IMG/VR virus record: IMGVR_UViG_3300014039_000012
Coordinates: 105,442 to 169,441 of that record
DNA length: 64,000 nucleotides
Strand: one strand, 5' to 3'
Source: a virus
Taxonomy: Duplodnaviria; Caudoviricetes
Part shown: positions 1 to 64,000 of the stretch, piece after piece
How the letters are laid out: every line of letters begins with the position of its first letter
Position numbering within the stretch: the first letter of the stretch is position 1
Translations under genes and position numbers: made by a program
Notes under the pieces: model-generated
Databases searched by the model: none
The model's input: only the letters and a program-made list of their open reading frames with translations
Told to the model about the DNA's origin: nothing

Positions 1-129
1 GATTTGCCAATTTCTTGGTGGGATTGGCAGAAGAGCTCGGTTGTTGATGGGAGTGGAAAAGATAGTCCGACCGACTTGGGCAAAGAGAAGTTTGAAAAAG
101 TTTTGAGAGAGGAAATGGTGGGAGTATAA
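1..129 (+). CDS. 3' end of upstream gene (partial), possibly DNA primase C-terminus
   Basis: Frame 1 is open to TAA at 127-129 (...GKDSPTDLGKEKFEKVL...). The KDSPxD-like motif and the position before the polymerase suggest a primase. Confidence 0.35.
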   Translation, partial: DLPISWWDWQKSSVVDGSGKDSPTDLGKEKFEKVLREEMVGV

Positions 130-2726
130 TGCAAAATCTTCATCGACATACTTCATATTCGAATGTATGTATTGCGGATTCCGCAGCAACAAACGAACAA
201 TATGCCAAAAGAGCCGTAGAGTTGGGGCATAAAGTGATTAGTAGCGTTGAGCACGGGTGGCAGGGATATTATTATCAATGCTATGAACTTGCTCAAAAAT
301 ATAATCTAAAATTTGTTTTTGGGGCAGAAGCATATTGGGTCAAGGACAGGCAGAAGGAATATGAAGAAATTGACCCGGCAACCGGAGAACCGTTAAAAAA
401 TAAAGATGGAACAATAAAAGCACACAAAGATAATTCTAATTGTCATATATTGCTTCTCGCAAAGACGGAAATCGGAAGACGTGCGATTAACAAGATTCTT
501 TCAGAAGCAAACGAAACAGGATATTATTTTAGACCTCGTGTCGATCTCGAACTTCTTCTTTCTCTTCCCCCTAACGACGTAGTCGTAACAACTGCTTGCG
601 TGGCATATTGGAAATACGATGACATTGAAGATATTACTCTTCAATTGTGGAAACATTTTGGAAAAAACTTTTATCTTGAGATTCAAGCGCACGCAACCGA
701 CCAACAAAGAGAAATCTCTCGCAGAATTCTTTCCTTGTCGCAAAGATATGGAATTGAAATGATTGTTGGGCTTGACAGTCATTACATTTATCCAGAACAA
801 GCGCAGGAGAGAGAATATATTCTTGAAGCGAAAGACGTCCATTACAAAGACGAAGATGGATGGTATATGGACTATCCCGACGACGAAGAAGTTATGAGAC
901 GTTTTATGGAGCAAGGAGTTTTTACAAGAGAACAAGTCCAAAGAGCGATGGACAACACAGATATTTCTCTAACATTTGACGATTATGCAAAAGACAATCC
1001 TGTTTTTAGTAAAGACATCAAACTTCCTACTCTTTATCCCAATCTTTCGCAAGAAGAAAGAAACAAAAAATATAGTGTTCTAATTAGCAAACTTTTTAGA
1101 GAATACGCAGAAAAACATCATATTACAGGAGAAGAGTATAAGAGATATCTTGAAGGAATCAAAATGGAGGTTCAAACAGTTAAAGATACTGGAATGGCCG
1201 ACTATTTCCTTCTTGATTATGAAATTGTTAAAAGAGCAATTGAAAAAGGCGGGGTTTTGACTGACAGTGGGAGAGGATGTTTTACGTCCGACGCAATGGC
1301 TTTAACAACGAGCGGCATCAAGCACATTAACGAAGTTAAGGTCGGAGATTTTGTAATAGATCAAAACGGAAATCCGCAAAAGGTTATTGATACAATGGAA
1401 TATGATTGTAATGAGGAAATGGTTCAGCTTCTTTATGCGTATGGACCAAATACTCATAATCCATTGATCTGTACAAAAGATCATAAGATTTTGATTCATA
1501 GAAATGGACAAAATTCTTGGATCGAAGCCGGAAATATTCAGCAAGGAGATTATGTTTGTTCTCCAAAAATTCATTTTGAAAATCGAGCTCCTGAATATAT
1601 TGATTTAAATGACTATAATATTTTTGGATATGATTTTGATGATGAATATATTTATGAATATCGTCCTGCGGCAAATGGTATTGTTAAATTTAATTCCATA
1701 GATGTTTCTAACCACATTGGTTGTTCCAAACCGTGGGTGTTGCAGGCTGTAAAGAACCCAGATCGAAAGAAATTTAAACATCCAGAATATGTAAATAGAC
1801 TGTTAGAATATACGGGCTTTAAATCTCTTCAAGAATATAGTGATTATTTAAAAAATTCTCACGTTATCAAAATTAAAAGATTTATAAAGAATGACGAACT
1901 TTTCAATACGTGGGTTGGAATGATGTATGGAGATGGATGGGTCCGCAATTCCAAACAAACGACGGACGTGGGTATGGCGTTCTCCACTTATGGTCATAAA
2001 CAATCTTATAACCGAGAGATATGTATTAAAATGATTGAGCGTTTTGGAGCACCCTATAGGTGTGCCGTTCATAAGACAAAACAATTAGAGCAAATTATTA
2101 TGAAAAGTCGTATTGTGAGTGAGTTTTGTAAAAAATTCTTATTCACAAGTAAAAAAGGAAAGGCAAAAAGTTTTAATCAAGATTTGTTTTATCAATCCGA
2201 GGACAATTTAAGAGCATTATTAAAAGGTTTGACAATTACCGATGGAAGCACCGGGAAAGAGAATAGAAGAGACAGTTTCGACAACATATCTCAAAGTATC
2301 GTTGGAGCATATAAAATTTTAGTGTCAGCAGTTGCTCATTGTCCCACAAGTTTATCTGTTAGAAAAGCCCACGAAGACAATAGAGGATATCATTCTCAAA
2401 CTAGTTACAAAATAAGAATGATGAAAGATACGGACGTCCATGTGCTTTCGACATATAGAACGCTTTCTGACGATAACTATATTTATCTTCCGGTTTCTCA
2501 AATCAAACCAATTGAAAAAGCTAAACGAAAAGTATACGACATCACGGTTGAAAATTCTCATAGTTATGTTTTGGATAGTATAGTTGTCCACAATTCTTCA
2601 GTTGGATATTTTACAAACACTCTTCTTGGTTTTTCAAAAGTCGATAGATTTCAAAGTCCGATAACGCTCTATCCTGAGCGATTTATTAGTAAAACAAGAA
2701 TTCTGGAAACCCACTCATTACCCGAT
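129..2726 (+). CDS. dnaE: DNA polymerase III alpha subunit (DnaE-type), exon 1: PHP domain and start of polymerase core; contains an intein
   Basis: NLHRHTSYS, EHG, GAEAY, DSHY PHP motifs; GRG|S motif; ends SLPD immediately before an in-frame TAA that begins intron 1. Confidence 0.93.
1278..2594 (+). mobile_element. Intein (439 aa) with LAGLIDADG homing endonuclease, inserted in the DnaE GRG/S motif
   Basis: Starts CFTSDA after DSGRG and ends IVVHN followed by Ser. Block B (CTKDHKI), block F (VYDITV) and two LAGLIDADG-like helices (WVGMMYGDG, LKGLTITDG) are present. Confidence 0.95.
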
Positions 2727-3023
2727 TAACAACATAGTCGCCCATATAAGTGATTATATGTGGAAAACCTCGAATATCAGGGGAAACCCTTAAGTCTTAA
2801 TTACAAAACATTAGCGAAAGCAAAGTGTGGCATCGCCAATCACGATGGTATTGTAAAAAGATTAAGAATTGGGCAATCCTGAGAGATAACCCTAACCGAA
2901 TTTATCGTATGGGGAGCTCGCAACGACTACCAAGAGGAATCCGAGATAACATCAACGATTGTGGTATAGTCTATTCCGACCATTTATTTGGTGCAAATAC
3001 TACGAAAGTAGCGGTAGGTCAAG
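2727..3023 (+). ncRNA. Group I intron 1 in dnaE (297 nt, no ORF)
   Basis: 5' splice site follows U, with P1 CGAU/GUCG (U-G wobble). Core elements aatatcagggga, ggcaatcctgag, caacgacta and tatagtct are present, and the intron ends in G3023. Removal restores the catalytic PD|IDMN motif. Confidence 0.92.
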
Positions 3024-4079
3024 ATCGATATGAACTGGGGAACCCCGGAAATTGCTGAAGAAGCACAAAAGGAAATTCTTGGTGACGATCACGCAATTCC
3101 GATGATTGCTTTTGGAACTTGCAAAAAGAAATCTGCGTTTAAGCTTTTTGCTCGTTCGCAAAATATGAATTTTGAACTGGCAAATACTATTTCTTCACAA
3201 ATTGCGGATTATGAAGAAGCCGTTAAAAACGCAGAAGATGATGATAAAGACCAGATTGATATTTACGATTTTGTAGATAAAAAATATGCCGATTACATTG
3301 AACAGAGTAAAAAATATTGGGGCATTATTATGGATAAAAAGAAAGCGCCATGCGCGTTTCTTCTTTACCGAGGCAATATTCGAGAAGAAATTGGTCTGAT
3401 TAAATGTAAGTCGGAATCAACCGGCAAAGAGTGCATAACGGCCGTTGTAGACGGGGCAATTGCAGAAAATTACAAATTCTTGAAAAACGACATTCTTTGC
3501 GTAAGTATTGTTCTTTTGGTGGATAAGATTTATCGAAGAATCGGAATTCCGCATAAAACAGTCGAAGAACTAAAAGAGTTTGTTAAAAACGATCCAAAAA
3601 CTTGGGACATTTATAAAAACGGATATACACTTGGAGTTAATCAGTGCGAACAAGCAAGTTCTGCGAAGAAAATGATGAAATTTAAGGCAAAAAACATTTC
3701 CGAACTTTCTGCGTGGATTGCCGCAATTCGCCCCGCCTTCAAGTCAATGTATTCAAAGTTTGAATCGAGAGAATCTTTTAGTTATGGAATTCCTGCTTTT
3801 GACAAACTTCTGCAAACAGAAGAACTTCCACAGTCTTGGATTTTGTATCAGGAGCAGTCGATGTCTGTTCTTTCATATGCCGGATTTCCGATGGACGAAT
3901 GTTATGGGATCATAAAAGCAATTGCTAAAAAACACCCAGAGAAAGTTCGTCCGTTGAAAGATAGGTTTATCGAAGGATTCAAAAAAAGAATTATTACAGA
4001 AGAAGGAATTGAAGAAAATCAAGCGCAGGAAATGAGCGAGAGGGTTTGGCAAATCATCAACGACTCTTGCGGTTACGGT
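3024..4079 (+). CDS. dnaE: DnaE exon 2
   Basis: IDMNWG...FLKNDIL...AAIRP...LYQEQ...CGYG, all conserved DnaE motifs, in frame with exon 1 after splicing. Confidence 0.92.
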
Positions 4080-4364
4080 AAACTTTGTTGCCGTATTAAA
4101 ACCTACTTAACCACGCCAGTGGGTGTCCGCATAGCGGGCTAACGGAGAACTCTAAGTCTATAAGATATGAGAATCCCGTGCTAATCGAAAGATGAGTGTA
4201 GAGGACATCGAAAGGATATTTTAATATTAAAGCTAGTATTAAAAAAGTAACCGAGTAGAGTAGAATGTGAGACGGGCACACGTTCCAAACAGTAGGGAGA
4301 TTTTAGCAAAATCTCAAGATATGTTGCAATATAGTAACCAGTATGGAAACATACATCTATATTG
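4080..4364 (+). ncRNA. Group I intron 2 in dnaE (285 nt, no ORF)
   Basis: P1 UACGGU/GCCGUA with U-G at the splice site. Core elements gctaacggagaa, gagaatcccgtgcta, tgtagaggacat and aagatatgttgc are present, and the intron ends in G4364. Removal restores YG|FNSAHA. Confidence 0.9.
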
Positions 4365-5315
4365 TTCAATTCTGCGCACGCATATTGTATGGCAATAGAT
4401 AGTCTTTCTTGTGCAATGCTGAAAGCAAATTATCCATATGAATTTTATGAGGTGCTTCTACAATTCCATTCCGATAGAGGAGAAAAAGACAAGGTTGGAG
4501 CCCTAAAAGCGGAAATGAAAAAAGCTTTTAGTATTCAAGAAGGTCCGTATCGATTTGGAGAAGATAACCGCAAATTCAACGCAATTCCGGAAAGAGGAAT
4601 TATCCAACCGTCTCTTTTGTCAATTAAGGGACTGAGCCAAGATTTGGCAAATGATCTTTATGAACTTTCGCAAACTAAAAAGTTTGATAATTTTATAGAT
4701 CTGTTAAGAGAATTCGATCATATGAAATCGATGAACATTGCGAAGTTGGATACGTTGATTAAACTCAACTATTTCTCTCAATTCGCCCCCATCGGAAAAC
4801 TTCTGAACATCGTTGAACTCTATAACAAGTTCGGAACTCGTAAGACACTCAAAGAATCCGACGTTTCCGCCCTCCCCGCGCCCGTTCAGGAAGTTATCGC
4901 AAAATATACCACCAAGCCCAAAACGCAGTATAAAATCACGGATAACGATGGAATGCTTCGTGAGCTTGCAGAAATGGTCGGAGAACGTCCGATTACAATG
5001 ATGATGCGTTTGTCGTGGGAAAAGGATTATTTGGGTTACTGCGCCTCTACCGATCCGTCACAGCAAGGAAGTTGGCTCGTTCTGGATATCGATACGAAGT
5101 TCTCTCCGAAGTTGAGCATATATTCTATCTGGAGTGGAGAACAGCGTATCGTTAAAGTCTCGAAGCGTGACTTCCAATCAAATCCTCTCGCTAAAGGTGA
5201 TACAATCCGTCTCACCATTGAACAACGTCCGAAGACAAAGCTCGTGGACGGACAATGGGTAAAAGACGAAAGCGTTAAAGAAGATTGGCTAAAATATTAT
5301 TCAATTGTAAAATAA
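4365..5315 (+). CDS. dnaE: DnaE exon 3 (HhH and C-terminal region)
   Basis: FNSAHAY...LKANYPYEFY...SIKGL. The spliced precursor is 1534 aa, or 1095 aa after intein removal. Confidence 0.92.
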   Translation, partial: FNSAHAYCMAIDSLSCAMLKANYPYEFYEVLLQFHSDRGEKDKVGALKAEMKKAFSIQEGPYRFGEDNRKFNAIPERGIIQPSLLSIKGLSQDLANDLYELSQTKKFDNFIDLLREFDHMKSMNIAKLDTLIKLNYFSQFAPIGKLLNIVELYNKFGTRKTLKESDVSALPAPVQEVIAKYTTKPKTQYKITDNDGMLRELAEMVGERPITMMMRLSWEKDYLGYCASTDPSQQGSWLVLDIDTKFSPKLSIYSIWSGEQRIVKVSKRDFQSNPLAKGDTIRLTIEQRPKTKLVDGQWVKDESVKEDWLKYYSIVK

Positions 5316-5326
5316 GGAGAAGATTT

Positions 5327-5623
5327 ATGGCAAAATATATTGATGCGGACAAAATCGAGTATAAGATAATTTCTTATCCGCGTTTTGATTTTTCTACGGG
5401 AATGGTTCGCAATGAAAAACTCGATGGTTTTTACGCCATCAAACAAGATATCGATGCTATGCCTGTCGCAGACGTTCAGGAAGTCAGGCACGGAAAGTGG
5501 GATGAAATCAGAGACGGATATGGAAAACTTGAAGGTTGGATTCATAGAGAGTGCGGACGTATGTCGATGGGAAAAGATAAGTACTGCCCAAAGTGCGGTG
5601 CAAGGATGAACTTGGAGGATTAA
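5327..5623 (+). CDS. Small phage zinc-ribbon protein
   Basis: SD aggag before ATG 5327; YIDAD...HGKW...YCPKCGARM pattern. Confidence 0.75.
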   Translation: MAKYIDADKIEYKIISYPRFDFSTGMVRNEKLDGFYAIKQDIDAMPVADVQEVRHGKWDEIRDGYGKLEGWIHRECGRMSMGKDKYCPKCGARMNLED

Positions 5624-5624
5624 A

Positions 5625-5897
5625 ATGGATAATTATATTGATAGAAACGTCCTTTTGCAAGAATTAAACGAAGCGCAGATAGAAGGCGACGAATACTATA
5701 AAGGACTTGGAAAAGCAAAACTAATTTTATGCGAGCAACCCGATGTCGACGTAGAAGAAGCCAAGCATGGGAAATGGCTTCCATACAGATTTGGTCTGGG
5801 AGTAGTGAAGTGCTCAATTTGTGGAGCGGTATATGAAGGGGGAGACTCGTTCAGGTTTTGCCCGAAGTGCGGTGCGAAAATGAATTTGGAGGATTAA
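5625..5897 (+). CDS. Small phage zinc-ribbon protein (paralog of the previous gene)
   Basis: HGKW, CSICG and FCPKCGAKM motifs; same C-terminal MNLED. Confidence 0.75.
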   Translation: MDNYIDRNVLLQELNEAQIEGDEYYKGLGKAKLILCEQPDVDVEEAKHGKWLPYRFGLGVVKCSICGAVYEGGDSFRFCPKCGAKMNLED

Positions 5898-5898
5898 A

Positions 5899-6168
5899 AT
5901 GGATAATCAGAAATTTGTAGAAGTTGCGAAAAAGGCTGTTGTAGATTATTTCAACAGCCACAAAGAAATTACCGACGAAGGAAGACTGGTAGTAGAAGAT
6001 GTCTATGTCGTATGGCTGTGTAAAACGCTTCAAAACAACAAGGCACTTCTCAGCACAAATGTTTGGGATGGAATGTATTATGAAGTAACTTATAACGGCG
6101 ATAAAGGCGAAATGTATCTGGATGCTTACAAGAAGTGGGATAATAAGTGTGTTAAAATCGAAGAGTAA
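5899..6168 (+). CDS. DUF6275-like phage protein
   Basis: VYVVWLCKTLQNNKALLST...YYEVTYNGDK.EMYLDAYKKW pattern. Confidence 0.7.
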   Translation: MDNQKFVEVAKKAVVDYFNSHKEITDEGRLVVEDVYVVWLCKTLQNNKALLSTNVWDGMYYEVTYNGDKGEMYLDAYKKWDNKCVKIEE

Positions 6169-6438
6169 ACCTATAATTTTATTTTCAAAAGGAGCGAAAT
6201 ATTATGGAATATAACAAAACTAAATTACCGCTCGTGTCTGGCAGAAAATACAACAACCTTCTAAAAGATTATGAAGATGTAGCCCATAAACTTGAAACTT
6301 TATTGCTTCAGACAACCGGGAAACTTTCAAAATCCACCTACTCACTTGAAGTGATGTTGTCTGAATCGATTCGGCACACAGAAGAACTGGTCGATGAAGC
6401 CGTTGAGAGAGCACTAAAAGAAGGTTTGGAGTCTGACG

Positions 6439-7476
6439 ATGGCGCAAACTAAAAAACAATATCAACAACCAAAATTCTCTTACTCTCGAACCGAGGTATA
6501 TGAGAATTGCCCGTACCGATATTACCTTCAATATGTTAAAGGACATTATATTCCAGCTGTTGGGCTTGCGCTTTCTTTCGGGACGCTTGTCCATCTCATA
6601 AACCAAATTCAAACAGATACACTGCTTGCCGGAAAACCGATCGACTACCCTATGCTGAAAGATTATTTCCAAAATGTGAATATTCCAAAAAAGAACCCGA
6701 AGGACAAAGAGGGTGACATTTTCGGAACAAATATTCTTCGTCGGATGTTCCCCGATGAATGGGATAATCTCGATAAAACAGGAAGAACATTTGAAGAGAA
6801 GACACAAGCGTTTCTTAGCAGAGGAATTTATCGGCAAGAAGAGTATCTTGCCGAACACCCTGAATTAAAACTTGTTGCCGCAGAAATGTCTTTTGAATAT
6901 TACTTCGATAAGGTATTATTTACCGGTTCGATTGACCGCGTGCTTCAATATCGTGATGATCCAAAACATTTCGTTATTCACGACCTGAAAACAAGTGCAG
7001 AAGCGTATGACGATAAGAAGCTTGCAAGTCCCAGACAAATGTGGGTGTATGTTGGGGCGCTGAAAGAAAAGTATGGTAAAGACATTCAAGTTGATTGTGA
7101 ATACGAGTTTCCGATTGCCGAAGAAATGCGAGTCGCTGGAACAAAAGGATGGGAGAAACGATGTGAAACCAAGATGAAAAAAATCTTGGACAGTATTTTC
7201 TCCGAAGAATGGAAGCCGTCTCCGTCACCGTTATGCGCTTGGTGTGCTTTCAGTAATACAAATCCGAATCAGCCTCCTGCGGCTAAAAATCTTTGTCCAT
7301 ACTACAGTCTCTGGACTCCGCAAGAGAGATCGTTTGCGACAAAACTTCCGTGGCAAGGAATCGAAATGGATGAAATTCAGCACAAGAAACTTGAACAGCT
7401 TGCAGCGCTGGACGATGAATTTGCTGATGAAATCGAAGCGGAAGCAAAAAAATCGGACGACGATTGGGACCTCTAA
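6439..7476 (+). CDS. PD-(D/E)XK nuclease, RecB/Cas4-like
   Basis: SYS...CPYRYY, FGTLVH, GSIDR, DLKTS and a C-terminal CxxC...CP cluster. Confidence 0.85.
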   Translation: MAQTKKQYQQPKFSYSRTEVYENCPYRYYLQYVKGHYIPAVGLALSFGTLVHLINQIQTDTLLAGKPIDYPMLKDYFQNVNIPKKNPKDKEGDIFGTNILRRMFPDEWDNLDKTGRTFEEKTQAFLSRGIYRQEEYLAEHPELKLVAAEMSFEYYFDKVLFTGSIDRVLQYRDDPKHFVIHDLKTSAEAYDDKKLASPRQMWVYVGALKEKYGKDIQVDCEYEFPIAEEMRVAGTKGWEKRCETKMKKILDSIFSEEWKPSPSPLCAWCAFSNTNPNQPPAAKNLCPYYSLWTPQERSFATKLPWQGIEMDEIQHKKLEQLAALDDEFADEIEAEAKKSDDDWDL

Positions 7477-7497
7477 AATATTTTTGAAGAAATTTTT

Positions 7498-7535
7498 GAA
7501 AACCCCTTGACAAACGAGGGGTTTTCTGTTATAAT
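7498..7535 (+). promoter_or_regulatory. Sigma-A promoter with -35 at the apex of a hairpin
   Basis: TTGACA 7507-7512, 17 bp spacer, TGtTATAAT ending 7535; stem gaaaacccct/aggggttttc. Confidence 0.85.
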
Positions 7536-7573
7536 AATACCAGAAGAAGAAAATCATTTTTGGGAGGTAAATT

Positions 7574-7813
7574 ATGAGCAGTGGAGTAAAACCGTGTCCG
7601 TTTTGTGGAAATCAGGTTTTCGTTGAAAAAATCCCTCTTTGGAGAACTCGCGGAGATGGAAGTACAAGTGGTTATTCTGGCTGTTACGAGTATGATATTC
7701 ATTGTGATGAGTGCGGATGTCGCATAAAACTTCCCGGGAATGATACGGTTTATCGAAGTGATAAAAAGGCAAAAGAAAACGCCATCAATACTTGGAATAG
7801 GAGAGTTGAGTGA
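7574..7813 (+). CDS. Lar-family restriction alleviation-like zinc protein
   Basis: KPCPFCG...CDECG...AINTWNRR pattern. Confidence 0.7.
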   Translation: MSSGVKPCPFCGNQVFVEKIPLWRTRGDGSTSGYSGCYEYDIHCDECGCRIKLPGNDTVYRSDKKAKENAINTWNRRVE

Positions 7814-8549
7814 AAAATGAGTGAGAATTATATTGTAATCAATGGCAAGAGATCGGAACTGACTGAAGAACAGTTGAAGGCGCTGGGAATTGAGACGAAA
7901 AAGAATCCGTTTGATAGAGTTGAAAAAGGGTGCGTGTATTATAGAATCACGGGATATGGTAAGGTCGATGACTATGTGGAAAGTAGTGACTATACCGATT
8001 TCAATCTTTATGCGAACAATAATTATTTCAACGACAAACAGTTCGCCCAGCAAGTAGCCCTCCACCAGTTGCTCTACCGTAAGCTGTTAAAGTTTGCGTA
8101 TGACAATGGGTGTGAGGATACAGCGGAGTGGGGTTATCATAATCACCACTATACTGTTTACTATGACAAAGAGTCAAATTGCTTTTGTATCGATGATCGG
8201 TATGTTTCTAAATATTTTGGAGTATATTTTGCGACACAAGAAGGCGCAAGCCGTGCAATCGAAGAAGTAGTCGAACCGTTCATGAAAGAGCATCCTGATT
8301 TTGTGTGGTGATAAAAGCTATGAAGAAATATCTTTTATATGTAAGATACAGTCTTTCAGGTCTTGCTGTTTACGCCGTTGAAACGGATGACATTTTTCAC
8401 GTTATTGGCAGAGCGCATTATTGTTCCGATGAACTTATCAAGACTTTCCAATTCGTTGAAGACGAACAGTTTCGCCGAGATTTCTGGAAAGAGCAAAACG
8501 TTAAAATCAGAGAATGCCCAAAGAAGTGGATAGAGTGAAAGGAGTTGCT

Positions 8550-9134
8550 ATGAAAAATCTTCTTGTTATTATTGATGCCCAAAATGATTTTATCGATGGT
8601 GTTTTAGGAACGCCGGAAGCTCGAAAAACCGTTCCGAACATCATTAAAAAGATGCGAGAATATCAAATTGTTAACAACGGGTTTATAGAAGATGCTGATG
8701 AAAACGTGATTTTATTTACACAAGATACGCATTATGCGGCGACTTATGACGATTCTCCGGAGGGAAAGAAGCTTCCAATCAGACATTGTATCTACAAAAC
8801 GCTTGGTTGGCAGATTAATCACGACATTACGTTGGAATATTACGGCGGAAATTATGCTCGTTTCGAGGACGGCTCTATCACAAATGGAAGAATTGTGAAA
8901 AACACTTTCGGTTCGATGAAGTTGATAGAAATCGCAAGAACTTGGTGCACGGAGAAGATCGAGCTCGTTGGTTTCTGTACGGATATTTGCGTTATCTCAA
9001 ATGCACTAATGTTAAAAGCAGCAATGCCAGAAATTCAGATTGTTGTTAATTCGTCTTGTTGTGCCGGAACAACTCCGAAAATGCACAAAGAGGCACTGGA
9101 CGTTATGAAGTCTTGTCAGATTGATATTATCTAA
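8550..9134 (+). CDS. Isochorismatase-family cysteine hydrolase (nicotinamidase-like)
   Basis: LLVIIDAQNDF, TQDTH, HC, KNTFGS and GFCTDICV motifs. Confidence 0.85.
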   Translation: MKNLLVIIDAQNDFIDGVLGTPEARKTVPNIIKKMREYQIVNNGFIEDADENVILFTQDTHYAATYDDSPEGKKLPIRHCIYKTLGWQINHDITLEYYGGNYARFEDGSITNGRIVKNTFGSMKLIEIARTWCTEKIELVGFCTDICVISNALMLKAAMPEIQIVVNSSCCAGTTPKMHKEALDVMKSCQIDII

Positions 9135-9161
9135 ATCACATAAACAAAAGGAGAAATTATT

Positions 9162-9440
9162 ATGGAAACCACTATTACTTTTAAGGAACTGCTGAAGCGT
9201 TGGAAGGAAGAGGCTCACACCGAAAGGGGCATCACTCTTGTTTCAAAAAAAGGTAACATCCTCGTTATCTGCACTCGTCATCCTGGTTGGTATATTGGAA
9301 AAGGCGGGGAACTGTGCGACAAGTATTTTCAAATGATTAAGAACGGCAAGACCGATAAAGGTGAAAGAATTACTCGCAGTCTGTTCGATGTTGGAGGGCT
9401 TGAGAAGATCGAATTTATCGAAACTTTCGATAAGATTTGA
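9162..9440 (+). CDS. Small protein with a KH-like motif resembling ribosomal protein S3
   Basis: ICTRHPGWYIGKGG resembles the S3 KH segment (..T.RPG.VIGKGG). Confidence 0.5.
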   Translation: METTITFKELLKRWKEEAHTERGITLVSKKGNILVICTRHPGWYIGKGGELCDKYFQMIKNGKTDKGERITRSLFDVGGLEKIEFIETFDKI

Positions 9441-10922
9441 GGAGGGACAAAGAATGACTAAAGCAGTAGAAAGAGTGAAGGAAGTAATTAAGAATAACAT
9501 TGAAGACGCAATGTATGGGATTTTCGATTGCCGCAACAGCGTAGGAGATCCAATGGAAACGCTCTACGAAGACAATGAAGTATGCGTTGACATTTGTTAT
9601 AGATATAGATATTTTGAAGTGTTCGGTTTGAGCGAGGAAGAATTTGCCGAAGTAGAATCTTTTTATGTGCAACTTAATGAGGGCAGCAATGAATAATTTA
9701 TATACAAAAACATATTGTCAGAAATACGGCTTGTTTTGTGAGTCTGCTAATGAAAACGGATATTGCAAAATGTCTGCGTGTTCGAGACGTTTGACCGACT
9801 TTGCGGAAGACAAACAACTGCGAACAAATTTCCGAATTGTTCATCGAAAAGATGGTATATATGATTTATTCGATAGTATAAGTTGGCTTATGTCTCGTGG
9901 GTGTATTGATGATATTCTAAATTTTCTTTCGACATCAAGCAAGTATTCGGCAATCCGAATCGTTTTTGAAGACAAAAGTATGGAGGTGGACAACAATGAG
10001 AAAACTTCGTAAATCAGAAATCGATAGAATTGTTAAAGAGAATTTGCGCCTTTCCAACGACGAACTTCTTAACAAATATTTCGACCTCGTTTATCACGAT
10101 TGTCTCGGCTCGCAAGCCGAACGGATGGAAGAAGCCGGTTGGGAAGAGAGCGACGTTAAAGAACGGCGCGAGTACGAAGATTATATGGGTTGTTATACTG
10201 ATATTCTTGCGGGAATGTTACAGGAGCGTGGCATAGACCCGTGGAAAGATTATATTAACGATTCGTCGAAAACCTGTATGAGTATTGTCAACGTAGATTA
10301 ATGAGGATGATTAAAAATGGGATATAGACACTATTTGTATGCGATTCCTAAAAAGCAAGTAGAAGAAATTCAGGCTTGTAAAACTGCCAGCGATTTAACA
10401 GAATTTGCAAAACGGCACGGTTACCCATATGACGAAGACGATGGTTGGCTTTCTCTCTACAAAGTCGGAAAAGAGCTTTATGAACTTGGAAAGTATTCTG
10501 AAATTGGTTTCAAGCTTGAATCCGAAAGACCGTGTGTTTTTACGTCAGATGAGTTGAGAAGCGAATATACAGATTATGGATTCGCCCTCCTGACAAAAGA
10601 TGATTTCAAGGCTGTTATTGAATTTTATCGACAAAAAATTATTGCTTGGTTCAAAAGTTTTCTTGAAATTAAAGACAGCAGTAAATTTTCAGAAGAATTT
10701 ACCAAAGAACAATATCAATTAGAGGTGTTAAAGCAAGAAGCGCAAAACAAAATCGATTCTTGGAGTGGTAAGTATTTCGGAATTTCTCCAATTGATTTAG
10801 ATGAGAACAAAGAACAAATCGCCGGCGACTGGTCGTATGAGTATGCGATTTTTGAATTGGTTCGACTGTATAAAATTTTTGACTGGGAAAACGACGAACT
10901 TGTTTTAATGGGGTGGTAAAAT

Positions 10923-11369
10923 ATGATTTATCGAGAAGAAGTTCGAGATCTTTTTTCCGTCCCGGAGGATTACTATCTCGCGCATTGTATTAGCGCTGAT
11001 TTTGGTATGGGAAAGGGAATTGTCGTAGAATTCAACAAACGCTTCAATATGAAACGCATTCTTCAATCAAAATATCCGGATTATGTCAACCAGTTTCATC
11101 GACAGAAGAGACTATTCGGTTGTATTCTTGAAGACCGTGTTTTCAACCTGATTACGAAAGAACGGTATTTTGAGAAACCAACATATGAGACGATGCTTGG
11201 CGCGTTGAGCGAAATGAAGGTTTTGTGTTGGCTTGAAAAGATTCGCAAAATCGCAATGCCGATAATCGGATGCGGGCTGGATGGACTGGAATGGGACAAG
11301 GTTTCTAAAATCGTTAAATATGTTTTTCAAGAAGAAGATATCGAAATTTTGGTTTGCCGGAAAGAGTAA
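10923..11369 (+). CDS. Macrodomain protein (TARG1/DarG-like)
   Basis: LAHCISADFGMGKGI, FNLITK and IAMPIIGCGLDGLEW motifs. Confidence 0.85.
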   Translation: MIYREEVRDLFSVPEDYYLAHCISADFGMGKGIVVEFNKRFNMKRILQSKYPDYVNQFHRQKRLFGCILEDRVFNLITKERYFEKPTYETMLGALSEMKVLCWLEKIRKIAMPIIGCGLDGLEWDKVSKIVKYVFQEEDIEILVCRKE

Positions 11370-11392
11370 AAAAAAATAAATAAAAATTTTTC

Positions 11393-11430
11393 AAAAGACT
11401 CTTGACAAAAGAGTCTTTTTGTGATATAAT
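11393..11430 (+). promoter_or_regulatory. Sigma-A promoter with -35 at the apex of a hairpin
   Basis: TTGACA 11402-11407 and TATAAT 11425-11430; stem aaaagactctt/aagagtctttt. Confidence 0.85.
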
Positions 11431-11456
11431 AATAGCAGAGAGGATGGTGTTTATAT

Positions 11457-11981
11457 ATGAGATTATGGCACATTGATTTAATCCCGTATTTGCCGAAATC
11501 ACAACTAATCGCACAATGGAGAGAACTTAATTCGATCTATAAGAAGCAAGACAATCATATTCTGATCAACTATGTTTATAACTATGACAAAAAATATCTC
11601 CTGTATTATTCTAATCGTGTCTTGTTCGAAATGGAAAAGCGAGGAATTAAGGTTAAATCGTTTGAGAATTATTTTGATTATTTTTTGGGCGTCGGATATT
11701 CTGAATCGGAACAGCCGCTCCGGTTTATCGAGCACAACGATGAATATCTTCTCTGCAATTATTATAATCTTTTGGAAAAATATCGGCGAGGGCAGAAAGA
11801 TTTTTCGCAGGAAGAGTTTAAACGGTTGACCGATTTTGTCAACGGGAAAGAGAGCAAGGGCGTCGATGCTCTTTCAACAATTCACGATTTATGCATTGAT
11901 TATGACGGTTTCAATACGGTCGATGGATTAAAATCGTTAATCGATGACATTCGAGCAATTACGGAGGACAGCCTAAAATGA
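11457..11981 (+). CDS. Pyrimidine-dimer DNA glycosylase family (DenV-like)
   Basis: N-terminal MRLWH.DLIPYLP..QL.AQWRE pattern. Confidence 0.7.
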   Translation: MRLWHIDLIPYLPKSQLIAQWRELNSIYKKQDNHILINYVYNYDKKYLLYYSNRVLFEMEKRGIKVKSFENYFDYFLGVGYSESEQPLRFIEHNDEYLLCNYYNLLEKYRRGQKDFSQEEFKRLTDFVNGKESKGVDALSTIHDLCIDYDGFNTVDGLKSLIDDIRAITEDSLK

Positions 11982-12965
11982 AAGTTTGTATTTTCGTGTT
12001 TTCCATCGTGTTGGTTTTGATTGGATCAAAATGTTTTCCGGATTTCTTGACTGCTGTATTTTTTCTAACGGCAATTATTTCTGGAACTTCGATGTTTTGC
12101 GATCAACGAAAGAAAAAATAAAATGAAAATATTAACAAAATTGTCATTTTATTCGCGACAGAGCAATGGAATGAAAATTATTTGGGGGGGGGGTAAAAAC
12201 AAATGGAAATGTGGATCGAAAATAAAGGAGCCTATTTGCGCACCCGTTTGTTTGGTCTGAATACGGATCCGAGAAAACCATTTAGATGTTATTGTCTCGG
12301 ATGCGGAGACGAAATTAAATGGCGCGATAAAGATGCGATAACTCTTCCAGATACTAATGAAAATATCGATCAGAATCTATTATATCTTGGGAAAGAATAT
12401 GTTCCGCTGAGAATCTATCAATCTGCACACAAAGGAAAAGACGGAAAATATCGAATCTGCTTATGTAAAAAGTGTCTAAAAACTTTTGGAGGATATGAAG
12501 AATGGATGAAAAATCTTATTTTGTCGACAATAGAGCGGTAGAAGGACAGAAATTCATCGCTCAAAAGGTCGTTGCTAAAATTACTTTTTGCGGCGTATTC
12601 GAGATGGAGGTTTATGATTATATGAACTGGAATCCTCCGACTTTTGAACAGATCAAAAATCTGAAAGAAACTTTCAATATTGATGTGGAATTAATGGGTG
12701 ACGTGGCAAAAGATAACAAAATGAAAACATATAAAATTTACGAAGAAGGATATCGTGCGACAGGAGAGTCTGTTGGTGCTCATTATGTTGGCGAGGCCGA
12801 AGGTAAATCGTTTATCGATGCTTGTAAAAACTTTATTAAAAAGAATAATAAAGGAAAAATCAAAATCGATTCATTTGGAAATGAATACGCAGCTGATTGG
12901 GGATGTCGCTGGTTTCCAACACTCGAAGAAGCGCAGAAGTCTTTTGGATGAGGGAAGGGATAAAA

Positions 12966-13442
12966 ATGAATCGTGAAATATTATTTCGAGGAAAGAGCGT
13001 AGAAACAAATGAGTGGGTTTATGGAACATATCTTTTAGAAAAATATAGTAATACTCCATATATTTGTTATTTTGAATATGGTACATTTGTAAATATTAAA
13101 CAGATTGAAGTTCATCCAGAAACCGTCGGTGAATTTACCGGAATGACAGACAAAAACGGAACAAAAATCTTCGAGGGAGATATTGTTAGAACACAACCAT
13201 TCTATGATCGTCCATATTCCACAACGCGAAAAGAAAAACAGTTCTTGGGAGTTGTCGAACATTATATCAAAACATTTCGAAATCCCGGCAGTCCAACAAA
13301 TGGACAAAAATACGATTCGTCTTGGCGGGTAAACATTGTAGAAGATATAGTAGATTATGGCTGTTATAATTGGACTCGTTTTTGGAATTGTGAAGTTGTT
13401 GGGAATAAATTTGATAATCCAGAACTTTTGTCGAAAGAATAA
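12966..13442 (+). CDS. YopX family protein
   Basis: REILFRGK, TVGEFTG.TDKNGTKIFEGDI and EVVGN.FDNPELL motifs. Confidence 0.88.
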   Translation: MNREILFRGKSVETNEWVYGTYLLEKYSNTPYICYFEYGTFVNIKQIEVHPETVGEFTGMTDKNGTKIFEGDIVRTQPFYDRPYSTTRKEKQFLGVVEHYIKTFRNPGSPTNGQKYDSSWRVNIVEDIVDYGCYNWTRFWNCEVVGNKFDNPELLSKE

Positions 13443-13768
13443 AAGGAGAAATTTATTATGAACAGAATGAAAGATTTTATTGATCCTCATTTGCCAATTC
13501 CGTTCTGTATTTCCGGTTGGGACAACGGCAACAAAATTTTATATCAGTGCCCGAAGTGTCGCGCATCTTTTCAGTTTTTCGGAGACTTGGAAAAATATTG
13601 CCATAACTGTGGAAGAAAGATTGAATGGAAATTTTCTCCAACATTTTTAGATGCTGACGAAAAAGTAGAATATAACCTCTGGCCGCAAGAAGAAGCTCTG
13701 GCGTTTCTGCGTATTTTGTATCAAAGGGCTAAAAAGAGAAAAGAAGAAGCAGAAATGGAGAAAATTAA

Positions 13769-14033
13769 ATGATTTGGTCTGAAAAAAATATCTTTCGATG
13801 GATTTGACGAGAAAGTTTCAGAATGGTGTAAGGTGCATAATTTCCTTGGAGATCCTCCAATCGACGCACAATTTGCTCTCGATCTAATTTTCAAAACATT
13901 AATCGATGACAAAGAACATCTCGATTATCTGACAACAATGCCCGGTTCTATTGAACAATCTAACAGTTTAACGCTGGATATAATTTGTGGAAATATAGCC
14001 GTTCATATCGAAAGTGAAAAAAGAAGAAGCTAA
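13769..14033 (+). pseudogene. Frameshifted hypothetical gene (or homopolymer sequencing error)
   Basis: An SD-preceded ATG at 13769 joins the 13833 ORF if one A is removed from the A7 run at 13782-13788. Confidence 0.4.
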
Positions 14034-14833
14034 AAGAATGTAGAAAGGAGAAGTGGTTATGAGCAAGTGTGATTGTTATCGCGTAGAATCCGAAATCCAT
14101 CGGTTTGCAGATGCGGACGGAGGATCTGTTTATGGAAATATCAATGTTCCTCGTTGCTGGGGGACAAAGGAAAAGGATGTCTGCGATTGTAGCGGAGATA
14201 AATCAAAGTGCAATTTTTACGAAAGAGTTCGCGCAGAGGCGGCAGAAGAGAAGAAAGTTTCCAAAAATAAAGACGTTTTCGAAGAAATTGAAGATCTGAT
14301 TGGAGAATATTGGGGGACGGACCCGATTTATTATATTGGTTCAGAGGACGAACAGGAGACAAGTGCGGCTAAATTGTGTTGTAAAATTTTGGAAGCAATT
14401 CGGATTGCGCAAGAAGGAGGAACCGATGAAAAAAATTCTTGAAAACACTGCTGAAACTCGCGAATATCTTAAATCTCTTCCGAAAATCTATATGATTGCG
14501 AAATGGGCTGGATATGGCGTTCGAGAATTTCCGTTCGCTGGGAAATATACGGAAAACGGCATTCCGCTTATTTTCGATTATGACGATCAAAACGGAACTT
14601 GTGACTGCTACTTTTTGCGCAAACTAACAGATACCACAACAGGCTGGATTTATGCGTGGACAACAAGCAAGAGTCGCGCTGAAGAAATTGCGGTAGCGTT
14701 GAATGAAAAATTCGGAGAAAATTGGAGAAACCAATGATGTCAATTATTCTGTCTTCAATTGCTATTGTTTTATCTATTGCGTCGCTTTTGATTATGCTTT
14801 CAATAGATCACGATAACAATTAAATTATTTTTC

Positions 14834-14871
14834 AAAAAGCCCTTGACAAAAGGGCTTTTTTGTGTTATAAT
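14834..14871 (+). promoter_or_regulatory. Sigma-A promoter with -35 at the apex of a hairpin
   Basis: TTGACA 14843-14848 and TATAAT 14866-14871; stem aaaaagccctt/aagggcttttt. Confidence 0.85.
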
Positions 14872-14904
14872 AATAGTAGGAATAAAGCAGGAGGAGAAAT
14901 TATT

Positions 14905-15528
14905 ATGGATTCAACTTATTATGGCGAGGAAATGTTTTTCGATAATGGGAATATGGGAAGCGATAATGCCGACAAGAGATTTCTTGAATCTTTTGCCAAA
15001 ACCGAAAGACTTCTCAAAAATCAGGAACAGATCATCGAAGACGCACAGGAACTCAGAAGGCTTCTTGTAATGAATCAAAGAACCAAAATTATCTCCTATA
15101 AAACAATCTACGATCTTTCCGGACCGATAATCAAAAAAGCACAGGAAGAACTCTCCGAAAAGGATGGTCGAAAAAAGAAAGACAATCTTCATTGGCTTGA
15201 AAAACAGATTCACGATGACTTCGTCCCGACTTGGAGCGGAATTAAAATTACCGAATTCGCGACCTACGGGGTTGGTGCGGTTTCAAATATTGTTTATTTT
15301 ACCAATCTCGACAACGGCGGAGAATACTTTCTCTATATTCCAAATAAAGCAAATATGAGTGTTAGCGATAGATACTGGGATGATTATTACGGTCGGTTTT
15401 GTTCTGGAAGGAAAAACGGAGTCCATATGAATCTATTCACGTGGGCATATACGATTAACGAAGTTAAAGTCGGGGTTTTCAATTATCAGCAGGAGCATAA
15501 ATTGGAAGAGTATGGCAGCAACAAGTAA
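14905..15528 (+). CDS. Hypothetical protein
   Basis: Strong SD ggagga before ATG 14905; first gene after the promoter. Confidence 0.6.
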   Translation: MDSTYYGEEMFFDNGNMGSDNADKRFLESFAKTERLLKNQEQIIEDAQELRRLLVMNQRTKIISYKTIYDLSGPIIKKAQEELSEKDGRKKKDNLHWLEKQIHDDFVPTWSGIKITEFATYGVGAVSNIVYFTNLDNGGEYFLYIPNKANMSVSDRYWDDYYGRFCSGRKNGVHMNLFTWAYTINEVKVGVFNYQQEHKLEEYGSNK

Positions 15529-17878
15529 AATTCTTGTCGAGGGGTTTGTTAATAAACAAATCTTTCCACGAACAAAAGTAAAAAGCGGAGATTTTGCGAT
15601 ATTTACCTTTTCTCCCGATAACATAAAGGGGGAAATTGATCCTCGAACAAAAGAAAATAAAGGCGGATATAAAAGTAACGATATCGTTTTTAAAGGGCGC
15701 GTTCCAGAACTTGATGGTGGAACAAAATATAAAATCTTGGCAGAATTAAAGCAAGATCCAAAATATGGATGGCAGTATAATATTTTAAACATCAATTCTG
15801 TTGTCAAGCTTGACACAGAAAAAGATATTCGCACTTTTCTCGGGTATGTTTTCACAGAATCGCAAATCGATGCCTTGTATTCAAAATTTCCAAATCCCAT
15901 TGAAGTTCTCGAAGAAAACGATGTTGAAAAATTGTGTGAAGTAAAAGGAATCAGAGAATCGAAGGCTAAAAAAATTCTTGAAAAATATCACGCTTCGAAA
16001 GATAATAGCAATGCATATACGGCGCTTGCAGAATTCGGTCTTTCAAAAGTAACAATCGACAGACTTGTGAAACATTATGGTTCTGCCGATATTCTTGTTG
16101 AAAAAATCCAAAAAAATCCATACTCTTTAATTGGTGAAGGCGCTCGAATCGGTTGGCAAAAAGCAGATAGTATGGCCCTTCGTAAAGGTATTCCAACAAA
16201 TTCACAGTTTAGAATTCGAGCCTTTGCACTGTATTATCTTCGTAATCTTGCGGAAGTCGACGGACATACTTGGGTCGCGCTTGAAGCACTCGGTTCAAAT
16301 ATCAAGGGGCTTTCTCCTAGCGATATTTCGGTAGAGATGGTAAAAAACGAGCTTCGTAAAATGGTTGTTGAGGGGATTTTGTATTACGAGCCAGAAACGA
16401 AGCGAGTTGGGTTGATGAAATATCGAAAACTCGAAGAGATGATTTGTCGTGAGCTAATTCGGCTTCGAGACGTAGAACCTAAAAAAATGGACTTCGTTGA
16501 AGAGACAATCGCGGAATGCGAAGAGGCTGTTGGGTTTAAATATACCGACGAACAGAAGAGCGCAATTGAAAAAATTGTAAATGAAAATGTTATTTTATTG
16601 ACCGGCCTGGGAGGAAGCGGGAAATCTTCGTTAATGTACCCCGTGTCTCGCATTTTTCGACGCAACGGATTGAGATTCGATATTTGCGCACTTTCTGGGA
16701 AAGCATCTCTAAATCTTCGTCATATAACGCACGAGAACGGAATGACAATTCATAAACTCCTTGGATGGCGTCCTGGAATGAAAAGTTTTATTCATCATCG
16801 CGAAAATCCGCTAATTTCTGACGCGATTATTTTGGATGAAGTTTCGATGGTTGGAGGAGAACTTTTTTATCGCCTTCTTGAGGCAATTCGAGATGGATCA
16901 AAATTAATTATGATCGGCGACCCTGGACAGCTGGAATCAATTGGTTTATGTAATCTAATTTCAGATATTCGAAATTCTGGAAAAATTTCGTCCGTTCATC
17001 TTTCCGAAATATTCCGACAGGCGCAAATGTCTGGAATCATCACCGATTCTCACAAAGTATATAATCAGCAACCGATTATCGATCCAAAATTTATTGGAGA
17101 AGAAATTCACGGAGAATTGAAAGATCTATATATCGGGAGCTATCTTTCTGGCGGAACTTGTTATCAAAAAGTCGTAGACAATTTTAATAAATTATATTTT
17201 GATGAAAATCATCCACTCGAAGATATTGTTATTGTAACGGCAAAAAGAACTATTGGAGAATTGTCTTCTCGCGCATTAAATGAAAAGATTCAAGAAACAC
17301 TCGGATTCGAAGGAGACGGTTTGAGAGTATACTATAAAGACGGTGTTGAATATGAGATAAATTATCACGTTGGAGATAGAGTTCTTGTTACTAAAAATAA
17401 ATATGATGCGGCGCTGATGTCGGATGATTTAGAAGAAGAAAAAGGAGAAATAGAAATCTTTAATGGAAACATCGGAACAGTCCGAAAAGTTTCTGTTCGA
17501 GATCGATATTTAATTGCCGAATTTCCGCAAGGAAATGTTATGATAAATGGTGATATGCTTTTAAATCTTCAACTCGGATATGCTATCACATGCCACAAAT
17601 TGCAAGGATCGGGAGTTCAATATGTAATCGTAGCGTGCGACCCCGCCGCCTATATGATGCTTACGAAAGAGTGGTTGTATACCGCGTTATCGCGTGCTAA
17701 AAAATATTGTGTATTAATTGGAACGAATAAATCAATTACTCAATGCGTGAAAACGACGAGAGTTACTAAAAAATCGACGTGGTTGGCGGAACTGCTAATG
17801 TTCCCTGAAAGAATTAGTTGTATTCGAATGACGGATACGTCGCAAGATGAAACGAATTTTGACGAGGAGGATGATTAA
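15512..17878 (+). CDS. RecD2-like SF1B helicase
   Basis: HhH region (VKGIRE), NPY.L, Walker A GLGGSGKS, ILDEVSM, IGDPGQL, IFRQA, GYAITCHKLQGS and LYTALSRAK motifs. Confidence 0.92.
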   Translation: MAATSKILVEGFVNKQIFPRTKVKSGDFAIFTFSPDNIKGEIDPRTKENKGGYKSNDIVFKGRVPELDGGTKYKILAELKQDPKYGWQYNILNINSVVKLDTEKDIRTFLGYVFTESQIDALYSKFPNPIEVLEENDVEKLCEVKGIRESKAKKILEKYHASKDNSNAYTALAEFGLSKVTIDRLVKHYGSADILVEKIQKNPYSLIGEGARIGWQKADSMALRKGIPTNSQFRIRAFALYYLRNLAEVDGHTWVALEALGSNIKGLSPSDISVEMVKNELRKMVVEGILYYEPETKRVGLMKYRKLEEMICRELIRLRDVEPKKMDFVEETIAECEEAVGFKYTDEQKSAIEKIVNENVILLTGLGGSGKSSLMYPVSRIFRRNGLRFDICALSGKASLNLRHITHENGMTIHKLLGWRPGMKSFIHHRENPLISDAIILDEVSMVGGELFYRLLEAIRDGSKLIMIGDPGQLESIGLCNLISDIRNSGKISSVHLSEIFRQAQMSGIITDSHKVYNQQPIIDPKFIGEEIHGELKDLYIGSYLSGGTCYQKVVDNFNKLYFDENHPLEDIVIVTAKRTIGELSSRALNEKIQETLGFEGDGLRVYYKDGVEYEINYHVGDRVLVTKNKYDAALMSDDLEEEKGEIEIFNGNIGTVRKVSVRDRYLIAEFPQGNVMINGDMLLNLQLGYAITCHKLQGSGVQYVIVACDPAAYMMLTKEWLYTALSRAKKYCVLIGTNKSITQCVKTTRVTKKSTWLAELLMFPERISCIRMTDTSQDETNFDEEDD

Positions 17879-18486
17879 CAAAATGTTCACGATTTTTCAA
17901 ATTCATGAAATTTCCGGAGAATACGAAGACTATCGAGACGTAATTGTCGGTTCTTATCTTCACAAAGAACGAGCAGAAGAGGTTTTAAAAAATCTTCGAG
18001 ACGAAGAAGATAAAAGGCGAGCTCGAGCTCAAAAATGTCGAGAATGCCCTGTTCGAGAGCACGACCGAGAACTTTACTCAGCAATTAGCGAATATTGCGA
18101 AGATTTCGACGAGGAATATGAATTGGATGATGGAGAAGAGCAACTGTTTTGCGGGAACGAATATTATTCATATTCAGCATACGACGATCTTTATTACGAA
18201 ATGAAAGAAGTGGAGGTAGAAGAATGATATCACAAGAACATATCCCCGGGAAACCGATGTATTCTATCGGTGACCACGTTTCGTTTCAAATGACCATTGA
18301 CCAAAACGTCGAAACCTTCGACGGAACCATCGAGATCGTCGACAAATACGGTGCGTGGGAAATTGATAATCCACGCGAACCATCATATGATATTATGGTT
18401 GAGGACTGGCGGGGGAGCGGAGAGCCGATGTTTGTCAAACACGTTAGAGAATCAAATATCGTAAAAATTACGAAAGGATAATAATT

Positions 18487-20154
18487 ATGTTATCAGATAT
18501 CGAAATTGCACAGAAAACAAAACCGAAGCACATTAAAGATGTTGCTAAAACTGCTGGAGTTCCTGAAAAATATATTGAGCAGTATGGCAATTATAAGGCA
18601 AAAATCGACTTAAAATTCCTTGAAAAATCAAAAAAGAAAAATGGAAAACTAATCCTTGTGACCGCAATGACGCCAACTCCTGCCGGCGAGGGCAAGACAA
18701 CTACGACAGTTGGGCTTGCCGACGGGTTGCGCAAGATTGGTAAAAAATCTATCGTCGCCCTGCGCGAGCCGTCTCTTGGTCCGGTATTTGGAGTAAAAGG
18801 TGGGGCTTGTGGCGGCGGCTACGCGCAGGTCATCCCGATGGAGGACATCAATCTGCACTTCACCGGAGATTTCCACGCTATCGGTGCGGCAAACAACCTG
18901 CTTGCGGCAATGTTGGATAATCATATAAAGCAGGGAAACGAACTTGGAATCGATCCGCAAAAAATTACTTGGAAACGGTGCGTCGATATGAATGATCGAC
19001 AATTGCGTAATATTGTCGATGGGCTTGGCGGAAACACGAATGGCGTAACGAGAGAAGATGGATTCGATATCACGGTAGCCTCGGAAATTATGGCGGTATT
19101 TTGTCTTGCAAATTCGCTCGAAGATTTGAAGAACCGGCTTGGGAAAATCATCGTCGGATATACTTATAACGACGAACCTATAACCGCGAACGATCTTCGA
19201 GCAACAGGAGCGATGACGGCGTTGTTGAAAGACGCCATTAAGCCAAATCTCGTTCAAACGCTCGAAGGAACTCCGGCGCTCGTTCACGGCGGACCATTCG
19301 CGAATATTGCCCACGGTTGTAATTCAATTCTTGCGACAAAAATGGCATTAAAACTCGGAGATTATGTTGTAACAGAAGCAGGATTCGGTGCTGATTTAGG
19401 GGCTGAAAAGTTCATCGATATTAAATGCCGAACTGCTGGATTTCATCCAAACGCAATTGTTATTGTAGTAACAATTCGCGCACTTAAAATGCACGGAGGA
19501 GTTGCAAAAGCTGATTTGGACAAGGAAAACCTCGAAGCTATAGAAATAGGCATCGAAAATTTGATTCAGCACGTTAGCAATATTCACAGAACTTATGTTC
19601 CATATGTTGTGGCAATCAACAGATTTGCAACAGACACAAACGAAGAAGTCGAATTTTTGAAGAAATTGTGTAGCGATCGAGATATTAATGTTGTCGTTTG
19701 TGATTCTTGGGCAAAAGGCGGAAAAGGAGCAGAAGATCTCGCAAAGGAAGTCGTTCGGTTGTGCGAAGAAGATTCGTCCGATTTTACGTATTTGTATCAC
19801 ACAGAAGATTCAATCGAAAAAAAGATTAAAACCGTGGTGGAAGATGTTTATTGTGGTTCCGATATCAATATTCTTCCTTCGGCAAAAAGACAAATTGAAA
19901 AACTTGAGAGATTCGGATTTGGAAATCTCCCAATTTGTATCGCAAAGACACAATATAGTTTTTCCGATAATCCAACGCTTCTTAATGCTCCAATTGGATT
20001 TACGGTAACAATCAAAAATCTTAAAGTTTGCGCAGGGGCTGGATTCATTGTGGTACTGACAGGAGATATTATGACGATGCCCGGGCTTCCAAAGCATCCT
20101 GCGGCTGAAAATATCGACGTTGACGAAGATGGTAAAATTATTGGATTATTCTAA
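18487..20154 (+). CDS. fhs: Formate-tetrahydrofolate ligase
   Basis: [40 protein letters not shown] and TMPGLP motifs; 555 aa. Confidence 0.97.
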
Positions 20155-20165
20155 ATTATTTTTTC

Positions 20166-20202
20166 AAAAGCCCTTGACAAAGGGCTTTTTTTATGGTATA
20201 AT
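20166..20202 (+). promoter_or_regulatory. Sigma-A promoter with -35 at the apex of a hairpin
   Basis: TTGACA 20174-20179 and TATAAT 20197-20202; stem aaaagccctt/aagggctttt with a T7 tail. Confidence 0.85.
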
Positions 20203-20227
20203 ATTAGTAGAAACGAGGTGAGTATTT

Positions 20228-21343
20228 ATGGTGACCAATTATTTATTAGAATTCATTCAAAACCACCCTAATGATTGGGAAGAAAAATTGTCATCCAACC
20301 CCTACAACCTGAAGATTTCTAGAGACGGTCCGTATGTGATGTTCAAGTATAATCAACTTTCTTCGGACTTCTCCGATCCAATCGTCCGCGAGGCACGTGG
20401 AATCATCTTCCGAGGAGACAATTGGAAGTGCGTTAGACGGGCTTTCGATAAGTTTTTCAATTACGGAGAACCGAACGCGGTGGAGATCGATTGGAATACG
20501 GCGAGGGTTCAGACCAAAGTAGATGGAAGTTTGATTAGCGGGTGGTTTGATGATGGTAAGTGGCATTATTCAACCAATGGAACTATCGATGCCTATAAAG
20601 CTCCGACTGGAGACATCAAGCTTCCAACTTTCGGAGATGTTCTAGAAGAAGCTTTTCGTAACAATGATATTACGAAAGAGAAGTTCGAACAGACGGCTTC
20701 CAGACTCGTTTGCTATACTTTCGAACTCGTCTCCCCACAAACTCGCGTCGTAATTCCATATGAGAAGCCGGATTTGTATTTCATTGGACACCGAGTGATG
20801 CCAACTGAACGTGAAATGAGTCCTGAAGAGTCTATTATTTCCGAGTTTTTCAAGACTCCGAAGGAATACGACTTTCATTCTGCGCAAGACGTTATCAATG
20901 CGGCGAAAGAACTTCCGTGGGACGAAGAGGGTTACGTCGTTGTTGATGACAATTTCAATCGCGTTAAAATCAAATCTCCTGCGTGGCTGGTTGCGCACTA
21001 CGCAAGATCAAATAATTCGATTTCCAAAGAGTCTTTAATTCAGGTGGTTCTCGACGGAGAACAGGAAGAGTTTCTCGTTTATGCCGATGATTATCGCGAA
21101 GAACTCGAATCGGTCGAACAAGAAATGAATGGTTTTATCGAAGAGCTGAGCAAGGCCGCAAGAGAAATGAAGAAAAAATACGCGGCAGAAGTTCTAAAGT
21201 ATCCGAAATCACTTCAACCGTATCTATTTTCAAAGATAACTAATCAAGATGCGGGTGATTGGGTAAAAGAAAATATGACGTCTTTCAAATGGGTGAAATA
21301 CCTGGAAGCAAGAAAGGAGCAAAACAATGGCGAGAAAGAATAA
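20228..21343 (+). CDS. T4 Rnl1-like RNA ligase
   Basis: REARGII, FDKFFN, motif I KVDGS, FELVSP, EGYVV and RVKIKS. Confidence 0.88.
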   Translation: MVTNYLLEFIQNHPNDWEEKLSSNPYNLKISRDGPYVMFKYNQLSSDFSDPIVREARGIIFRGDNWKCVRRAFDKFFNYGEPNAVEIDWNTARVQTKVDGSLISGWFDDGKWHYSTNGTIDAYKAPTGDIKLPTFGDVLEEAFRNNDITKEKFEQTASRLVCYTFELVSPQTRVVIPYEKPDLYFIGHRVMPTEREMSPEESIISEFFKTPKEYDFHSAQDVINAAKELPWDEEGYVVVDDNFNRVKIKSPAWLVAHYARSNNSISKESLIQVVLDGEQEEFLVYADDYREELESVEQEMNGFIEELSKAAREMKKKYAAEVLKYPKSLQPYLFSKITNQDAGDWVKENMTSFKWVKYLEARKEQNNGEKE

Positions 21344-21598
21344 GCTGGAACGATTGGAAACAATCAATCACGAAGGACATCGATATTCCGAGTTCGCGTT
21401 GTTCGTTGTAAAGAATCGCGTCGGTTTCGGAGATGGAACACAAGAAGATATTTCTATTCAGGTCGTAGCAGAATCCGACGCCGATGCGAAAAGAGTTGCG
21501 CGAGACATTTTATATAATGAAGATGGTTTTCGTGTGAGCGATGTTTTCGAGCAAGAAACGGCGGAGGCTGAAAGTTTCTGGATGGAGGAGTTTTAAAA

Positions 21599-22498
21599 AT
21601 GACGAGCGGAATTCCAAAATTGGAAGTTTTGATTGGTCTTCCCGGAAGCGGAAAATCAACTTATGCAAAAGAAGAGCACGAATTAAACAGTAACTCTATT
21701 TATCTCTCTTCCGACAAAATTCGAGAAGAATTGTACGGAGATGAATCGATTCAGGGAAATCCTGCAGAAGTATTTACCTTAATGCAGAGTCGTGCGATTG
21801 AAGCACTAAAAGAGGGGAAAGATGTCTTTTATGATGCGACCAATTTAACTCGAAAAGATCGCGCTGGAATTCTTGCAACAACTCCAAGATATGTCTATAA
21901 ACAGGCGACCGTGGTTTTTGCTCCGTATGAAATGTGTATTGAAAGAGACGCAGCTCGCGAACGGTCCGTTGGGAAAGAAGTAATCGATAGGATGATTCGA
22001 AGATTTCAACCTCCATTTAATGACGAGGGATTCGATTTCATTGATGTATATCAGAGTTATTCTGACGAAGAATATGAACAATTTGTGAAGAAATATGGAA
22101 GCCTTTTGGAACGTATGATGATTCTTCACGACAACCCCCATCATTCATTGCCTGTTTGGAAACACTGCCAAGAGGCAGAACAATACGCGAAAGAGCATTT
22201 TGCCGACGATCGTTTGTATGACGAACTCGTATCTGCGGCTCGCCTTCACGATTGCGGGAAATATATCGTAAAAGATTATCACGATTCGAAAGGAAATCCA
22301 AGCGCGTGCGCTCATTATTATCAACATCAGTGTACTTCTGCGTGGCAATGTATGGAAGAAACGTTCAACGGATTTGTAATTTGGCTCATTGGTGCTCATA
22401 TGGATCCATTTTTGGACACAAAATACTATCGCAACCTTGATTCGTGGATGAAAAGCGCAATCGATAAACTTCACGAAGCAGATGTTGTAGCACATTAA
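21599..22498 (+). CDS. Polynucleotide kinase (AAA_33) fused to an HD phosphoesterase domain
   Basis: GLPGSGKST, SSD.IR, DATNL; C-terminal HH...H...LHDCGK...HD-type motif. Confidence 0.85.
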   Translation: MTSGIPKLEVLIGLPGSGKSTYAKEEHELNSNSIYLSSDKIREELYGDESIQGNPAEVFTLMQSRAIEALKEGKDVFYDATNLTRKDRAGILATTPRYVYKQATVVFAPYEMCIERDAARERSVGKEVIDRMIRRFQPPFNDEGFDFIDVYQSYSDEEYEQFVKKYGSLLERMMILHDNPHHSLPVWKHCQEAEQYAKEHFADDRLYDELVSAARLHDCGKYIVKDYHDSKGNPSACAHYYQHQCTSAWQCMEETFNGFVIWLIGAHMDPFLDTKYYRNLDSWMKSAIDKLHEADVVAH

Positions 22499-22766
22499 AA
22501 GGAGAATAGATGGTAGATATTTTTTGGGATGAAATTGTTAAAGAAAAAGAAAAATATATTATAGTAGATGGATGTTGTTATTATGTTTCAAATAAAATAG
22601 TCGGAGGGACAAAGGGGTTTGATGGGAAGCATTTTAAAATCAAAGCACTTGATTCAGAAAAAATCATCGAAACCGATAATCTTCGATTTTGTGGAGTGAT
22701 CCCTTCCGAATATCGCGAGAAACTTCCGAATACTGCTAAATTTATCGTTTGAAAAGAGGGTTTATT

Positions 22767-23051
22767 ATGAAAAAGAGAATAGTTAGGATTGTTGTTTTCG
22801 TTCTGCTAATCATATCTCTGTTTATGTTTGGTGGATGTGCTTCTTGCAATCGTAGTCTAAAAAGTTGTAGTTCTGATATTAGCGGCGGGCTATATCGAAC
22901 TATCAACGTTTATTCGTTGGACGGCAAGCTGCTTGCCACCTATGAAGGGAAAATCGATATTGATGACAACGCGAATGGCTCTGTTATGTTCGATCTTGAT
23001 GGGAAGCGGTATGTTTATTACAACGCAATTGTAGAAATTATTGAAAAGTAG
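22767..23051 (+). CDS. Putative lipoprotein
   Basis: MKKR followed by a hydrophobic stretch and an FGGC lipobox-like sequence. Confidence 0.55.
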   Translation: MKKRIVRIVVFVLLIISLFMFGGCASCNRSLKSCSSDISGGLYRTINVYSLDGKLLATYEGKIDIDDNANGSVMFDLDGKRYVYYNAIVEIIEK

Positions 23052-23903
23052 TTAATAATTTATTAATAATTCAAAGGAGAAATCATTATGTCAAAACTTG
23101 TTATTGCGCAGCAAGCACTCGAAGATGCTTTAAGAGCGGTTGAATCGGAACTCCATATTGTTTGTGATAAAGCTTACGGAGACGATAATTTTGATGAAAA
23201 ATCGTTTGATAGACTTCGCAAAATCCATCGTTACCTTGAAAAATCCATTAAAATCGCAGAAGGGAAGAAGAAAAATGTCAAAAAGTGAAGAATTTCTCCA
23301 AAAAATTATTACTTGTGGCGCTTTCGCACTTGCGGTTCTTGCTTCGGCGTTGCTTTTAATTATTGGTATCAATGTTAAAAATGCGGGAGCTTATATTTCT
23401 GGAGGCGTCGTATTAGGTTCTTGTTTGTGTGTTGGAATTAAATGGATTGTCAAACAATTTAAAGAAATTTAAAAAAATAATTAATAATTTATTAATATTT
23501 TAAAGGAGAAAATAAAATGATTACCAGAGAACAGATTGAAAAGATTATTGAAGAGAGATATTCCGATTATCCGAAGCTTCTCGAGACAACAATTCAGAAG
23601 ATTGATAATAGATTCTTGCTTGGGGCGAGAACTCGTGGAGAAAGAAAGATTGAATATATTGTTAGAAACCCCGGTCCGGTTGCGGATCGTTTGCGTAGAG
23701 ATCTTGCAAATTATTACACTGCTCTCGGGTTTTTTGGAGGACTTGGTGTTGACGCAAATGGCAATATCGTAGTAAGTCTTTCGATCGATTCTCCAACACA
23801 GGCAGTCCATCCAATTTCAACAGATGTTCCCCCAACACCAGGAGATGCCGATGCTCCCGCAGAAGTTCCGGAAGAAAATCAGTAAAATTTCAAAGAAATT
23901 TCC

Positions 23904-23940
23904 AAAAGCCCTTGACAAATAGGGGCTTTTGTGGTATAAT
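23904..23940 (+). promoter_or_regulatory. Sigma-A promoter with -35 at the apex of a hairpin
   Basis: TTGACA 23912-23917 and TATAAT 23935-23940; stem aaaagccct/ggggctttt. Confidence 0.85.
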
Positions 23941-24217
23941 GATATCAGAAGGAAAGAATCCTTCAAAATATTCAAAGGAGAATTGATTATGAAAAAGTTT
24001 TTTAAGAAAGTCTCCAATTTTATTTCGAAGTTTCGTCTGCCGATTTCGACCGTTGCTATCGCAATTGTTGGTGGAATCAGTGGCTTCTTTTTCGACTCCG
24101 TGCTTTTCGGAATCAACCCCGTATTCGCGGCGTCGGCAGAGGCGCTTCTTCTGGCGATGATTTACGTAGCATTGGAGACAAAGGCACCGAAGCTAAACTA
24201 ATTTTAAGGAGTGTGAT

Positions 24218-24859
24218 TTGTTAGTGGAAAATCTAGGCATTGTTATTCCAAAAAGCGTGGAGAATCTTCAGCTTCCGGACCCAGACCTTCTTCATCAGTA
24301 TGAGGACGAGGAAGCGAGAAGAATTTATCTCGAAGGAACAATTGGAACAGAAGACGATCCGATGAATGATAATTCTATCGGAATTGTCAAGAGAATTCTC
24401 CGGTACAACCGCGAGGACAAAGGACTTTCTCTCGAAGAAAGAAAACCAATTATGCTTTATATCGACAGCCCCGGTGGCGACGTAACAGGTGCTCTCGTAT
24501 TATGCCACATTATTATGATGTCAAAAACACCGGTCTATACCGTAAATATGTGTGCTTGCTTCAGTGCTTCGGGAGTTATTCTTGCTTGTGGGCACAAGAG
24601 ATTCGCATTGAAGGGTTCTTCGGTTCTGATTCACAGTGGTTCAACCTATCTTGGCGGAACGCGCGAACAAGCAGATTCAGCAAAGAAGTTCGTCGATAAG
24701 TCGGACAAAAAGTTCAACGATATTCTCTTCAAGAAGACAAAGATTGATCAGAAGACCTATCGTTCGAAAGCTCCGAAAGACTGGTTTCTTGATGATGAAG
24801 AGTGCTTGAAGTACGGGGTTATTGACGAAATTGTTGAAAACATCGACACAATTCTCTAA
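24218..24859 (+). CDS. ClpP-like serine protease
   Basis: IMLYIDSPGGDV, CFSAS (catalytic Ser), LIH, DWFL and YGVIDEI motifs. Confidence 0.88.
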   Translation: MLVENLGIVIPKSVENLQLPDPDLLHQYEDEEARRIYLEGTIGTEDDPMNDNSIGIVKRILRYNREDKGLSLEERKPIMLYIDSPGGDVTGALVLCHIIMMSKTPVYTVNMCACFSASGVILACGHKRFALKGSSVLIHSGSTYLGGTREQADSAKKFVDKSDKKFNDILFKKTKIDQKTYRSKAPKDWFLDDEECLKYGVIDEIVENIDTIL

Positions 24860-24944
24860 TCTTTTGTTCAAAATTACTAAAAAATAAACCACTTGGTTGC
24901 GGAGGGCGGTTCTTCCGCTCTCCGTTTCAGAAAGGACTTCTTAT

Positions 24945-26375
24945 ATGGGAAAGAAATCCAAAAACAAAATTAACATCAAGTTTTGTGGTGGAAATGCGTG
25001 GGACGTAACTGGTTCAATGACATATATCGAAACTCCAAACAGACGAATTTTGTTGGAGTGTGGTTTATGGCAATCGACCGGAAGTACTCTCGAGAACTGG
25101 AAAATCAATTCGAGAAAATTTGATTTTAAACCAAATAAACTTGATTACGTGTTTTCCTGCGACCGCCATATCGACCATACGGGATTGATTCCTCGGCTTT
25201 ATGCTTCTGGAGCAACCTGCCCAATTATTGCTCCTCGCGGATCTAAACCAATCGCAGAAATCTTAATGCGAGATAGCGCAAGAATCATTGCAGGAGATGC
25301 CGCCTCTCTTTCGGAAAAACTTGGACGTGAATATATTCCATTTTACCTTGACTCGGATGTCGATACGGCTCTTGGATATTGGACAGAATACGATGACGAA
25401 ATTGTTACGCTTGATGAATTCGTAAAATTCAGATTCAGCCCTTCTGGACATATTCCTTTTGCGAGACAACTCGAATTATGGATTACGGAAGGAAATGTTA
25501 CAAAAAAGATTGTTTACACTTCCGACCTCGGAAATATTCATCTCTCAAAGCCTTACACAAAACCGTTCAAGTCGGTTTTCGGACAGAGAGCAGATATTGT
25601 TATTGCCGAATCGACTTATGCGCACGAAGAAAAGATCGCCAACAAGAAGATGCGTAAAAAAGATATCGAAAAGCTTCGAATGGTAATTGAACAAACGTGC
25701 GTAGAAAAAGGTCGTAGAATTTTGATTCCGAGTTTCGCACTTGCGAGAACACAGGAAATTGTCACAATCATTTATGATATGTTTGCCAATGAAGAATTTG
25801 ATATCCCGGTATATATCGATTCTCCGATGGCTCAAAAAATCAGTAGTGCTTATTGTGATATTCTCGAAGGTGACGCGCTTGAAAAGTGGAAGTCGGTTCT
25901 TGCTTGGAAAAATCTTCATTTTGTTGGAGATTATATCGAAAGTAGAGAAATTCGCGATTCGGGAAAGCCCTGCATCGTAATTGCCTCTTCTGGATTTATG
26001 GTCGCAGGACGGTCGGTTGCTTGGTGCGCAAGTCTTCTCCCGCACGTCGATGATAGAGTCGTAACAATCGGTTATGCGCCTCCTGGTTCAATGGCTTATA
26101 CAATCAAGCAGGGCGAACAGAAGACGATTTCAGTGGCAGGAAAGCGATATGCCAACCGTTGTCAGATTACCAATCTTGGTAGCTTCTCATCGCATATTCA
26201 GCGTGATTCAATTGTTACTCTTTATGGGAAGATTAACGCAGAAAAGCTTTTCTTGGTTCACGGAGATATGGACGGCAGAATTTCGGTAAAACCAGAAATC
26301 GAAGCCGAACTTTCTAAAAATAATCTTTCTACAAAAGTTGTCATTGTTCAGAAAAATATGGAGGTCGGGCTATAA
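24945..26375 (+). CDS. MBL-fold/beta-CASP ribonuclease-like protein
   Basis: VTGS, ILLECG, DRHIDH (variant HxHxDH), SGHIP, SDLG, ESTY, FSSH and LVHGD motifs. Confidence 0.85.
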   Translation: MGKKSKNKINIKFCGGNAWDVTGSMTYIETPNRRILLECGLWQSTGSTLENWKINSRKFDFKPNKLDYVFSCDRHIDHTGLIPRLYASGATCPIIAPRGSKPIAEILMRDSARIIAGDAASLSEKLGREYIPFYLDSDVDTALGYWTEYDDEIVTLDEFVKFRFSPSGHIPFARQLELWITEGNVTKKIVYTSDLGNIHLSKPYTKPFKSVFGQRADIVIAESTYAHEEKIANKKMRKKDIEKLRMVIEQTCVEKGRRILIPSFALARTQEIVTIIYDMFANEEFDIPVYIDSPMAQKISSAYCDILEGDALEKWKSVLAWKNLHFVGDYIESREIRDSGKPCIVIASSGFMVAGRSVAWCASLLPHVDDRVVTIGYAPPGSMAYTIKQGEQKTISVAGKRYANRCQITNLGSFSSHIQRDSIVTLYGKINAEKLFLVHGDMDGRISVKPEIEAELSKNNLSTKVVIVQKNMEVGL

Positions 26376-28042
26376 TGGGCAGAAGAAAGAAATCAGAAAT
26401 TGAAGCAGAAAACGCTCCGCAATCCAATCTCCTTGTTTGCCCGATTTGCGGGAAAGAATTCAAGCCGACAGAAGATACTTATTGTTGGGTTCGAGAAGGG
26501 CTTTATGAATACAAACAAGTTTGTTCGTGGGCTTGTTTCAAAAAGAGAGTCGACGAAACCCCTGCTAATTATAGCGTAACTGGAAAGGCAAAACCAACGA
26601 AAAAGAATGCGGTAAAAATTGATTTATCAAAAAGCGAAGAAATAACAGAACCGAAAGTGGAAGATATTAACGAAGCAATAGAAGAAACGAATATGGAGGA
26701 AATCGAAAATGCGGAAGTATATGAATGATTATTGTGAAGGAATTGGAAGCTATGAAATTGCTTACGGGGCAAGATATAGTAAGAACGAGAGCCGTCCGTG
26801 TTGTTGTTCGAGATGCGGCAAGGAGATTTCGCAGTTTTCCACCGAACAGAGTTTCATTGATTTTGGCGAGAACTTGTGCGACGATTGTTATATCGACGAA
26901 CTGGCAGTTCTTGGTCTTATGAAACGCCGCAATGGGTAATCTCTAAAAGTGTTGAAATAATCAAAATTTTTTGTATATATTGCACAAAATATATTTTAGT
27001 TAATTAAAGTATATTATATATTATACCGAAAAATTTGATAATAAAAGGGCTCTTTTATTCACACTTTTCGCGGCTTTCTAAATTTTTCTTTCATTATATA
27101 TATTATTATGGATTGAGGTGATTATTTTGGATTCTCTCGCAACAAAAGTTAAACTTACTGATCACGCAAGACAGCGGATTTACGAACGCTTCGGAAATCT
27201 TTCCGACAGAGAGCTTTCAGACCTTGTCAGGAACGCCCGCCTTAAAGGGCAGACGACTGCTACGATGAGTCAAGACCATTACGAGTACGGGCTCTACAAA
27301 CGCATCTTCAGGCGCGAAAGCGGGTCTCGAACAATTCGCCTATACAAAGACGCTTACTTCGTTTTTGTCAGCGGAAGCAAGGCTGGCGGATGCAAATTGT
27401 TGGTAACCGTAATCCTATACGAATCAGATTGGCGGGAGAAACGAACTGCCTCAATCAGTAAATCAAAAGTAAAGAAAGAAGAAGAAATTTCAGATGATTA
27501 ATCAGACAATTCTTAATTCGACATCGACTGATTCTACTCCGTTTTCTAATTCTCCAAAATTCAATAATGGTGAAGAATATTGGTACATTCGCACAAACGA
27601 TACCACAAGTTGCGTAATTGGTTTCGGCAAATTAACCAATCAGATTAACAAGGTTAAAAGTGCGATTAATCTTAAAAGTGCCTACAATTCGCAGTTCGAG
27701 AAGATTTTCGTTTTTGAAAATTCGTTCGAAAAGGTTTATGTCTATTCTCCGAGCCGAGTATTTTCGAATCTCGAAACGCTTATCAAAACCGTTCGAGGAA
27801 ATTATCGAGATATTAGCTTCGCGGTTTCTGCGGTTATAGAAATTCAAAAGAAAGGAGTGAACGTCGCTGGATTTTTCAATTAAAACGTTGCCAGACGGCA
27901 CGAAAGAACTTTATGTTGATGGAGAACTTCGAGCGCGAGGAACACAAGAAGAGATTCTTCCAATAATGCGTCTTTTTACTAACAAAGAAGCAATGGATAA
28001 AGTTTCCGACAAAGAAGAGTAAATTAAATAATGTTTAAAAAC

Positions 28043-28076
28043 AAAAAAAGATCCGATTTTTTCGGGTCTTTTTTTA
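28043..28076 (+). terminator. Intrinsic terminator (bidirectional type)
   Basis: aaaaaagatccga-tttt-tcgggtcttttttt. Confidence 0.75.
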
Positions 28077-28085
28077 AAAAAGGGC

Positions 28086-28114
28086 TTGACAAACGGGGAA
28101 AAATGTGGTATAAT
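28086..28114 (+). promoter_or_regulatory. Sigma-A promoter
   Basis: TTGACA 28086-28091, 17 bp spacer, TGgTATAAT ending 28114. Confidence 0.85.
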
Positions 28115-28145
28115 AGTATCAGAAAACGAAACAGAGGAACAAACA

Positions 28146-29450
28146 ATGATTGTCAAATCTTATATGATTCCCGAAGAAAATATCGGATCTTTTGAAAAGA
28201 AATTCCTTTCCGCCGCACACAAGATTCGGAAAATCAATCCGAAACTCGAACCGACAATGACAAAGAGCGATCATACAATCGTTCTTATGCGCAAAATCGA
28301 ACTTCGTCCTTGCGATTGTCGTTCTGAAGCAATCTTCAAAGAAGTCCCCTACGAAGCTCGCAGAGTCGAGTTGAAGATTCCAGACGAGGTTGTTTTCGCA
28401 GAAAATGATTGGGCTTTCGGCGGGACAATTGAATCGAGCAGTGTTGAAGGCAAGAATTTCGTTAATACCAACCTTTCAGGCAAAGACCTTGGTTATATCG
28501 TTCCCTCTAAATATTTCTCTTCGAATCCCTGTTATTGCGATTATTGCAAGACCAATCGCAAGCGCACAAAGACTTATCTCGTTTTTAATCAAGGCACGGG
28601 GGAGTGGAAACAGCTCGGCAGAGAGTGTTTGAAGCTTTTCGTAACCGGAATTGATGTTGATGCGATCGCAACTTTCGAATCTTTCATCAAAGAAGCGGAA
28701 GATATGGCAAATCCGTCTGACGAGTTCTTCTACGATCGTCGAGCAAGATTCGTAGAAGTTCAGAGAGCGCTGGAACTTGCACAGGCGGCAACGCAAATGT
28801 TTGGGTTTGTGGCAACAAGAGACAACGAAGGAAATCGCAACATCTTTTCGACAAAAAACATCGTTCAAGCGAAGATCTTGAAAGAAATGGGTTGTTCGAG
28901 CGACCTGCTGAACATCGATAGGTCTAACAGAGAGAAAATCGATCTCGCCGTCGCGAAGCTCAACTGCTATTCGGTGTGGGCAGAAGAGCGTATTTCAGAT
29001 GAAGTTGTTGCCCTCCTTAAATCGGTTGAATGCCTTCCGGACGAATCCTACTACAACAATTTGAAGACAATCGCCGCAAATGATTACATTCCGCTCGATA
29101 AACTTGGTCTTCTTGTTTCGATTCCGAAGGCAGTTGCCCGTTATCAGGAAACTCTAAAAATGCAAGAAGAGAAAGAAAGACTTGCAAAATTATCCAATTA
29201 TCTCGGCGAGGTAGGAGAAAAAATTGAAGTTGATTTTGTCTCCGGAAAACAGGTTGCTTGTTGTGAAACACAGTTCGGAATTCTCCACATTTACGAATTC
29301 AAAGACGCGAATGGAAACGTAATTGTTTGGAAGAGTGGCTCTGGAAAAGAGATTCCCGAGAGCGGAAAAATTTCTGGAACAGTAAAAGCGCACGACGAAT
29401 ACAACGGGATTAAACAGACGGTTATTTTGAGAGCAAAAATTACAGCGTAA
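28146..29450 (+). CDS. Hypothetical protein with CxxC motif and probable C-terminal OB-fold
   Basis: CDYCKTNR.R motif; C-terminal GEVGEKI...FKDANGNVIVW...GTVKAH.EYNG.KQT pattern. Confidence 0.55.
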   Translation: MIVKSYMIPEENIGSFEKKFLSAAHKIRKINPKLEPTMTKSDHTIVLMRKIELRPCDCRSEAIFKEVPYEARRVELKIPDEVVFAENDWAFGGTIESSSVEGKNFVNTNLSGKDLGYIVPSKYFSSNPCYCDYCKTNRKRTKTYLVFNQGTGEWKQLGRECLKLFVTGIDVDAIATFESFIKEAEDMANPSDEFFYDRRARFVEVQRALELAQAATQMFGFVATRDNEGNRNIFSTKNIVQAKILKEMGCSSDLLNIDRSNREKIDLAVAKLNCYSVWAEERISDEVVALLKSVECLPDESYYNNLKTIAANDYIPLDKLGLLVSIPKAVARYQETLKMQEEKERLAKLSNYLGEVGEKIEVDFVSGKQVACCETQFGILHIYEFKDANGNVIVWKSGSGKEIPESGKISGTVKAHDEYNGIKQTVILRAKITA

Positions 29451-30665
29451 AAAATGGAGGAAGAAGAAAATGAGAAGTGCTAAAATTAAAGTTGGAGATA
29501 CCGTTAATTATACCAAAAATACAGACTTTGGACCGGGAAAAGTTGTGAAAATTATACAAAAAAGAGTACCAGTTCGCAATCATATCGAGACAGTTGGAAC
29601 TCTTTACGTAGTCGAACTGCCCGAACCGTTTAATGAAGGTCACGATGGCGGATGGTTTCCAATGTGGCCAGATGACCTTGTTTTTGGAGACAAGGGTCGC
29701 GATGGAGGATGTGTTTTGACAACCGAAGAGTTCCTTGAACAGCTTTCGGAGCTTAGCGACGATATGTCGGGAATGTGAGGAGATTATGATTATTGCGTGT
29801 ATTATTGGAGGGTTCGCAATCATTTCGACGGCACTTTTGATTGTTTGTTGTGTTCATTCTGGCAATATTTCTCGGCAAGAAGAAGAAAAAATCAAAGATT
29901 TAGCAAAAGAAGAATTGGATAAAAAATGAATAATTATACACAAAATCTTGCAAAATTGGAGGGAGATTATGAGCAAGAAACAGTATCTCGATATGCCGCT
30001 TAGCAAAACAGGGCGTCTTGGTTTCGATAGAATTTTAGAGATTTACGAAGATGGAGTCATTCAGAAGAGATTTCGTTATAGAAATCCGGACCAGTTTGAA
30101 CTCGTATTAAAATACGAAGACGAAGGATATAGAGAAGCCGCTTCTCATTCGGAAGTGCGCAGAGCAAGAAAAGAACTTTTTCGGCTTTCGCAAAAGGAAC
30201 TTTTCAGACCAGATCAAAAGGAGGATGATGTCATTATGTATTGCCCCAAGTGCGCAAATCCGATGATTACCAAAGGAGAAACAGGTTCTCGAAGATGTTA
30301 TTGTTGCAATTGCGGTTCAATGTTTATCGAGACTTATGATGCCGAAGCAATTCATCAAAGGTCTTGGAAGTTTGTTCAAACAACAGGAAATAATGCCATT
30401 CGTGGTTATCTTGAACTCGAACAGCAAGCCGAAAAAGAAGCAAGAAACAGCATAGAAACGCAGGATTTTATCCCGGATCGCAAAAAGGAATAATTCGGGC
30501 AATTCAAACAATACCTTTCAGAGTCTTATTTTATCTATCTCCGTGGACAATGTTTCAAAGGGTAGTAACTATACCAGAAAACAATTCAAATTTTTCTACA
30601 AGATAAATAACAAAGAAAATCAAGCGCAGAATCGATTCCAAAGCAATTAGAAAGGAAAACACAAA

Positions 30666-31580
30666 ATGGGAACTATTATTAACGGCAAAGAACTTGCCGA
30701 GCGCGAAAACGAACTTACCGCAACAAGAGTTGAAACCCTTGTTAAAAACGGGCACGCGAGACCGAAGCTTGTTGTGATTCAGGCGGGAAATGATCCGGCT
30801 TCTTCGACTTATGTTCGCAACAAGAAAAAAGCTTGCGAGAAAGTCGGTATCTTGTGCGAAGATATTCATATCGATGAAGAAAAAGATCCTGCTCTTACGG
30901 AGATGAGAATTATTGGAGAAATTCAGAAAGCGAACAGAGACGACAATGTCAACGGAATTCTTGTTCAGCTTCCACTTCCAAAGGGGGTTGATGAGGAAAC
31001 CGTCCTTAATTATATCAATATGTTCAAGGACGTCGATGGATTCGGATATTTGAACGCAGGAAAGCTTTTCTCAAAGAAGAATCCCGAGCCTTATGGATTT
31101 ATTCCTTGCACCCCTGCAGGAATTGTTCATATGTTGAATTCGATTTCTGCTCCTAACGGAATTAATTATTCTGGAAAGAATGCAGTTGTTATTGGTCGCT
31201 CCAATATTGTCGGAAAGCCAGTTTCAATTCTTCTTCAGAAGATGAATATGAATGTAACAATGCTTCATTCAAAGACTTCCGAAGAAGATAAACAATTTTA
31301 CTGCCGTCACGCAGACGTGATTGTCGTAGCGACCGGACAGGAAAATACACTTACAGACAGACACTTTTATGGAGACAAGAAGCCGATTATTATCGATGTC
31401 GGGATTCATCGTGGAGAAGATGGGAAACTCCACGGAGATGTCTCAGAAGAGATTAAGGAAAAGTATTCGAGTTATTACAGCCCTTGCCCTGGAGGTTGCG
31501 GTCCTTTAACTGTCTCGATGCTTTTGAAGAATGTTGTTACTTCGGCGGAAAGAAGTTACTTGATTTTTAACAACGATTAA
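30666..31580 (+). CDS. folD: Bifunctional methylene-THF dehydrogenase/cyclohydrolase
   Basis: ASSTYVRNK, GILVQLPLP, KDVDG, PCTP.G, VIGRSNIVGKP, IDVGI and PGG.GPLTV motifs. Confidence 0.96.
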   Translation: MGTIINGKELAERENELTATRVETLVKNGHARPKLVVIQAGNDPASSTYVRNKKKACEKVGILCEDIHIDEEKDPALTEMRIIGEIQKANRDDNVNGILVQLPLPKGVDEETVLNYINMFKDVDGFGYLNAGKLFSKKNPEPYGFIPCTPAGIVHMLNSISAPNGINYSGKNAVVIGRSNIVGKPVSILLQKMNMNVTMLHSKTSEEDKQFYCRHADVIVVATGQENTLTDRHFYGDKKPIIIDVGIHRGEDGKLHGDVSEEIKEKYSSYYSPCPGGCGPLTVSMLLKNVVTSAERSYLIFNND

Positions 31581-31602
31581 AAAGATTAAAGGAGAAAATA
31601 TT

Positions 31603-34600
31603 ATGGAAACCTTATTCAAGCCCGGAGACGAGGTTGTTCTGCGGACAGATCTTTCGGCAGGAATGTTCTATCCGATGTTGGAGAAGAAGGAAATCGACGG
31701 AGAAATCTATTATCTTCCGAGTTCCAATTTGGTAACGACAAAAGCTGCTTCGTGGGAAATTATTGACTGGATTAATAGAATTTCATTTAAAACCACAACC
31801 ATTGGAGATATTAATAAAGATGGCACTTACCGCCTCGATTATTGTGGATGTTATAACAACAGTTGGACGGATAGTATGTTCGATATTGTCGAATCCAAGA
31901 AGCTTCAGGAAAAGAACTCAAAGCTTAAAGAGCTCGATTCTCAGTTTGAGGTTGGAGACGTTGTGTGTCTCGATATTTCAAAGTGCGAGGAGAATCAATC
32001 TTCCGATGTTTATGGAAAATATTTTGGAAAATATTATGTGATTTCCAAAAAATATGTTACAGATCGTTATGTTGGTTATCAGCTAAAAGACGTTGTTTAT
32101 AACAATGACGGACCGGTGATTGAAGGCAGATGTCTTATGAAGGCAGATGAATCCACCGCCAAAACGCTGACAAGAAAGCAGATTACTATTACCTACAACG
32201 AAAAAACGCGGGAAACAATTGCTCGGCTTTATATCGGCTTGGAGATTGCTCTTTCGGCTCATGCGCGGAGACACAAAGACGATAAGAATAGTTTTCTTGA
32301 AGGTGGAGAGCTCGCATTTCAGAGACTGCTGAAGAAAATGGAAGAAAAGGGTTACAGCTATGATTTTGAATAATAAAAATACTGAAAAAGAGTATGTTGT
32401 CGTATATAAATCAGATCGGCATATAAATTTCGTCGTTTTTGTATACGACAAGAATCAAAGAGAATATTTTTGGGTGCGGCAAAGAGATATTTCAGATTTT
32501 CTTAAAGAAGACGATTGTCCTTATAAATTTTCTTTCACAAGTTTCGATGAAGCTCGAAATTTTTTCAACCAAGCCAACCTTGCATTTGTTGACAAATACG
32601 ACATTGTACCTCTTTCTTTAATTTTGGAGGGGAACGAATATGATTACACTATTGTCCATTGCAAAGACACGGGCTTATATCAAATTGTGGATAAATATGA
32701 AAAGGAGGTTGCTTACGGAGATGCCGACAGAATTTTTGCTCTTCTTTCCGCGCTTCCCGGAAAATATGCCTTTTATGATGAACGAACAGGAGAGAGGTCG
32801 AGATAATGCTTAAAATTTATGATCCCATTTATTTACTCCGTTTCCGTTGACGGAGGTTTGTGGAAAAGATTGGAAGACCCGTTCGATACCAACTGGTTCG
32901 TTACGGACAAAGACATTCCGGAAACAGAGCTTTTACTCGACGACACTTCTTTCGATGAGGCTTATGATTATCTTCGCAACAATTATATTTCTGGTGCGAG
33001 AACTTGTAAATCTGCTTTCAAAGGCAAACCACAGATTTCATTATTATATTTCAACGCCTATGACAGAAAATATATTAAAAAGTGCGAAGGGTTTTGGCTT
33101 CGCGCGGAGAACAGACTTCGTGAAAATGTAACGTTGGATTGGATTATGAAACATCTCGAAGCCGATCAAGCAATTCAATATTTAACCGAAAGGGGTATGG
33201 GAATATGTCTGACAAAACAAACAAAGTAACGACTGAATGGGTTTATCGCGTCGTTTTAGACTGGGGAGAACTTGCTTCTCATCGTATTAGTCTTGCCGAT
33301 TCATATATTGGAATTTCATTTTTCGGGACTCCATTAACAAAACTAGGATATGGCAATACCACTGTTTTTCAGTTATATGAGGAAAAAGATGGGAAGAGTG
33401 TTTATACGATGAAAAATCGTCCGCCCGTTGTCGAGATTCCAAACGAAACAATTAAAGCATTGATCCCCATAAAACAAATTGCTTGTATGAATGTTTAAGG
33501 AGGAGATAGAACAATGGAAGAAAAAGTAAACAATGGCGTTTCATCCTCCGAACCAACCGGACTTCTGAAAGAAATTATCGGCGAGATTGATTGTCGTGAC
33601 AAAGTCCGAGAATATCTTGATTCACTGGAGCTCCCCGATCGGTTCTTCGCCTGTATGTTTGGGGAGCTTGTTAAGATTTTCGGCATAACACTTTTCGAGC
33701 CTAACCCATATTATTGTTATGACACCGAAGAACAGGAGAAGTTTGTGGAAGGTGAAGCCACCAATAATCTGCCTTATCCAAAGGATTATTCATATCGCGA
33801 TCAAATAGACACAGAGCTCGCATACGAAGGCGGAACTGGTGGATGGTATAACGCTCTTAAAACAGCCTGCTGGATTCTCGATATGGAGTGGCTGCTTAAT
33901 GCTTATGAACAGTTAAATTGGATGAATTCCGATTATTTTGATGAGTGGGTCGGAGATAAAATTGTTGAATATCTGTTCGATAAAGATAATTATCACGATA
34001 GAGATTACGAAATCTCTCTGAAAAAGAAAGGAATTCTATAATGGGAAAGAATAAATTCAAGCCGTCAGAAGTCTTTATGAAGGCATATAATCGTACTCTT
34101 GAAAAGGCAGTAAATTCTTTATATTATGAAAGTGATTTTCGCTGTCAATCGTTCTATCCAATTGAGTATTCATTGAATTGTAAAGAATGCCCGTTCCAAC
34201 GTTTCTCTGATTATTGCAATGATCCAAATTTTGAAAACGGAGCGGGTTACAAGCGTACTTTTGAGCAATGGCAGGATTGGTTTTATAAACTTACAGGAAA
34301 GAAAGACAATCGTCCAAAGGAGATGTTTATGAAAAAGAACGAACGGACAAAAGAACCCACAAAACAGACAGAACAAACCAAAAGGGAAACTCAAATCAAT
34401 GAAGGCAATATTGAAAAAGTAACTTACCATGAACCAAAAGAAATTGCTGGAAATTACTTCCTCGGAAATATCGCAGACGTGGCACAGACCAATTTCAAGA
34501 TATTTACAAAAGAACTTGAAGCAAAATCAAAGGCTAAATATGAAGTCGAATATACGGCTCTCGATTCTAACAAACCTCGAACAAGATATGCTCGAAAAGT

Positions 34601-34811
34601 CGTAGATCTCCTTTTCCTTATCAAGCAGTGGAACGATGAAGTAATTAAGTGGAACCTTATCGCCAATCAAGACGTCTCTAAAATTCCTCCAGACTTCAAA
34701 GATATCTATATTAAGGTCTACATTAATGATTGCGATCTTATTTTCCAAGATGAATATACTCTCAAATCAAAGGGTCTAAAATTGGGTTGGACAAGAGAAT
34801 CGAAAGACTAA
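31603..34811 (+). other. Run of co-oriented hypothetical phage genes (31603, 32360, 32819, ~33196, 33514, 34041)
   Basis: Abutting ORFs with SDs; no recognisable motifs. Confidence 0.6.
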
Positions 34812-35673
34812 AATCAGCTAAAACTATAAACTAAATTTATGCCAATTTCTTAAATTAAATAACAAGAATTTTAGGGTATCTTCGGATACCCTATTTCCCA
34901 TATATCCTTCCCCACTTTCTTCCTCAGTCCTTTATTTTAATAGGTAAAACCATCCCTAAAATCGATTCTGAAATCTATTTAATCCCTACTTTTTACTATC
35001 CCTTAATTCGTATGTCTCTTCCCTTGTTTCCCCTCCATTTTCCTCCATTCTTCCCCACTTTTAACCATCCTCTTGTCCTATTGTTGAAAATGTGGAAAAA
35101 CTTGTGGAAAACTTACCAAAAATACTCAATCATATTCAAATATTGTCTAATTATTACCCAAATATCCAAGAAATACCCAGAAAACCCTCTATAGACATCT
35201 TCTATATATAAATCATCAACAGATCATCATATAATTGTGTGATCTAACTCATATATTCTTTCTTAATTATGCGATTAGATTAGAAGGCCGTTGGATATGG
35301 AATTATATTGGTTCTATAGTCTAGTACTAGTATATGGGCTATTATTAAGAAGAACTTATATTAAAGTTGGTTAGATATCAAGTATTGTTATTCTTTCAAG
35401 GATCATATATATTGATCATATATATTTGGGGAACCAAGTTTCCCCACACCCCCTCCTTTGCCCGAAAAGACTTTCAGTCTTTTCTCCTCGTCCCCTCACT
35501 TCGTTCGGGTCGCCGTCCAATCGTTTTTCATTTGTCGAACCTGACGGTTCTCAAATGAATAAACCGACTTCGTCGTAGTATATATTTATTTTTTTAAGGG
35601 AAAGGAAAGGATGTGTATTTATATTTAAAAGGGAATGTATTTGTAAATATTTTGTTAATTATATATAGAGGGA

Positions 35674-35702
35674 TTGACAAGGAGGGGGAAGTGTGGTATA
35701 AT
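35674..35702 (+). promoter_or_regulatory. Sigma-A promoter
   Basis: TTGACA 35674-35679 and TGgTATAAT ending 35702. Confidence 0.8.
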
Positions 35703-35744
35703 AGAGGTGAATAGAAGGAAGTAGAAGGAGGAGGGATTTTTATT

Positions 35745-36449
35745 ATGACTAATATTGAGCGTACTTTTTATAGAGAACTTCACAATCTTGAAGTGGGAGT
35801 TATTTATAAAAACTCAAGGGTGGTTTGTGAACTTTTAAAATTTCCATTTGTTAGTGGAAGTAGTCGAATTGCAGTTATGAAATTATTGGATAAGTATACC
35901 CGATATATTAAAGTTGGACAGAAGTATATTTTTTCTGAAATATATTTAGATAAGATTCCTGTTGAACCGGAGAAAAAAATGATTTTACAAGACGGAGAAA
36001 TTGTTAAACCGTTCCCTGATTGTGATAGATATCTTGTAAGTAATTATGGGAGAATTTGGTCAAAACCAAAAGGGGACTGGGCACATCTTGGAAGTAATCC
36101 TAATGGATATTTGTATTGTAGTATAAGTGGTAAATATTTATCTGTTCATAGAATAGTAGCATTGACTTTTATACCAAACCCGTTAGGGTTGGCAGAAGTT
36201 AATCATAAAGACGAAAATAAGCATAATAATCGTGTAGATAATTTAGAATGGATTTCAAGGAGAGATAATCTTTATTATGGAACTAGAATGGATAGAATAA
36301 AAGCAGGGAGAAATAAGAGGAGAAATAATCCTAATAGATTTAAAGATAGATTCGAAAAGATTGTAAGAGATTGGAAGAATGTCGGTATAAATAGGGAAGA
36401 GATGGAGTTAATGATAAAGGAGATTGTTGATGGGATATTTGAAGAGTAG
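35745..36449 (+). CDS. NUMOD4/HNH endonuclease with an extra N-terminal domain
   Basis: YLVSNYGRI, VHRIVA.TFIPNP and VNHKDENK.NN.VDNLEW motifs. Confidence 0.85.
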   Translation: MTNIERTFYRELHNLEVGVIYKNSRVVCELLKFPFVSGSSRIAVMKLLDKYTRYIKVGQKYIFSEIYLDKIPVEPEKKMILQDGEIVKPFPDCDRYLVSNYGRIWSKPKGDWAHLGSNPNGYLYCSISGKYLSVHRIVALTFIPNPLGLAEVNHKDENKHNNRVDNLEWISRRDNLYYGTRMDRIKAGRNKRRNNPNRFKDRFEKIVRDWKNVGINREEMELMIKEIVDGIFEE

Positions 36450-36709
36450 GATTGGGTGCGAGATTGATAATGAGAGGATAGATAGGTAAACGATTAAGAG
36501 AGATATAGGATAGACGAGATTTTGATATGTTTGATATGATCTTTTCTTTTATAAGAAAAGTAAAAATAAAGTAAAATGTTAAGAATTCCAGAAAATTCCA
36601 AATAAATCACTTTAATTTCAAATAAATTCCAAATTAACTTAAACTAATTCAAACTAATTTCTAACCGCTCCCTTATAAAAATAATCTTAAATAAATTTTT
36701 CAAAACCAC

Positions 36710-36738
36710 TTGACAAATCCGCCCTTTTATGATATAAT
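36710..36738 (+). promoter_or_regulatory. Sigma-A promoter
   Basis: TTGACA 36710-36715 and TGaTATAAT ending 36738. Confidence 0.8.
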
Positions 36739-36769
36739 TATACTGAATAGGTAGAATAGAAACTCAAAA

Positions 36770-37185
36770 TATAATTATGAACAAATTATAAATGTATTTT
36801 CCCTACTTTCCAGTAGAATAGAAAACCCCTCTATAGGAAAATATGGAAAAAATATTTTTTAATATTTAAAAACCCTTTTTGCGCGAAGCGCAGAGACGCT
36901 GGAGTCATAACATAATTTGTTAACATTTACCTATTTTTTAATCAAAAATTATATATATAGGAGGATTGTTAATGTTAACAAATTATGAATGAAAAATGCA
37001 CACTTTTAAAGATTTATTATTATTATTATATTTATATATATACCGTTAAAAAGTGTGCAATCGTTAATATTTTGTTCATAATTTAACCGCTCCCCAAACG
37101 ACGAAATTTCTCACCATAGAATCGTAGATTTCGTGTTAAAAAGTGACAAAACTAAACTATAAATATTATAAAAATTAAAGGAGAA
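36770..37185. other. Putative replication origin region
   Basis: Very AT-rich. Inverted repeat TGCACACTTTT (36997-37007)/AAAAGTGTGCA (37049-37059) flanks an almost pure AT core. Repeated ATAATTTGTT-like boxes and a gcgcgaagcgc hairpin are present. Confidence 0.45.
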
Positions 37186-37189
37186 TTAT

Positions 37190-38449
37190 ATGATAGAAGA
37201 AATTGAGAATAAACAACCTCGAATAACAAATAATCTTGAAACATTTAAAAATTTACAAATTGGTAAAAAATATAGATACGTAGATTTATGTGAAGTTCTC
37301 GAAGAACCGAAATTACGAGGTAAACAAAAAGAGTATCAAATTGCCAGATGGGAGCGGAAATGTAATTTAAACAAAATTGCAAATTCTCCATATTATGAAG
37401 TTAATGAGATTTATGAAAATGAACTCCATCCAATTGAGACAAGGGGAAAGAAAAACGAATATTTAAAATATATTAGAGATATTATAGTTTTATCTTGTTA
37501 TCAAAAAAGAAACACAAAACAAAAAAATGAAGAAAGTGACTACTATCATTTTGAAGCATCAAAAGTAAATTTATATATGTTATTTGGTTTTTTCAATCAA
37601 AAGTTTATTGAGTTTTGTTTTAATTCCGAAAATGAAAAAAATAAAAAGATTCTTGAAAACATAAAAGATAAAAACGCTATTATCAAACAATTTGAAAGTG
37701 AAGTATTTGGAAAATGTTTCGATGTTTTGGATAGTGTTAGAAAGAGATTAAAGAATGAACAATTAATTGACTCTCACGACACAGTAGAAGTGTATCAATT
37801 ATATAGAAATGAAAATACTCATCAATTTTATCCAATAGATACTTGGTATGGAATTTGGAGATCTTTAACAGAAGAAGAACAGACGTATTTGATGGATGTC
37901 AAAAAGAGTATAATGAGGGAAATGGGATGTTCCACCCTTTCCAGTCTATATTATAGAGGGTGGGGAGAGAAATTTAGAAATAAAGTAACACAGATTATAT
38001 ATAGAGAGCGGGGCTGGAAGCTATATAGAGAGTCTGTAAGTTTTTGGATGGTTAAAAGAAATGTAATTGAAGAAGCGGAGGAAATACTAAAGAAATGTGG
38101 ATACGATCCGGATGACGAAGTGGTTCAAGCTAAAGCTTGTGAAATTAATGAAAAAATGATTGGATTCTTAAAAAATAGAACGGACATTAATTTATATGCT
38201 TTAACTCACGCAGCGGCAACAGAAATTATAGAAAAAAGAGAAGAGACTCCATCAAGAGGAACATTTTATAAAACATTAGAAATTTTAATGGAACTATATG
38301 AATTAATCGATGAGCCAAGAGAAAGACAAGATGTCAAAGATCAATTGATGTTTCAGAGCTTTGATAACGAGGCTATTATAGATGAATATAAAAATGTAAG
38401 AGAAATGTTGATTGGAGAATTAATTAAATTGCCATCAGAACAGTTTTAA
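37190..38449 (+). CDS. Hypothetical protein, candidate replication initiator/DNA-binding protein
   Basis: 419 aa ORF with strong SD next to the AT-rich repeat region; its N-terminal domain resembles that of 35745..36449. Confidence 0.5.
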   Translation: MIEEIENKQPRITNNLETFKNLQIGKKYRYVDLCEVLEEPKLRGKQKEYQIARWERKCNLNKIANSPYYEVNEIYENELHPIETRGKKNEYLKYIRDIIVLSCYQKRNTKQKNEESDYYHFEASKVNLYMLFGFFNQKFIEFCFNSENEKNKKILENIKDKNAIIKQFESEVFGKCFDVLDSVRKRLKNEQLIDSHDTVEVYQLYRNENTHQFYPIDTWYGIWRSLTEEEQTYLMDVKKSIMREMGCSTLSSLYYRGWGEKFRNKVTQIIYRERGWKLYRESVSFWMVKRNVIEEAEEILKKCGYDPDDEVVQAKACEINEKMIGFLKNRTDINLYALTHAAATEIIEKREETPSRGTFYKTLEILMELYELIDEPRERQDVKDQLMFQSFDNEAIIDEYKNVREMLIGELIKLPSEQF

Positions 38450-38522
38450 CCGCTCCCGTTTGCCTTCATCTCCCTCCCAAAAAACTTTTTTCAAAAAATC
38501 AGAACTTTTTTCTTAAAACCCC

Positions 38523-38551
38523 TTGACAAAACGGATTTTATGTGCTATAAT
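38523..38551 (+). promoter_or_regulatory. Sigma-A promoter for the ncRNA/tRNA cluster
   Basis: TTGACA 38523-38528 and TGcTATAAT ending 38551. Confidence 0.85.
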
Positions 38552-38676
38552 ATAAGCGTGAAAGGGAGAGAGCATCGGCACACGAGTAGGGAGCGGTTCA
38601 AAGCCTAAGTGATACCCGACACTAACCGCTCCCGAAGGCTCCATCGGACTCTATTTCACTACCTCCTTTCTTAAAG

Positions 38677-38764
38677 AACCGCAGGAACTGCGGGGATAGC
38701 CTGTTGATACTTGAAGAGACTTCATTGAGCAGGAAGCTCACTCCTCTGGGGTTGGGCAGTTCAC
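38677..38764 (+). ncRNA. IS200/IS605 right-end / TnpB omega-RNA-like scaffold without tnpB
   Basis: aaccgcaggaactgcggggatagcctg...caggaagctcactcctctggggttgggcagTTCAC resembles the tnpB 3' scaffold, the subterminal hairpin and the TCAC end. Confidence 0.6.
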
Positions 38765-38888
38765 ATGAACTAGTGGTTTTCATAGTAGACTCCTTTCAAA
38801 TGTGACGCCGGTCTTGGTGGTGCTTGATCGGTATGACAAAGCGGTCGGACGCTTGACAGCTCGGACAGACGGCACCTTTCTAAAACAT

Positions 38889-38979
38889 CCATCGGCAGCT
38901 TAATTGGTTCAAGCCCGCGATCTATAATCGCGAGACCCTCACAAGGCAAGTGGAGGTTCGACCCCTCCCCGATGGACCA
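38889..38979 (+). tRNA. Atypical tRNA, anticodon TAT (Ile), long variable arm, CCA encoded
   Basis: Acceptor CCATCGG/CCGATGG-A-CCA; anticodon stem CGCGA/TCGCG with loop TCTATAA; T arm GGAGG-TTCGACC-CCTCC. Confidence 0.75.
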
Positions 38980-39012
38980 AGCAATTATTTGAAAGGTAAG
39001 TATAAACACAAT

Positions 39013-39564
39013 ATGGATATAATATGGAAAGACATCCCGGGGTATGAAGGGCTCTATCAAGTGAACCAACGGGGAGAGGTATATAGCTTATATACTGGTA
39101 AAATTTTAAAATATAGCTTTTCCACAGATGGGTATAAGCAATATAATCTTTTCAAAGACAAGAAAAGACGGCTTATGATGGCTCATAAAGCGGTTGCGCT
39201 TGCTTTCATTCCAAATCCAGAAAATCTTCCGATGGTTAATCATAAAGATGAAAATAAATCTAATTGCTATTATGAAAACCTTGAATGGTGTAGTTGTTTA
39301 TATAACAACACATATAATGGGACTCATATTAAAAGGTCTGTTAAAAATTGTCTTACGACATTTCAATATAATGAATGCGGGGAATTAATTAGGATTTACT
39401 CTTCTGCAAAAGAGGCCGCAAAAGAAAACGGATTTACAGATAGTTGTATTAGCTCTTGTTGTACTGGAAATTTGTATACATATAAAAAATATGTATGGTC
39501 GCATTCAAAATTATCTAAAGAAGAAATTTTTGAAAAATTTCGTAAATCTAAACAAATTCAATAA
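39013..39564 (+). CDS. NUMOD4-HNH-NUMOD1 homing endonuclease
   Basis: WKDIPGYEGLYQV, HKAVA.AFIPNP, VNHKDENK.N...NLEW and a C-terminal NUMOD1-like region. Confidence 0.9.
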   Translation: MDIIWKDIPGYEGLYQVNQRGEVYSLYTGKILKYSFSTDGYKQYNLFKDKKRRLMMAHKAVALAFIPNPENLPMVNHKDENKSNCYYENLEWCSCLYNNTYNGTHIKRSVKNCLTTFQYNECGELIRIYSSAKEAAKENGFTDSCISSCCTGNLYTYKKYVWSHSKLSKEEIFEKFRKSKQIQ

Positions 39565-39582
39565 TCAAAGGAGTAATTCCAA

Positions 39583-39759
39583 ATGTTACCAATTATCGTA
39601 GCATCAGTCCTGTCTCTCCTCGCAGTCGGATTCATCGTTTGGTTCTGGACACGGACTCCGAGCAATCTTACCAAGTGGTATTGTATTCCGGTTACAATCT
39701 TTGGAGTGGCGGCAGTTATCGCGCTTTGGTTCTTTGCGGTAATTCTTCCAATTCTCTGA
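39583..39759 (+). CDS. Small membrane protein (58 aa, two hydrophobic segments)
   Basis: SD aaggag; MLPIIVASVLSLLAVGFIVWFW...IFGVAAVIALWFFAVILPIL; below the ORF-track size cutoff. Confidence 0.6.
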   Translation: MLPIIVASVLSLLAVGFIVWFWTRTPSNLTKWYCIPVTIFGVAAVIALWFFAVILPIL

Positions 39760-39794
39760 CCGAGATGACAGTCGGGAAAGACCGACGTCCATAT

Positions 39795-39876
39795 GGACCT
39801 GTGGCGAAATTGGCAAACGCATTCGACTTAAGATCGAGTACCTCCGGGTTTAAGAGTTCAAATCTCTTCAGGTCTA
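39795..39876 (+). tRNA. tRNA-Leu(TAA)
   Basis: Acceptor GGACCTG/CAGGTCT; D arm GGCGAAATTGGCAAACGC; anticodon loop CTTAAGA; variable arm; T loop TTCAAAT. Confidence 0.9.
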
Positions 39877-40118
39877 CGCTGGATTGTTCTTGAATAGGAT
39901 TTTATCCGTTAGCTCGCAACTAATGTCCGGCACCAAGACGCTTGATTGGCAGAATTCCTTAGTCTCTAAATAGTAATGGAAGCGCCCGACTCCCACGGAA
40001 GAGCGGAGCTCCCTCACAGAGGAACAGAAATCCGTCGCTGTGTTGTATATGTGACCGACGTTGACTGAATCGTCTCGTAAAAATTTCAGTGACAGTCTGG
40101 AGAGACAGACATTCATAT

Positions 40119-40194
40119 GGATGCGTAGCCCAGAGGAAGAGGCAAACGGCTCAAACCCGTTGTAGGGAATGTTCGAATCATTTCGCATCCACCA
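40119..40194 (+). tRNA. tRNA with anticodon CAA (Leu) and a short variable loop, CCA encoded
   Basis: Acceptor GGATGCG/CGCATCC-A-CCA; anticodon stem AACGG/CCGTT with loop CTCAAAC; T loop TTCGAAT. Confidence 0.85.
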
Positions 40195-40466
40195 GCCGCC
40201 AATGATGGAGATGCGTATAACTCACGCCATTCAGACTAAGTCAAGCTGGGCGCGTTAAAACTGTTTAATCCGTGCCTTGGATAATTCTTCCAGTCGGTTC
40301 TTACATCAGATAATTTCGCCAAAGCAACCGATTCTTCTATCCCCTTCAGATGGCGTGCAGTCCCGTTCGAGTCGGGCGAGGGGAATCAGGTCTGCTCCCA
40401 GACAGTACACAGGGAGCGAGAGTAAGCCCTCGTCAAGGCGAAGTTTATGGGTTAGCTTGAAACCCT

Positions 40467-40541
40467 GCCGCAAGCGTGATGAAGGAGTCTAACATCCAAT
40501 AGCGCGTTGGTATCATTGGTTCGAATCCAATCGTTGCGGTT
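40467..40541 (+). ncRNA. tRNA-like element / pseudo-tRNA
   Basis: Terminal stem GCCGCAA/TTGCGGT and a perfect T arm ATTGG-TTCGAAT-CCAAT, but no canonical anticodon loop or CCA. Confidence 0.5.
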
Positions 40542-40987
40542 CTTCGGGCAAGAGAAGTAAAACCTTGCCAAGAGGCGAAGCGGAACGCCGAAAACACCAA
40601 CCGAAAAACTGTCTTGTTCGATCGCCTTTCCGATGAAGCATTAGATGAATGATGCTTGCGGTGAAACGGGTTAAACTCCCGGCTTCGGGCTGGCTTAATC
40701 GGCAAGATAAACCGCTCCCTCGACGCGGGATGTTCCCCGTCAAAATATGTGAAATTCATAGCTTAGCCCGTTATAGTCGGAAAGTATTCATAGGTATTCC
40801 TCCGCCTATCGCACCCCAGAAATGGACACGCGGAAAAGAGAGGAAAATCGCCGACCCACCAAGCGTGGGAACGGTTCCTGTAGCCGTCTAATTGCGGTTA
40901 CTGCTGATAGCAGTCTGATCAACTGCTAAAATTCGGTGCCACCGATGAGGGGTTAAATGGACGCGATAGCCGTTACAGCCGAAACAT

Positions 40988-41063
40988 TGTCGAGTAACCA
41001 AGTGGTAAGGTAACTGGTTTTGACCCAGTCATTGCGCAGGTTCGAATCCTGCCTCGACAGCCA
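40988..41063 (+). tRNA. tRNA-Gln(TTG), CCA encoded
   Basis: Acceptor TGTCGAG/CTCGACA-G-CCA; anticodon stem ACTGG/CCAGT with loop TTTTGAC; T arm GCAGG-TTCGAAT-CCTGC. Confidence 0.93.
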
Positions 41064-41187
41064 GCGGATGCTATTCCGCTAAACCTCCAATAATTTATAT
41101 GGGCACCCGCCTCTATTAGGTCCGATAATTGAGTCGGAAACCGATGAGACGGGTTGTTCCGCATCTAAAGAAAGGAAACCGCTCCCA

Positions 41188-41667
41188 ATGAGCATCACTC
41201 TCAACGTCAACGTAAACCTTCCAATATATAACAAGACTCCAACCTATAAACCGCTCCCGCAATTAACTCGTCGTCAGCGGTCATTTTTCGAGTCTGCTAA
41301 AGCAGTATCTATTCTCTCTGATCATCCACAGTTTCATTTAGGTTGTGTTATCGTAGAAGGTTCTCGTATCATCTCATCAGGATGTAATTCAATCACACGA
41401 TGCTCTCCTATTCAGCAGAAGCTCGACCACAATCGGTTCGGCGGAGAACATAGAGGAGTGTGTCACGCAGAAACATCTGCCTTGCTTCCGCTCATTCGTC
41501 AGAGACTGGATTTAACCTCTTGTACCGCGTATCTGTACCGCTCCCATAAAGATGGCTCTCTTGCCATTTCTCGCCCTTGTAGCGGCTGTATGAGCCTCCT
41601 GCGAGCCGCTGGCATTCGGCGAGTCTTCTTCACGGTTGAAGGCGGATATGCGGTAGAAGACATTTAG
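41188..41667 (+). CDS. Zn-dependent cytidine/dCMP deaminase family protein
   Basis: HAE and PCxxC motifs; LGCVI...IISSGCN. Confidence 0.85.
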   Translation: MSITLNVNVNLPIYNKTPTYKPLPQLTRRQRSFFESAKAVSILSDHPQFHLGCVIVEGSRIISSGCNSITRCSPIQQKLDHNRFGGEHRGVCHAETSALLPLIRQRLDLTSCTAYLYRSHKDGSLAISRPCSGCMSLLRAAGIRRVFFTVEGGYAVEDI

Positions 41668-41765
41668 GGAGCGGTTCATATCATCAGGTGATTAGACAAC
41701 CTACCCAAAACAGGTTATCTTCACATATATTAACAAATTATTAACAAGAAAGGGGGGGACTTAAT

Positions 41766-42356
41766 ATGCCTCGTAAAAATAAAAGTATATCTTTCGATGA
41801 AATGATTAATGAAATACCTTTTGAAGAAAAATGGTCATATATTTCTGGAACAAACGATTCTTATATTATAGTTTCAAATGGGGATGTTTATTCTAGTATT
41901 ACAAATATGGGAAAAACAAATCGTTGGCATAGATTAGAACACAGATTATCTCGATATGGTTATCATCGCGTAACTATAAAGATAAATAACAAAAGAATAG
42001 ATCGATATATTCATAGGTTAGTTTTAGAAACCTTTTGTCCAATTGAAAATATGGAAAATTATGATTGTGCCCATCTTGACGATAATAAAGATAACAATAG
42101 TTTAAATAATTTAAGATGGATGACTCGTTTTGAGAATAATCATTGGAATGACAAAATTGAAAGAGGCGCATCAAAAAGAAGAATTCCCGTTTTTCAATAT
42201 GATTTAGACGGAAACTATATAGCGTCTTTTGAAGGATTGAGAAGAGCAGAGGACGCAACTGGATTCGATCATTCAAAAATATCTAATTGCGCAAAAGGGA
42301 AAAGAAAAGAATATAAAGGGTTTATTTGGTCTTTTATAGGACCTGATAATAAATAA
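41766..42356 (+). CDS. HNH endonuclease with NUMOD1-like C-terminus
   Basis: IHRLVLETF, AHLDDNKDNN.LNNLRW and QYDLDG...ISNCAKG motifs. Confidence 0.88.
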   Translation: MPRKNKSISFDEMINEIPFEEKWSYISGTNDSYIIVSNGDVYSSITNMGKTNRWHRLEHRLSRYGYHRVTIKINNKRIDRYIHRLVLETFCPIENMENYDCAHLDDNKDNNSLNNLRWMTRFENNHWNDKIERGASKRRIPVFQYDLDGNYIASFEGLRRAEDATGFDHSKISNCAKGKRKEYKGFIWSFIGPDNK

Positions 42357-42378
42357 AATATTTTATGGAGATGAATTT

Positions 42379-43224
42379 ATGAAAGAAATTGAAAGAACCC
42401 CGTTGAGCAGCAAGGCATTAATTGAAATGAAAGACTGTTTCCTAAAATGTCTTAAAGCAGAGTATATTCACGTTGATAATGACGGCGATTATGCTTTTGA
42501 AGAATCGAGAGATGGAAAAACGTTGTATCTTTTGTTCCAATGGACCAGAACAGCATATGACTGGATTAGTAATTTTGATTTTGTTGCTAAACCGTACAAA
42601 GATATGGAAATTACTTGGAGATGTCACAGAGGATTTTTAAGAGTTTGGAAATCGATTGAGCCGCACATTAAAGAATTGGTAAAAAATGAAAAGTACAAAG
42701 CTATTAAAATTGCGGGATTTTCACACGGCGCTGCTATCGCAACACTTGCTCACGAGTATGTTTGGTTCAACCGTCCCGACCTCCGCAGTGAAGAGAATCC
42801 CGAAGGAATCACAGGTTATGGATTCGGTTGTCCGAGATGTTATTTCGGTTCTCTCCTCCCGTGGAAGAAGATGCCGCAGGAGCTCGCACAGCGTTGGGAG
42901 CGGTTCTACCCCATCCGCAATATCTCCGACCTCGTAACACACGTCCCACCCCGCATTTTCGGGTTCAGACACGTTGCTCCAGTCGTTCAGTTGGGCAAGA
43001 CTGGCAAGTGGCAGATTATCGATTATGCTCCCAACCTTCCTCCAAGAGTAGCAATGCACTACGCCCCAAATTATATTCTCTCTCTTGATGATGGAATTAA
43101 GGAAGCGCAGGAACTCGAAGCCTACCAGAAGGCAGTCGAGAAGGCAAACGCCCGTGCCGCAAAGAAAGCTGCTGCCACCAAAGCAAAGGCTGAAACGGGG
43201 AGCGGTTCAAAGGAGGAGAAGTGA
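42379..43224 (+). CDS. Class 3 lipase-like alpha/beta hydrolase
   Basis: DW.SN, HRGF, GFSHG nucleophile elbow, FG.PR and DLVTHVPP motifs. Confidence 0.85.
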   Translation: MKEIERTPLSSKALIEMKDCFLKCLKAEYIHVDNDGDYAFEESRDGKTLYLLFQWTRTAYDWISNFDFVAKPYKDMEITWRCHRGFLRVWKSIEPHIKELVKNEKYKAIKIAGFSHGAAIATLAHEYVWFNRPDLRSEENPEGITGYGFGCPRCYFGSLLPWKKMPQELAQRWERFYPIRNISDLVTHVPPRIFGFRHVAPVVQLGKTGKWQIIDYAPNLPPRVAMHYAPNYILSLDDGIKEAQELEAYQKAVEKANARAAKKAAATKAKAETGSGSKEEK

Positions 43225-43691
43225 TGGCAGAGGTAATTAATAATAAGAATAATTCTAATTCTAACACAACTTCTACCCTTTCCGCAATTCTTGCCGCCCC
43301 CATTGATTTCTTCTACTCTCACATTGAAGAAATGTCTCTTTTCGGAGTAACTTCCGACGAGTCCGAGACAATCATTATTACCCGCAGAGAATCTCCTGAA
43401 GCAACAATCACGACCTCCGATTCCACAATGTTCACAAAGATTCGAAAGAATATTATCGCAGATCCGGAACATAAGGACTGGAAGGTTCAAGCCGTTACTC
43501 GTGCAAGTTCCGACAATAACCAATTTCATTTCATCGAGATTCAAGTGGCCTGCCCCAAGAAGCTAATTTCTCTCCGCTCCAAAACAACCACGAAGGAGCT
43601 GACAGACGAGCAGAAAGAAGCAATGCGGGAGCGGATGTCCAAGATGTGGAAGAATAGAGGAAATTCCGCAGAAACAGAAGACGAGGATTAA
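43221..43691 (+). CDS. Hypothetical protein
   Basis: ORF overlaps the upstream stop; C-terminal ELTDEQKEAMRERM helix. Confidence 0.6.
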   Translation: MMAEVINNKNNSNSNTTSTLSAILAAPIDFFYSHIEEMSLFGVTSDESETIIITRRESPEATITTSDSTMFTKIRKNIIADPEHKDWKVQAVTRASSDNNQFHFIEIQVACPKKLISLRSKTTTKELTDEQKEAMRERMSKMWKNRGNSAETEDED

Positions 43692-44053
43692 GTTCCTAAT
43701 CTATTGTTCGGGAGCGGTTCTATTGTTCCGCACATTGTTCCGATAAAGGTTCTTCAACGGTCTATAAACCGCTCCCACGTGCGGCAGAAAAATAATGCCG
43801 CTCCCCGTTAAAAGACACCCCTGATTTTCTAATAAAACAATAAGCCAGAAAATAAAGTTTCAAAGGGCTATCGGTACTCGCCGAAAACCAACTTTAAAAA
43901 TTTCGTCCTATTTTAATCGAGAGAGTCGGGGTAAAATCGGCACTCAAACTATATTGGTGCCGAAGCACTGAAATAGCAACTAAAATTAAGCCCAAATAAG
44001 GGCAAAAATAAAACTAAAAACAATTCTAAATTCCAATAAGGAGATGCTTTTAA

Positions 44054-44800
44054 ATGAAATATTACAGCGATATTACCAACGAACTTTATGAAACCCGCGA
44101 ACAGCTTTTCAAGGCAGAGCGCGATTACAAAACCGAACTTCTCGAAAAGGCTCGCGCGGACGAGAAAGCGAAGAAGATTGCGGATCTCGAAGCACAGCTC
44201 GCAGAACTTCGCGGAGAGACGACCACAAAGAAGGCTGATGCCAAACCCTCCGACTCTTCCGATGTTTATACGGGAGCGGTTAAAGAAGATAGCCCCGAAA
44301 AAGACAGCCCCGCTCCCACGAAGGTTTATGATGCGGGAAGAGAAGGTAAGATTGATTATTCCAAGACCGTCGAAGAGATCAAGAAGCTAATCAACAATTT
44401 CAAGTTTAAGTATCCGAGTTTTGAGTTTCAGGATGTTGAAGACGAAGATGAAAAGGACGAACTGACGGCCGACGATATTAAGGAAGATACAATGTCCTCC
44501 GCTCCCAAGATGAATATTAAAGCCGTTCCTCGTCCCGGAGCAAAAACTACTCGCCCCGCTACAGAAAAGACCGCTCCCGCAAAGACAAATAGCTCGTGCG
44601 GTGGTTGTGGTAAGAAGTGCGTTAAGAACTCCGACACTGATGGAGACAAGGTGCGGAGCAAACTCGCAGATTCTGGATATTATTCCTCCGCATATGTTAA
44701 CCTGAACGGTAAGGAGTTTTACTCCGAGGGAGCGGATTCGTGGAATGACGTTAAGAAGGCTGTTCGGGAATATTTTGATAAGCTTCAGGGACTGAAGTGA
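44054..44800 (+). CDS. Hypothetical protein, low-complexity centre
   Basis: SD aaggag; last + strand gene before the terminator. Confidence 0.65.
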   Translation: MKYYSDITNELYETREQLFKAERDYKTELLEKARADEKAKKIADLEAQLAELRGETTTKKADAKPSDSSDVYTGAVKEDSPEKDSPAPTKVYDAGREGKIDYSKTVEEIKKLINNFKFKYPSFEFQDVEDEDEKDELTADDIKEDTMSSAPKMNIKAVPRPGAKTTRPATEKTAPAKTNSSCGGCGKKCVKNSDTDGDKVRSKLADSGYYSSAYVNLNGKEFYSEGADSWNDVKKAVREYFDKLQGLK

Positions 44801-44841
44801 GGATGGACTGATTAAGTAAGTTTACAAATAATTTACAATTT

Positions 44842-44871
44842 AGGAGTGGTCTGGAGACTGCTCCTTTTTTT
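44842..44871 (+). terminator. Intrinsic terminator ending the + strand block
   Basis: aggagtggtc-tgga-gactgctcct followed by a T run. Confidence 0.8.
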
Positions 44872-45260
44872 GTTGGGCAAGTAATTTTTGGACGAAGTTC
44901 TAATAAAATAGGCGGCTGCTCAACCATTTTAAAGGGGCGGTTCTATGGGTTAGGGGCGGGTGGGGTTAAAAGCGGGGCGGCCGCCGGAAAGAAAAAAATT
45001 CCCCGCCTAATTAAAAAAGTGGCTCGGGAATATAATTAGCCCTCGCGTATGGTTTGTTTTAGTGTCCGATTAAAGACACAAGGAAGCCTTGGGGTTCGCT
45101 CCCTTTAAACTATTCTATACCCATCCCATCCACCCACAGTCATAACTCAACAGTCTACCAAACCCATTACAACACAAGAACTCTTCGAAACACAAATCCC
45201 GTTGAAGCACGGTTTTCTTTACTTGCGGATAACCGTAAACCCAATTGTTCTTACCTCATT

Positions 45261-45664
45261 TTATCGATGAAGTTCGATAAAAGCAAGGACGAGACACAGA
45301 AGCACAACAATACCAAAAGCGCTCATTTCATCACCTCCTTTCAATTGAAGATATACTCGACGCACCCCGGGTCCAGCTTAATACCCAGCCAAATCGAGAA
45401 GATGAACAAAAGAATTACAATAATGACGACAAATATTCCTCCGCTATCTTTCATCTCTTTCATAGATCCTTTCGACAATAGCCACAGAACCAACAATGTT
45501 ATCAAGCTTTCATCACCTCCTTTCTACTTCGAAAAGTAGAACATCAGAAAGAAATAAACAGCTAATATAACCCAAGTTGCAATAGCTTCAATCTTGTTGC
45601 ACATTTCTTTAGAGTCTTTCCAGCATCGTCGGATTACCAGTCCGAGAATCAGTAAAAGTATCAC
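45261..45664 (-). CDS. Three tandem small hydrophobic peptides (45524-45664, 46 aa; 45341-45505, 54 aa; 45261-45326, 21 aa)
   Basis: Each has an AGGAGG SD and a TM-like stretch; all are below the ORF-track cutoff. Confidence 0.5.
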
Positions 45665-45703
45665 ATAATTGTCCTCCTTTTATTTATTAACAAATGATGA
45701 ACA

Positions 45704-46102
45704 TTATTCATCATCAGTTTCCTCGTCATCCTCCTCGCTCCAACTGTCAATTTCTTCCTGAATCTTGTCGTTCTCAAAAGACTTTTCGCAATCAACGACT
45801 TCTCTTGCAATGTCTCCGGGGTAAATCCAATCAGTCGGGTCGTTGGTCGATTCGAAGTTGCCGTAGCCGTTGAAATGGAAATAGTCGTGATTCGGATTGA
45901 AATCTCCATAAACGATGCTACGAGCAATTTCGCTCGGGGTCATTCCTTCGCAGATCTCGTCGAATCTCTCCATTTCAATGATTTCGTCATCGTAGTCATT
46001 CGTCTCGTAGCAATATTCGTTGTGGAGTGCTACTGCATCCGAATCGTCCATATCCTCGATAATGTCGCGAATTGCTTCAACCTTTTCTTTGTAAGTTTTC
46101 AT
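45704..46102 (-). CDS. Highly acidic hypothetical protein
   Basis: D/E-rich 132 aa protein with a strong SD. Confidence 0.7.
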   Translation of the reverse strand: MKTYKEKVEAIRDIIEDMDDSDAVALHNEYCYETNDYDDEIIEMERFDEICEGMTPSEIARSIVYGDFNPNHDYFHFNGYGNFESTNDPTDWIYPGDIAREVVDCEKSFENDKIQEEIDSWSEEDDEETDDE

Positions 46103-47203
46103 AGTTTTGTTCTCCTTTCCGTTTTCAATATTTTTTTGTTTATTTTGGTTAGTTGGTTTGTTTTGTTAATTGGCTGGTTAAATTATTTAATGCTGTCTTT
46201 GTGAATTGCATAGGTCCAATAAGCGATGTTGACATCCTTATCGATATACCGGCCATAAAGAAAGAAAGCCCGATAAATCGCATAGTCGTCTTGGTCCTTG
46301 TAAAGTTCGACGGAAACACACAATCCGCGATATTTGTCTTTTTCTCCAATCCTTGGAAGATCCGAAAGCGAATCAACAACCTTCGCGTTCCCGACCCATT
46401 CGCGAATTTCCTCAAGTGTTCCGTTTTTGTCGGTGCAGTTACGAATATAATTTTCAAAAGAATAATTATATTCATCTGGTTGCTCTCTCTGAAGGTGCTT
46501 GAATGTTCTCAGAAGTTCCTCCTCTGTGACAATGATGTCAAACTCTAAATCTCTAAACTTTCTCATTTTAGATTTCCTCCTTTAAAATATTTTTTGCCTC
46601 TTCAATTGCCAAAAGGCACTCTTTATTTCTTCTGGCATAATTCAAATGCCAAACCACAATAATGTCATTGTGCTCACTCAAGATAACCGTGGCAGCAACC
46701 TCACCTTCTTCGTTTTCGTCATCTGTTTTCCAAACATCAATTGTAATACCTGCTTTGATTCCATTTTTTAATTCCTCAAAGCAATAGTCGTTTCTCACTT
46801 CTGCAAACATTTTCATAATTCTTTCCTTTCTCCCCGCTTATGGTCAGATAGGACAACCAATTGTTAATTTTTTGTTAATGATTGAAATATAATTTTTGTT
46901 CAATTCTTTGCATCGGATAAATCCGATTTTCATCAAACGGATAAACAATTTCATTGACGTTATCGTCTTCGTCTACGATTGTCAAGCAATCATAACTTTC
47001 AACTTCAACGAGAACTGCTGTCTCTTCTGCGAAGAACCACCAATTATTATCAATAATATTGATAATCTTTTCGGCTTTCTCGCTGCTGTCGAGCTTTTCA
47101 GCGATGTATTGTTGAAGTTCATTGCGTTTATTATCGAAATCCGTCCAGTTGTCAGGCACTTTGATGATTTCTGTTTTTAATTGTTCTCTGTACGTCATGA
47201 TAT

Positions 47204-47737
47204 TTACTCCTTCGGTTTTGCAATTACCCATGTTTTATTATGTAAAATTGATTGTATAGTTGTTGCTCCAACTCCATATTTTCTTGCCAATGCTCTTCCA
47301 CCAAAGATTGGATCTCTTGGAATGTATGTTTCCAATATATCATTCACATCTTGTCTTGTTAATTTGTGGCTACCATTTTTTTCCCCATAACTTATACCAT
47401 TGGGAAGTTTCAAACCTGTATCAAACGCATGCTTAATGTTTTGAGACTTCGTTACCCATTCAAGATTTTCAACAAAATTATTTTCCTTATTTCCATCTTT
47501 GTGGTTAATTTCAGGAAATCCATTCGGATTTTCAATAAAAGCCATCGCAACAAGTCTATGAACCTTAAAATTTTTCATTGTTCCATTTTTACAAAGTTTA
47601 ACATTCATATATCCATATCTGTCTTTATCAAGATGTAGTATTTTCTCGTTTTTACTTTTCAGTGATTTAATTTGTCCAAAATTTGATACCTGATATTCTT
47701 CATATCCACCTTCTATTTGTTTCCATATTTCTTCCAT
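47204..47737 (-). CDS. NUMOD4-HNH endonuclease
   Basis: EIWKQI.G...YQVSNFG, VHRLVAMAF and INHKDGNKENN.VENLEW motifs. Confidence 0.9.
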   Translation of the reverse strand: MEEIWKQIEGGYEEYQVSNFGQIKSLKSKNEKILHLDKDRYGYMNVKLCKNGTMKNFKVHRLVAMAFIENPNGFPEINHKDGNKENNFVENLEWVTKSQNIKHAFDTGLKLPNGISYGEKNGSHKLTRQDVNDILETYIPRDPIFGGRALARKYGVGATTIQSILHNKTWVIAKPKE

Positions 47738-48422
47738 GTAGTTCTCCTTTAATTTATTGCCGGTAGGACAGCATAATTGTTAAAATTTTGTTAATTCAGA
47801 ACGGCAATGTGTCGCGACTCAAATGCAGATCAAGCCAGTCATAGGTCTTCGGAAAGTGGTCCATCATCCAAGCCCAGAAATGCCTTCTTCTTCTGCGTTC
47901 TCTCCGAGTCTCAATTGCACTTCGCTTTTGCTTCTTCATACTTTTCCCTCCTTTCTCAATTCGCTAAAATTCTTCATCGTCGTATATTTCCAACCGTCGC
48001 AGTCGGTCATATACCAAATGATAACTGGGTTGTTATCCTTGTCGAGTGCCACTCCCTTGAACTGTAAATCCAAGTCGTCATTACTCCTTGCGTCAACGTT
48101 GGTGTTCCAGATTGCAGCATATTCTCCGCTCGAAGTGTAAGGAAGTCCGTAGGTCAGTTCGACGTTCCTCTCACGCTTTCCGTGAACAATCCGCAGACTT
48201 TTGTCGAGCCATTTCACTGCCGCAAGGGCAATCTTGTACTGTCTTTCGTAGTCGGTCCATTCTTTTACTTCATTCGGGTAAAGCTCCATCGATGTCGTTT
48301 GGGTGTTCTTAATGTTTTCCATATCAGAAATCCTTTCTCCGGTTTTATCGAGGTTCTCCGGAAACTCAATATTTTAATTTTATATAATCAGGATAAAATC
48401 CTGTAATTTTCGAGTATTTATT

Positions 48423-49355
48423 TTAGTACGGATAACTTTTAAATGCTTCGTCTTTGTCGTGTTGTATATCGTTACTTAAATCTCTAAATCGTGTATATTT
48501 CTTGTTCGGGTTTATTTTGAAAAACGAAAGCAAATCGCTATAATACCATTCCGACATCGACTCGGAACAATAATGTTCAAGGACTTCTTTTTCATCAATT
48601 GGTTCTTCGCAATGTTCTTGAACAATCTTCAACATATTATCTTCTTCGGTCTTTTGTTTTTCTCTTGAACGTTTTGATCTTTCTTCTTCTTTAGCCTGTT
48701 CTACTTCGTGCTTCCAATATTCGTATTTTTCTCTGTCGTCAATAATAGAGGAGATTTGTTCTTTAGACAATCCTGTGATCTTTTGAATCTCCGGATATTT
48801 TGTTCTTTTTCGATATAGTTGAACGACCTTGATCTTTATCTCTGCGGTAGCAGGGGGAGAAACCGCGCCAGCGGTCTGGGAAGGTTCGTCAGAACCACCC
48901 CTCTCGATCTCTGTCTCCTTCTCCTTCTCTCTATCTTTATCTATATCTTTTTCTTTATCTATATCATGGTTTTGACCCTTTTGACCCATTTTATTATATC
49001 GTTTTAAAGCGCATCGAATTGAGTCTTCTGTCAACCCCATTTTAGAAGCGATATCTTTAATCGAATCTCCATTTTCTTTCAGGCGATAAATCTCATCATA
49101 ATCCAATTCTTTTGGTCGTCCGCCCTTCTTTCCAGCTTCAACCGCTTTTCGATATTTCTCTTGTGCGGATTGAACATTCGGAAGACAACTGCCTTTTATC
49201 CAGCCAAGAATTAAGTCATTTTCTGTTTTGATTTCTCCTCGAATCGATAAATATACTAACGCATAAATCGCTTCTTTAGCGAAATCAGTTCCCATCATTT
49301 TCTCAAACGCATCAATTGTTTCGAGCCAGCTCTCGTAAAATACCATATTTGCCAT
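48423..49355 (-). CDS. DUF6291-like N-terminal domain plus HTH; replication-protein-like
   Basis: MVFYESW...AGKKGGRP, an HTH-like SIKDIASKMG segment and a DIDKEKDIDKD linker. Confidence 0.55.
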   Translation of the reverse strand: MANMVFYESWLETIDAFEKMMGTDFAKEAIYALVYLSIRGEIKTENDLILGWIKGSCLPNVQSAQEKYRKAVEAGKKGGRPKELDYDEIYRLKENGDSIKDIASKMGLTEDSIRCALKRYNKMGQKGQNHDIDKEKDIDKDREKEKETEIERGGSDEPSQTAGAVSPPATAEIKIKVVQLYRKRTKYPEIQKITGLSKEQISSIIDDREKYEYWKHEVEQAKEEERSKRSREKQKTEEDNMLKIVQEHCEEPIDEKEVLEHYCSESMSEWYYSDLLSFFKINPNKKYTRFRDLSNDIQHDKDEAFKSYPY

Positions 49356-49537
49356 ACTTTAATCTCCTTTTAAAATGAATTTTTCTTTTAATTAATTTTA
49401 ATATTTTGTTCATAATTGAACTCCTTTGATTAGAATCTGTGAATTTCTATAAAAGCCAGAACTAATATCAATAATACCAAGATGCCAAAAGGTGACATAT
49501 ATTTTACCTCCAATCTTCTAAAATATCTATATAAAAA

Positions 49538-49561
49538 GGAGACTGGATTTCTCCAGCCTCC
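49538..49561 (-). terminator. Intrinsic terminator on the minus strand
   Basis: Minus strand reads ggaggctgga-gaaa-tccagtctcc-ttttt. Confidence 0.7.
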
Positions 49562-51951
49562 TTGAATTTTAATAATTTGTTAATAATTTAATTGTCAGAG
49601 CTCGACCTTTTTTCCTCTACCGCAAATTCTTGCAAACGGGCAATAGAAAGACAGATAGCTATTCAAGTGTCTCCCAACCTGTTTGTTATCCCAGAGCACA
49701 AACATATATTCGAGGGCATTTGCAACAGACCAGAAATCACATCCGTCTTTAATTGCATAGATTCCGGATTTAAGAAGTTGTTTTAAAAACTCTTTCTCAT
49801 AATGCGTTGCGGGCGCGACAAAGTCACTTTCATTTTCGGGGCGAACCCAAACTTCATCAGAAAACATATTCGCAAGTTTATTAACAATTTCTTGATCGAT
49901 AGAGCTTTCTTCGTTTGCGTAGGTTTCGAAGAGATACTTCTGTTCTGCGGTTTTGTAAGTAGTAAGCATAGTTTTAATCCTTTCTGCCGTTTTGTAAGAG
50001 GTTTGCGGTGACTCTAATTTTTAAATTTTAATAATTTGTTAATAATTTAATATGTGAAATCGACGAAGACCGGAGTGTCTTTCTTCAACATCCGTTCGTA
50101 GCTGATATCGTCCCGTCTTCCGCAGGAGTATTTCTTTTCGGAGCGATCGTAGTCGCCCTTCTCATAGACCTGCGAATCTTTCGGATTGGCAATCGGTTTC
50201 AAGGTGAACCAATCACCTTTCTTTAATGCTCCGAGAGTCAAGACAAAGTTCGGATTCTTTTCAACCCGGTGTTTGATTCGGAATGTTGTCTGCGGGCAAT
50301 TTTCGCGATATTCTTTTAGCGTCTTTTTGGCTTCCGCGAGAGTGTATTCAGAGCATTCAACGCTCCATTCGTTCCCGTAGAATCCTTCGATGTCATAACG
50401 GTCGATGGTCTTTCTGGTGTCGATAGTGGTTGTGGTTTTCATAGTATTTCTCCCTTTTAATAATTTGTTAATATTTTAATTACCAATTTGTTCTCATGCA
50501 TTCGTCCAACCAAACAACCCGATGTCCCCAACGGAAACCAGTTCTTCCGTCGTTGTTGGTGAAGACTTTTGATTTTTTCGGAGTTTCTTTCGTTCCGGCG
50601 ATTTCGACAAAGTAGACAATTTCTTCCGATTCATCGATCTCGCAAATTTCCAATCCAAGTCCAGCAAGTCCTCCGTAGTAGGTCGCAATAGGGTCTTTCC
50701 CTTCGATGTGATTTTTGATTTCGGTTTTGGTGATTCTCATAGCTTTATTCTCCTTTTTTAATTGTTTTGTTTATTTCTTTCTCATAGACAAAAGAACAAG
50801 CGCCTCAACTTCTTCTTCTGAAACGCCCTCGAGTTTATTCATATAATCGCAGCGTTCCTTTGCCATTTCAGCAGTCGGATAGAAGTTAAGAGGCCAATAT
50901 CCATATTCACCTTTCATAACATAGATTGCAGCAGTCGGATCACTCGGAAGTGTCGTGTAAGCGCATTCGGGGAGATTTTCGGGATGCTCAAGCAACTCCA
51001 TAAGTTTTTGTTTATTCATAATATTTTTCCTTTCTGGCCGTATATGTCCGATACCGCAGACAAATTTTTAATTTAGCAAATCACGAACCAAAGCTTCTTG
51101 TAGTTCTGTTCACAAAATTCAACATTGCTTAATTTATTTTTGTTAAAATCAGGATATGAAGGATCGTTATAAATTGTTCCATCGGGACTAAGACAGGAAA
51201 TCCAATCTTGATATTTTTCGCATTCAGCAGCGTCTTTTTCATCGATAGTATAAGTAACGAAGTTTCCATAACCATTGTAATTAGAAACATAAATATGTTC
51301 GTCGTTATAATAAAGATCGTGACCTCTCTTGACAAAGTCGAGCATTTTCTTCGCGTTTTCAAAAGTAGCAAAATTTTTCATAGCATTTCCCTTCTCTCCG
51401 TATAACGCCGTTAGGTCAGCGTAATTTAATTATTGATTACTGAATGGTTTCGCGCATTTCCTCAATCTGCTCTTCGGTAAAGCACCGATGAAGTTTCTCA
51501 TTCTGCGCAAGACAAGCCTTCCAAATCTTCCGAGCTTTCGTGCGTTCGGACCCGGGCGTGTTGTCATATCCGTATTCCGAGCAAAACTCCTCGAAATCGT
51601 CATCCGCATAGCTGTCTCCTCCGAGGCAAGTCAAAATGTCATAAGCTGTCGGTTCTGCTTCCGCAATCTTTTCAGGGTCTTTCGATTGGAGCTTTTCCTT
51701 GTTTGCGATAGAATCCCAGAAAATTCCCCACATATGTCCGAGAGGGGTTTTGATGTCGTAACGGTAACGAGGGCGCAGAACTGAGTCCCAATTGGTATTT
51801 GCTGCGAGCCCAGTGTAAGTGAATTTCACGGTGATGTTGTGCTTCTTGCAGAAATTGTCGGCGATTTCGGTGTAGGTTGAGTGTCTCATAATATTTCCTT
51901 TCTTTTGCGATGGTATTATGCCGCCACCGCACGGCAAATTGATTTTGTTAA

Positions 51952-51967
51952 TGTTTCACGTGAAACA
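51952..51967. promoter_or_regulatory. parS: parS site (ParB/Spo0J-binding palindrome)
   Basis: Perfect TGTTTCACGTGAAACA, intergenic. Confidence 0.85.
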
Positions 51968-54900
51968 ATTTAGCCCTTGATTTCTTTCAGATAGTCTTTC
52001 CAGAGGGCGTCGGTCACTCCATATACGTTATGGATTGAATCGCAGCTGTTCGTTCTGCGTTCGTCAATATAGAACTTCCAAATATTTGTGAACGGAATTT
52101 CGATATCTTTGTCGCAACTGATGTCAAGCACGGAACCGCTTCCATCCCATGGGTTAAATAGTCCGCAGGTTGTTCTCTTGTCAAGAACAATCGAACCGTT
52201 AGGATTGGACTTCATCTTTTCCTTCAGCTCGATTGCCTGTCCGAGCGTCATTTTTACGCAGAAAGTTAGTGCTTCGCAGCCGTAACCGTTGTCAATTTCT
52301 TGCTGAACAGTTTCGAGGAATGTTTTCGGTCTCTCAACGGGGTCTTTCTTTAAGATTTCAACAACTTCTTCGAAAGTATACCCTTGTTGTTTTGCCAACC
52401 AGACAAGCCCAGCTTTTTCAGCATTTTCATCGACTTTTCCATCTTCATCAACGATATGCTCATTTAGCCAGAAGTCATAATTGTCATCGCCATTTGAAAC
52501 AACGATGTTAAAACAGAACTCCTGCGACAGAGCCCAGTCTTCCGGGTAGTCGACACAGACGACATCCATAAATGCTTCTCGAATGTCCTCGTGTTCAAAG
52601 AGTTTTGATTCGATCTTTTCTTCGAAACCATCAACAATGTTGTCGGTGATATCCCATTCCTGCTCTTGATATCCATCCCAAAGCTTTTCAATCAGAATGT
52701 CTCGAGGAGAGTCATCCTCAAGGATTTCCTGCGCGGTTGAGTCGTCAATTTTATCTCGATAATCGGTGTAAATTTCGAAATGATAATTTCCGTCTTTCTG
52801 TTTTGCATAGCCGTAGTTTTCTGCGAGAAATTCCTTTACGAGTTCATTAATGTCTTTCATAGTATTTTCCTTTCTGCGGTTTTGAAGAGGTTTTCCGCAA
52901 ACTCTAATTTTTAATTTGTTTTAGTGATTAACCAAACAGAACTTCTCCAAAAAGCGAGAATTGAACAATGATGTCGGCAACTTCCGAATCAATCTGACAA
53001 CAATTGAGCTGCCACTCTCCGAATCCATCTCCTTCGGGGACGAACCAGTTGTAATGAGAATAATAACCTTCTTCAATTGCTTTTCGAATTCCGATGAAAA
53101 GCTTCTCGAGAGAGAGTAAATAATTTTTACCATTTTCGATATCTGTAACTTCCAGTTCTTTTCCATCAAAAAGAATTTGTGCGAAAATCTCTTCAAAGCA
53201 GACATCTTTCAAGTCTGCTCCTTGTTCGACAAGATGTTTCTTCGCTTCGGAGTAGTCGTTGTCGTTAGCGGAAACGGCCGCCCAGTATCCAACCCCGCCA
53301 TTTACGGCGGAGCAGACAATATCCAAAACATCTTCTTTTGTGATTTTAACTTGAATTGTCGGTTTCAGAATTGCGCAAGTTTTATTCCATTTCAATTCCA
53401 TATTAGAACACCACCTTTTCAATAATTTCGATTTCGTAACGATCTTCGGACCAGAATCCTTCCTGATAAACGGAGAAGTAATATTCGCCTTCATCGACAA
53501 CTTTATTGTCAAGTTCCATCAAATGGTCATTTGCCTTCTCGTCGGCGACACATTCATCGAAATAGGCTTTTGCCTTTTCGCGCGTTGAGAAAACTTTCAT
53601 TTCGGTGTCGGTTGAACCGTCAATTGTCGCATCAACTTTAACAATGTAAACGAAAGTCGGCTTATTCTCTTCTGAATTGAAAATCTTGTCGGCAAGGTCA
53701 CTTGCCTTCGCGTCTTCGGGATCGTCATCATCGAGAATGCGCATATCTCCAGTTGAAATTCCACATTCTTGACATTGGTAATCGATCGCATCTTTTGCGT
53801 AATCGATCGTTCCTTTGTCCATCTCGATTGCACGGTCGTCCTCCACGAACAGTTCAGCCAAAATTCTTCTTTCCATAGTATATACCTTTCTTCGGTTTTG
53901 TTGAGGTTTGCCGAAAACTCATAATTTTTAGTTGGTGGTTTTGTGATTATGATTAATCGATATTGTCGAACACTGCTGTCGCAATTGCCTGTTTGGAATT
54001 TCCGGTTACGCAAACTCCACGGCTCAACCGGTCGAGAGAGTCGAGGAAGAAGACATATTCTTCTCCATTTGTGTAAACAACATAGGTGCATCCATACCAA
54101 CCGCTGTTAGAGTTAGCAACGGCCGGAGAAAGAAACATCTCGACATATGCGCTCTTGTCGAGTTGGGATTTATTCATTTCGTGCCAAGTAGCGCGGACGT
54201 AGCCCTTTTCCTCAAGTTCGCGGGGGTAAACTTTGTTCTGTTTCATATTTATTTCCTTTCTGCTCGTTTAATGGTCGAATCGCCCAACCAATTTGATTAA
54301 TTAATACTTTCGATGTGTGCGGGAACGAAACGGAACCGAGTGTATCTCGGATATTCCAGATAATTGTCGAATTCCTGTGCCGTCATTCTACCGATGAGAC
54401 TTTCCATCTGATTTCTGTAGAACGGACCTGCGAGAAAATAGAAGCATTTGCTTTCGATTTCCCTTCCGGTTTCCTCATCGAAATAGATGAAAAGTTTCGC
54501 AGAATGTTTCAAACCATCATCATAGTAGAATCCGATGTCTTCGATTCTGCGAATTTTGTCAATGTCGTGGATGTTCGAGTTCATTTCATTTCACCTCCTT
54601 TTTATCTAAAGACGGAATATATTGAAAAGCGATGTTATACATCTTCATTCCAGTAATTTGGTCTCTGAATGTTTGAACGTAGATTCCACCTTTAAGATTA
54701 TTGTCATATCCGTTGTCGTTCGCCCATTCTGTGATAATCTGTGTTGTCAGTGTATTGACATAAACGTAGAGGTCTGAATAATAATGATGAATATCTTCGG
54801 GTGGATAACCAGCCTCGAGAAGACGTTCCATAAGCGATTTGGTGTTCATTTCAATTCTCCTTTTAAAAATAATTCTTGTTTGTACCGTCGAGTTTTTCCA

Positions 54901-55575
54901 ATTGCTTTCGTCCGTTCCTCTTTTGTCTGTTGAAATTCTCTCCAATTGTCTTTGATGTATTTGTCGTTCTTTGCTTTGGATTCGGGATTGACAATGAGAA
55001 GAATCAACTTCTTTGAAACCTCGAATTCTTTGGCGAGTTTCATCAAACTCCAACCTTCATCTCGAAGGCGGATTATCTCCGCCTTCTGTTCGTCTGTCAG
55101 TTTTCGTCGTCTGTCTTGAAGCCCGACGAGCTTTATGTGATTGGTTTCGTGGATGTAGGGCATTTATTTCACTCCTTTCTCAATCTTTCGACGATTTTTG
55201 CCTCGAGCTCGTAATAAGTGTCTCCGAAGATTCTTGCTTCATCCTCTTCGCCTTCTCTCCATTTATCGGGAAGCGTGATGTCGAGTTCGTCGAGCAGCCC
55301 TTCGAAAATGTCGATGATGTCGTCTGCGGTGTTGGTCAAATTGTCGTTTGTGTTCATTACTTCTTCCTCCTCTTTTTTGTTCAGTTCTTCATAATAGTTT
55401 TTGATGTCTTCGTCTGCGAAGTCGTAGATAATTTCTCCATCGCTGTTGGTGATTTCGTAGCCTGTTTCGTAGCAGTCGTCTTCTTCCCAAGAAGCTCCTT
55501 CTTGGATTCTGGTGCGTGGTGTGATTGTGAACATAGTATTTTCCTTTCTGCCTTTTCGGCTTTAAAATTGTGGTT

Positions 55576-57126
55576 TTATTTAGATTTTAATTGTTTGACA
55601 AGGGTTTTGAGAGAGTCCATCTCTTTTCTAATTATTTGAAAATCGCAATCATTTTGAGAAAATACAACTGACCAATATTTCATCGATATTTTGTCAATGC
55701 TCAATTTTTCAAAAATAATAAGCTTTGCATATATTTCTCGATATGAATAATCGACTCCATAAATAGATCTTGCCATTAAATTTGCGTAAAGATAATGAGG
55801 ACCTCCTCCTTCGCCCCACCGTATCTTTTCAATTAAACAATGAAGCAAAAAGTGTTGTTTCTTTGTCGCATAAATCAACCGATCCTTTCTGTTGTATTGT
55901 TTTAACCGTTTAAGTTCTTTAAAATCTTTATCTTCTTGTGCTTTTTCTGTTCTTCTTCCAATGTCGTCTAAAATTGTTTCATCAATGTGATGAATGTCAA
56001 TTCCTTCTTTTCCTCTTTTGATCGGATTTTCATCATAATCTTGATTTACTAACCCGTTTTCGGCTTGACACCACAAACACAACTTCTCATATAATTCTTC
56101 ACTCCTTTCTTCCGACATCGTTATGAAATTTGATTCCATTTCAGAAATTGCGGAATTCCAATCCGGAATTTCTGGCTTGATTCCGTTATGAATCTTCTCA
56201 CAAATTTGAGCTTCAATCTTGCAGTCTTCTAAAGCGTTGTGCGATTTTGAAACATTAATAAAGAATGTTTTTGCTATAACATCCTTGGAAGAACTTCCGA
56301 AATTTTTAAATGGTTCATAAGATTTCACCGCCTCTCTTGCATTTTGAAATTTAAAGGTTTTATGATCTGTCAGGCTGTGTTCTCTAAAATAACAATTTAG
56401 AAAAGACACATCAAACATATCTCTTCCTGCCCAAATCGTTAAGTTGTTTTGTTTTATATCAAAAAGTTCGATTAGTTTGTCGATATCAGATTGAGTCAAT
56501 GAAGTTGCGTCTTTCAACGTTTTTTCAGTTATTCCATTTATGGCAGTAATTTCTTCGGAAATAACTGATTGTTTTTCAAGTGGAAGGTATTTTTGAAATT
56601 TCTTTCTTGTCGATGGTTGAAACAACGCAATGCTTATGACATCATCAAAAAGCGGATTCAAGCCAGTTGTTTCAAGATCAACGAAGACATCATTTACTCC
56701 GTAACAATACGAGACAAGAGAGAAATCAGATGATTTTGGAGCTTTATGCGCTCCAATCGTGAAATATATACATACATTGTTTAAATAACAAAAATATTTC
56801 ATATGTCCATATTTTTCTGATTTGGCAAGATAATGAAGATAAGGATACTTTTCCGAATCTGATTCAATAGTATAATATTCCCAATCAGAATAATTTTCAA
56901 AAATAGGAGTTTTATTGAATGCCTTCGTCTCCATTTTTCTTGTAAAATAATCTAATTGGAGAATGTCACAAACGCAGTTGAAATAGTTTGTTTGTTCTTG
57001 GTTTTCAAAAATAGATTTATTCTCTATAGATTTTAATAATTTGTTAAATGAAATCGTTTTAATGTCTGGAATGAAAGGATTTTTTCCAAATTTTTCTTCA
57101 ATTAATCTTCTTATTTTGTAGTCCAT
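55576..57126 (-). CDS. DEDDh 3'-5' exonuclease with an additional His-rich C-terminal (HNH-like) domain
   Basis: FVDLETTG, FD, HNALED motifs; C-terminal DIHHIDE...HFLLH. Confidence 0.75.
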   Translation of the reverse strand: MDYKIRRLIEEKFGKNPFIPDIKTISFNKLLKSIENKSIFENQEQTNYFNCVCDILQLDYFTRKMETKAFNKTPIFENYSDWEYYTIESDSEKYPYLHYLAKSEKYGHMKYFCYLNNVCIYFTIGAHKAPKSSDFSLVSYCYGVNDVFVDLETTGLNPLFDDVISIALFQPSTRKKFQKYLPLEKQSVISEEITAINGITEKTLKDATSLTQSDIDKLIELFDIKQNNLTIWAGRDMFDVSFLNCYFREHSLTDHKTFKFQNAREAVKSYEPFKNFGSSSKDVIAKTFFINVSKSHNALEDCKIEAQICEKIHNGIKPEIPDWNSAISEMESNFITMSEERSEELYEKLCLWCQAENGLVNQDYDENPIKRGKEGIDIHHIDETILDDIGRRTEKAQEDKDFKELKRLKQYNRKDRLIYATKKQHFLLHCLIEKIRWGEGGGPHYLYANLMARSIYGVDYSYREIYAKLIIFEKLSIDKISMKYWSVVFSQNDCDFQIIRKEMDSLKTLVKQLKSK

Positions 57127-57541
57127 TCTGTCTTTCTCCTTATTTATTCAGCCCCGGATTGTTGGTCCGAGGCTGTTGTTTTTTGTTAGTCTTCTTCTTG
57201 TTGTTTGGAATTAAATATAGAAATTGCCGTCCATTCATCGCAATGATATTTATCACAAATTTCTTTTATTACTTCTTCTCCAGAAAGGTTTCCACTTCCA
57301 TTCAAACTGAACAAGCAACATTGCGAAATTAATGCTCTCTTAATAGTTTCTGAAATGTCTTTAATTTTCACTAACTCTTCTTGTGCTTTTTCTAGTTTTG
57401 TTATTTTAATAAGATAAATAATTGCAAAAATAAGAGAAGCGACTGAAATTATTATTCCAACAAAACTCAAAATGATTGTAAAACATAATGTTGCGTTTTC
57501 CATCTTTTCCTTTCTAGACCCCGGATTTCTCCGAGGTCCAA

Positions 57542-58279
57542 TTATTTTTCTTTAATAAAGTCTTTTGAAATTATTTCGTTGAATTTAACAGGATCATACC
57601 AATAACAACCGGGACAACTGGATGAATTTTCATCTCCAACAATAAAAGACTCTTTATAGCCGAGTCTTTTAGCGTCATATCTTTTTCCAGTTTGAATGCA
57701 TTCTTTACAATGTTGTCTTTTGGCATCGTTTACGGCTTTTGATAATGATTGAAAGTCAGAAATATTCTGATCCTCTGTTTTAATATTAGAAAGCGAATTA
57801 TATCTTCCATTTTTATGATCGATTTCAATTCGAGAACTAATATCAAGCACTGCACAGCGACGTTTTAAAATTTCTAAACGAATATCATTTCGTATCGCTC
57901 TTTTTGTTTTAATAGAGTCAAGATTTAATCCGTCTAATTTAATAGCAGATACCTTTCCTCCTTTTTGTGGCCTTTTAATAATGTACTTTTTGCCCAAATA
58001 GCTGTTGTCGCTTCTTGCCCATTGGCATCCATTTGAACTTTCAAAACAAGGATGAATATTGCGAAGCTCTGAAATAGGAATTTCTCTTGAATATCCAGAA
58101 AGTGGATCATTTTCGTTATAACTCACTTCTGCATATAATTCAAACAGCATTCCTAATGTTTGAGGTGTTAGCTTTGCTCCCTGACATTCTCCTTTAACAT
58201 AAACAAGAATGTCAAAAATTGGTTCCTTTGTCTTAATCTTTTCTTGAATTGTTTCATTGATTATTTTGTCATCAATCAT
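57542..58279 (-). CDS. NlaIII/IceA1-like HNH-type restriction endonuclease
   Basis: NG.QWAR, IR.DI, IEIDHKNGR, DFQ.LSKA.ND.KRQ.CK.C and C.GCYWYDP resemble the IceA1/NlaIII family; coupled to the MTase by an ATGA overlap. Confidence 0.7.
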   Translation of the reverse strand: MIDDKIINETIQEKIKTKEPIFDILVYVKGECQGAKLTPQTLGMLFELYAEVSYNENDPLSGYSREIPISELRNIHPCFESSNGCQWARSDNSYLGKKYIIKRPQKGGKVSAIKLDGLNLDSIKTKRAIRNDIRLEILKRRCAVLDISSRIEIDHKNGRYNSLSNIKTEDQNISDFQSLSKAVNDAKRQHCKECIQTGKRYDAKRLGYKESFIVGDENSSSCPGCYWYDPVKFNEIISKDFIKEK

Positions 58280-58983
58280 TTTTGAATTTCCTCGATTCTT
58301 TTCATAGATTTATTATAATATGTCTTATCCAACTCGCAACCAATAAAATTACGATTTTCTAAAATGCTGGCAACGGCCGTAGTACCAGAACCTGAAAAAC
58401 AATCGAGAATAATGTCGTTCTCTTTTGAGTGTTTGCGAATGAGATCTCGAATTAATTCAACCGGTTTTTGAGTTGGATGAAAACGTCCTTTATCGTGGCA
58501 AACCGGATATTTATAAATACCATTGTCATATTCAGAATTGAATGTCGGTTTGCTTCCTTTAACTCCAACGAGGGCAATTTCTCTCGAATTCGTCAAATAA
58601 TTTGTCTTGCTGTTAATTGGAACGGGGTTTGTTTTTACCCATTCAATAAAACGAAGTTGTTTAAATTTTGCATTGTCAAAATAAGTTTTTAATGTAGAAA
58701 TTTTCCACAAATCATAAAAACAAATTAGCGTTCCAGATTGTTTTAAAACTCTATAACACTCCATAATAACATTGTCCAAACCAGAGAATCCAAAATCCCA
58801 TTCCCCAAAATCCATAGAAATTCTAAATCTGTCCGTGTCTTTTCCTGTTTTTTCTCCTGATTGAAAGTTTGTTTCTCTTGATACTTCATACGGAGGATCT
58901 ATTAAAACAAGATCTACTGAGTTAGTGGGAATTGTCTTGAGCCAGTTAAAACAAGAAGCGTTAACGAGTTTAAAGTTTTTCAT
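58276..58983 (-). CDS. N6A/N4C DNA methyltransferase (beta class)
   Basis: DPPY, HPTQKP, ILDCFSGSGTT and GCELD motifs. Confidence 0.93.
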   Translation of the reverse strand: MKNFKLVNASCFNWLKTIPTNSVDLVLIDPPYEVSRETNFQSGEKTGKDTDRFRISMDFGEWDFGFSGLDNVIMECYRVLKQSGTLICFYDLWKISTLKTYFDNAKFKQLRFIEWVKTNPVPINSKTNYLTNSREIALVGVKGSKPTFNSEYDNGIYKYPVCHDKGRFHPTQKPVELIRDLIRKHSKENDIILDCFSGSGTTAVASILENRNFIGCELDKTYYNKSMKRIEEIQK

Positions 58984-59038
58984 AATGATTTTCTCCTTTT
59001 ATATCTCTGACCGTTTAGCCGATATCCCAGCTATTTAT

Positions 59039-59067
59039 ATTATATCATATTTTTCTCAAAATGTCAA
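59039..59067 (-). promoter_or_regulatory. Sigma-A promoter for the R-M operon
   Basis: Minus strand reads TTGACA (59067-59062), 17 bp spacer, TGaTATAAT. Confidence 0.8.
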
Positions 59068-62000
59068 GAGAAATCGGTGAATTTCTCAAACTTTTTCAAT
59101 GTCTTTTCGACTAACGTACCAAAAACCATCTCCGACTGTTGTTCCTTCCGGCCATCTGATGTGATACGGGGCAACGTCGTGCTCGATTCCGATAACTACT
59201 CCGACTGTTCCTTTTGGCGGGAAGTACCCCGATTCTTTGATGTCTTCAGTGTCTTCGGTGATATATCGAACCTTGTCTCCGATTTCAATGTCGTTGTCTC
59301 CAAATTCTTCTTCGAGACATTTGCGACAATCATCCGTGCAATTCGTCGTTGTTTTTGCGAGTTCGCAATACTTTGCCATTTCTTTTCTCCTTTCTAACCG
59401 CCAATGCGGTCATAATATCTTTCGACGAATGATGCCGGAGAGAGTTCTCCAAGCATCAACATTCTAACAAGTCCATCGATTTGAACCTCCGTTTCGCAGG
59501 ACATCAGAATTTTATGTGTCCAATGCCGGAAATCGTGGAGTTTGTTCCGTGTTTCCTTCTCATTCACGATGCTGTCAGGAGAGAAAATCTCCATCTCCGA
59601 CAATACGCGAATCTTCTCGTCCACATACTGCCTTTTTGTGATTTCATCTCCCCAGAAGTTTGTAAAGACAATCTTCTTCTTTGCCACTTCAGTTTACCTC
59701 CTCACTTTTGGCAATGGTTTTGATAAGACGAATGCAAGTGTTTCTGGTTGCTCCGCCTTTACCCTTGAAGGATGAAATGTTCTCGATCATCTCCTCATAT
59801 TCACCACTGTAGTAGTGATCCAGTAACTTCTCCCAGTTCTCGACTCCGCCCATTGTGGCTTTGTGTCTTGCGTGGAAGAGCCTGCGGAGAAGTTCGTCCC
59901 GTGCTGTTTCAACGGGATTCTTGTCGTACTCGTAGATGTTGACGGTGCTGTTGTTGATGGTGAATTTTGCGTTTTTCATAACGCTCCTTTCTGCGCTTTA
60001 CCCTGCGCGACGGGTAATTTCACCTCTGGTGTTTGAGGCGAGAGTGATGAAACACTCTATGGAGTATTAGAACCGAAGCTCTAATACTCGAAGAATGTTT
60101 ATCGACCGTAGCGGTCTTTGCCCTGTCCGGAGAAGTCAAGGATGTTTGCATCGACGAAGGTGTCGGACTTTCCAGTGATGATGAAGCGGATGTAGTCCGC
60201 AAGACGAGAGAGAAATTTCTTCATTGTTCACACCTCCTTTCTATTAATATCTTTGTGCGAGGTCTTCGAAGTCTCTCATATCGGCATCGAAACAAGCGTT
60301 ATCGTAATCGATGTCTTCTTGGGAGATGTATTCCTCATCTTCCTTCGGAATGACGTCTTCGAGCTTGACTTCCGGACGATGCATCCACGCTTCTGCGCGG
60401 CAAATGGTATTATTCCAGATAACGCCGACCTTGCAAGGACCGAAGTCGATCTTGGTGATGAGATCAAGTCCGCACTTTGCGTTGGAGCTATAGATGTTGT
60501 GCTCTTCCATACGCCAAGAAGCAAGTTCGGGGTGCTTGAAGTTGCAAATCTGCTGTTTTGTAGCAGTAATTGTTCCGTTGATGTTGGATTGGATGAACCA
60601 ACCTTTACGGACAAGGTCGAAAGCAGATACTGTCGAGGTGGTCAGGGTACGAGTGATGATTGCGGTTTTCATAACAAAATCCTTTCTGGGCGTTTTGCCC
60701 TTCGTGTTTATTTTGGGACACGAAACCCATAATTTTTTAGTGTTTTTAACGTGGTTATCGCTTCCACACAAAGAGAAAGAATTACTTCTTTCTCTTATCT
60801 GCTTCCTCCTGTTTGATTGCAAGAGCATCGCGAATCGCGACGTCCTGTTCTCTCGCTTGAGAAAGCTCAAACGAGACATCAATCATCTCATTTGATTTTT
60901 CGAGTTCCCGAATCTTCAGGAAATTTTCTTTCGAGAGCTTCCGAAGTTCGGAAAGACTATACATAGTATAGTCAGCCATTCTATTCACCTCCTTTCTGTG
61001 AAATGGCAATGAAAAAGTAAGCGAAATAACATAAAGACCGAATTTACATTATAACACTTACTTTTCATTTCAAAATATTATATATGGCATCTTGTCTCAC
61101 ATAAAAAGTCCAGAACTCCCATATTTATCCTTTTCCTCTTAACTTCTTCATAACTTCCGCTAAAATTATAATCCACTCATCTCTACAATACATTATCATA
61201 TCCGACTTGCTCATTCCTCATATCTCCCATGTCTCCTTGTCTCCTCTCGCTCCCCATAATTATACCATCCATCCATTTCCTCAATATTGCCCACCTCTAA
61301 ATAATCTGTAAACTTCTCACTCCTCTTCTCTCCCGTTAAATTCCCTCTGCCTTTCATCGTCGTATCTTCGCCCACAAAACCACTCTCTCGCTCACTATTA
61401 TTCTCATGAAATTCCACGATTCCTCACACCCTATCCTTACCCATCCAACTCAAACATTTTCTCCACGCCTTATTAAAATAAAGGAAAATCGACCCAAAAT
61501 CAGTACTCCCACCGTAGACCTCCTAACCCCGTTACCGCACTCTATTCTCACCACATCTCTATAATTCTTCCCCTCATCTCAAAACCAAATCCGCACCAAA
61601 ACTATCTAAAAACCAATACTTTTCGAGCAAATTTCCAACGACCTTATTCTTTCACTCGATAATTTTCCGACCCCGACAAAACATATCGTTTCATCTTATT
61701 CTAAAATCTCGTCCAACTTTTCACGAAATCACCCAAACCCGTCGATTTCGACAACTTTAAAACACGTCATCTGTTCTAAATCGTTTCTCCATCACTGCCC
61801 ACCAAACACATAAAAAAGAGCCGGTCTTTCAACCGACTCTAAAACATTATTCTTATCCTCCACAAAACGTCTTTTACAATTACGGCAGATTATACCCTAC
61901 CGGGGGTATTTTCAGGGTACCGGTTCAAATTTATACCCGGTCGGGGTTAGCTAGGCTTTCTACTAATTTTTCCGCGCATTCTAAGATCATTATCTTCGAG

Positions 62001-62688
62001 AATTTTAATATCACAATCGCATTGACTTATCAGATCAAAATAAAAATTTTTTTGATCTATGTCCCAACATATAAAAGTAGCAATGAAACTCTTTTCTCTA
62101 TTTTGGATTAATCTTTTATTGATCGTTTCCAAAAGCGTAGAATAATCTTGAATCCTATCTCTTATTTTTTGATTTTGTAATTCTCGTTCGGCAATTATAA
62201 GCGCCTCTTTAGAAACGCAATCCACATAATCTTCATCGACCCACTCTGCGCCACGGAGGCGACTCTTCAATTCCTCTAACGCTTCTTGTTTTGTCATAAT
62301 ATATAATACTCACCAACTAACTTTGACACAAGGATTTCCGGACATTGTTCTTTCGTATTCAACCTCGAATCCGAGATACTCAATAAATGGCAGAAGAAGT
62401 CCGACTTTATTGATTGCGTAATTATTGCAAATATCTCCGAGCAAAAACGTAAATTCACGACATCCATTTTCAGAGGATTTTGTAATACTTTCATTCAGGA
62501 AATCTACAAAATCCTCATTATTATCTCGAAACCATTTAAAATCTGCTTTTGTTGGAGATTTCTTTTTTGCTCCAATAATTTTTCTTGCTTCTTCTGCGGA
62601 AACAACACCATCTAATAAACTACTCATCATCTTGTTATCCTCCTCGCATTCACATAATAAATAGCTAATACCAAAATTCCAAAAGCAC

Positions 62689-63162
62689 TTATTTTTGTTC
62701 CGTACCTGTTCTTAATTTTGGCATCTTATTGAAATCATATTCCTTCAATCCAACAAGACCGTTTACGACTGCATAACACCCGTTCGAAATCATCAGACTC
62801 ATTACATTATCTGTCATCTCAACCACAATAACTTTCTTTCCGGTTCCAAACGCATATCCAATTTCCCAATTCGTCCCGCTTGTTGTTTCTGTTCTGCCAT
62901 ATGAAACGGCCACAACAATATCGGCATTATCGATTGCTTTCACATCATTAGCAAAAACCATCTGCGCCCACTCTGCGTTCGGGTAATCCCAAGCATTCGG
63001 GATTTTGTAATCCCACGGACAGAAAATCTTATCTCCATATGAAATCTTTGATTGAAGAATTTTTCTAATTTCTTCAACAACACATCTTTTTTCACTGCCA
63101 ACAGAACCAAACGGTGCGGCAACATAAATGTTCATAATTTTATAAAAAATAGGAGTGATCAT
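62689..63162 (-). CDS. Nucleoside 2'-deoxyribosyltransferase/nucleotide N-glycosidase family protein
   Basis: IYVAAPF, DVKAIDNADIVVA and SGTNWEIGYA motifs. Confidence 0.82.
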   Translation of the reverse strand: MITPIFYKIMNIYVAAPFGSVGSEKRCVVEEIRKILQSKISYGDKIFCPWDYKIPNAWDYPNAEWAQMVFANDVKAIDNADIVVAVSYGRTETTSGTNWEIGYAFGTGKKVIVVEMTDNVMSLMISNGCYAVVNGLVGLKEYDFNKMPKLRTGTEQK

Positions 63163-63206
63163 CTTATTAACTTAATTACTTTGACCGCTCCCACGCATAT
63201 TCCTTT

Positions 63207-64000
63207 TTAGATTACTTTCTTAACCGCTTCTGAAACGGCATCATATCGCTTGTCCATAATCGCGTCCAGCAAGCACTTATACGAATTGATTTCTCCGCTC
63301 ATTACCATCTTACAAATGTTAACTGAAAATCCACTCACAAGAGCAACTCCGAGTTCATTTTCTCGAACAGGAATTGTTTCGGTTCGAGAATTTACATTCC
63401 AGAAAACGAGTCGCGGCAGTTTATATCCAGCGTCCTCGAATTTCTTCGAAATGGTTGAAAACAGAGTTTTATCACACCTTTTACGATCCCACCCGTAATA
63501 CTGCGAGGTCGCAGAATCAAATTCGCAATCCGAGATAATCAACACGTTCTTCGGAAGGTCTTCCTGCTTCATATGATTCTTAACGGCAACGTCCAAAATC
63601 AGATCAAAAGTCCTCTCAATATTGGTATTGGAACAATCGTCATTCATCATCGCAATGCGAATCTTATCCCGAAGCGTTTTACCACTACTAATATCAACAA
63701 ATTTCGGCTTATTTGAAAACGTAATAAACTTATTCTTAAACTGTCCGCTCGAACGTTCTGCGAAATAAATTGCAAGAGCATTGGCTACTTCAAGAGCGGT
63801 TGCGGTCGTTCCACCAATCTTACACTCCATCGAGCCGGAACCGTCACAAACCACGAGAGTGTTTCCGTTCTCGTTAACAGTATCGGGAAGGTTCTTCCAC
63901 AATTGCTCAAGGGTTTCATCGTATTGAGTGCAGCTTCGATTGTAACCGCCCGCATATTTATGAACAATATCGTGCGGATAGAGCACAGAAGCGTTAATCT
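63207..64000 (-). CDS. DUF2828/TROVE-like vWA protein (5' partial)
   Basis: The frame stays open to the window edge (INASVLYPHDIV); MIDAS VCDGSGSM, FITFS, NTN, IISDCEFD, VFWNV and LVSGFS motifs. Confidence 0.8.
   Translation of the reverse strand, partial: INASVLYPHDIVHKYAGGYNRSCTQYDETLEQLWKNLPDTVNENGNTLVVCDGSGSMECKIGGTTATALEVANALAIYFAERSSGQFKNKFITFSNKPKFVDISSGKTLRDKIRIAMMNDDCSNTNIERTFDLILDVAVKNHMKQEDLPKNVLIISDCEFDSATSQYYGWDRKRCDKTLFSTISKKFEDAGYKLPRLVFWNVNSRTETIPVRENELGVALVSGFSVNICKMVMSGEINSYKCLLDAIMDKRYDAVSEAVKKVI

Follow-up and report, generated by a model that had tools for sequence, protein, structure and literature searches.

A possible Chi-like octamer array in a candidate long terminal repeat of a human-gut phage

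The question raised by this locus is why a single asymmetric octamer, GGGAGCGG, is crowded on both strands into one short stretch of a phage genome. The window, i.e., the whole stretch of DNA analyzed, is 64,000 nt long and represents positions 105,442–169,441 of the virus record IMGVR_UViG_3300014039_000012 (169,441 bp). An exact search of the window located 22 copies at 36665–44735, a field of 8.07 kb with a density of 2.7 per kb, and two outlying copies at 18413 and 63185, all as reported in a preliminary description of this DNA. These 24 copies are the total for the whole record. With zero copies in its other 105 kb, the clustering holds against uniform genome-wide abundance. The 24 copies in the window compare with 0.67 expected and a maximum of 4 in any of 100 shuffles. 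In the zone, 0.11 copies are expected from its own dinucleotide composition (P ~1e-42), in agreement with the earlier estimate of far less than one by chance. The G+C content of the zone is somewhat above that of its surroundings. The 22 clustered GGGAGCGG sites are listed below, where fractions give presence among 5 aligned genomes.

36665..36672, minus strand: spacer, in window-specific DNA, 38 bp upstream of the -35 box of promoter 36710; first motif site
37087..37094, minus strand: spacer
37350..37357, plus strand: within the 419-aa ORF, reads W-E-R
38450..38457, minus strand: abuts the stop of the 419-aa ORF; 5/5 genomes
38589..38596, plus strand: 5' arm of a conserved hairpin, shortly downstream of promoter 38523; 5/5 genomes
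38626..38633, minus strand: 3' arm of the conserved hairpin; 5/5 genomes
40712..40719, minus strand: between tRNA genes
41179..41186, minus strand: between ribosome-binding site and ATG of the dCMP deaminase gene
41251..41258, minus strand: within the dCMP deaminase gene; 5/5 genomes
41538..41545, minus strand: within the dCMP deaminase gene; 3/5 genomes (turnover)
41667..41674, plus strand: overlaps the deaminase stop codon; 5/5 genomes
42896..42903, plus strand: within the lipase gene (W-E-R); 2/5 genomes
43198..43205, plus strand: end of the lipase gene, directly 5' of the next ribosome-binding site; 5/5 genomes
43627..43634, plus strand: within the 156-aa ORF (R-E-R); 5/5 genomes
43710..43717, plus strand: spacer, window-specific
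43769..43776, minus strand: spacer, window-specific
43798..43805, minus strand: spacer; 3/5 genomes
44272..44279, plus strand: within the 248-aa ORF, window-specific; close inverted pair with 44310
44310..44317, minus strand: within the 248-aa ORF; 5/5 genomes
44499..44506, minus strand: within the 248-aa ORF, window-specific
44571..44578, minus strand: within the 248-aa ORF; 5/5 genomes
44728..44735, plus strand: within the 248-aa ORF (E-G-A-D); 5/5 genomes

Half of these sites (11/22) lie wholly within five coding sequences, namely the 419-aa ORF, the dCMP deaminase and lipase genes, and the 156-aa and 248-aa ORFs; the remainder are in spacers or in contact with start or stop codons. Since the sites occupy five coding sequences in different reading frames as well as spacers, a placement already recognized in the preliminary description, the signal appears to lie at the DNA level. 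Over-representation is found in coding and non-coding DNA alike. Extension to GGGAGCGGT occurs at 16 of the zone sites and the previously noticed extension to GGGAGCGGTT at 14. No flank consensus beyond the 3' T(T) was found among the 22 sites, and no dyad or second half-site was found in their flanks. The zone contains only 8 one-mismatch variants, at least two of which are decayed orthologous sites. Because exact copies outnumber variants 22 to 8 and flank consensus and second half-site are missing, recognition of the word looks strict and enzyme-like. Spacing between the sites is irregular, ranging from 29 to 2086 bp.

The zone contains 10 plus-strand and 12 minus-strand copies. The left-minus, right-plus arrangement proposed earlier was counted correctly (8 of 10 on the minus strand left of 41.6 kb, 7 of 12 on the plus strand right of it), but this split falls short of significance (Fisher p = 0.10), and across five aligned genomes with 37 site columns it vanishes (9+/11- versus 9+/8-, p = 0.75). 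The order of site strands within the zone is random, the balance is near 50:50, and both strands are used inside one-directional operons.

Two known classes of repeated sites match the array poorly. An operator, stoperator or iteron array does not fit a strict word that has no dyad, occurs on both strands in one-directional operons and is spaced so irregularly. Cluster A mycobacteriophages have stoperators, asymmetric sites of only 13 bp in many copies, some within genes, which are distributed genome-wide, follow the direction of transcription and bind the phage repressor. GGGAGCGG is also short, asymmetric, multicopy and partly intragenic, but is confined to 8 kb and to no single strand of its one-directional operons. 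DNA uptake sequences (DUS/USS) are expected at approximately 1 per kb genome-wide and in abundance in the host, whereas GGGAGCGG is restricted to 8 kb of 169 kb and is abundant in none of the 401 scanned genomes of one phylum.

The surroundings of the field suggest a long terminal repeat (LTR). The following features were predicted:

35440..35560, plus strand: nearly invariant block surrounding the putative left terminus at 35497/8, downstream of a terminator-like hairpin (35465–35485)
35498..45000, no strand assigned: candidate LTR, ~9.5 kb, containing all 22 clustered sites; right edge approximate
35674..35702, plus strand: promoter, perfect TTGACA-N17-TGnTATAAT
36710..36738, plus strand: promoter, perfect sigma-A-type
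38523..38551, plus strand: promoter, perfect sigma-A-type, drives a small-RNA and tRNA unit
44842..44865, plus strand: strong intrinsic terminator that closes zone transcription and is kept in relatives

The zone comprises the last rightward transcription units, directly before the leftward early block. It thus lies between the end of a long rightward block and an early block that converges on it, and carries host-type early (sigma-A) promoters and a terminator; beyond the leftward block, the rightward block containing the terminase and portal genes begins at a divergent junction. Judged by this gene order, the zone occupies the LTR position of SPO1- and Twort-type genomes (LTR placement and early promoters compared with PMC6445280). 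Its gene content includes tRNAs, dCMP deaminase and lipase, not small takeover genes alone. Two contigs from different assemblies, L071 and L076, begin within 1 nt at window position 35497/8, which gives the left edge, and L071 (7,219 bp) covers just the zone, from 35498 to ~45000. Relatives that do not have the three homing-endonuclease genes have a shorter candidate LTR, ~7.2 kb. The right boundary (~45000) is uncorroborated, and long contigs pass through both boundaries, as expected for a collapsed repeat or no repeat alike. The block at 35440..35560 is almost identical in all nine contigs that span it, with flanking DNA 72–80% identical, and is single-copy in the genome.

The 3' end of GGGAGCGG is AGCGG, the Chi of Bacillus subtilis, and a single mismatch separates its last seven bases from the Staphylococcus aureus Chi GAAGCGG (both as quoted in bioRxiv 10.1101/2021.07.08.451572). 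Similar arrays were found in two cultured phages, in which a Chi role is likewise suggested by the sequences. In Staphylococcus phage K (Kayvirus; KF766114), the annotated LTR of 8,486 bp carries 20 copies of GAAGCGG (13+/7-), 14 of them extended to GAAGCGGT, and the 131-kb unique region has none. For SPO1, the analysis covered the first 50 kb of the record: GAGCGG is present in 24 copies (15+/9-) within the terminal redundancy of 13.2 kb and in two copies over the following 36.8 kb. Phage K resembles the present phage in having a strict word with an AGCGG core and the same 3' T preference, on both strands of a single 8.5-kb plus-strand segment, which is closed by a terminator and opposed by a leftward early block that includes tRNAs; promoters of sigma-A consensus type and a gene for a homing endonuclease are present in the segment as well (PMC6445280). 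It differs in that read coverage established its repeat and its word is the experimentally defined host Chi, both of which are inferred here. The two are not close kin: the TerL matches of the present phage to cultured phages are remote, and it has a 2,410-aa tape-measure ORF. The SPO1 word is contained within GGGAGCGG, contains the B. subtilis Chi and occupies both strands of the repeat, but is a hexamer, and the SPO1 repeat carries host-takeover genes on both strands.

Chi arrays are known from terminal regions of the Escherichia coli and Pseudomonas phages P1, LLS and MD8 (PMC12315714; bioRxiv 10.1101/2021.07.08.451572), in which host Chi is far above chance and concentrated at the packaged DNA ends. 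P1, which requires RecBCD for circularization, has Chi in both orientations close to its terminal redundancy (same sources). These phages differ in having RecBCD hosts, and LLS and MD8 in their near-single orientation (20/23 and 32/32) with sites spread across more of the genome. They are also without a recombination module of their own, whereas the present phage encodes a Sak4-like annealing protein and an exonuclease, together with a RecD-like helicase; in lambdoid phages, such modules tend to be missing from Chi-rich genomes (PMC12315714).

The central idea of the preliminary description, a Chi-like AddAB signal in an LTR at about 35–45 kb, is strongly though indirectly supported by the phage K and SPO1 arrays, the LTR-like position and the contig starts, although its polarity component is lost across relatives. 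The field is probably a Chi-like array for the AddAB-type helicase-nuclease of the host, inside an LTR at approximately window 35498–45000. Physical repetition of the zone, the identity of GGGAGCGG with the host Chi and its effect on AddAB are inferred.

A search for the octamer field in related genomes showed that it is common to 18 related contigs, 4 from IMG/VR and 14 from human-gut metagenomes (19 with the window). They contain 11–24 copies each, with at most 3 outside the field in the four whole records. Assembler depth tags in the names of related contigs reach 175x. Window sites are retained in relatives at 85–93%, versus 23–24% for 8-mers overall in that alignment (P 2e-8 to 2e-6), and are under purifying selection. 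Sites also turn over in the aligned genomes, and lineage-specific insertions bring their own copies. These insertions, the raised G+C content of the zone and the location of several sites at gene boundaries would suit a by-product, either a segment from a word-rich genome or a recombination-prone boundary repeat spreading with gene cassettes. Such an origin is, however, highly improbable, given that sites are selected in place, the genes are phage-like, many sites lie deep in coding sequences, and the density exceeds that of any of the 401 scanned genomes. G414, a fairly close relative (TerL 72% identical), has a single octamer copy and no homologues of most ORFs of ≥60 aa between approximately window 27 kb and the end of the contig; no comparable localized G+C-rich word was found in it.

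The field, missing from G414, is clade-specific, as would be expected if the sites served a clade-encoded sequence-specific DNA-binding protein, for which occupancy rather than orientation would count. Such a protein could silence or time the two transcription units, function in replication or partition, or form an injection-stop or terminus-marking complex. The balanced and randomly ordered strands agree with this, as do the coincidence of the field with the interval from promoter 36710 to terminator 44842, the site 38 bp before a -35 box and the one a short distance past promoter 38523, and an HTH protein encoded 3.7 kb away (48423–49355). We nevertheless consider this explanation unlikely. 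Ordinary regulators accept degenerate sites, unlike the 22:8 ratio observed here; there is no dyad or second half-site, half of the sites are intragenic, and the HTH protein is a candidate binder only. Moreover, the AddAB Chi core AGCGG and the same arrangement with host Chi in phages K and SPO1 would be left unexplained.

An action in RNA is very unlikely. Because both motif orientations are transcribed from the plus strand, GGGAGCGGUU and AACCGCUCCC segments could pair mutually or with the arms of the hairpin RNA at 38589–38633, creating RNase III sites or regulating mRNA. The field does match two plus-strand transcription units with 10 plus and 12 minus copies, the promoter-proximal two-copy hairpin is almost invariant in 4 aligned genomes, and a second close inverted pair occurs at 44272/44310. 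Most copies, however, are hundreds of bases from any partner, near-variants are not G-U-compatible, the hairpin region folds no better than shuffled sequence (z = -1.2), and site 36665 is upstream of promoter 36710. The fields with host Chi in phages K and SPO1 also speak against pairing.

Returning to the Chi-like reading, we scanned 401 sampled genomes of one phylum, among which the true host is probably not included, and none contains GGGAGCGG at a frequency typical of Chi. The top genome, G271, carries 119 copies in its 2.5 Mb versus 49 of the reversed-word control, with replichore skew. The recombination proteins encoded by the phage itself, the single octamer copy in G414, and the tRNA, deaminase and lipase genes of the zone also count against the Chi-like reading.

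In the proposed mechanism, the virion DNA would be linear with the zone segment at both ends. After injection, AddAB would load at either end and degrade inwards. The repeat would offer about ten sites per orientation, so that an enzyme from either end would meet correctly oriented sites within the first kilobases; with an assumed E. coli-like recognition of ~30% per site, ten sites would give ~97%. Upon recognition, degradation would stop and a RecA-loaded 3' tail would be made inside the repeat. The genome would thereby be spared, and recombination of the two repeat copies could yield circles or concatemers. The 10+/12- balance would suit a segment present at both ends; the corresponding counts in phage K are 13+/7-, and no consistent polarity exists within the zone. 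That the field also limits CRISPR spacer uptake, as suggested earlier, is speculation.

A broader rule is conceivable, though held tentatively and at slightly less than even confidence: large virulent LTR phages of Firmicutes (the cultured K and SPO1 as well as uncultured gut lineages) may pack the host's AddAB Chi into both strands of the repeat and keep it out of the rest of the genome. In the literature searched, no report of such LTR filling in Herelleviridae, including K and SPO1, was found; the rule seems to apply to these two and is cheap to test for them in laboratory strains. If true, the repeat would be a Chi cassette that reveals the Chi of the host, here GGGAGCGG, directly from a metagenomic phage; phage termini could be marked without reads, and phages matched to hosts by Chi. 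Should the Chi-like reading hold, the window would yield the predicted Chi octamer of an uncultured human-gut Firmicute and, for an abundant group of gut phages, a probable end of the genome. The rule would also account for the survival of linear phage DNA in the face of AddAB in Gram-positive hosts, and bears on terminal-repeat recombination into circles or concatemers, on the source of CRISPR spacers within injected DNA, and on host and terminus prediction for metagenomic phages.

The window covers the final 64 kb of a virus record 169,441 bp long. It contains 24 copies of the octamer GGGAGCGG, compared with an expectation of 0.67 (at most 4 in each of 100 shuffles), and an exact search found no copy in the remaining 105 kb of the genome. 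Most copies (22 of 24) lie within 36665-44735, where 0.11 copies are expected from the zone's own dinucleotide composition, and GGGAGCGG ranks first in the genome in a scan for localised k-mers. Besides these 22 exact copies, the zone contains 8 one-mismatch variants, at least two of which are decayed orthologous sites. The motif is a strict octamer. Its sole flank preference is for T at the next two bases, with 14 of the 22 copies reading GGGAGCGGTT, and no second half-site was found within 20 bases among 94 distinct sites from five genomes. Eleven sites are located within five CDSs, in different reading frames, and the remaining sites lie in spacers or touch start or stop codons. Exact searching and CDS placement reproduced all octamer counts of the preliminary description. 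The left/right strand polarity that it reported is not significant in the window (Fisher p=0.10) and is lost over all site columns (p=0.75). TGCGG, a suspected second motif of the zone, shows mild enrichment that mostly tracks G+C content. Two other readings were dropped: GAGCGG as a BsrBI-type restriction site, because a phage would not be expected to gather targets for restriction, and a likeness of GGAGCGG+U to the 5' end of a tRNA, because no octamer site overlaps any tRNA gene.

Between ~9 kb and 150 kb of the genome, genes are directed rightward; from ~151 kb, through the contig end, to ~8.9 kb they are directed leftward. This makes the zone the final rightward unit, facing a leftward block of small genes. 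Its genes include four tRNA genes, a dCMP deaminase and a class-3 lipase. Three zone ORFs have no family match, and none of the zone's unknown ORFs matched a DNA-binding domain in Pfam or PHROGs. The following features were predicted in and around the zone:

35674, perfect promoter TTGACA-N17-TATAAT
36710, perfect promoter TTGACA-N17-TATAAT
38523, perfect promoter TTGACA-N17-TATAAT
44842-44865, strong terminator
35745-36449, HNH/NUMOD homing endonuclease gene, one of four paralogues
38950-39564, HNH/NUMOD homing endonuclease gene, one of four paralogues
41766-42356, HNH/NUMOD homing endonuclease gene, one of four paralogues
47204-47737, HNH/NUMOD homing endonuclease gene, one of four paralogues

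Three free-standing HNH/NUMOD genes lie in or beside the zone, and the outermost octamer sites enclose two of them. They are missing in all relatives and are therefore recent insertions; they contain no octamer copies. The replication region has further homing endonuclease genes, at genome 95385-96995 and 101026-102852. The DNA polymerase is divided among three ORFs (129-2729, 3030-4142 and 4362-5315), which align in turn to consecutive parts of a single PHROG profile. Close together at 20228-21343 and 21599-22498, this phage with its own tRNAs encodes an RNA ligase and a polynucleotide kinase, the pair that serves tRNA repair in T4.

A stretch of ~115 nt (38558-38672), almost invariant in four aligned genomes, lies directly 3' of the promoter at 38523 and probably encodes a small RNA. 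Its core is a 10-bp hairpin formed by two octamer copies; next comes ACCTCCTTTCT, a sequence similar to the 3' end of 16S rRNA. The predicted fold is no better than that of shuffled sequence (z = -1.2), and a 16-mer from the hairpin loop has matches only within the same phage clade. The octamer could act by RNA pairing, as this nearly invariant hairpin just after a promoter would suggest; most copies, however, have no nearby partner, and we regard such a role as very improbable. A second block, 38777-38883, just 5' of tRNA-Ile, shows 92% identity in all relatives against a background of ~78%. It is called by neither ARAGORN nor Rfam and may be another structured RNA.

The same octamer field was retrieved from four IMG/VR contigs, whose proteins are 56-84% identical to those of the window, and from 14 contigs of human-gut metagenome assemblies. 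Each of these contigs carries 11-24 octamers in ~7-8.5 kb, on both strands, and each of the four whole IMG/VR records has at most 3 copies outside the field. ERZ1034917 and ERZ1034897 are among the related metagenome records. Aligning five genomes gave 37 site columns, of which 12 are common to all five; the others were gained or lost, and lineage-specific insertions carry their own octamer copies. Window sites are retained in 85-93% of cases; the corresponding rate over every 8-mer of that alignment is 23-24% (P from 2e-8 to 2e-6). The octamer is therefore under selection as DNA, with site number being maintained. A more distant relative (G414; TerL 72% identical) has a single octamer copy and lacks any G+C-rich word of comparable localisation. 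No cultured phage matched the zone in a megablast search, and when IMG/VR was scanned for the inverted pair carrying TT/AA, contigs other than the four relatives showed isolated pairs or dispersed copies and no dense field.

AGCGG is the Chi sequence of B. subtilis and GAAGCGG that of S. aureus (bioRxiv 10.1101/2021.07.08.451572). The 3' end of the octamer is AGCGG, and its last seven bases are one base off GAAGCGG. A rolling-circle plasmid assay for high-molecular-weight DNA served to define GAAGCGG as Chi. Given this likeness to Firmicute Chi, the comparison was extended to two cultured phages of Firmicutes whose long terminal repeats (LTRs) are known.

Chi-related words in phage K and SPO1 (SPO1 counts cover NC_011421.1 1-50000 only)
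Phage K (KF766114), GAAGCGG: 20 copies (13+/7-) in the annotated 8,486-bp LTR; 0 in the 131-kb unique region
SPO1, GAGCGG: 24 copies (15+/9-) in the 13.2-kb terminal redundancy; 2 in the next 36.8 kb
SPO1, AGCGG: 3.5 per kb in the terminal redundancy; 1.1 per kb in the next 36.8 kb

GAAGCGG is the top localised 7-mer of the phage K genome, and 14 of its 20 LTR copies extend to GAAGCGGT; no report of a Chi-rich LTR in phage K was found in the literature searched. The GAGCGG distribution in SPO1 suggests that AGCGG may be only part of the effective signal in B. subtilis. In phage K, the repeat forms a plus-strand segment with host-type promoters and a terminator at its end, beyond which lies a leftward early block containing tRNAs (PMC6445280), and the window zone has the same layout. 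Three phage-host systems thus give one picture, a strict word with an AGCGG core, on both strands, confined to one segment of 8-13 kb. For the cultured phages K and SPO1, this segment corresponds to the terminal repeat, and the word either equals the host Chi or includes it. The octamers might instead be binding sites of a clade-specific DNA-binding protein, with which the random strand use and the match between the field and transcription units would agree. We consider this unlikely; it leaves the strictness of the sites, the AGCGG core and the parallels in phages K and SPO1 unexplained.

Two metagenome contigs from different assemblies, OIWU01006638.1 and ERZ1034855.272, start within 1 nt of each other, at 35497/8. 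This point lies just 3' of a terminator-like hairpin, within a block that hardly varies among the nine contigs that span it, and is 83 nt into conserved sequence rather than at a variable junction. OIWU01006638.1 (7,219 bp) covers just the zone and ends near 45,000. No second contig supports this right edge, because OIWU01006638.1 ends in a palindromic stretch and another contig, L066, diverges there. Long contigs cross both edges, which is what a collapsed repeat would give and what the absence of a repeat would fit equally well. In the relatives, the 'DTR' flags are assembly overlaps of 47-185 bp.

The matches listed by a looser IMG/VR scan include one unrelated phage, G416 (41.5 kb, 54% GC, with a 123-bp end repeat), which carries 20 copies of GGGAGCGG, 19 of them in its first 7.3 kb (1-7300). 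These are embedded in longer promoter-like ATTCATTTTGGGAGCGGG repeats, GGGAGCGGGTTTAAATGA repeats and perfect hairpins, which are probably promoters and terminators of an early region. G416 was judged a different case that lends no support. A sister lineage, a ~110-kb human-gut phage present in 105 blocks of the assembly collection, shows 4-5 fold enrichment of AAGCGG/GCGGTT over at least 30 kb, on both strands and not confined to one zone (AGAAGCGG, 13 observed versus 1.2 expected). The enriched region surrounds a 12-tRNA cluster and a lipase homologue. This enrichment is suggestive of a related signal, but ambiguous.

Host-like metabolic genes point to an anaerobic Bacillota host:

18487-20154, formate-tetrahydrofolate ligase (FTHFS), 913 bits to PF01268
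30666-31580, FolD-like enzyme
genome 83901-86363, anaerobic ribonucleotide reductase

The FTHFS protein indicates Bacillota and no finer rank. NrdD is 60% identical to that of the 'Bacillales bacterium UBA6449' MAG, which does not contain the phage's TerL, and TerL has only remote matches, to Bacillus, Clostridium and Thomasclavelia phages.

Overall, the field is more likely than not a Chi-type array in a candidate phage terminal repeat, with an octamer not described so far. The preliminary interpretation gains partial support, and its strand polarity is lost. Several observations count against a Chi array in a terminal repeat: no Chi-like abundance of the octamer and no convincing host were found in 401 sampled genomes, the phage encodes a Sak4-like annealing protein, an exonuclease and a RecD-like helicase, and the zone holds tRNAs and metabolic genes. 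Chi arrays lie at the phage DNA ends in P1, LLS and MD8, and in P1 the array, in both orientations, is needed for RecBCD-dependent circularisation (PMC12315714; bioRxiv 10.1101/2021.07.08.451572). By analogy, AddAB entering the linear DNA by either end would meet about ten correctly oriented sites, giving ~97% recognition if 30% per site is assumed, and would switch within the repeat from degradation to making a recombinogenic tail. Together with phages K and SPO1, the field hints that a Chi-filled repeat may be a general rule for large Firmicute phages.

Follow-up and report, generated by a model that had tools for sequence, protein, structure and literature searches.

Repeated pseudoknots abutting the ribosome-binding sites of accessory genes in a large gut phage

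Four copies of a leader element in an accessory-gene block

The window, the whole 64,000-nt stretch of DNA that was analysed, belongs to a 169-kb gut phage in which an element of ~36 bases lies flush against the ribosome-binding site of four accessory genes. Searching for the pattern GAGT-N7/8-AACCTC-N3/4-AAAAC-N4-GAAAGG returned exactly four matches in the window, all on the minus strand (53885-53920, 52869-52904, 49979-50014 and 48332-48367), and the 3' end of each lies 8-9 nt before an ATG. The chance expectation is zero, with no match in 100 dinucleotide shuffles, and the whole 169,441-bp genome held no copy beyond these four. The family is the one that the original prediction had described, with every coordinate within 1 nt. 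Read 5' to 3', the element consists of the first strand of stem 1 (NGAG), UU, the first strand of stem 2 (UNCGG), a junction of 4-5 nt whose last two bases are A-C (in one subtype A-U), the second strand of stem 1 (CUCN'), an A-rich loop (..AAAA), the second strand of stem 2 (CCGNA) and, without a gap, the ribosome site GAAAGG.

Copy 1 (53885-53921, minus strand; U GAG UU UUCGG CAAAC CUC A ACAAAA CCGAA GAAAGG; 61.6 bits with our covariance model R1) precedes a 157-amino-acid gene (53403-53876, minus strand; ATG at 53876). Copy 2 (52869-52905, minus strand; A GAG UU UGCGG AAAAC CUC U UCAAAA CCGCA GAAAGG; 64.2 bits) is fused directly to a 296-amino-acid gene (51970-52860, minus strand; ATG at 52860; phrog_23767), which a different subtype of the element precedes in relatives. 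Copy 3 (49979-50015, minus strand; A GAG UC ACCG CAAAC CUC U UACAAAA CGGC A GAAAGG) is a register-shifted subtype scoring 23.8 bits, and lies before a 124-amino-acid gene (49595-49969, minus strand). Copy 4 (48332-48369, minus strand; UU GAG UU UCCGG AGAAC CUC GA UAAAA CCGGA GAAAGG; 62.6 bits), in which stem 1 can be extended to 5 bp, precedes a 128-amino-acid gene (47936-48322, minus strand; ATG at 48322). None of the four genes has an assigned function; searches with the downstream proteins found no Pfam family and only PHROGs of unassigned function. As predicted, the stem 1 core GAG/CUC is unchanged in all window copies, while its flanking pair covaries among them (A-U, U-A, U.G). Stem 2 reads UCCGG/CCGGA, UGCGG/CCGCA or UUCGG/CCGAA, and is weakened in copy 3 (ACCG/CGGC, three pairs plus an A.C mismatch), where most relatives carry GCCG/CGGC.

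Directly 5' of each copy lies a conserved A/T spacer (AAATTAAAAATTA-like; 53922-53934, 52906-52917, 50016-50027 and 48370-48388, minus strand), which is part of the repeated cassette and not a motif found genome-wide. Considered as a phage promoter used elsewhere in the genome, it gave scattered near-matches, mostly in coding sequence, that shared no downstream feature. A host-type promoter with the consensus TTGACA-17-TGnTATAAT (59039-59067, minus strand) heads the unit carrying copies 1-3, and a strong intrinsic terminator with a 12-bp stem and a T run (49536-49563, minus strand) ends it just after the copy 3 gene. Copies 1-3 are thus internal to a long operon and not at a primary 5' end.

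Covariation, related leaders and cassette boundaries

Model R1 matched 75 sites in related human-gut phage contigs, representing ~50 distinct sequences. Relatives carry five or more copies per genome, compared with four here, and these precede unrelated genes. In a covariation analysis of 25 distinct sequences, 93% of cells were paired and the covariation score was 0.27, compared with 0.115 in shuffles; none of 500 shuffles reached the observed score, which collapsed when the pairing partners were slid. Pair 9-31 of stem 2 occurred as C-G (11), G-C (6), U-A (4) and U.G (2), and pair 2-21 of stem 1 as U.G (10), A-U (7) and U-A (7). Further subtypes replace the stem 1 core with GGG/CCC, GGG/CCU, AGG/CCU or GAGG/CCUC. 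The U.G pair is kept in stem 1 by ten distinct sequences and in stem 2 by several, and because G.U pairs fit the sense RNA only, they place the structure on the sense RNA. Covariation in both stems thus shows that the element folds as an H-type pseudoknot, and the idea of a repeated cis-acting pseudoknot abutting the Shine–Dalgarno sequence (SD) holds.

Outside the stems, UU, A-Y and AAAA are invariant across relatives, while the adjacent positions 13, 14 and 23 vary; this is also the pattern expected of a ligand or protein site. The junction nucleotides differ by subtype, with C or U before the 3' strand of stem 1 and U or G after stem 1. In the type 6 subtype, found in the same gene blocks, U takes the place of the junction C, and in the GA subtype (GAGG/CCUC) G takes the place of the U after stem 1, this G of its own filling the pocket. 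The A-rich loop is expected to occupy the minor groove of stem 1. Nested minimum-energy folding gave the copies ordinary energies (z -0.6 to -0.9), which is uninformative because pseudoknots are invisible to it; for two copies, its best fold extends stem 2 through U-A and U.G pairs into the AGA of the SD. With no more than 3-5 bp in stem 1, the knot may be of marginal stability or dynamic.

Leaders with the same layout but different sequences also precede other genes of the block. The original prediction had named two unrelated sites of the same topology. Both exist, although the first probably does not hold its two helices at once. At 51906-51936 (minus strand), a UGCCG/CGGCA hairpin has a loop (UGCGGUGG) that pairs in its entirety with CCAUCGCA just 5' of the SD. 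Relatives show three independent G.U-compatible changes in this 8-bp helix, but because the loops have zero length the helices more likely alternate than coexist. The second site (59986-60016, minus strand; UACCC guc GCGC a GGGUA aa GCGC a GAAAGG) is an H-type pseudoknot, and its stem 2 shows one compensatory G-C to A-U change, from GCGC/GCGC to GCAC/GUGC in the relative L013. A third example (60681-60728, minus strand) reads GGG u UUCGUG u CCC AAAAUAAA CACGAA, followed by a hairpin GGGC-AAAAC-GCCC and AGAAAGG. In L119 and in C24, an unrelated phage contig of 68 kb, such knots start ~6-12 nt past the predicted start of consensus sigma-70 promoters. SD-abutting pseudoknots at p<=0.025 were enriched in this genome (10 compared with 3.7 expected) and in C24 (4 compared with 1.5). 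A strong abutting helix was commoner at AGAAAG(G/U) than at core GGAG sites (odds ratio 5.8, p=2.5e-4, with paralogous copies counted as independent); this link appeared at stringent thresholds only, with none at a loose helix threshold, and is suggestive.

Comparison with Rfam, by which the element might have been assigned to a known family, returned noise only, at gathering and at permissive thresholds alike, whether the window, the 13.5-kb block, a 68-nt slice or the C24 leaders were scanned; no catalogued family, xrRNA models included, matched the copies. A match to Clostridium-PBP RNA (22.5 bits; gathering score 94) mirrors merely the arrangement of promoter, hairpin and SD. A distant blastn search of the block against the phage GenBank collection gave no match. 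When model R1 was run on 151 Gastranaerophilales genomes (G001 included), it found the C24 contig and, as the sole other match, a false one inside an integrase-like ORF, and so gave no host assignment. The genome scan returned the phage contig and one probable chance match, with no element 5' of bacterial metabolic genes. A match in Acidobacteriota (L019) lacks the stem 2 pairing and is probably due to chance. In the one bacterial bin that is linked, the 16S rRNA has the 3' end GGATCACCTCCTTTCTA.

Homology blocks shared with L013, L010, L097, L136 and L083 stop at w52858 and w48388 in the window, and in L013 and L136 two elements flank a gene that the window lacks. One subtype precedes different genes in different phages. 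The elements are the breakpoints of gene-cassette indels between related phages, and because homology breaks exactly at them, they appear to act also as recombination junctions for gene cassettes. The repeated copies would supply the homology for recombination that inserts, deletes or swaps accessory genes.

Possible functions of the pseudoknot

The original prediction had offered three roles, and sequence analysis cannot separate an exonuclease block from a ribosome-recruiting enhancer or a repressor site; the evidence leans towards a protective, SD-presenting leader. We propose, with a probability of roughly 0.4, that the element is a constitutive and portable leader with no stretch of single-stranded RNA left on the 5' side of a free AGAAAGG site, and so protects the mRNA and presents the site. 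A small H-type pseudoknot within the 5' leaders of individual accessory genes, it would act constitutively and need no ligand. Everything from the A/U-rich spacer (or the transcript 5' end) to the ribosome site would be folded away, so that 5'-end-dependent or A/U-seeking ribonucleases (RNase J, Y, E) would find no single-stranded landing site. AGAAAGG would stay free and is complementary to the extreme 3' tail of ...CCUCCUUUCU 16S rRNA, and the resulting SD-antiSD helix could stack on stem 2. Element, A/T spacer and ribosome site would then form a self-contained expression cassette, usable before any gene. In favour of constitutive action over switching, stem 2 has 4-5 mostly G-C pairs with the SD outside it, and the junction nucleotides differ among subtypes; the recurrence of the layout with different sequences before other genes of the block supports a general physical role, as do the knots just past sigma-70 promoters in C24 and L119, the enrichment of SD-abutting pseudoknots, the link between AGAAAG(G/U) sites and strong helices, and the 16S 3' end of the linked bin. 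Protection of the operon-internal copies 1-3 assumes cleavage upstream of them. A plain hairpin could protect too; the requirement for a pseudoknot is only argued.

Another reading, possible but rather doubtful, is that the knot is an operator for a phage-encoded translational regulator, in which one RNA-binding protein reads the knot loops and switches four to seven genes off (or on) as a regulon. T4 RegA controls numerous early mRNAs in this way, as the ribosomal proteins S15 and S4 do from pseudoknotted leaders. Such an operator would be consistent with the several copies per genome before unrelated genes, with the invariant unpaired nucleotides amid variable neighbours and with the direct contact between element and SD. 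However, the proteins of the block match no RNA-binding protein family and yielded no candidate, and the same-layout leaders of the block and of C24 are too different in sequence to be read by one protein.

The element also invites comparison with the class I preQ1 riboswitch (preQ1-I; Rfam RF00522, types I-III; PMC11625349, PMC10622847). Both are ~35-nt H-type pseudoknots in a 5' leader with the ribosome site at the 3' edge; in both, a G-C pair closes stem 1, U(U) follows its 5' strand, A-C precedes its 3' strand, the junction is 4-5 nt and an A-rich loop 3 ends just before stem 2. The preQ1-I arrangement of P1, P2 and an A-rich L3 is present, in that both helices covary and L3 ends in the invariant AAAA. 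PreQ1-I carries a specificity cytosine, invariant and directly before the 3' strand of P1, together with a U after the P1 5' strand (PMC11625349), and all window copies and most relatives carry this C and U; the exceptions are the type 6 and GA subtypes. In preQ1-I, however, stem 2 is a weak, ligand-dependent helix that covers part of the SD once ligand is bound, whereas the element has a stem 1 of 3-5 bp and a stem 2 of 4-5 strong pairs (3-4 of them G-C), leaves GAAAGG outside stem 2 with the preceding A alone paired, and is multi-copy before unrelated genes of unassigned function. The Rfam PreQ1 model (gathering score 39 bits) scored at most 10.4 bits across the genome and had no match at the four copies; its best match, at 10.4 bits still below noise, was the site at 60681-60728. 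PreQ1 was also absent from the matches when 68 nt about copy 4 were searched at E<=10. We found none of the 7-deazaguanine/queuosine genes (TGT/DpdA, QueC, FolE, QueD) in the genome; the only signal, a PTPS match, was sub-threshold (12 bits) and lay inside a 453-amino-acid frame. The architecture is close to that of preQ1-I, but membership fails on the lack of an Rfam match, the strong stem 2 with its free SD, the C-to-U change in one subtype, and the absence of 7-deazaguanine genes together with downstream genes of unassigned function.

It is unlikely that the element is a ligand riboswitch derived from or convergent with the preQ1-I fold, in which a guanine-like base (adenine-like in the U subtype) would dock between stems 1 and 2, stabilise stem 1 and alter access to the ribosome site. 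Possibly it is an ON switch, since UU, when stem 1 is absent, is able to lengthen stem 2 as far as the first SD bases, as in the minimum-energy fold of the two copies mentioned above. All window copies carry the pocket positions named in PMC11625349 and PMC10622847 (the stem 1-closing G-C, UU, A-C and four adenines before stem 2) and the 4-5 nt junction, which ordinary H-type knots lack; the GA subtype, in which the element's own G occupies the pocket, also speaks for this reading. Against this stand the silence of the PreQ1 model, the missing ligand pathway, the unrelated downstream proteins, the strong stem 2, the junction U of type 6 in the same gene blocks, and the lack of any element 5' of bacterial metabolic genes in the genomes scanned. 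A new riboswitch-like or protein-responsive switch on this fold, with such a base or a phage factor docking where stems 1 and 2 meet and thereby activating translation of the accessory-gene set, seems to us improbable as well; if true, anti-host genes would be under ligand control as a regulon, in a phage without the ligand pathway.

That the signal acts at the DNA level, as a promoter read by the virion RNA polymerase of the phage or as a site retained solely as a recombination hotspot, with the RNA fold as a by-product, is very unlikely: the A/T motif lies 5' of every copy and homology breaks at the elements, but the U.G pairs of both stems would become A.C mismatches if read from the opposite strand or folded as a DNA hairpin, compensatory changes keep pairing and not sequence, the C24 and L119 elements lie inside the transcript downstream of a consensus sigma-70 promoter, and the A/T motif is not promoter-like genome-wide.

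Comparison with known systems

To our knowledge, structured leaders on many unrelated phage genes have been little studied outside T4 and T7, and we know of almost nothing on such leaders in large uncultured gut phages. In the xrRNAs of flaviviruses and plant viruses, the RNA encircles its own 5' end as part of a larger three-way junction or stem-loop. They and the element are both compact pseudoknotted folds proposed to stop a 5'-3' exonuclease; no Rfam xrRNA model matches. In the activator pseudoknot of IncI-alpha/IncB plasmid repZ/repA mRNAs, the subject of Asano and Mizobuchi (1998) and of Praszkier and Pittard (2002), a hairpin loop reportedly pairs immediately 5' of the ribosome site and promotes translation, as we propose for the element, instead of blocking it. 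For that knot to form, an inhibitory hairpin reportedly has first to be opened by translation of a leader peptide, and the knot is said to be the target of an antisense RNA; it differs from the element in being single-copy and of unrelated sequence.

Closer in proposed function are the Bacillus-type 5' stabiliser leaders, namely the aprE 5' stem-loop, cryIIIA STAB-SD and ermC (reviewed in PMC3997798). Like the element, these join a strong SD that matches the 16S 3' tail by complementarity to structure located at the 5' end or close to it, and they can be moved to other genes. Those known consist of a simple hairpin, an SD-like sequence or a stalled ribosome, with no conserved pseudoknot family among them. 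With the promoter starts predicted for C24 and L119, the knots there would begin ~6-12 nt from a 5' end; the window copies are operon-internal, and stabilisation by them is proposed only. With ~50 distinct natural variants carrying compensatory changes, the element is ready for probing and reporter work, and its compact (36-nt) portable ribosome-site module may be of use in engineered constructs, for insulation or stabilisation. PreQ1-I is the smallest riboswitch fold known, and the element would place this fold also in an apparently ligand-free structural role, which bears on the origins of such aptamers.

As a genomic cassette, the element resembles the PeSLs (promoter-early stem-loops) of T4-like phages (Arbiol et al. 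2010, PMC2839356; also PMC4122927). Each is a short regulatory cassette that recurs among the non-essential ORFans of a hyperplastic region, and copy-to-copy recombination accounts for insertions, deletions and replacements among related phages; here too the cassettes are intergenic among ORFans, with indels and replacements bounded by copies. PeSLs combine a sigma-70 early promoter with a terminator hairpin and act on transcription, whereas the four copies have no promoter-like site or consensus and no T-run (U-tract), and the element, made of A/T spacer, pseudoknot and ribosome site, would act on the mRNA. The idea of recombination-prone regulatory cassettes in T4-like phages would thus extend to a different phage group, with a cassette that is translational and not transcriptional.

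Leader pseudoknots flush with the ribosome site

We searched the window, the final 64 kb of the 169,441-bp genome of this uncultured phage, with the motif GAGT-N7/8-AACCTC-N3/4-AAAAC-N4-GAAAGG and obtained four matches, all on the minus strand, with none in 100 dinucleotide shuffles. The copies lie at 53885-53920, 52869-52904, 49979-50014 and 48332-48367, within one base of where the original prediction had placed them, and head small genes of 157, 296, 124 and 128 amino acids, respectively; an ATG starts 8-9 nt past the 3′ end of each. A search of the remaining genome gave no fifth copy, and no promoter consensus or T-run was found at the four. The downstream proteins have no match in Pfam, and the PHROGs they match are all of unknown function. 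The sole protein of the block with a recognisable domain is a 310-aa product of 48423-49355 (minus strand), in which a homeodomain-like HTH (HTH_23/HTH_28) is accompanied by a long low-complexity stretch rich in K, D and E. A G-poor tract of A, T and C (ATTAACAAATTATTAAAA, AAATTAAAAATTA and the like) begins immediately behind the stop codon in nearly all intergenic spacers of the minus strand at 45600-53960; it is not a motif found genome-wide, and it may serve as a site of processing or standby.

Read 5′ to 3′, the element consists of N-GAG (stem 1, 3-5 bp), UU, U-N-C-G-G (stem 2, 4-5 bp), two variable bases, A-A-C, CUC-N′, 0-3 variable bases, AAAA, C-C-G-N-A and GAAAGG. AGAAAGG complements the extreme 3′ tail of 16S rRNA ending ...CCUCCUUUCU; GGATCACCTCCTTTCTA is the 16S 3′ end in the sole bacterial bin linked to any copy.

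A scan of viral contigs with the core pattern detected the element in seven large contigs, all from a single gut metagenome, and in an unrelated contig of 68 kb. A scan of metagenome contigs gave at least 118 loci, which, pooled with earlier-fetched loci and the window, gave at least 56 element-like matches, parsed into at least 50 distinct sequences; two of these, from loci L019 and L044, lack stem 2 pairing and look like chance matches. The main subtype, with 37 copies, aligns without gaps. The UU, the A and pyrimidine 5′ of the stem 1 3′ strand, the four adenines and the gapless joint to GAAAGG are invariant or nearly so in this alignment, and the positions beside them (13, 14 and 21-23) vary freely.

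Counting pairs for the structure (((((..[[[[[.....))))).....]]]]] over the 25 distinct main-subtype sequences, we found standard pairs in 93% of cells and a covariation score of 0.27, against 0.115 in shuffles, with none of 500 shuffles as high; shifting the 3′ partners by 1-3 columns lowered pairing to 17-56%. Stem 2 was predicted to covary, and it does: pair 9-31 is C-G in 11 sequences, G-C in 6, U-A in 4 and U·G in 2, and pair 10-30 is C-G in 22, U-A in 2 and U·G in 1. Within stem 1, the pair beside the invariant GAG/CUC is U·G in 10, A-U in 7 and U-A in 7. These counts come from few paralogous lineages and represent a small number of independent events, but it is hard to see how wobble intermediates, and three types of Watson-Crick pair at a single position, would arise unless the pairing were real. 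A covariance model founded on stem 2 picked up subtypes outside the reach of the pattern: a form with a short loop (CUC-UAAAA-CCGG); one shifted in register (GAGUC-GCCG...CGGC), which includes the copy at 49979-50014 with its stem 2 weakened to ACCG; ‘type 6’, with changes in the very core of stem 1 (GGG/CCC, GGG/CCU or AGG/CCU); and a ‘GA’ form (GAGG/CCUC). GAG/CUC of stem 1 is constant in the window, as predicted, but other subtypes alter this core, so that compensated variation occurs at all stem 1 pairs save the closing G-C. Nested folding is unremarkable (z of -0.6 to -0.9), as expected for a pseudoknot. We conclude that the element is a real RNA motif, carried in several copies per genome by large human-gut phages of one clade.

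The same layout in unrelated sequences

Two further sites predicted to share this topology are both present. At 51906-51936 (UGCCG-UGCGGUGG-CGGCA-UAAUA-CCAUCGCA), an 8-bp helix joining loop to tail shows three independent G·U-compatible changes in relatives; the two helices there probably alternate rather than coexist, because the loops have zero length. At 59986-60016, GCGC/GCGC becomes GCAC/GUGC in the relative L013, a compensatory change. A third unrelated example occurs at 60681-60728 (GGG-u-UUCGUG-u-CCC-AAAAUAAA-CACGAA, followed by a small hairpin and AGAAAGG). A loose second family of leaders, on the minus strand before genes starting at 51381, 51019, 47737 and 46816, has a covarying hairpin of 4-6 bp whose loop resembles UGnCCUAnCG; a linker of UAUAC or UAAAC follows, and directly 5′ of the SD stand 2-3 G or C bases complementary to the loop (CC/GG in three, GG/CC in one). 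It is a weak pseudoknot with the layout of the element.

A descriptor search for H-type knots whose 3′ end falls 0-2 nt 5′ of an SD (p ≤ 0.025) returned 10 leaders in the phage genome, where 3.7 were expected, and 4 in the 68-kb contig, where 1.5 were. When these two genomes were pooled, with paralogues counted though not independent, a strong abutting helix accompanied 12 of 43 AGAAAG(G/U) sites and 10 of 161 core GGAG sites (odds ratio 5.8, p = 2.5e-4); a looser threshold gave no association between SD type and abutting helix. In the window leaders at 57503 and 57126 and at genome positions 83222 and 130386 (plus strand), plain hairpins of 9-10 bp, rich in G+C, finish 0-4 nt 5′ of AGAAAG(G/U); one of them is directly behind a TGaTATAAT promoter. 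They are the hairpin counterpart of the design in which structure lies flush with the SD.

The 68-kb contig, C24 (MOYD01000024.1; loci L023-L026), is phage-like, has 34% GC and falls in the bin of a Gastranaerophilales MAG. Some 30 near-consensus sigma-70 promoters (TTGACN-17-TGnTATAAT) lie on it, and at several of them knots of very different sequence start about 6-12 nt past the predicted start: GAGG-a-GCGG-aaaa-CCUC-acuaaaa-CCGC-AGAAAGG; AGGG-aauaa-GAAAUC-a-CCCU-aaaaac-GAUUUC-u-AGAAAG, with two paralogues bearing GAAAAUC/GAUUUUC and GGAAAC/GUUUCC; and GGGG...GUAGCG-gaug-CCCC-aguaaagaa-CGCUAC-AGAAUGGAG. In the metagenome contig L119, a GA form lies directly downstream of a TATAAT box. The layout therefore recurs, through convergence or deep divergence, and from the predicted promoters it would lie in those phages right at the 5′ end of primary transcripts. 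At many C24 promoters the initial transcribed sequence is purine-rich and conserved (ATATATAGAAGGTAAGGGAAAGAG). Adjoining the promoter and pseudoknot cluster of this contig are dense arrays of short direct repeats (L018, ~4500-5800, both strands; L011, 1380-1570), composed of units resembling GTTGAAAAGTTGAAAAC and of some ten AGCTCAAAA(C/T)TAT units; they are possibly iterons or an origin.

Elements at homology breakpoints

One subtype can head different genes in different phages: in most relatives the UGCGG form stands before an ‘MSAIK...’ gene, in the window before the one for the 296-aa ‘MKDIN...’ protein. In Blast comparisons of the block with five relatives, homology segments repeatedly stop at 52858, just past the ATG that follows the copy at 52869-52904, and begin at 48388, just 5′ of the copy at 48332-48367, giving breakpoint cassettes at 52858-52917 and 48329-48388. 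Window positions 52917-52858 align to both the type 2 and the type 6 elements of L013 (region 2480-3038) and L136 (region 8302-8859), between which these relatives carry a ~130-aa gene that is missing from the window. Its absence looks like recombination between paralogous elements, and these breakpoints suggest that the element doubles as a recombination junction. The PeSL cassettes of T4-like phages were described with this same pattern (PMC2839356); PeSLs, however, are promoter-plus-terminator units, whereas the element copies have neither a promoter consensus nor a T-run.

Proposed role and known systems

The closest known architecture is the class I preQ1 riboswitch. Reviews place in its pocket the closing G-C pair of P1, a U or UU following the P1 5′ strand, A-C or U-C before the P1 3′ strand, with the C pairing with the ligand, and four to five adenines 5′ of P2 (PMC11625349, PMC10622847). 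The window copies carry every one of these features, but their stem 2 is a strong helix with the SD outside it, and two pocket bases are not kept in all subtypes: type 6 has U for the ‘specificity’ C, and the GA form has G where U otherwise follows stem 1. The PreQ1 covariance model gave no match at the elements, no Rfam family reached threshold near them in scans of the window, a 13.5-kb block, a 68-nt slice and the C24 leaders, and the phage genome has no TGT/DpdA, QueC, FolE or QueD. On these grounds, and given targets of unknown function, we rejected membership of preQ1-I: the element has a similar fold and matches no Rfam family.

The comparisons show the fold, and show that the element lies flush with a free SD, is portable and coincides with breakpoints; how it works is inferred. 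Because junction nucleotides differ among side-by-side subtypes and unrelated sequences share the layout, we tentatively favour, at roughly 40%, a ligand-free physical role for the knot. A repressor operator is an unlikely reading, and a ligand switch somewhat less likely again. A DNA-level signal is very improbable, as the many U·G pairs would become A·C mismatches on the opposite strand, so that the structure is sense RNA.

In the ligand-free role, the bases that directly precede the SD would be tied by the knot to the upstream hairpin's loop, with the A-rich linker tucked into a groove, so that no single-stranded RNA would remain from the 5′ end, or from cleavage in the upstream A/U spacer, to the ribosome. 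The SD in use pairs with the last bases of 16S rRNA, so the SD-antiSD helix might in addition stack on stem 2. The proposed role would follow the logic of Bacillus-type 5′ stabilisers, in which an occluded 5′ end and a strong SD protect the message (PMC3997798). The element adds a variant to two known kinds, SD-adjacent leader structures and mobile regulatory cassettes.
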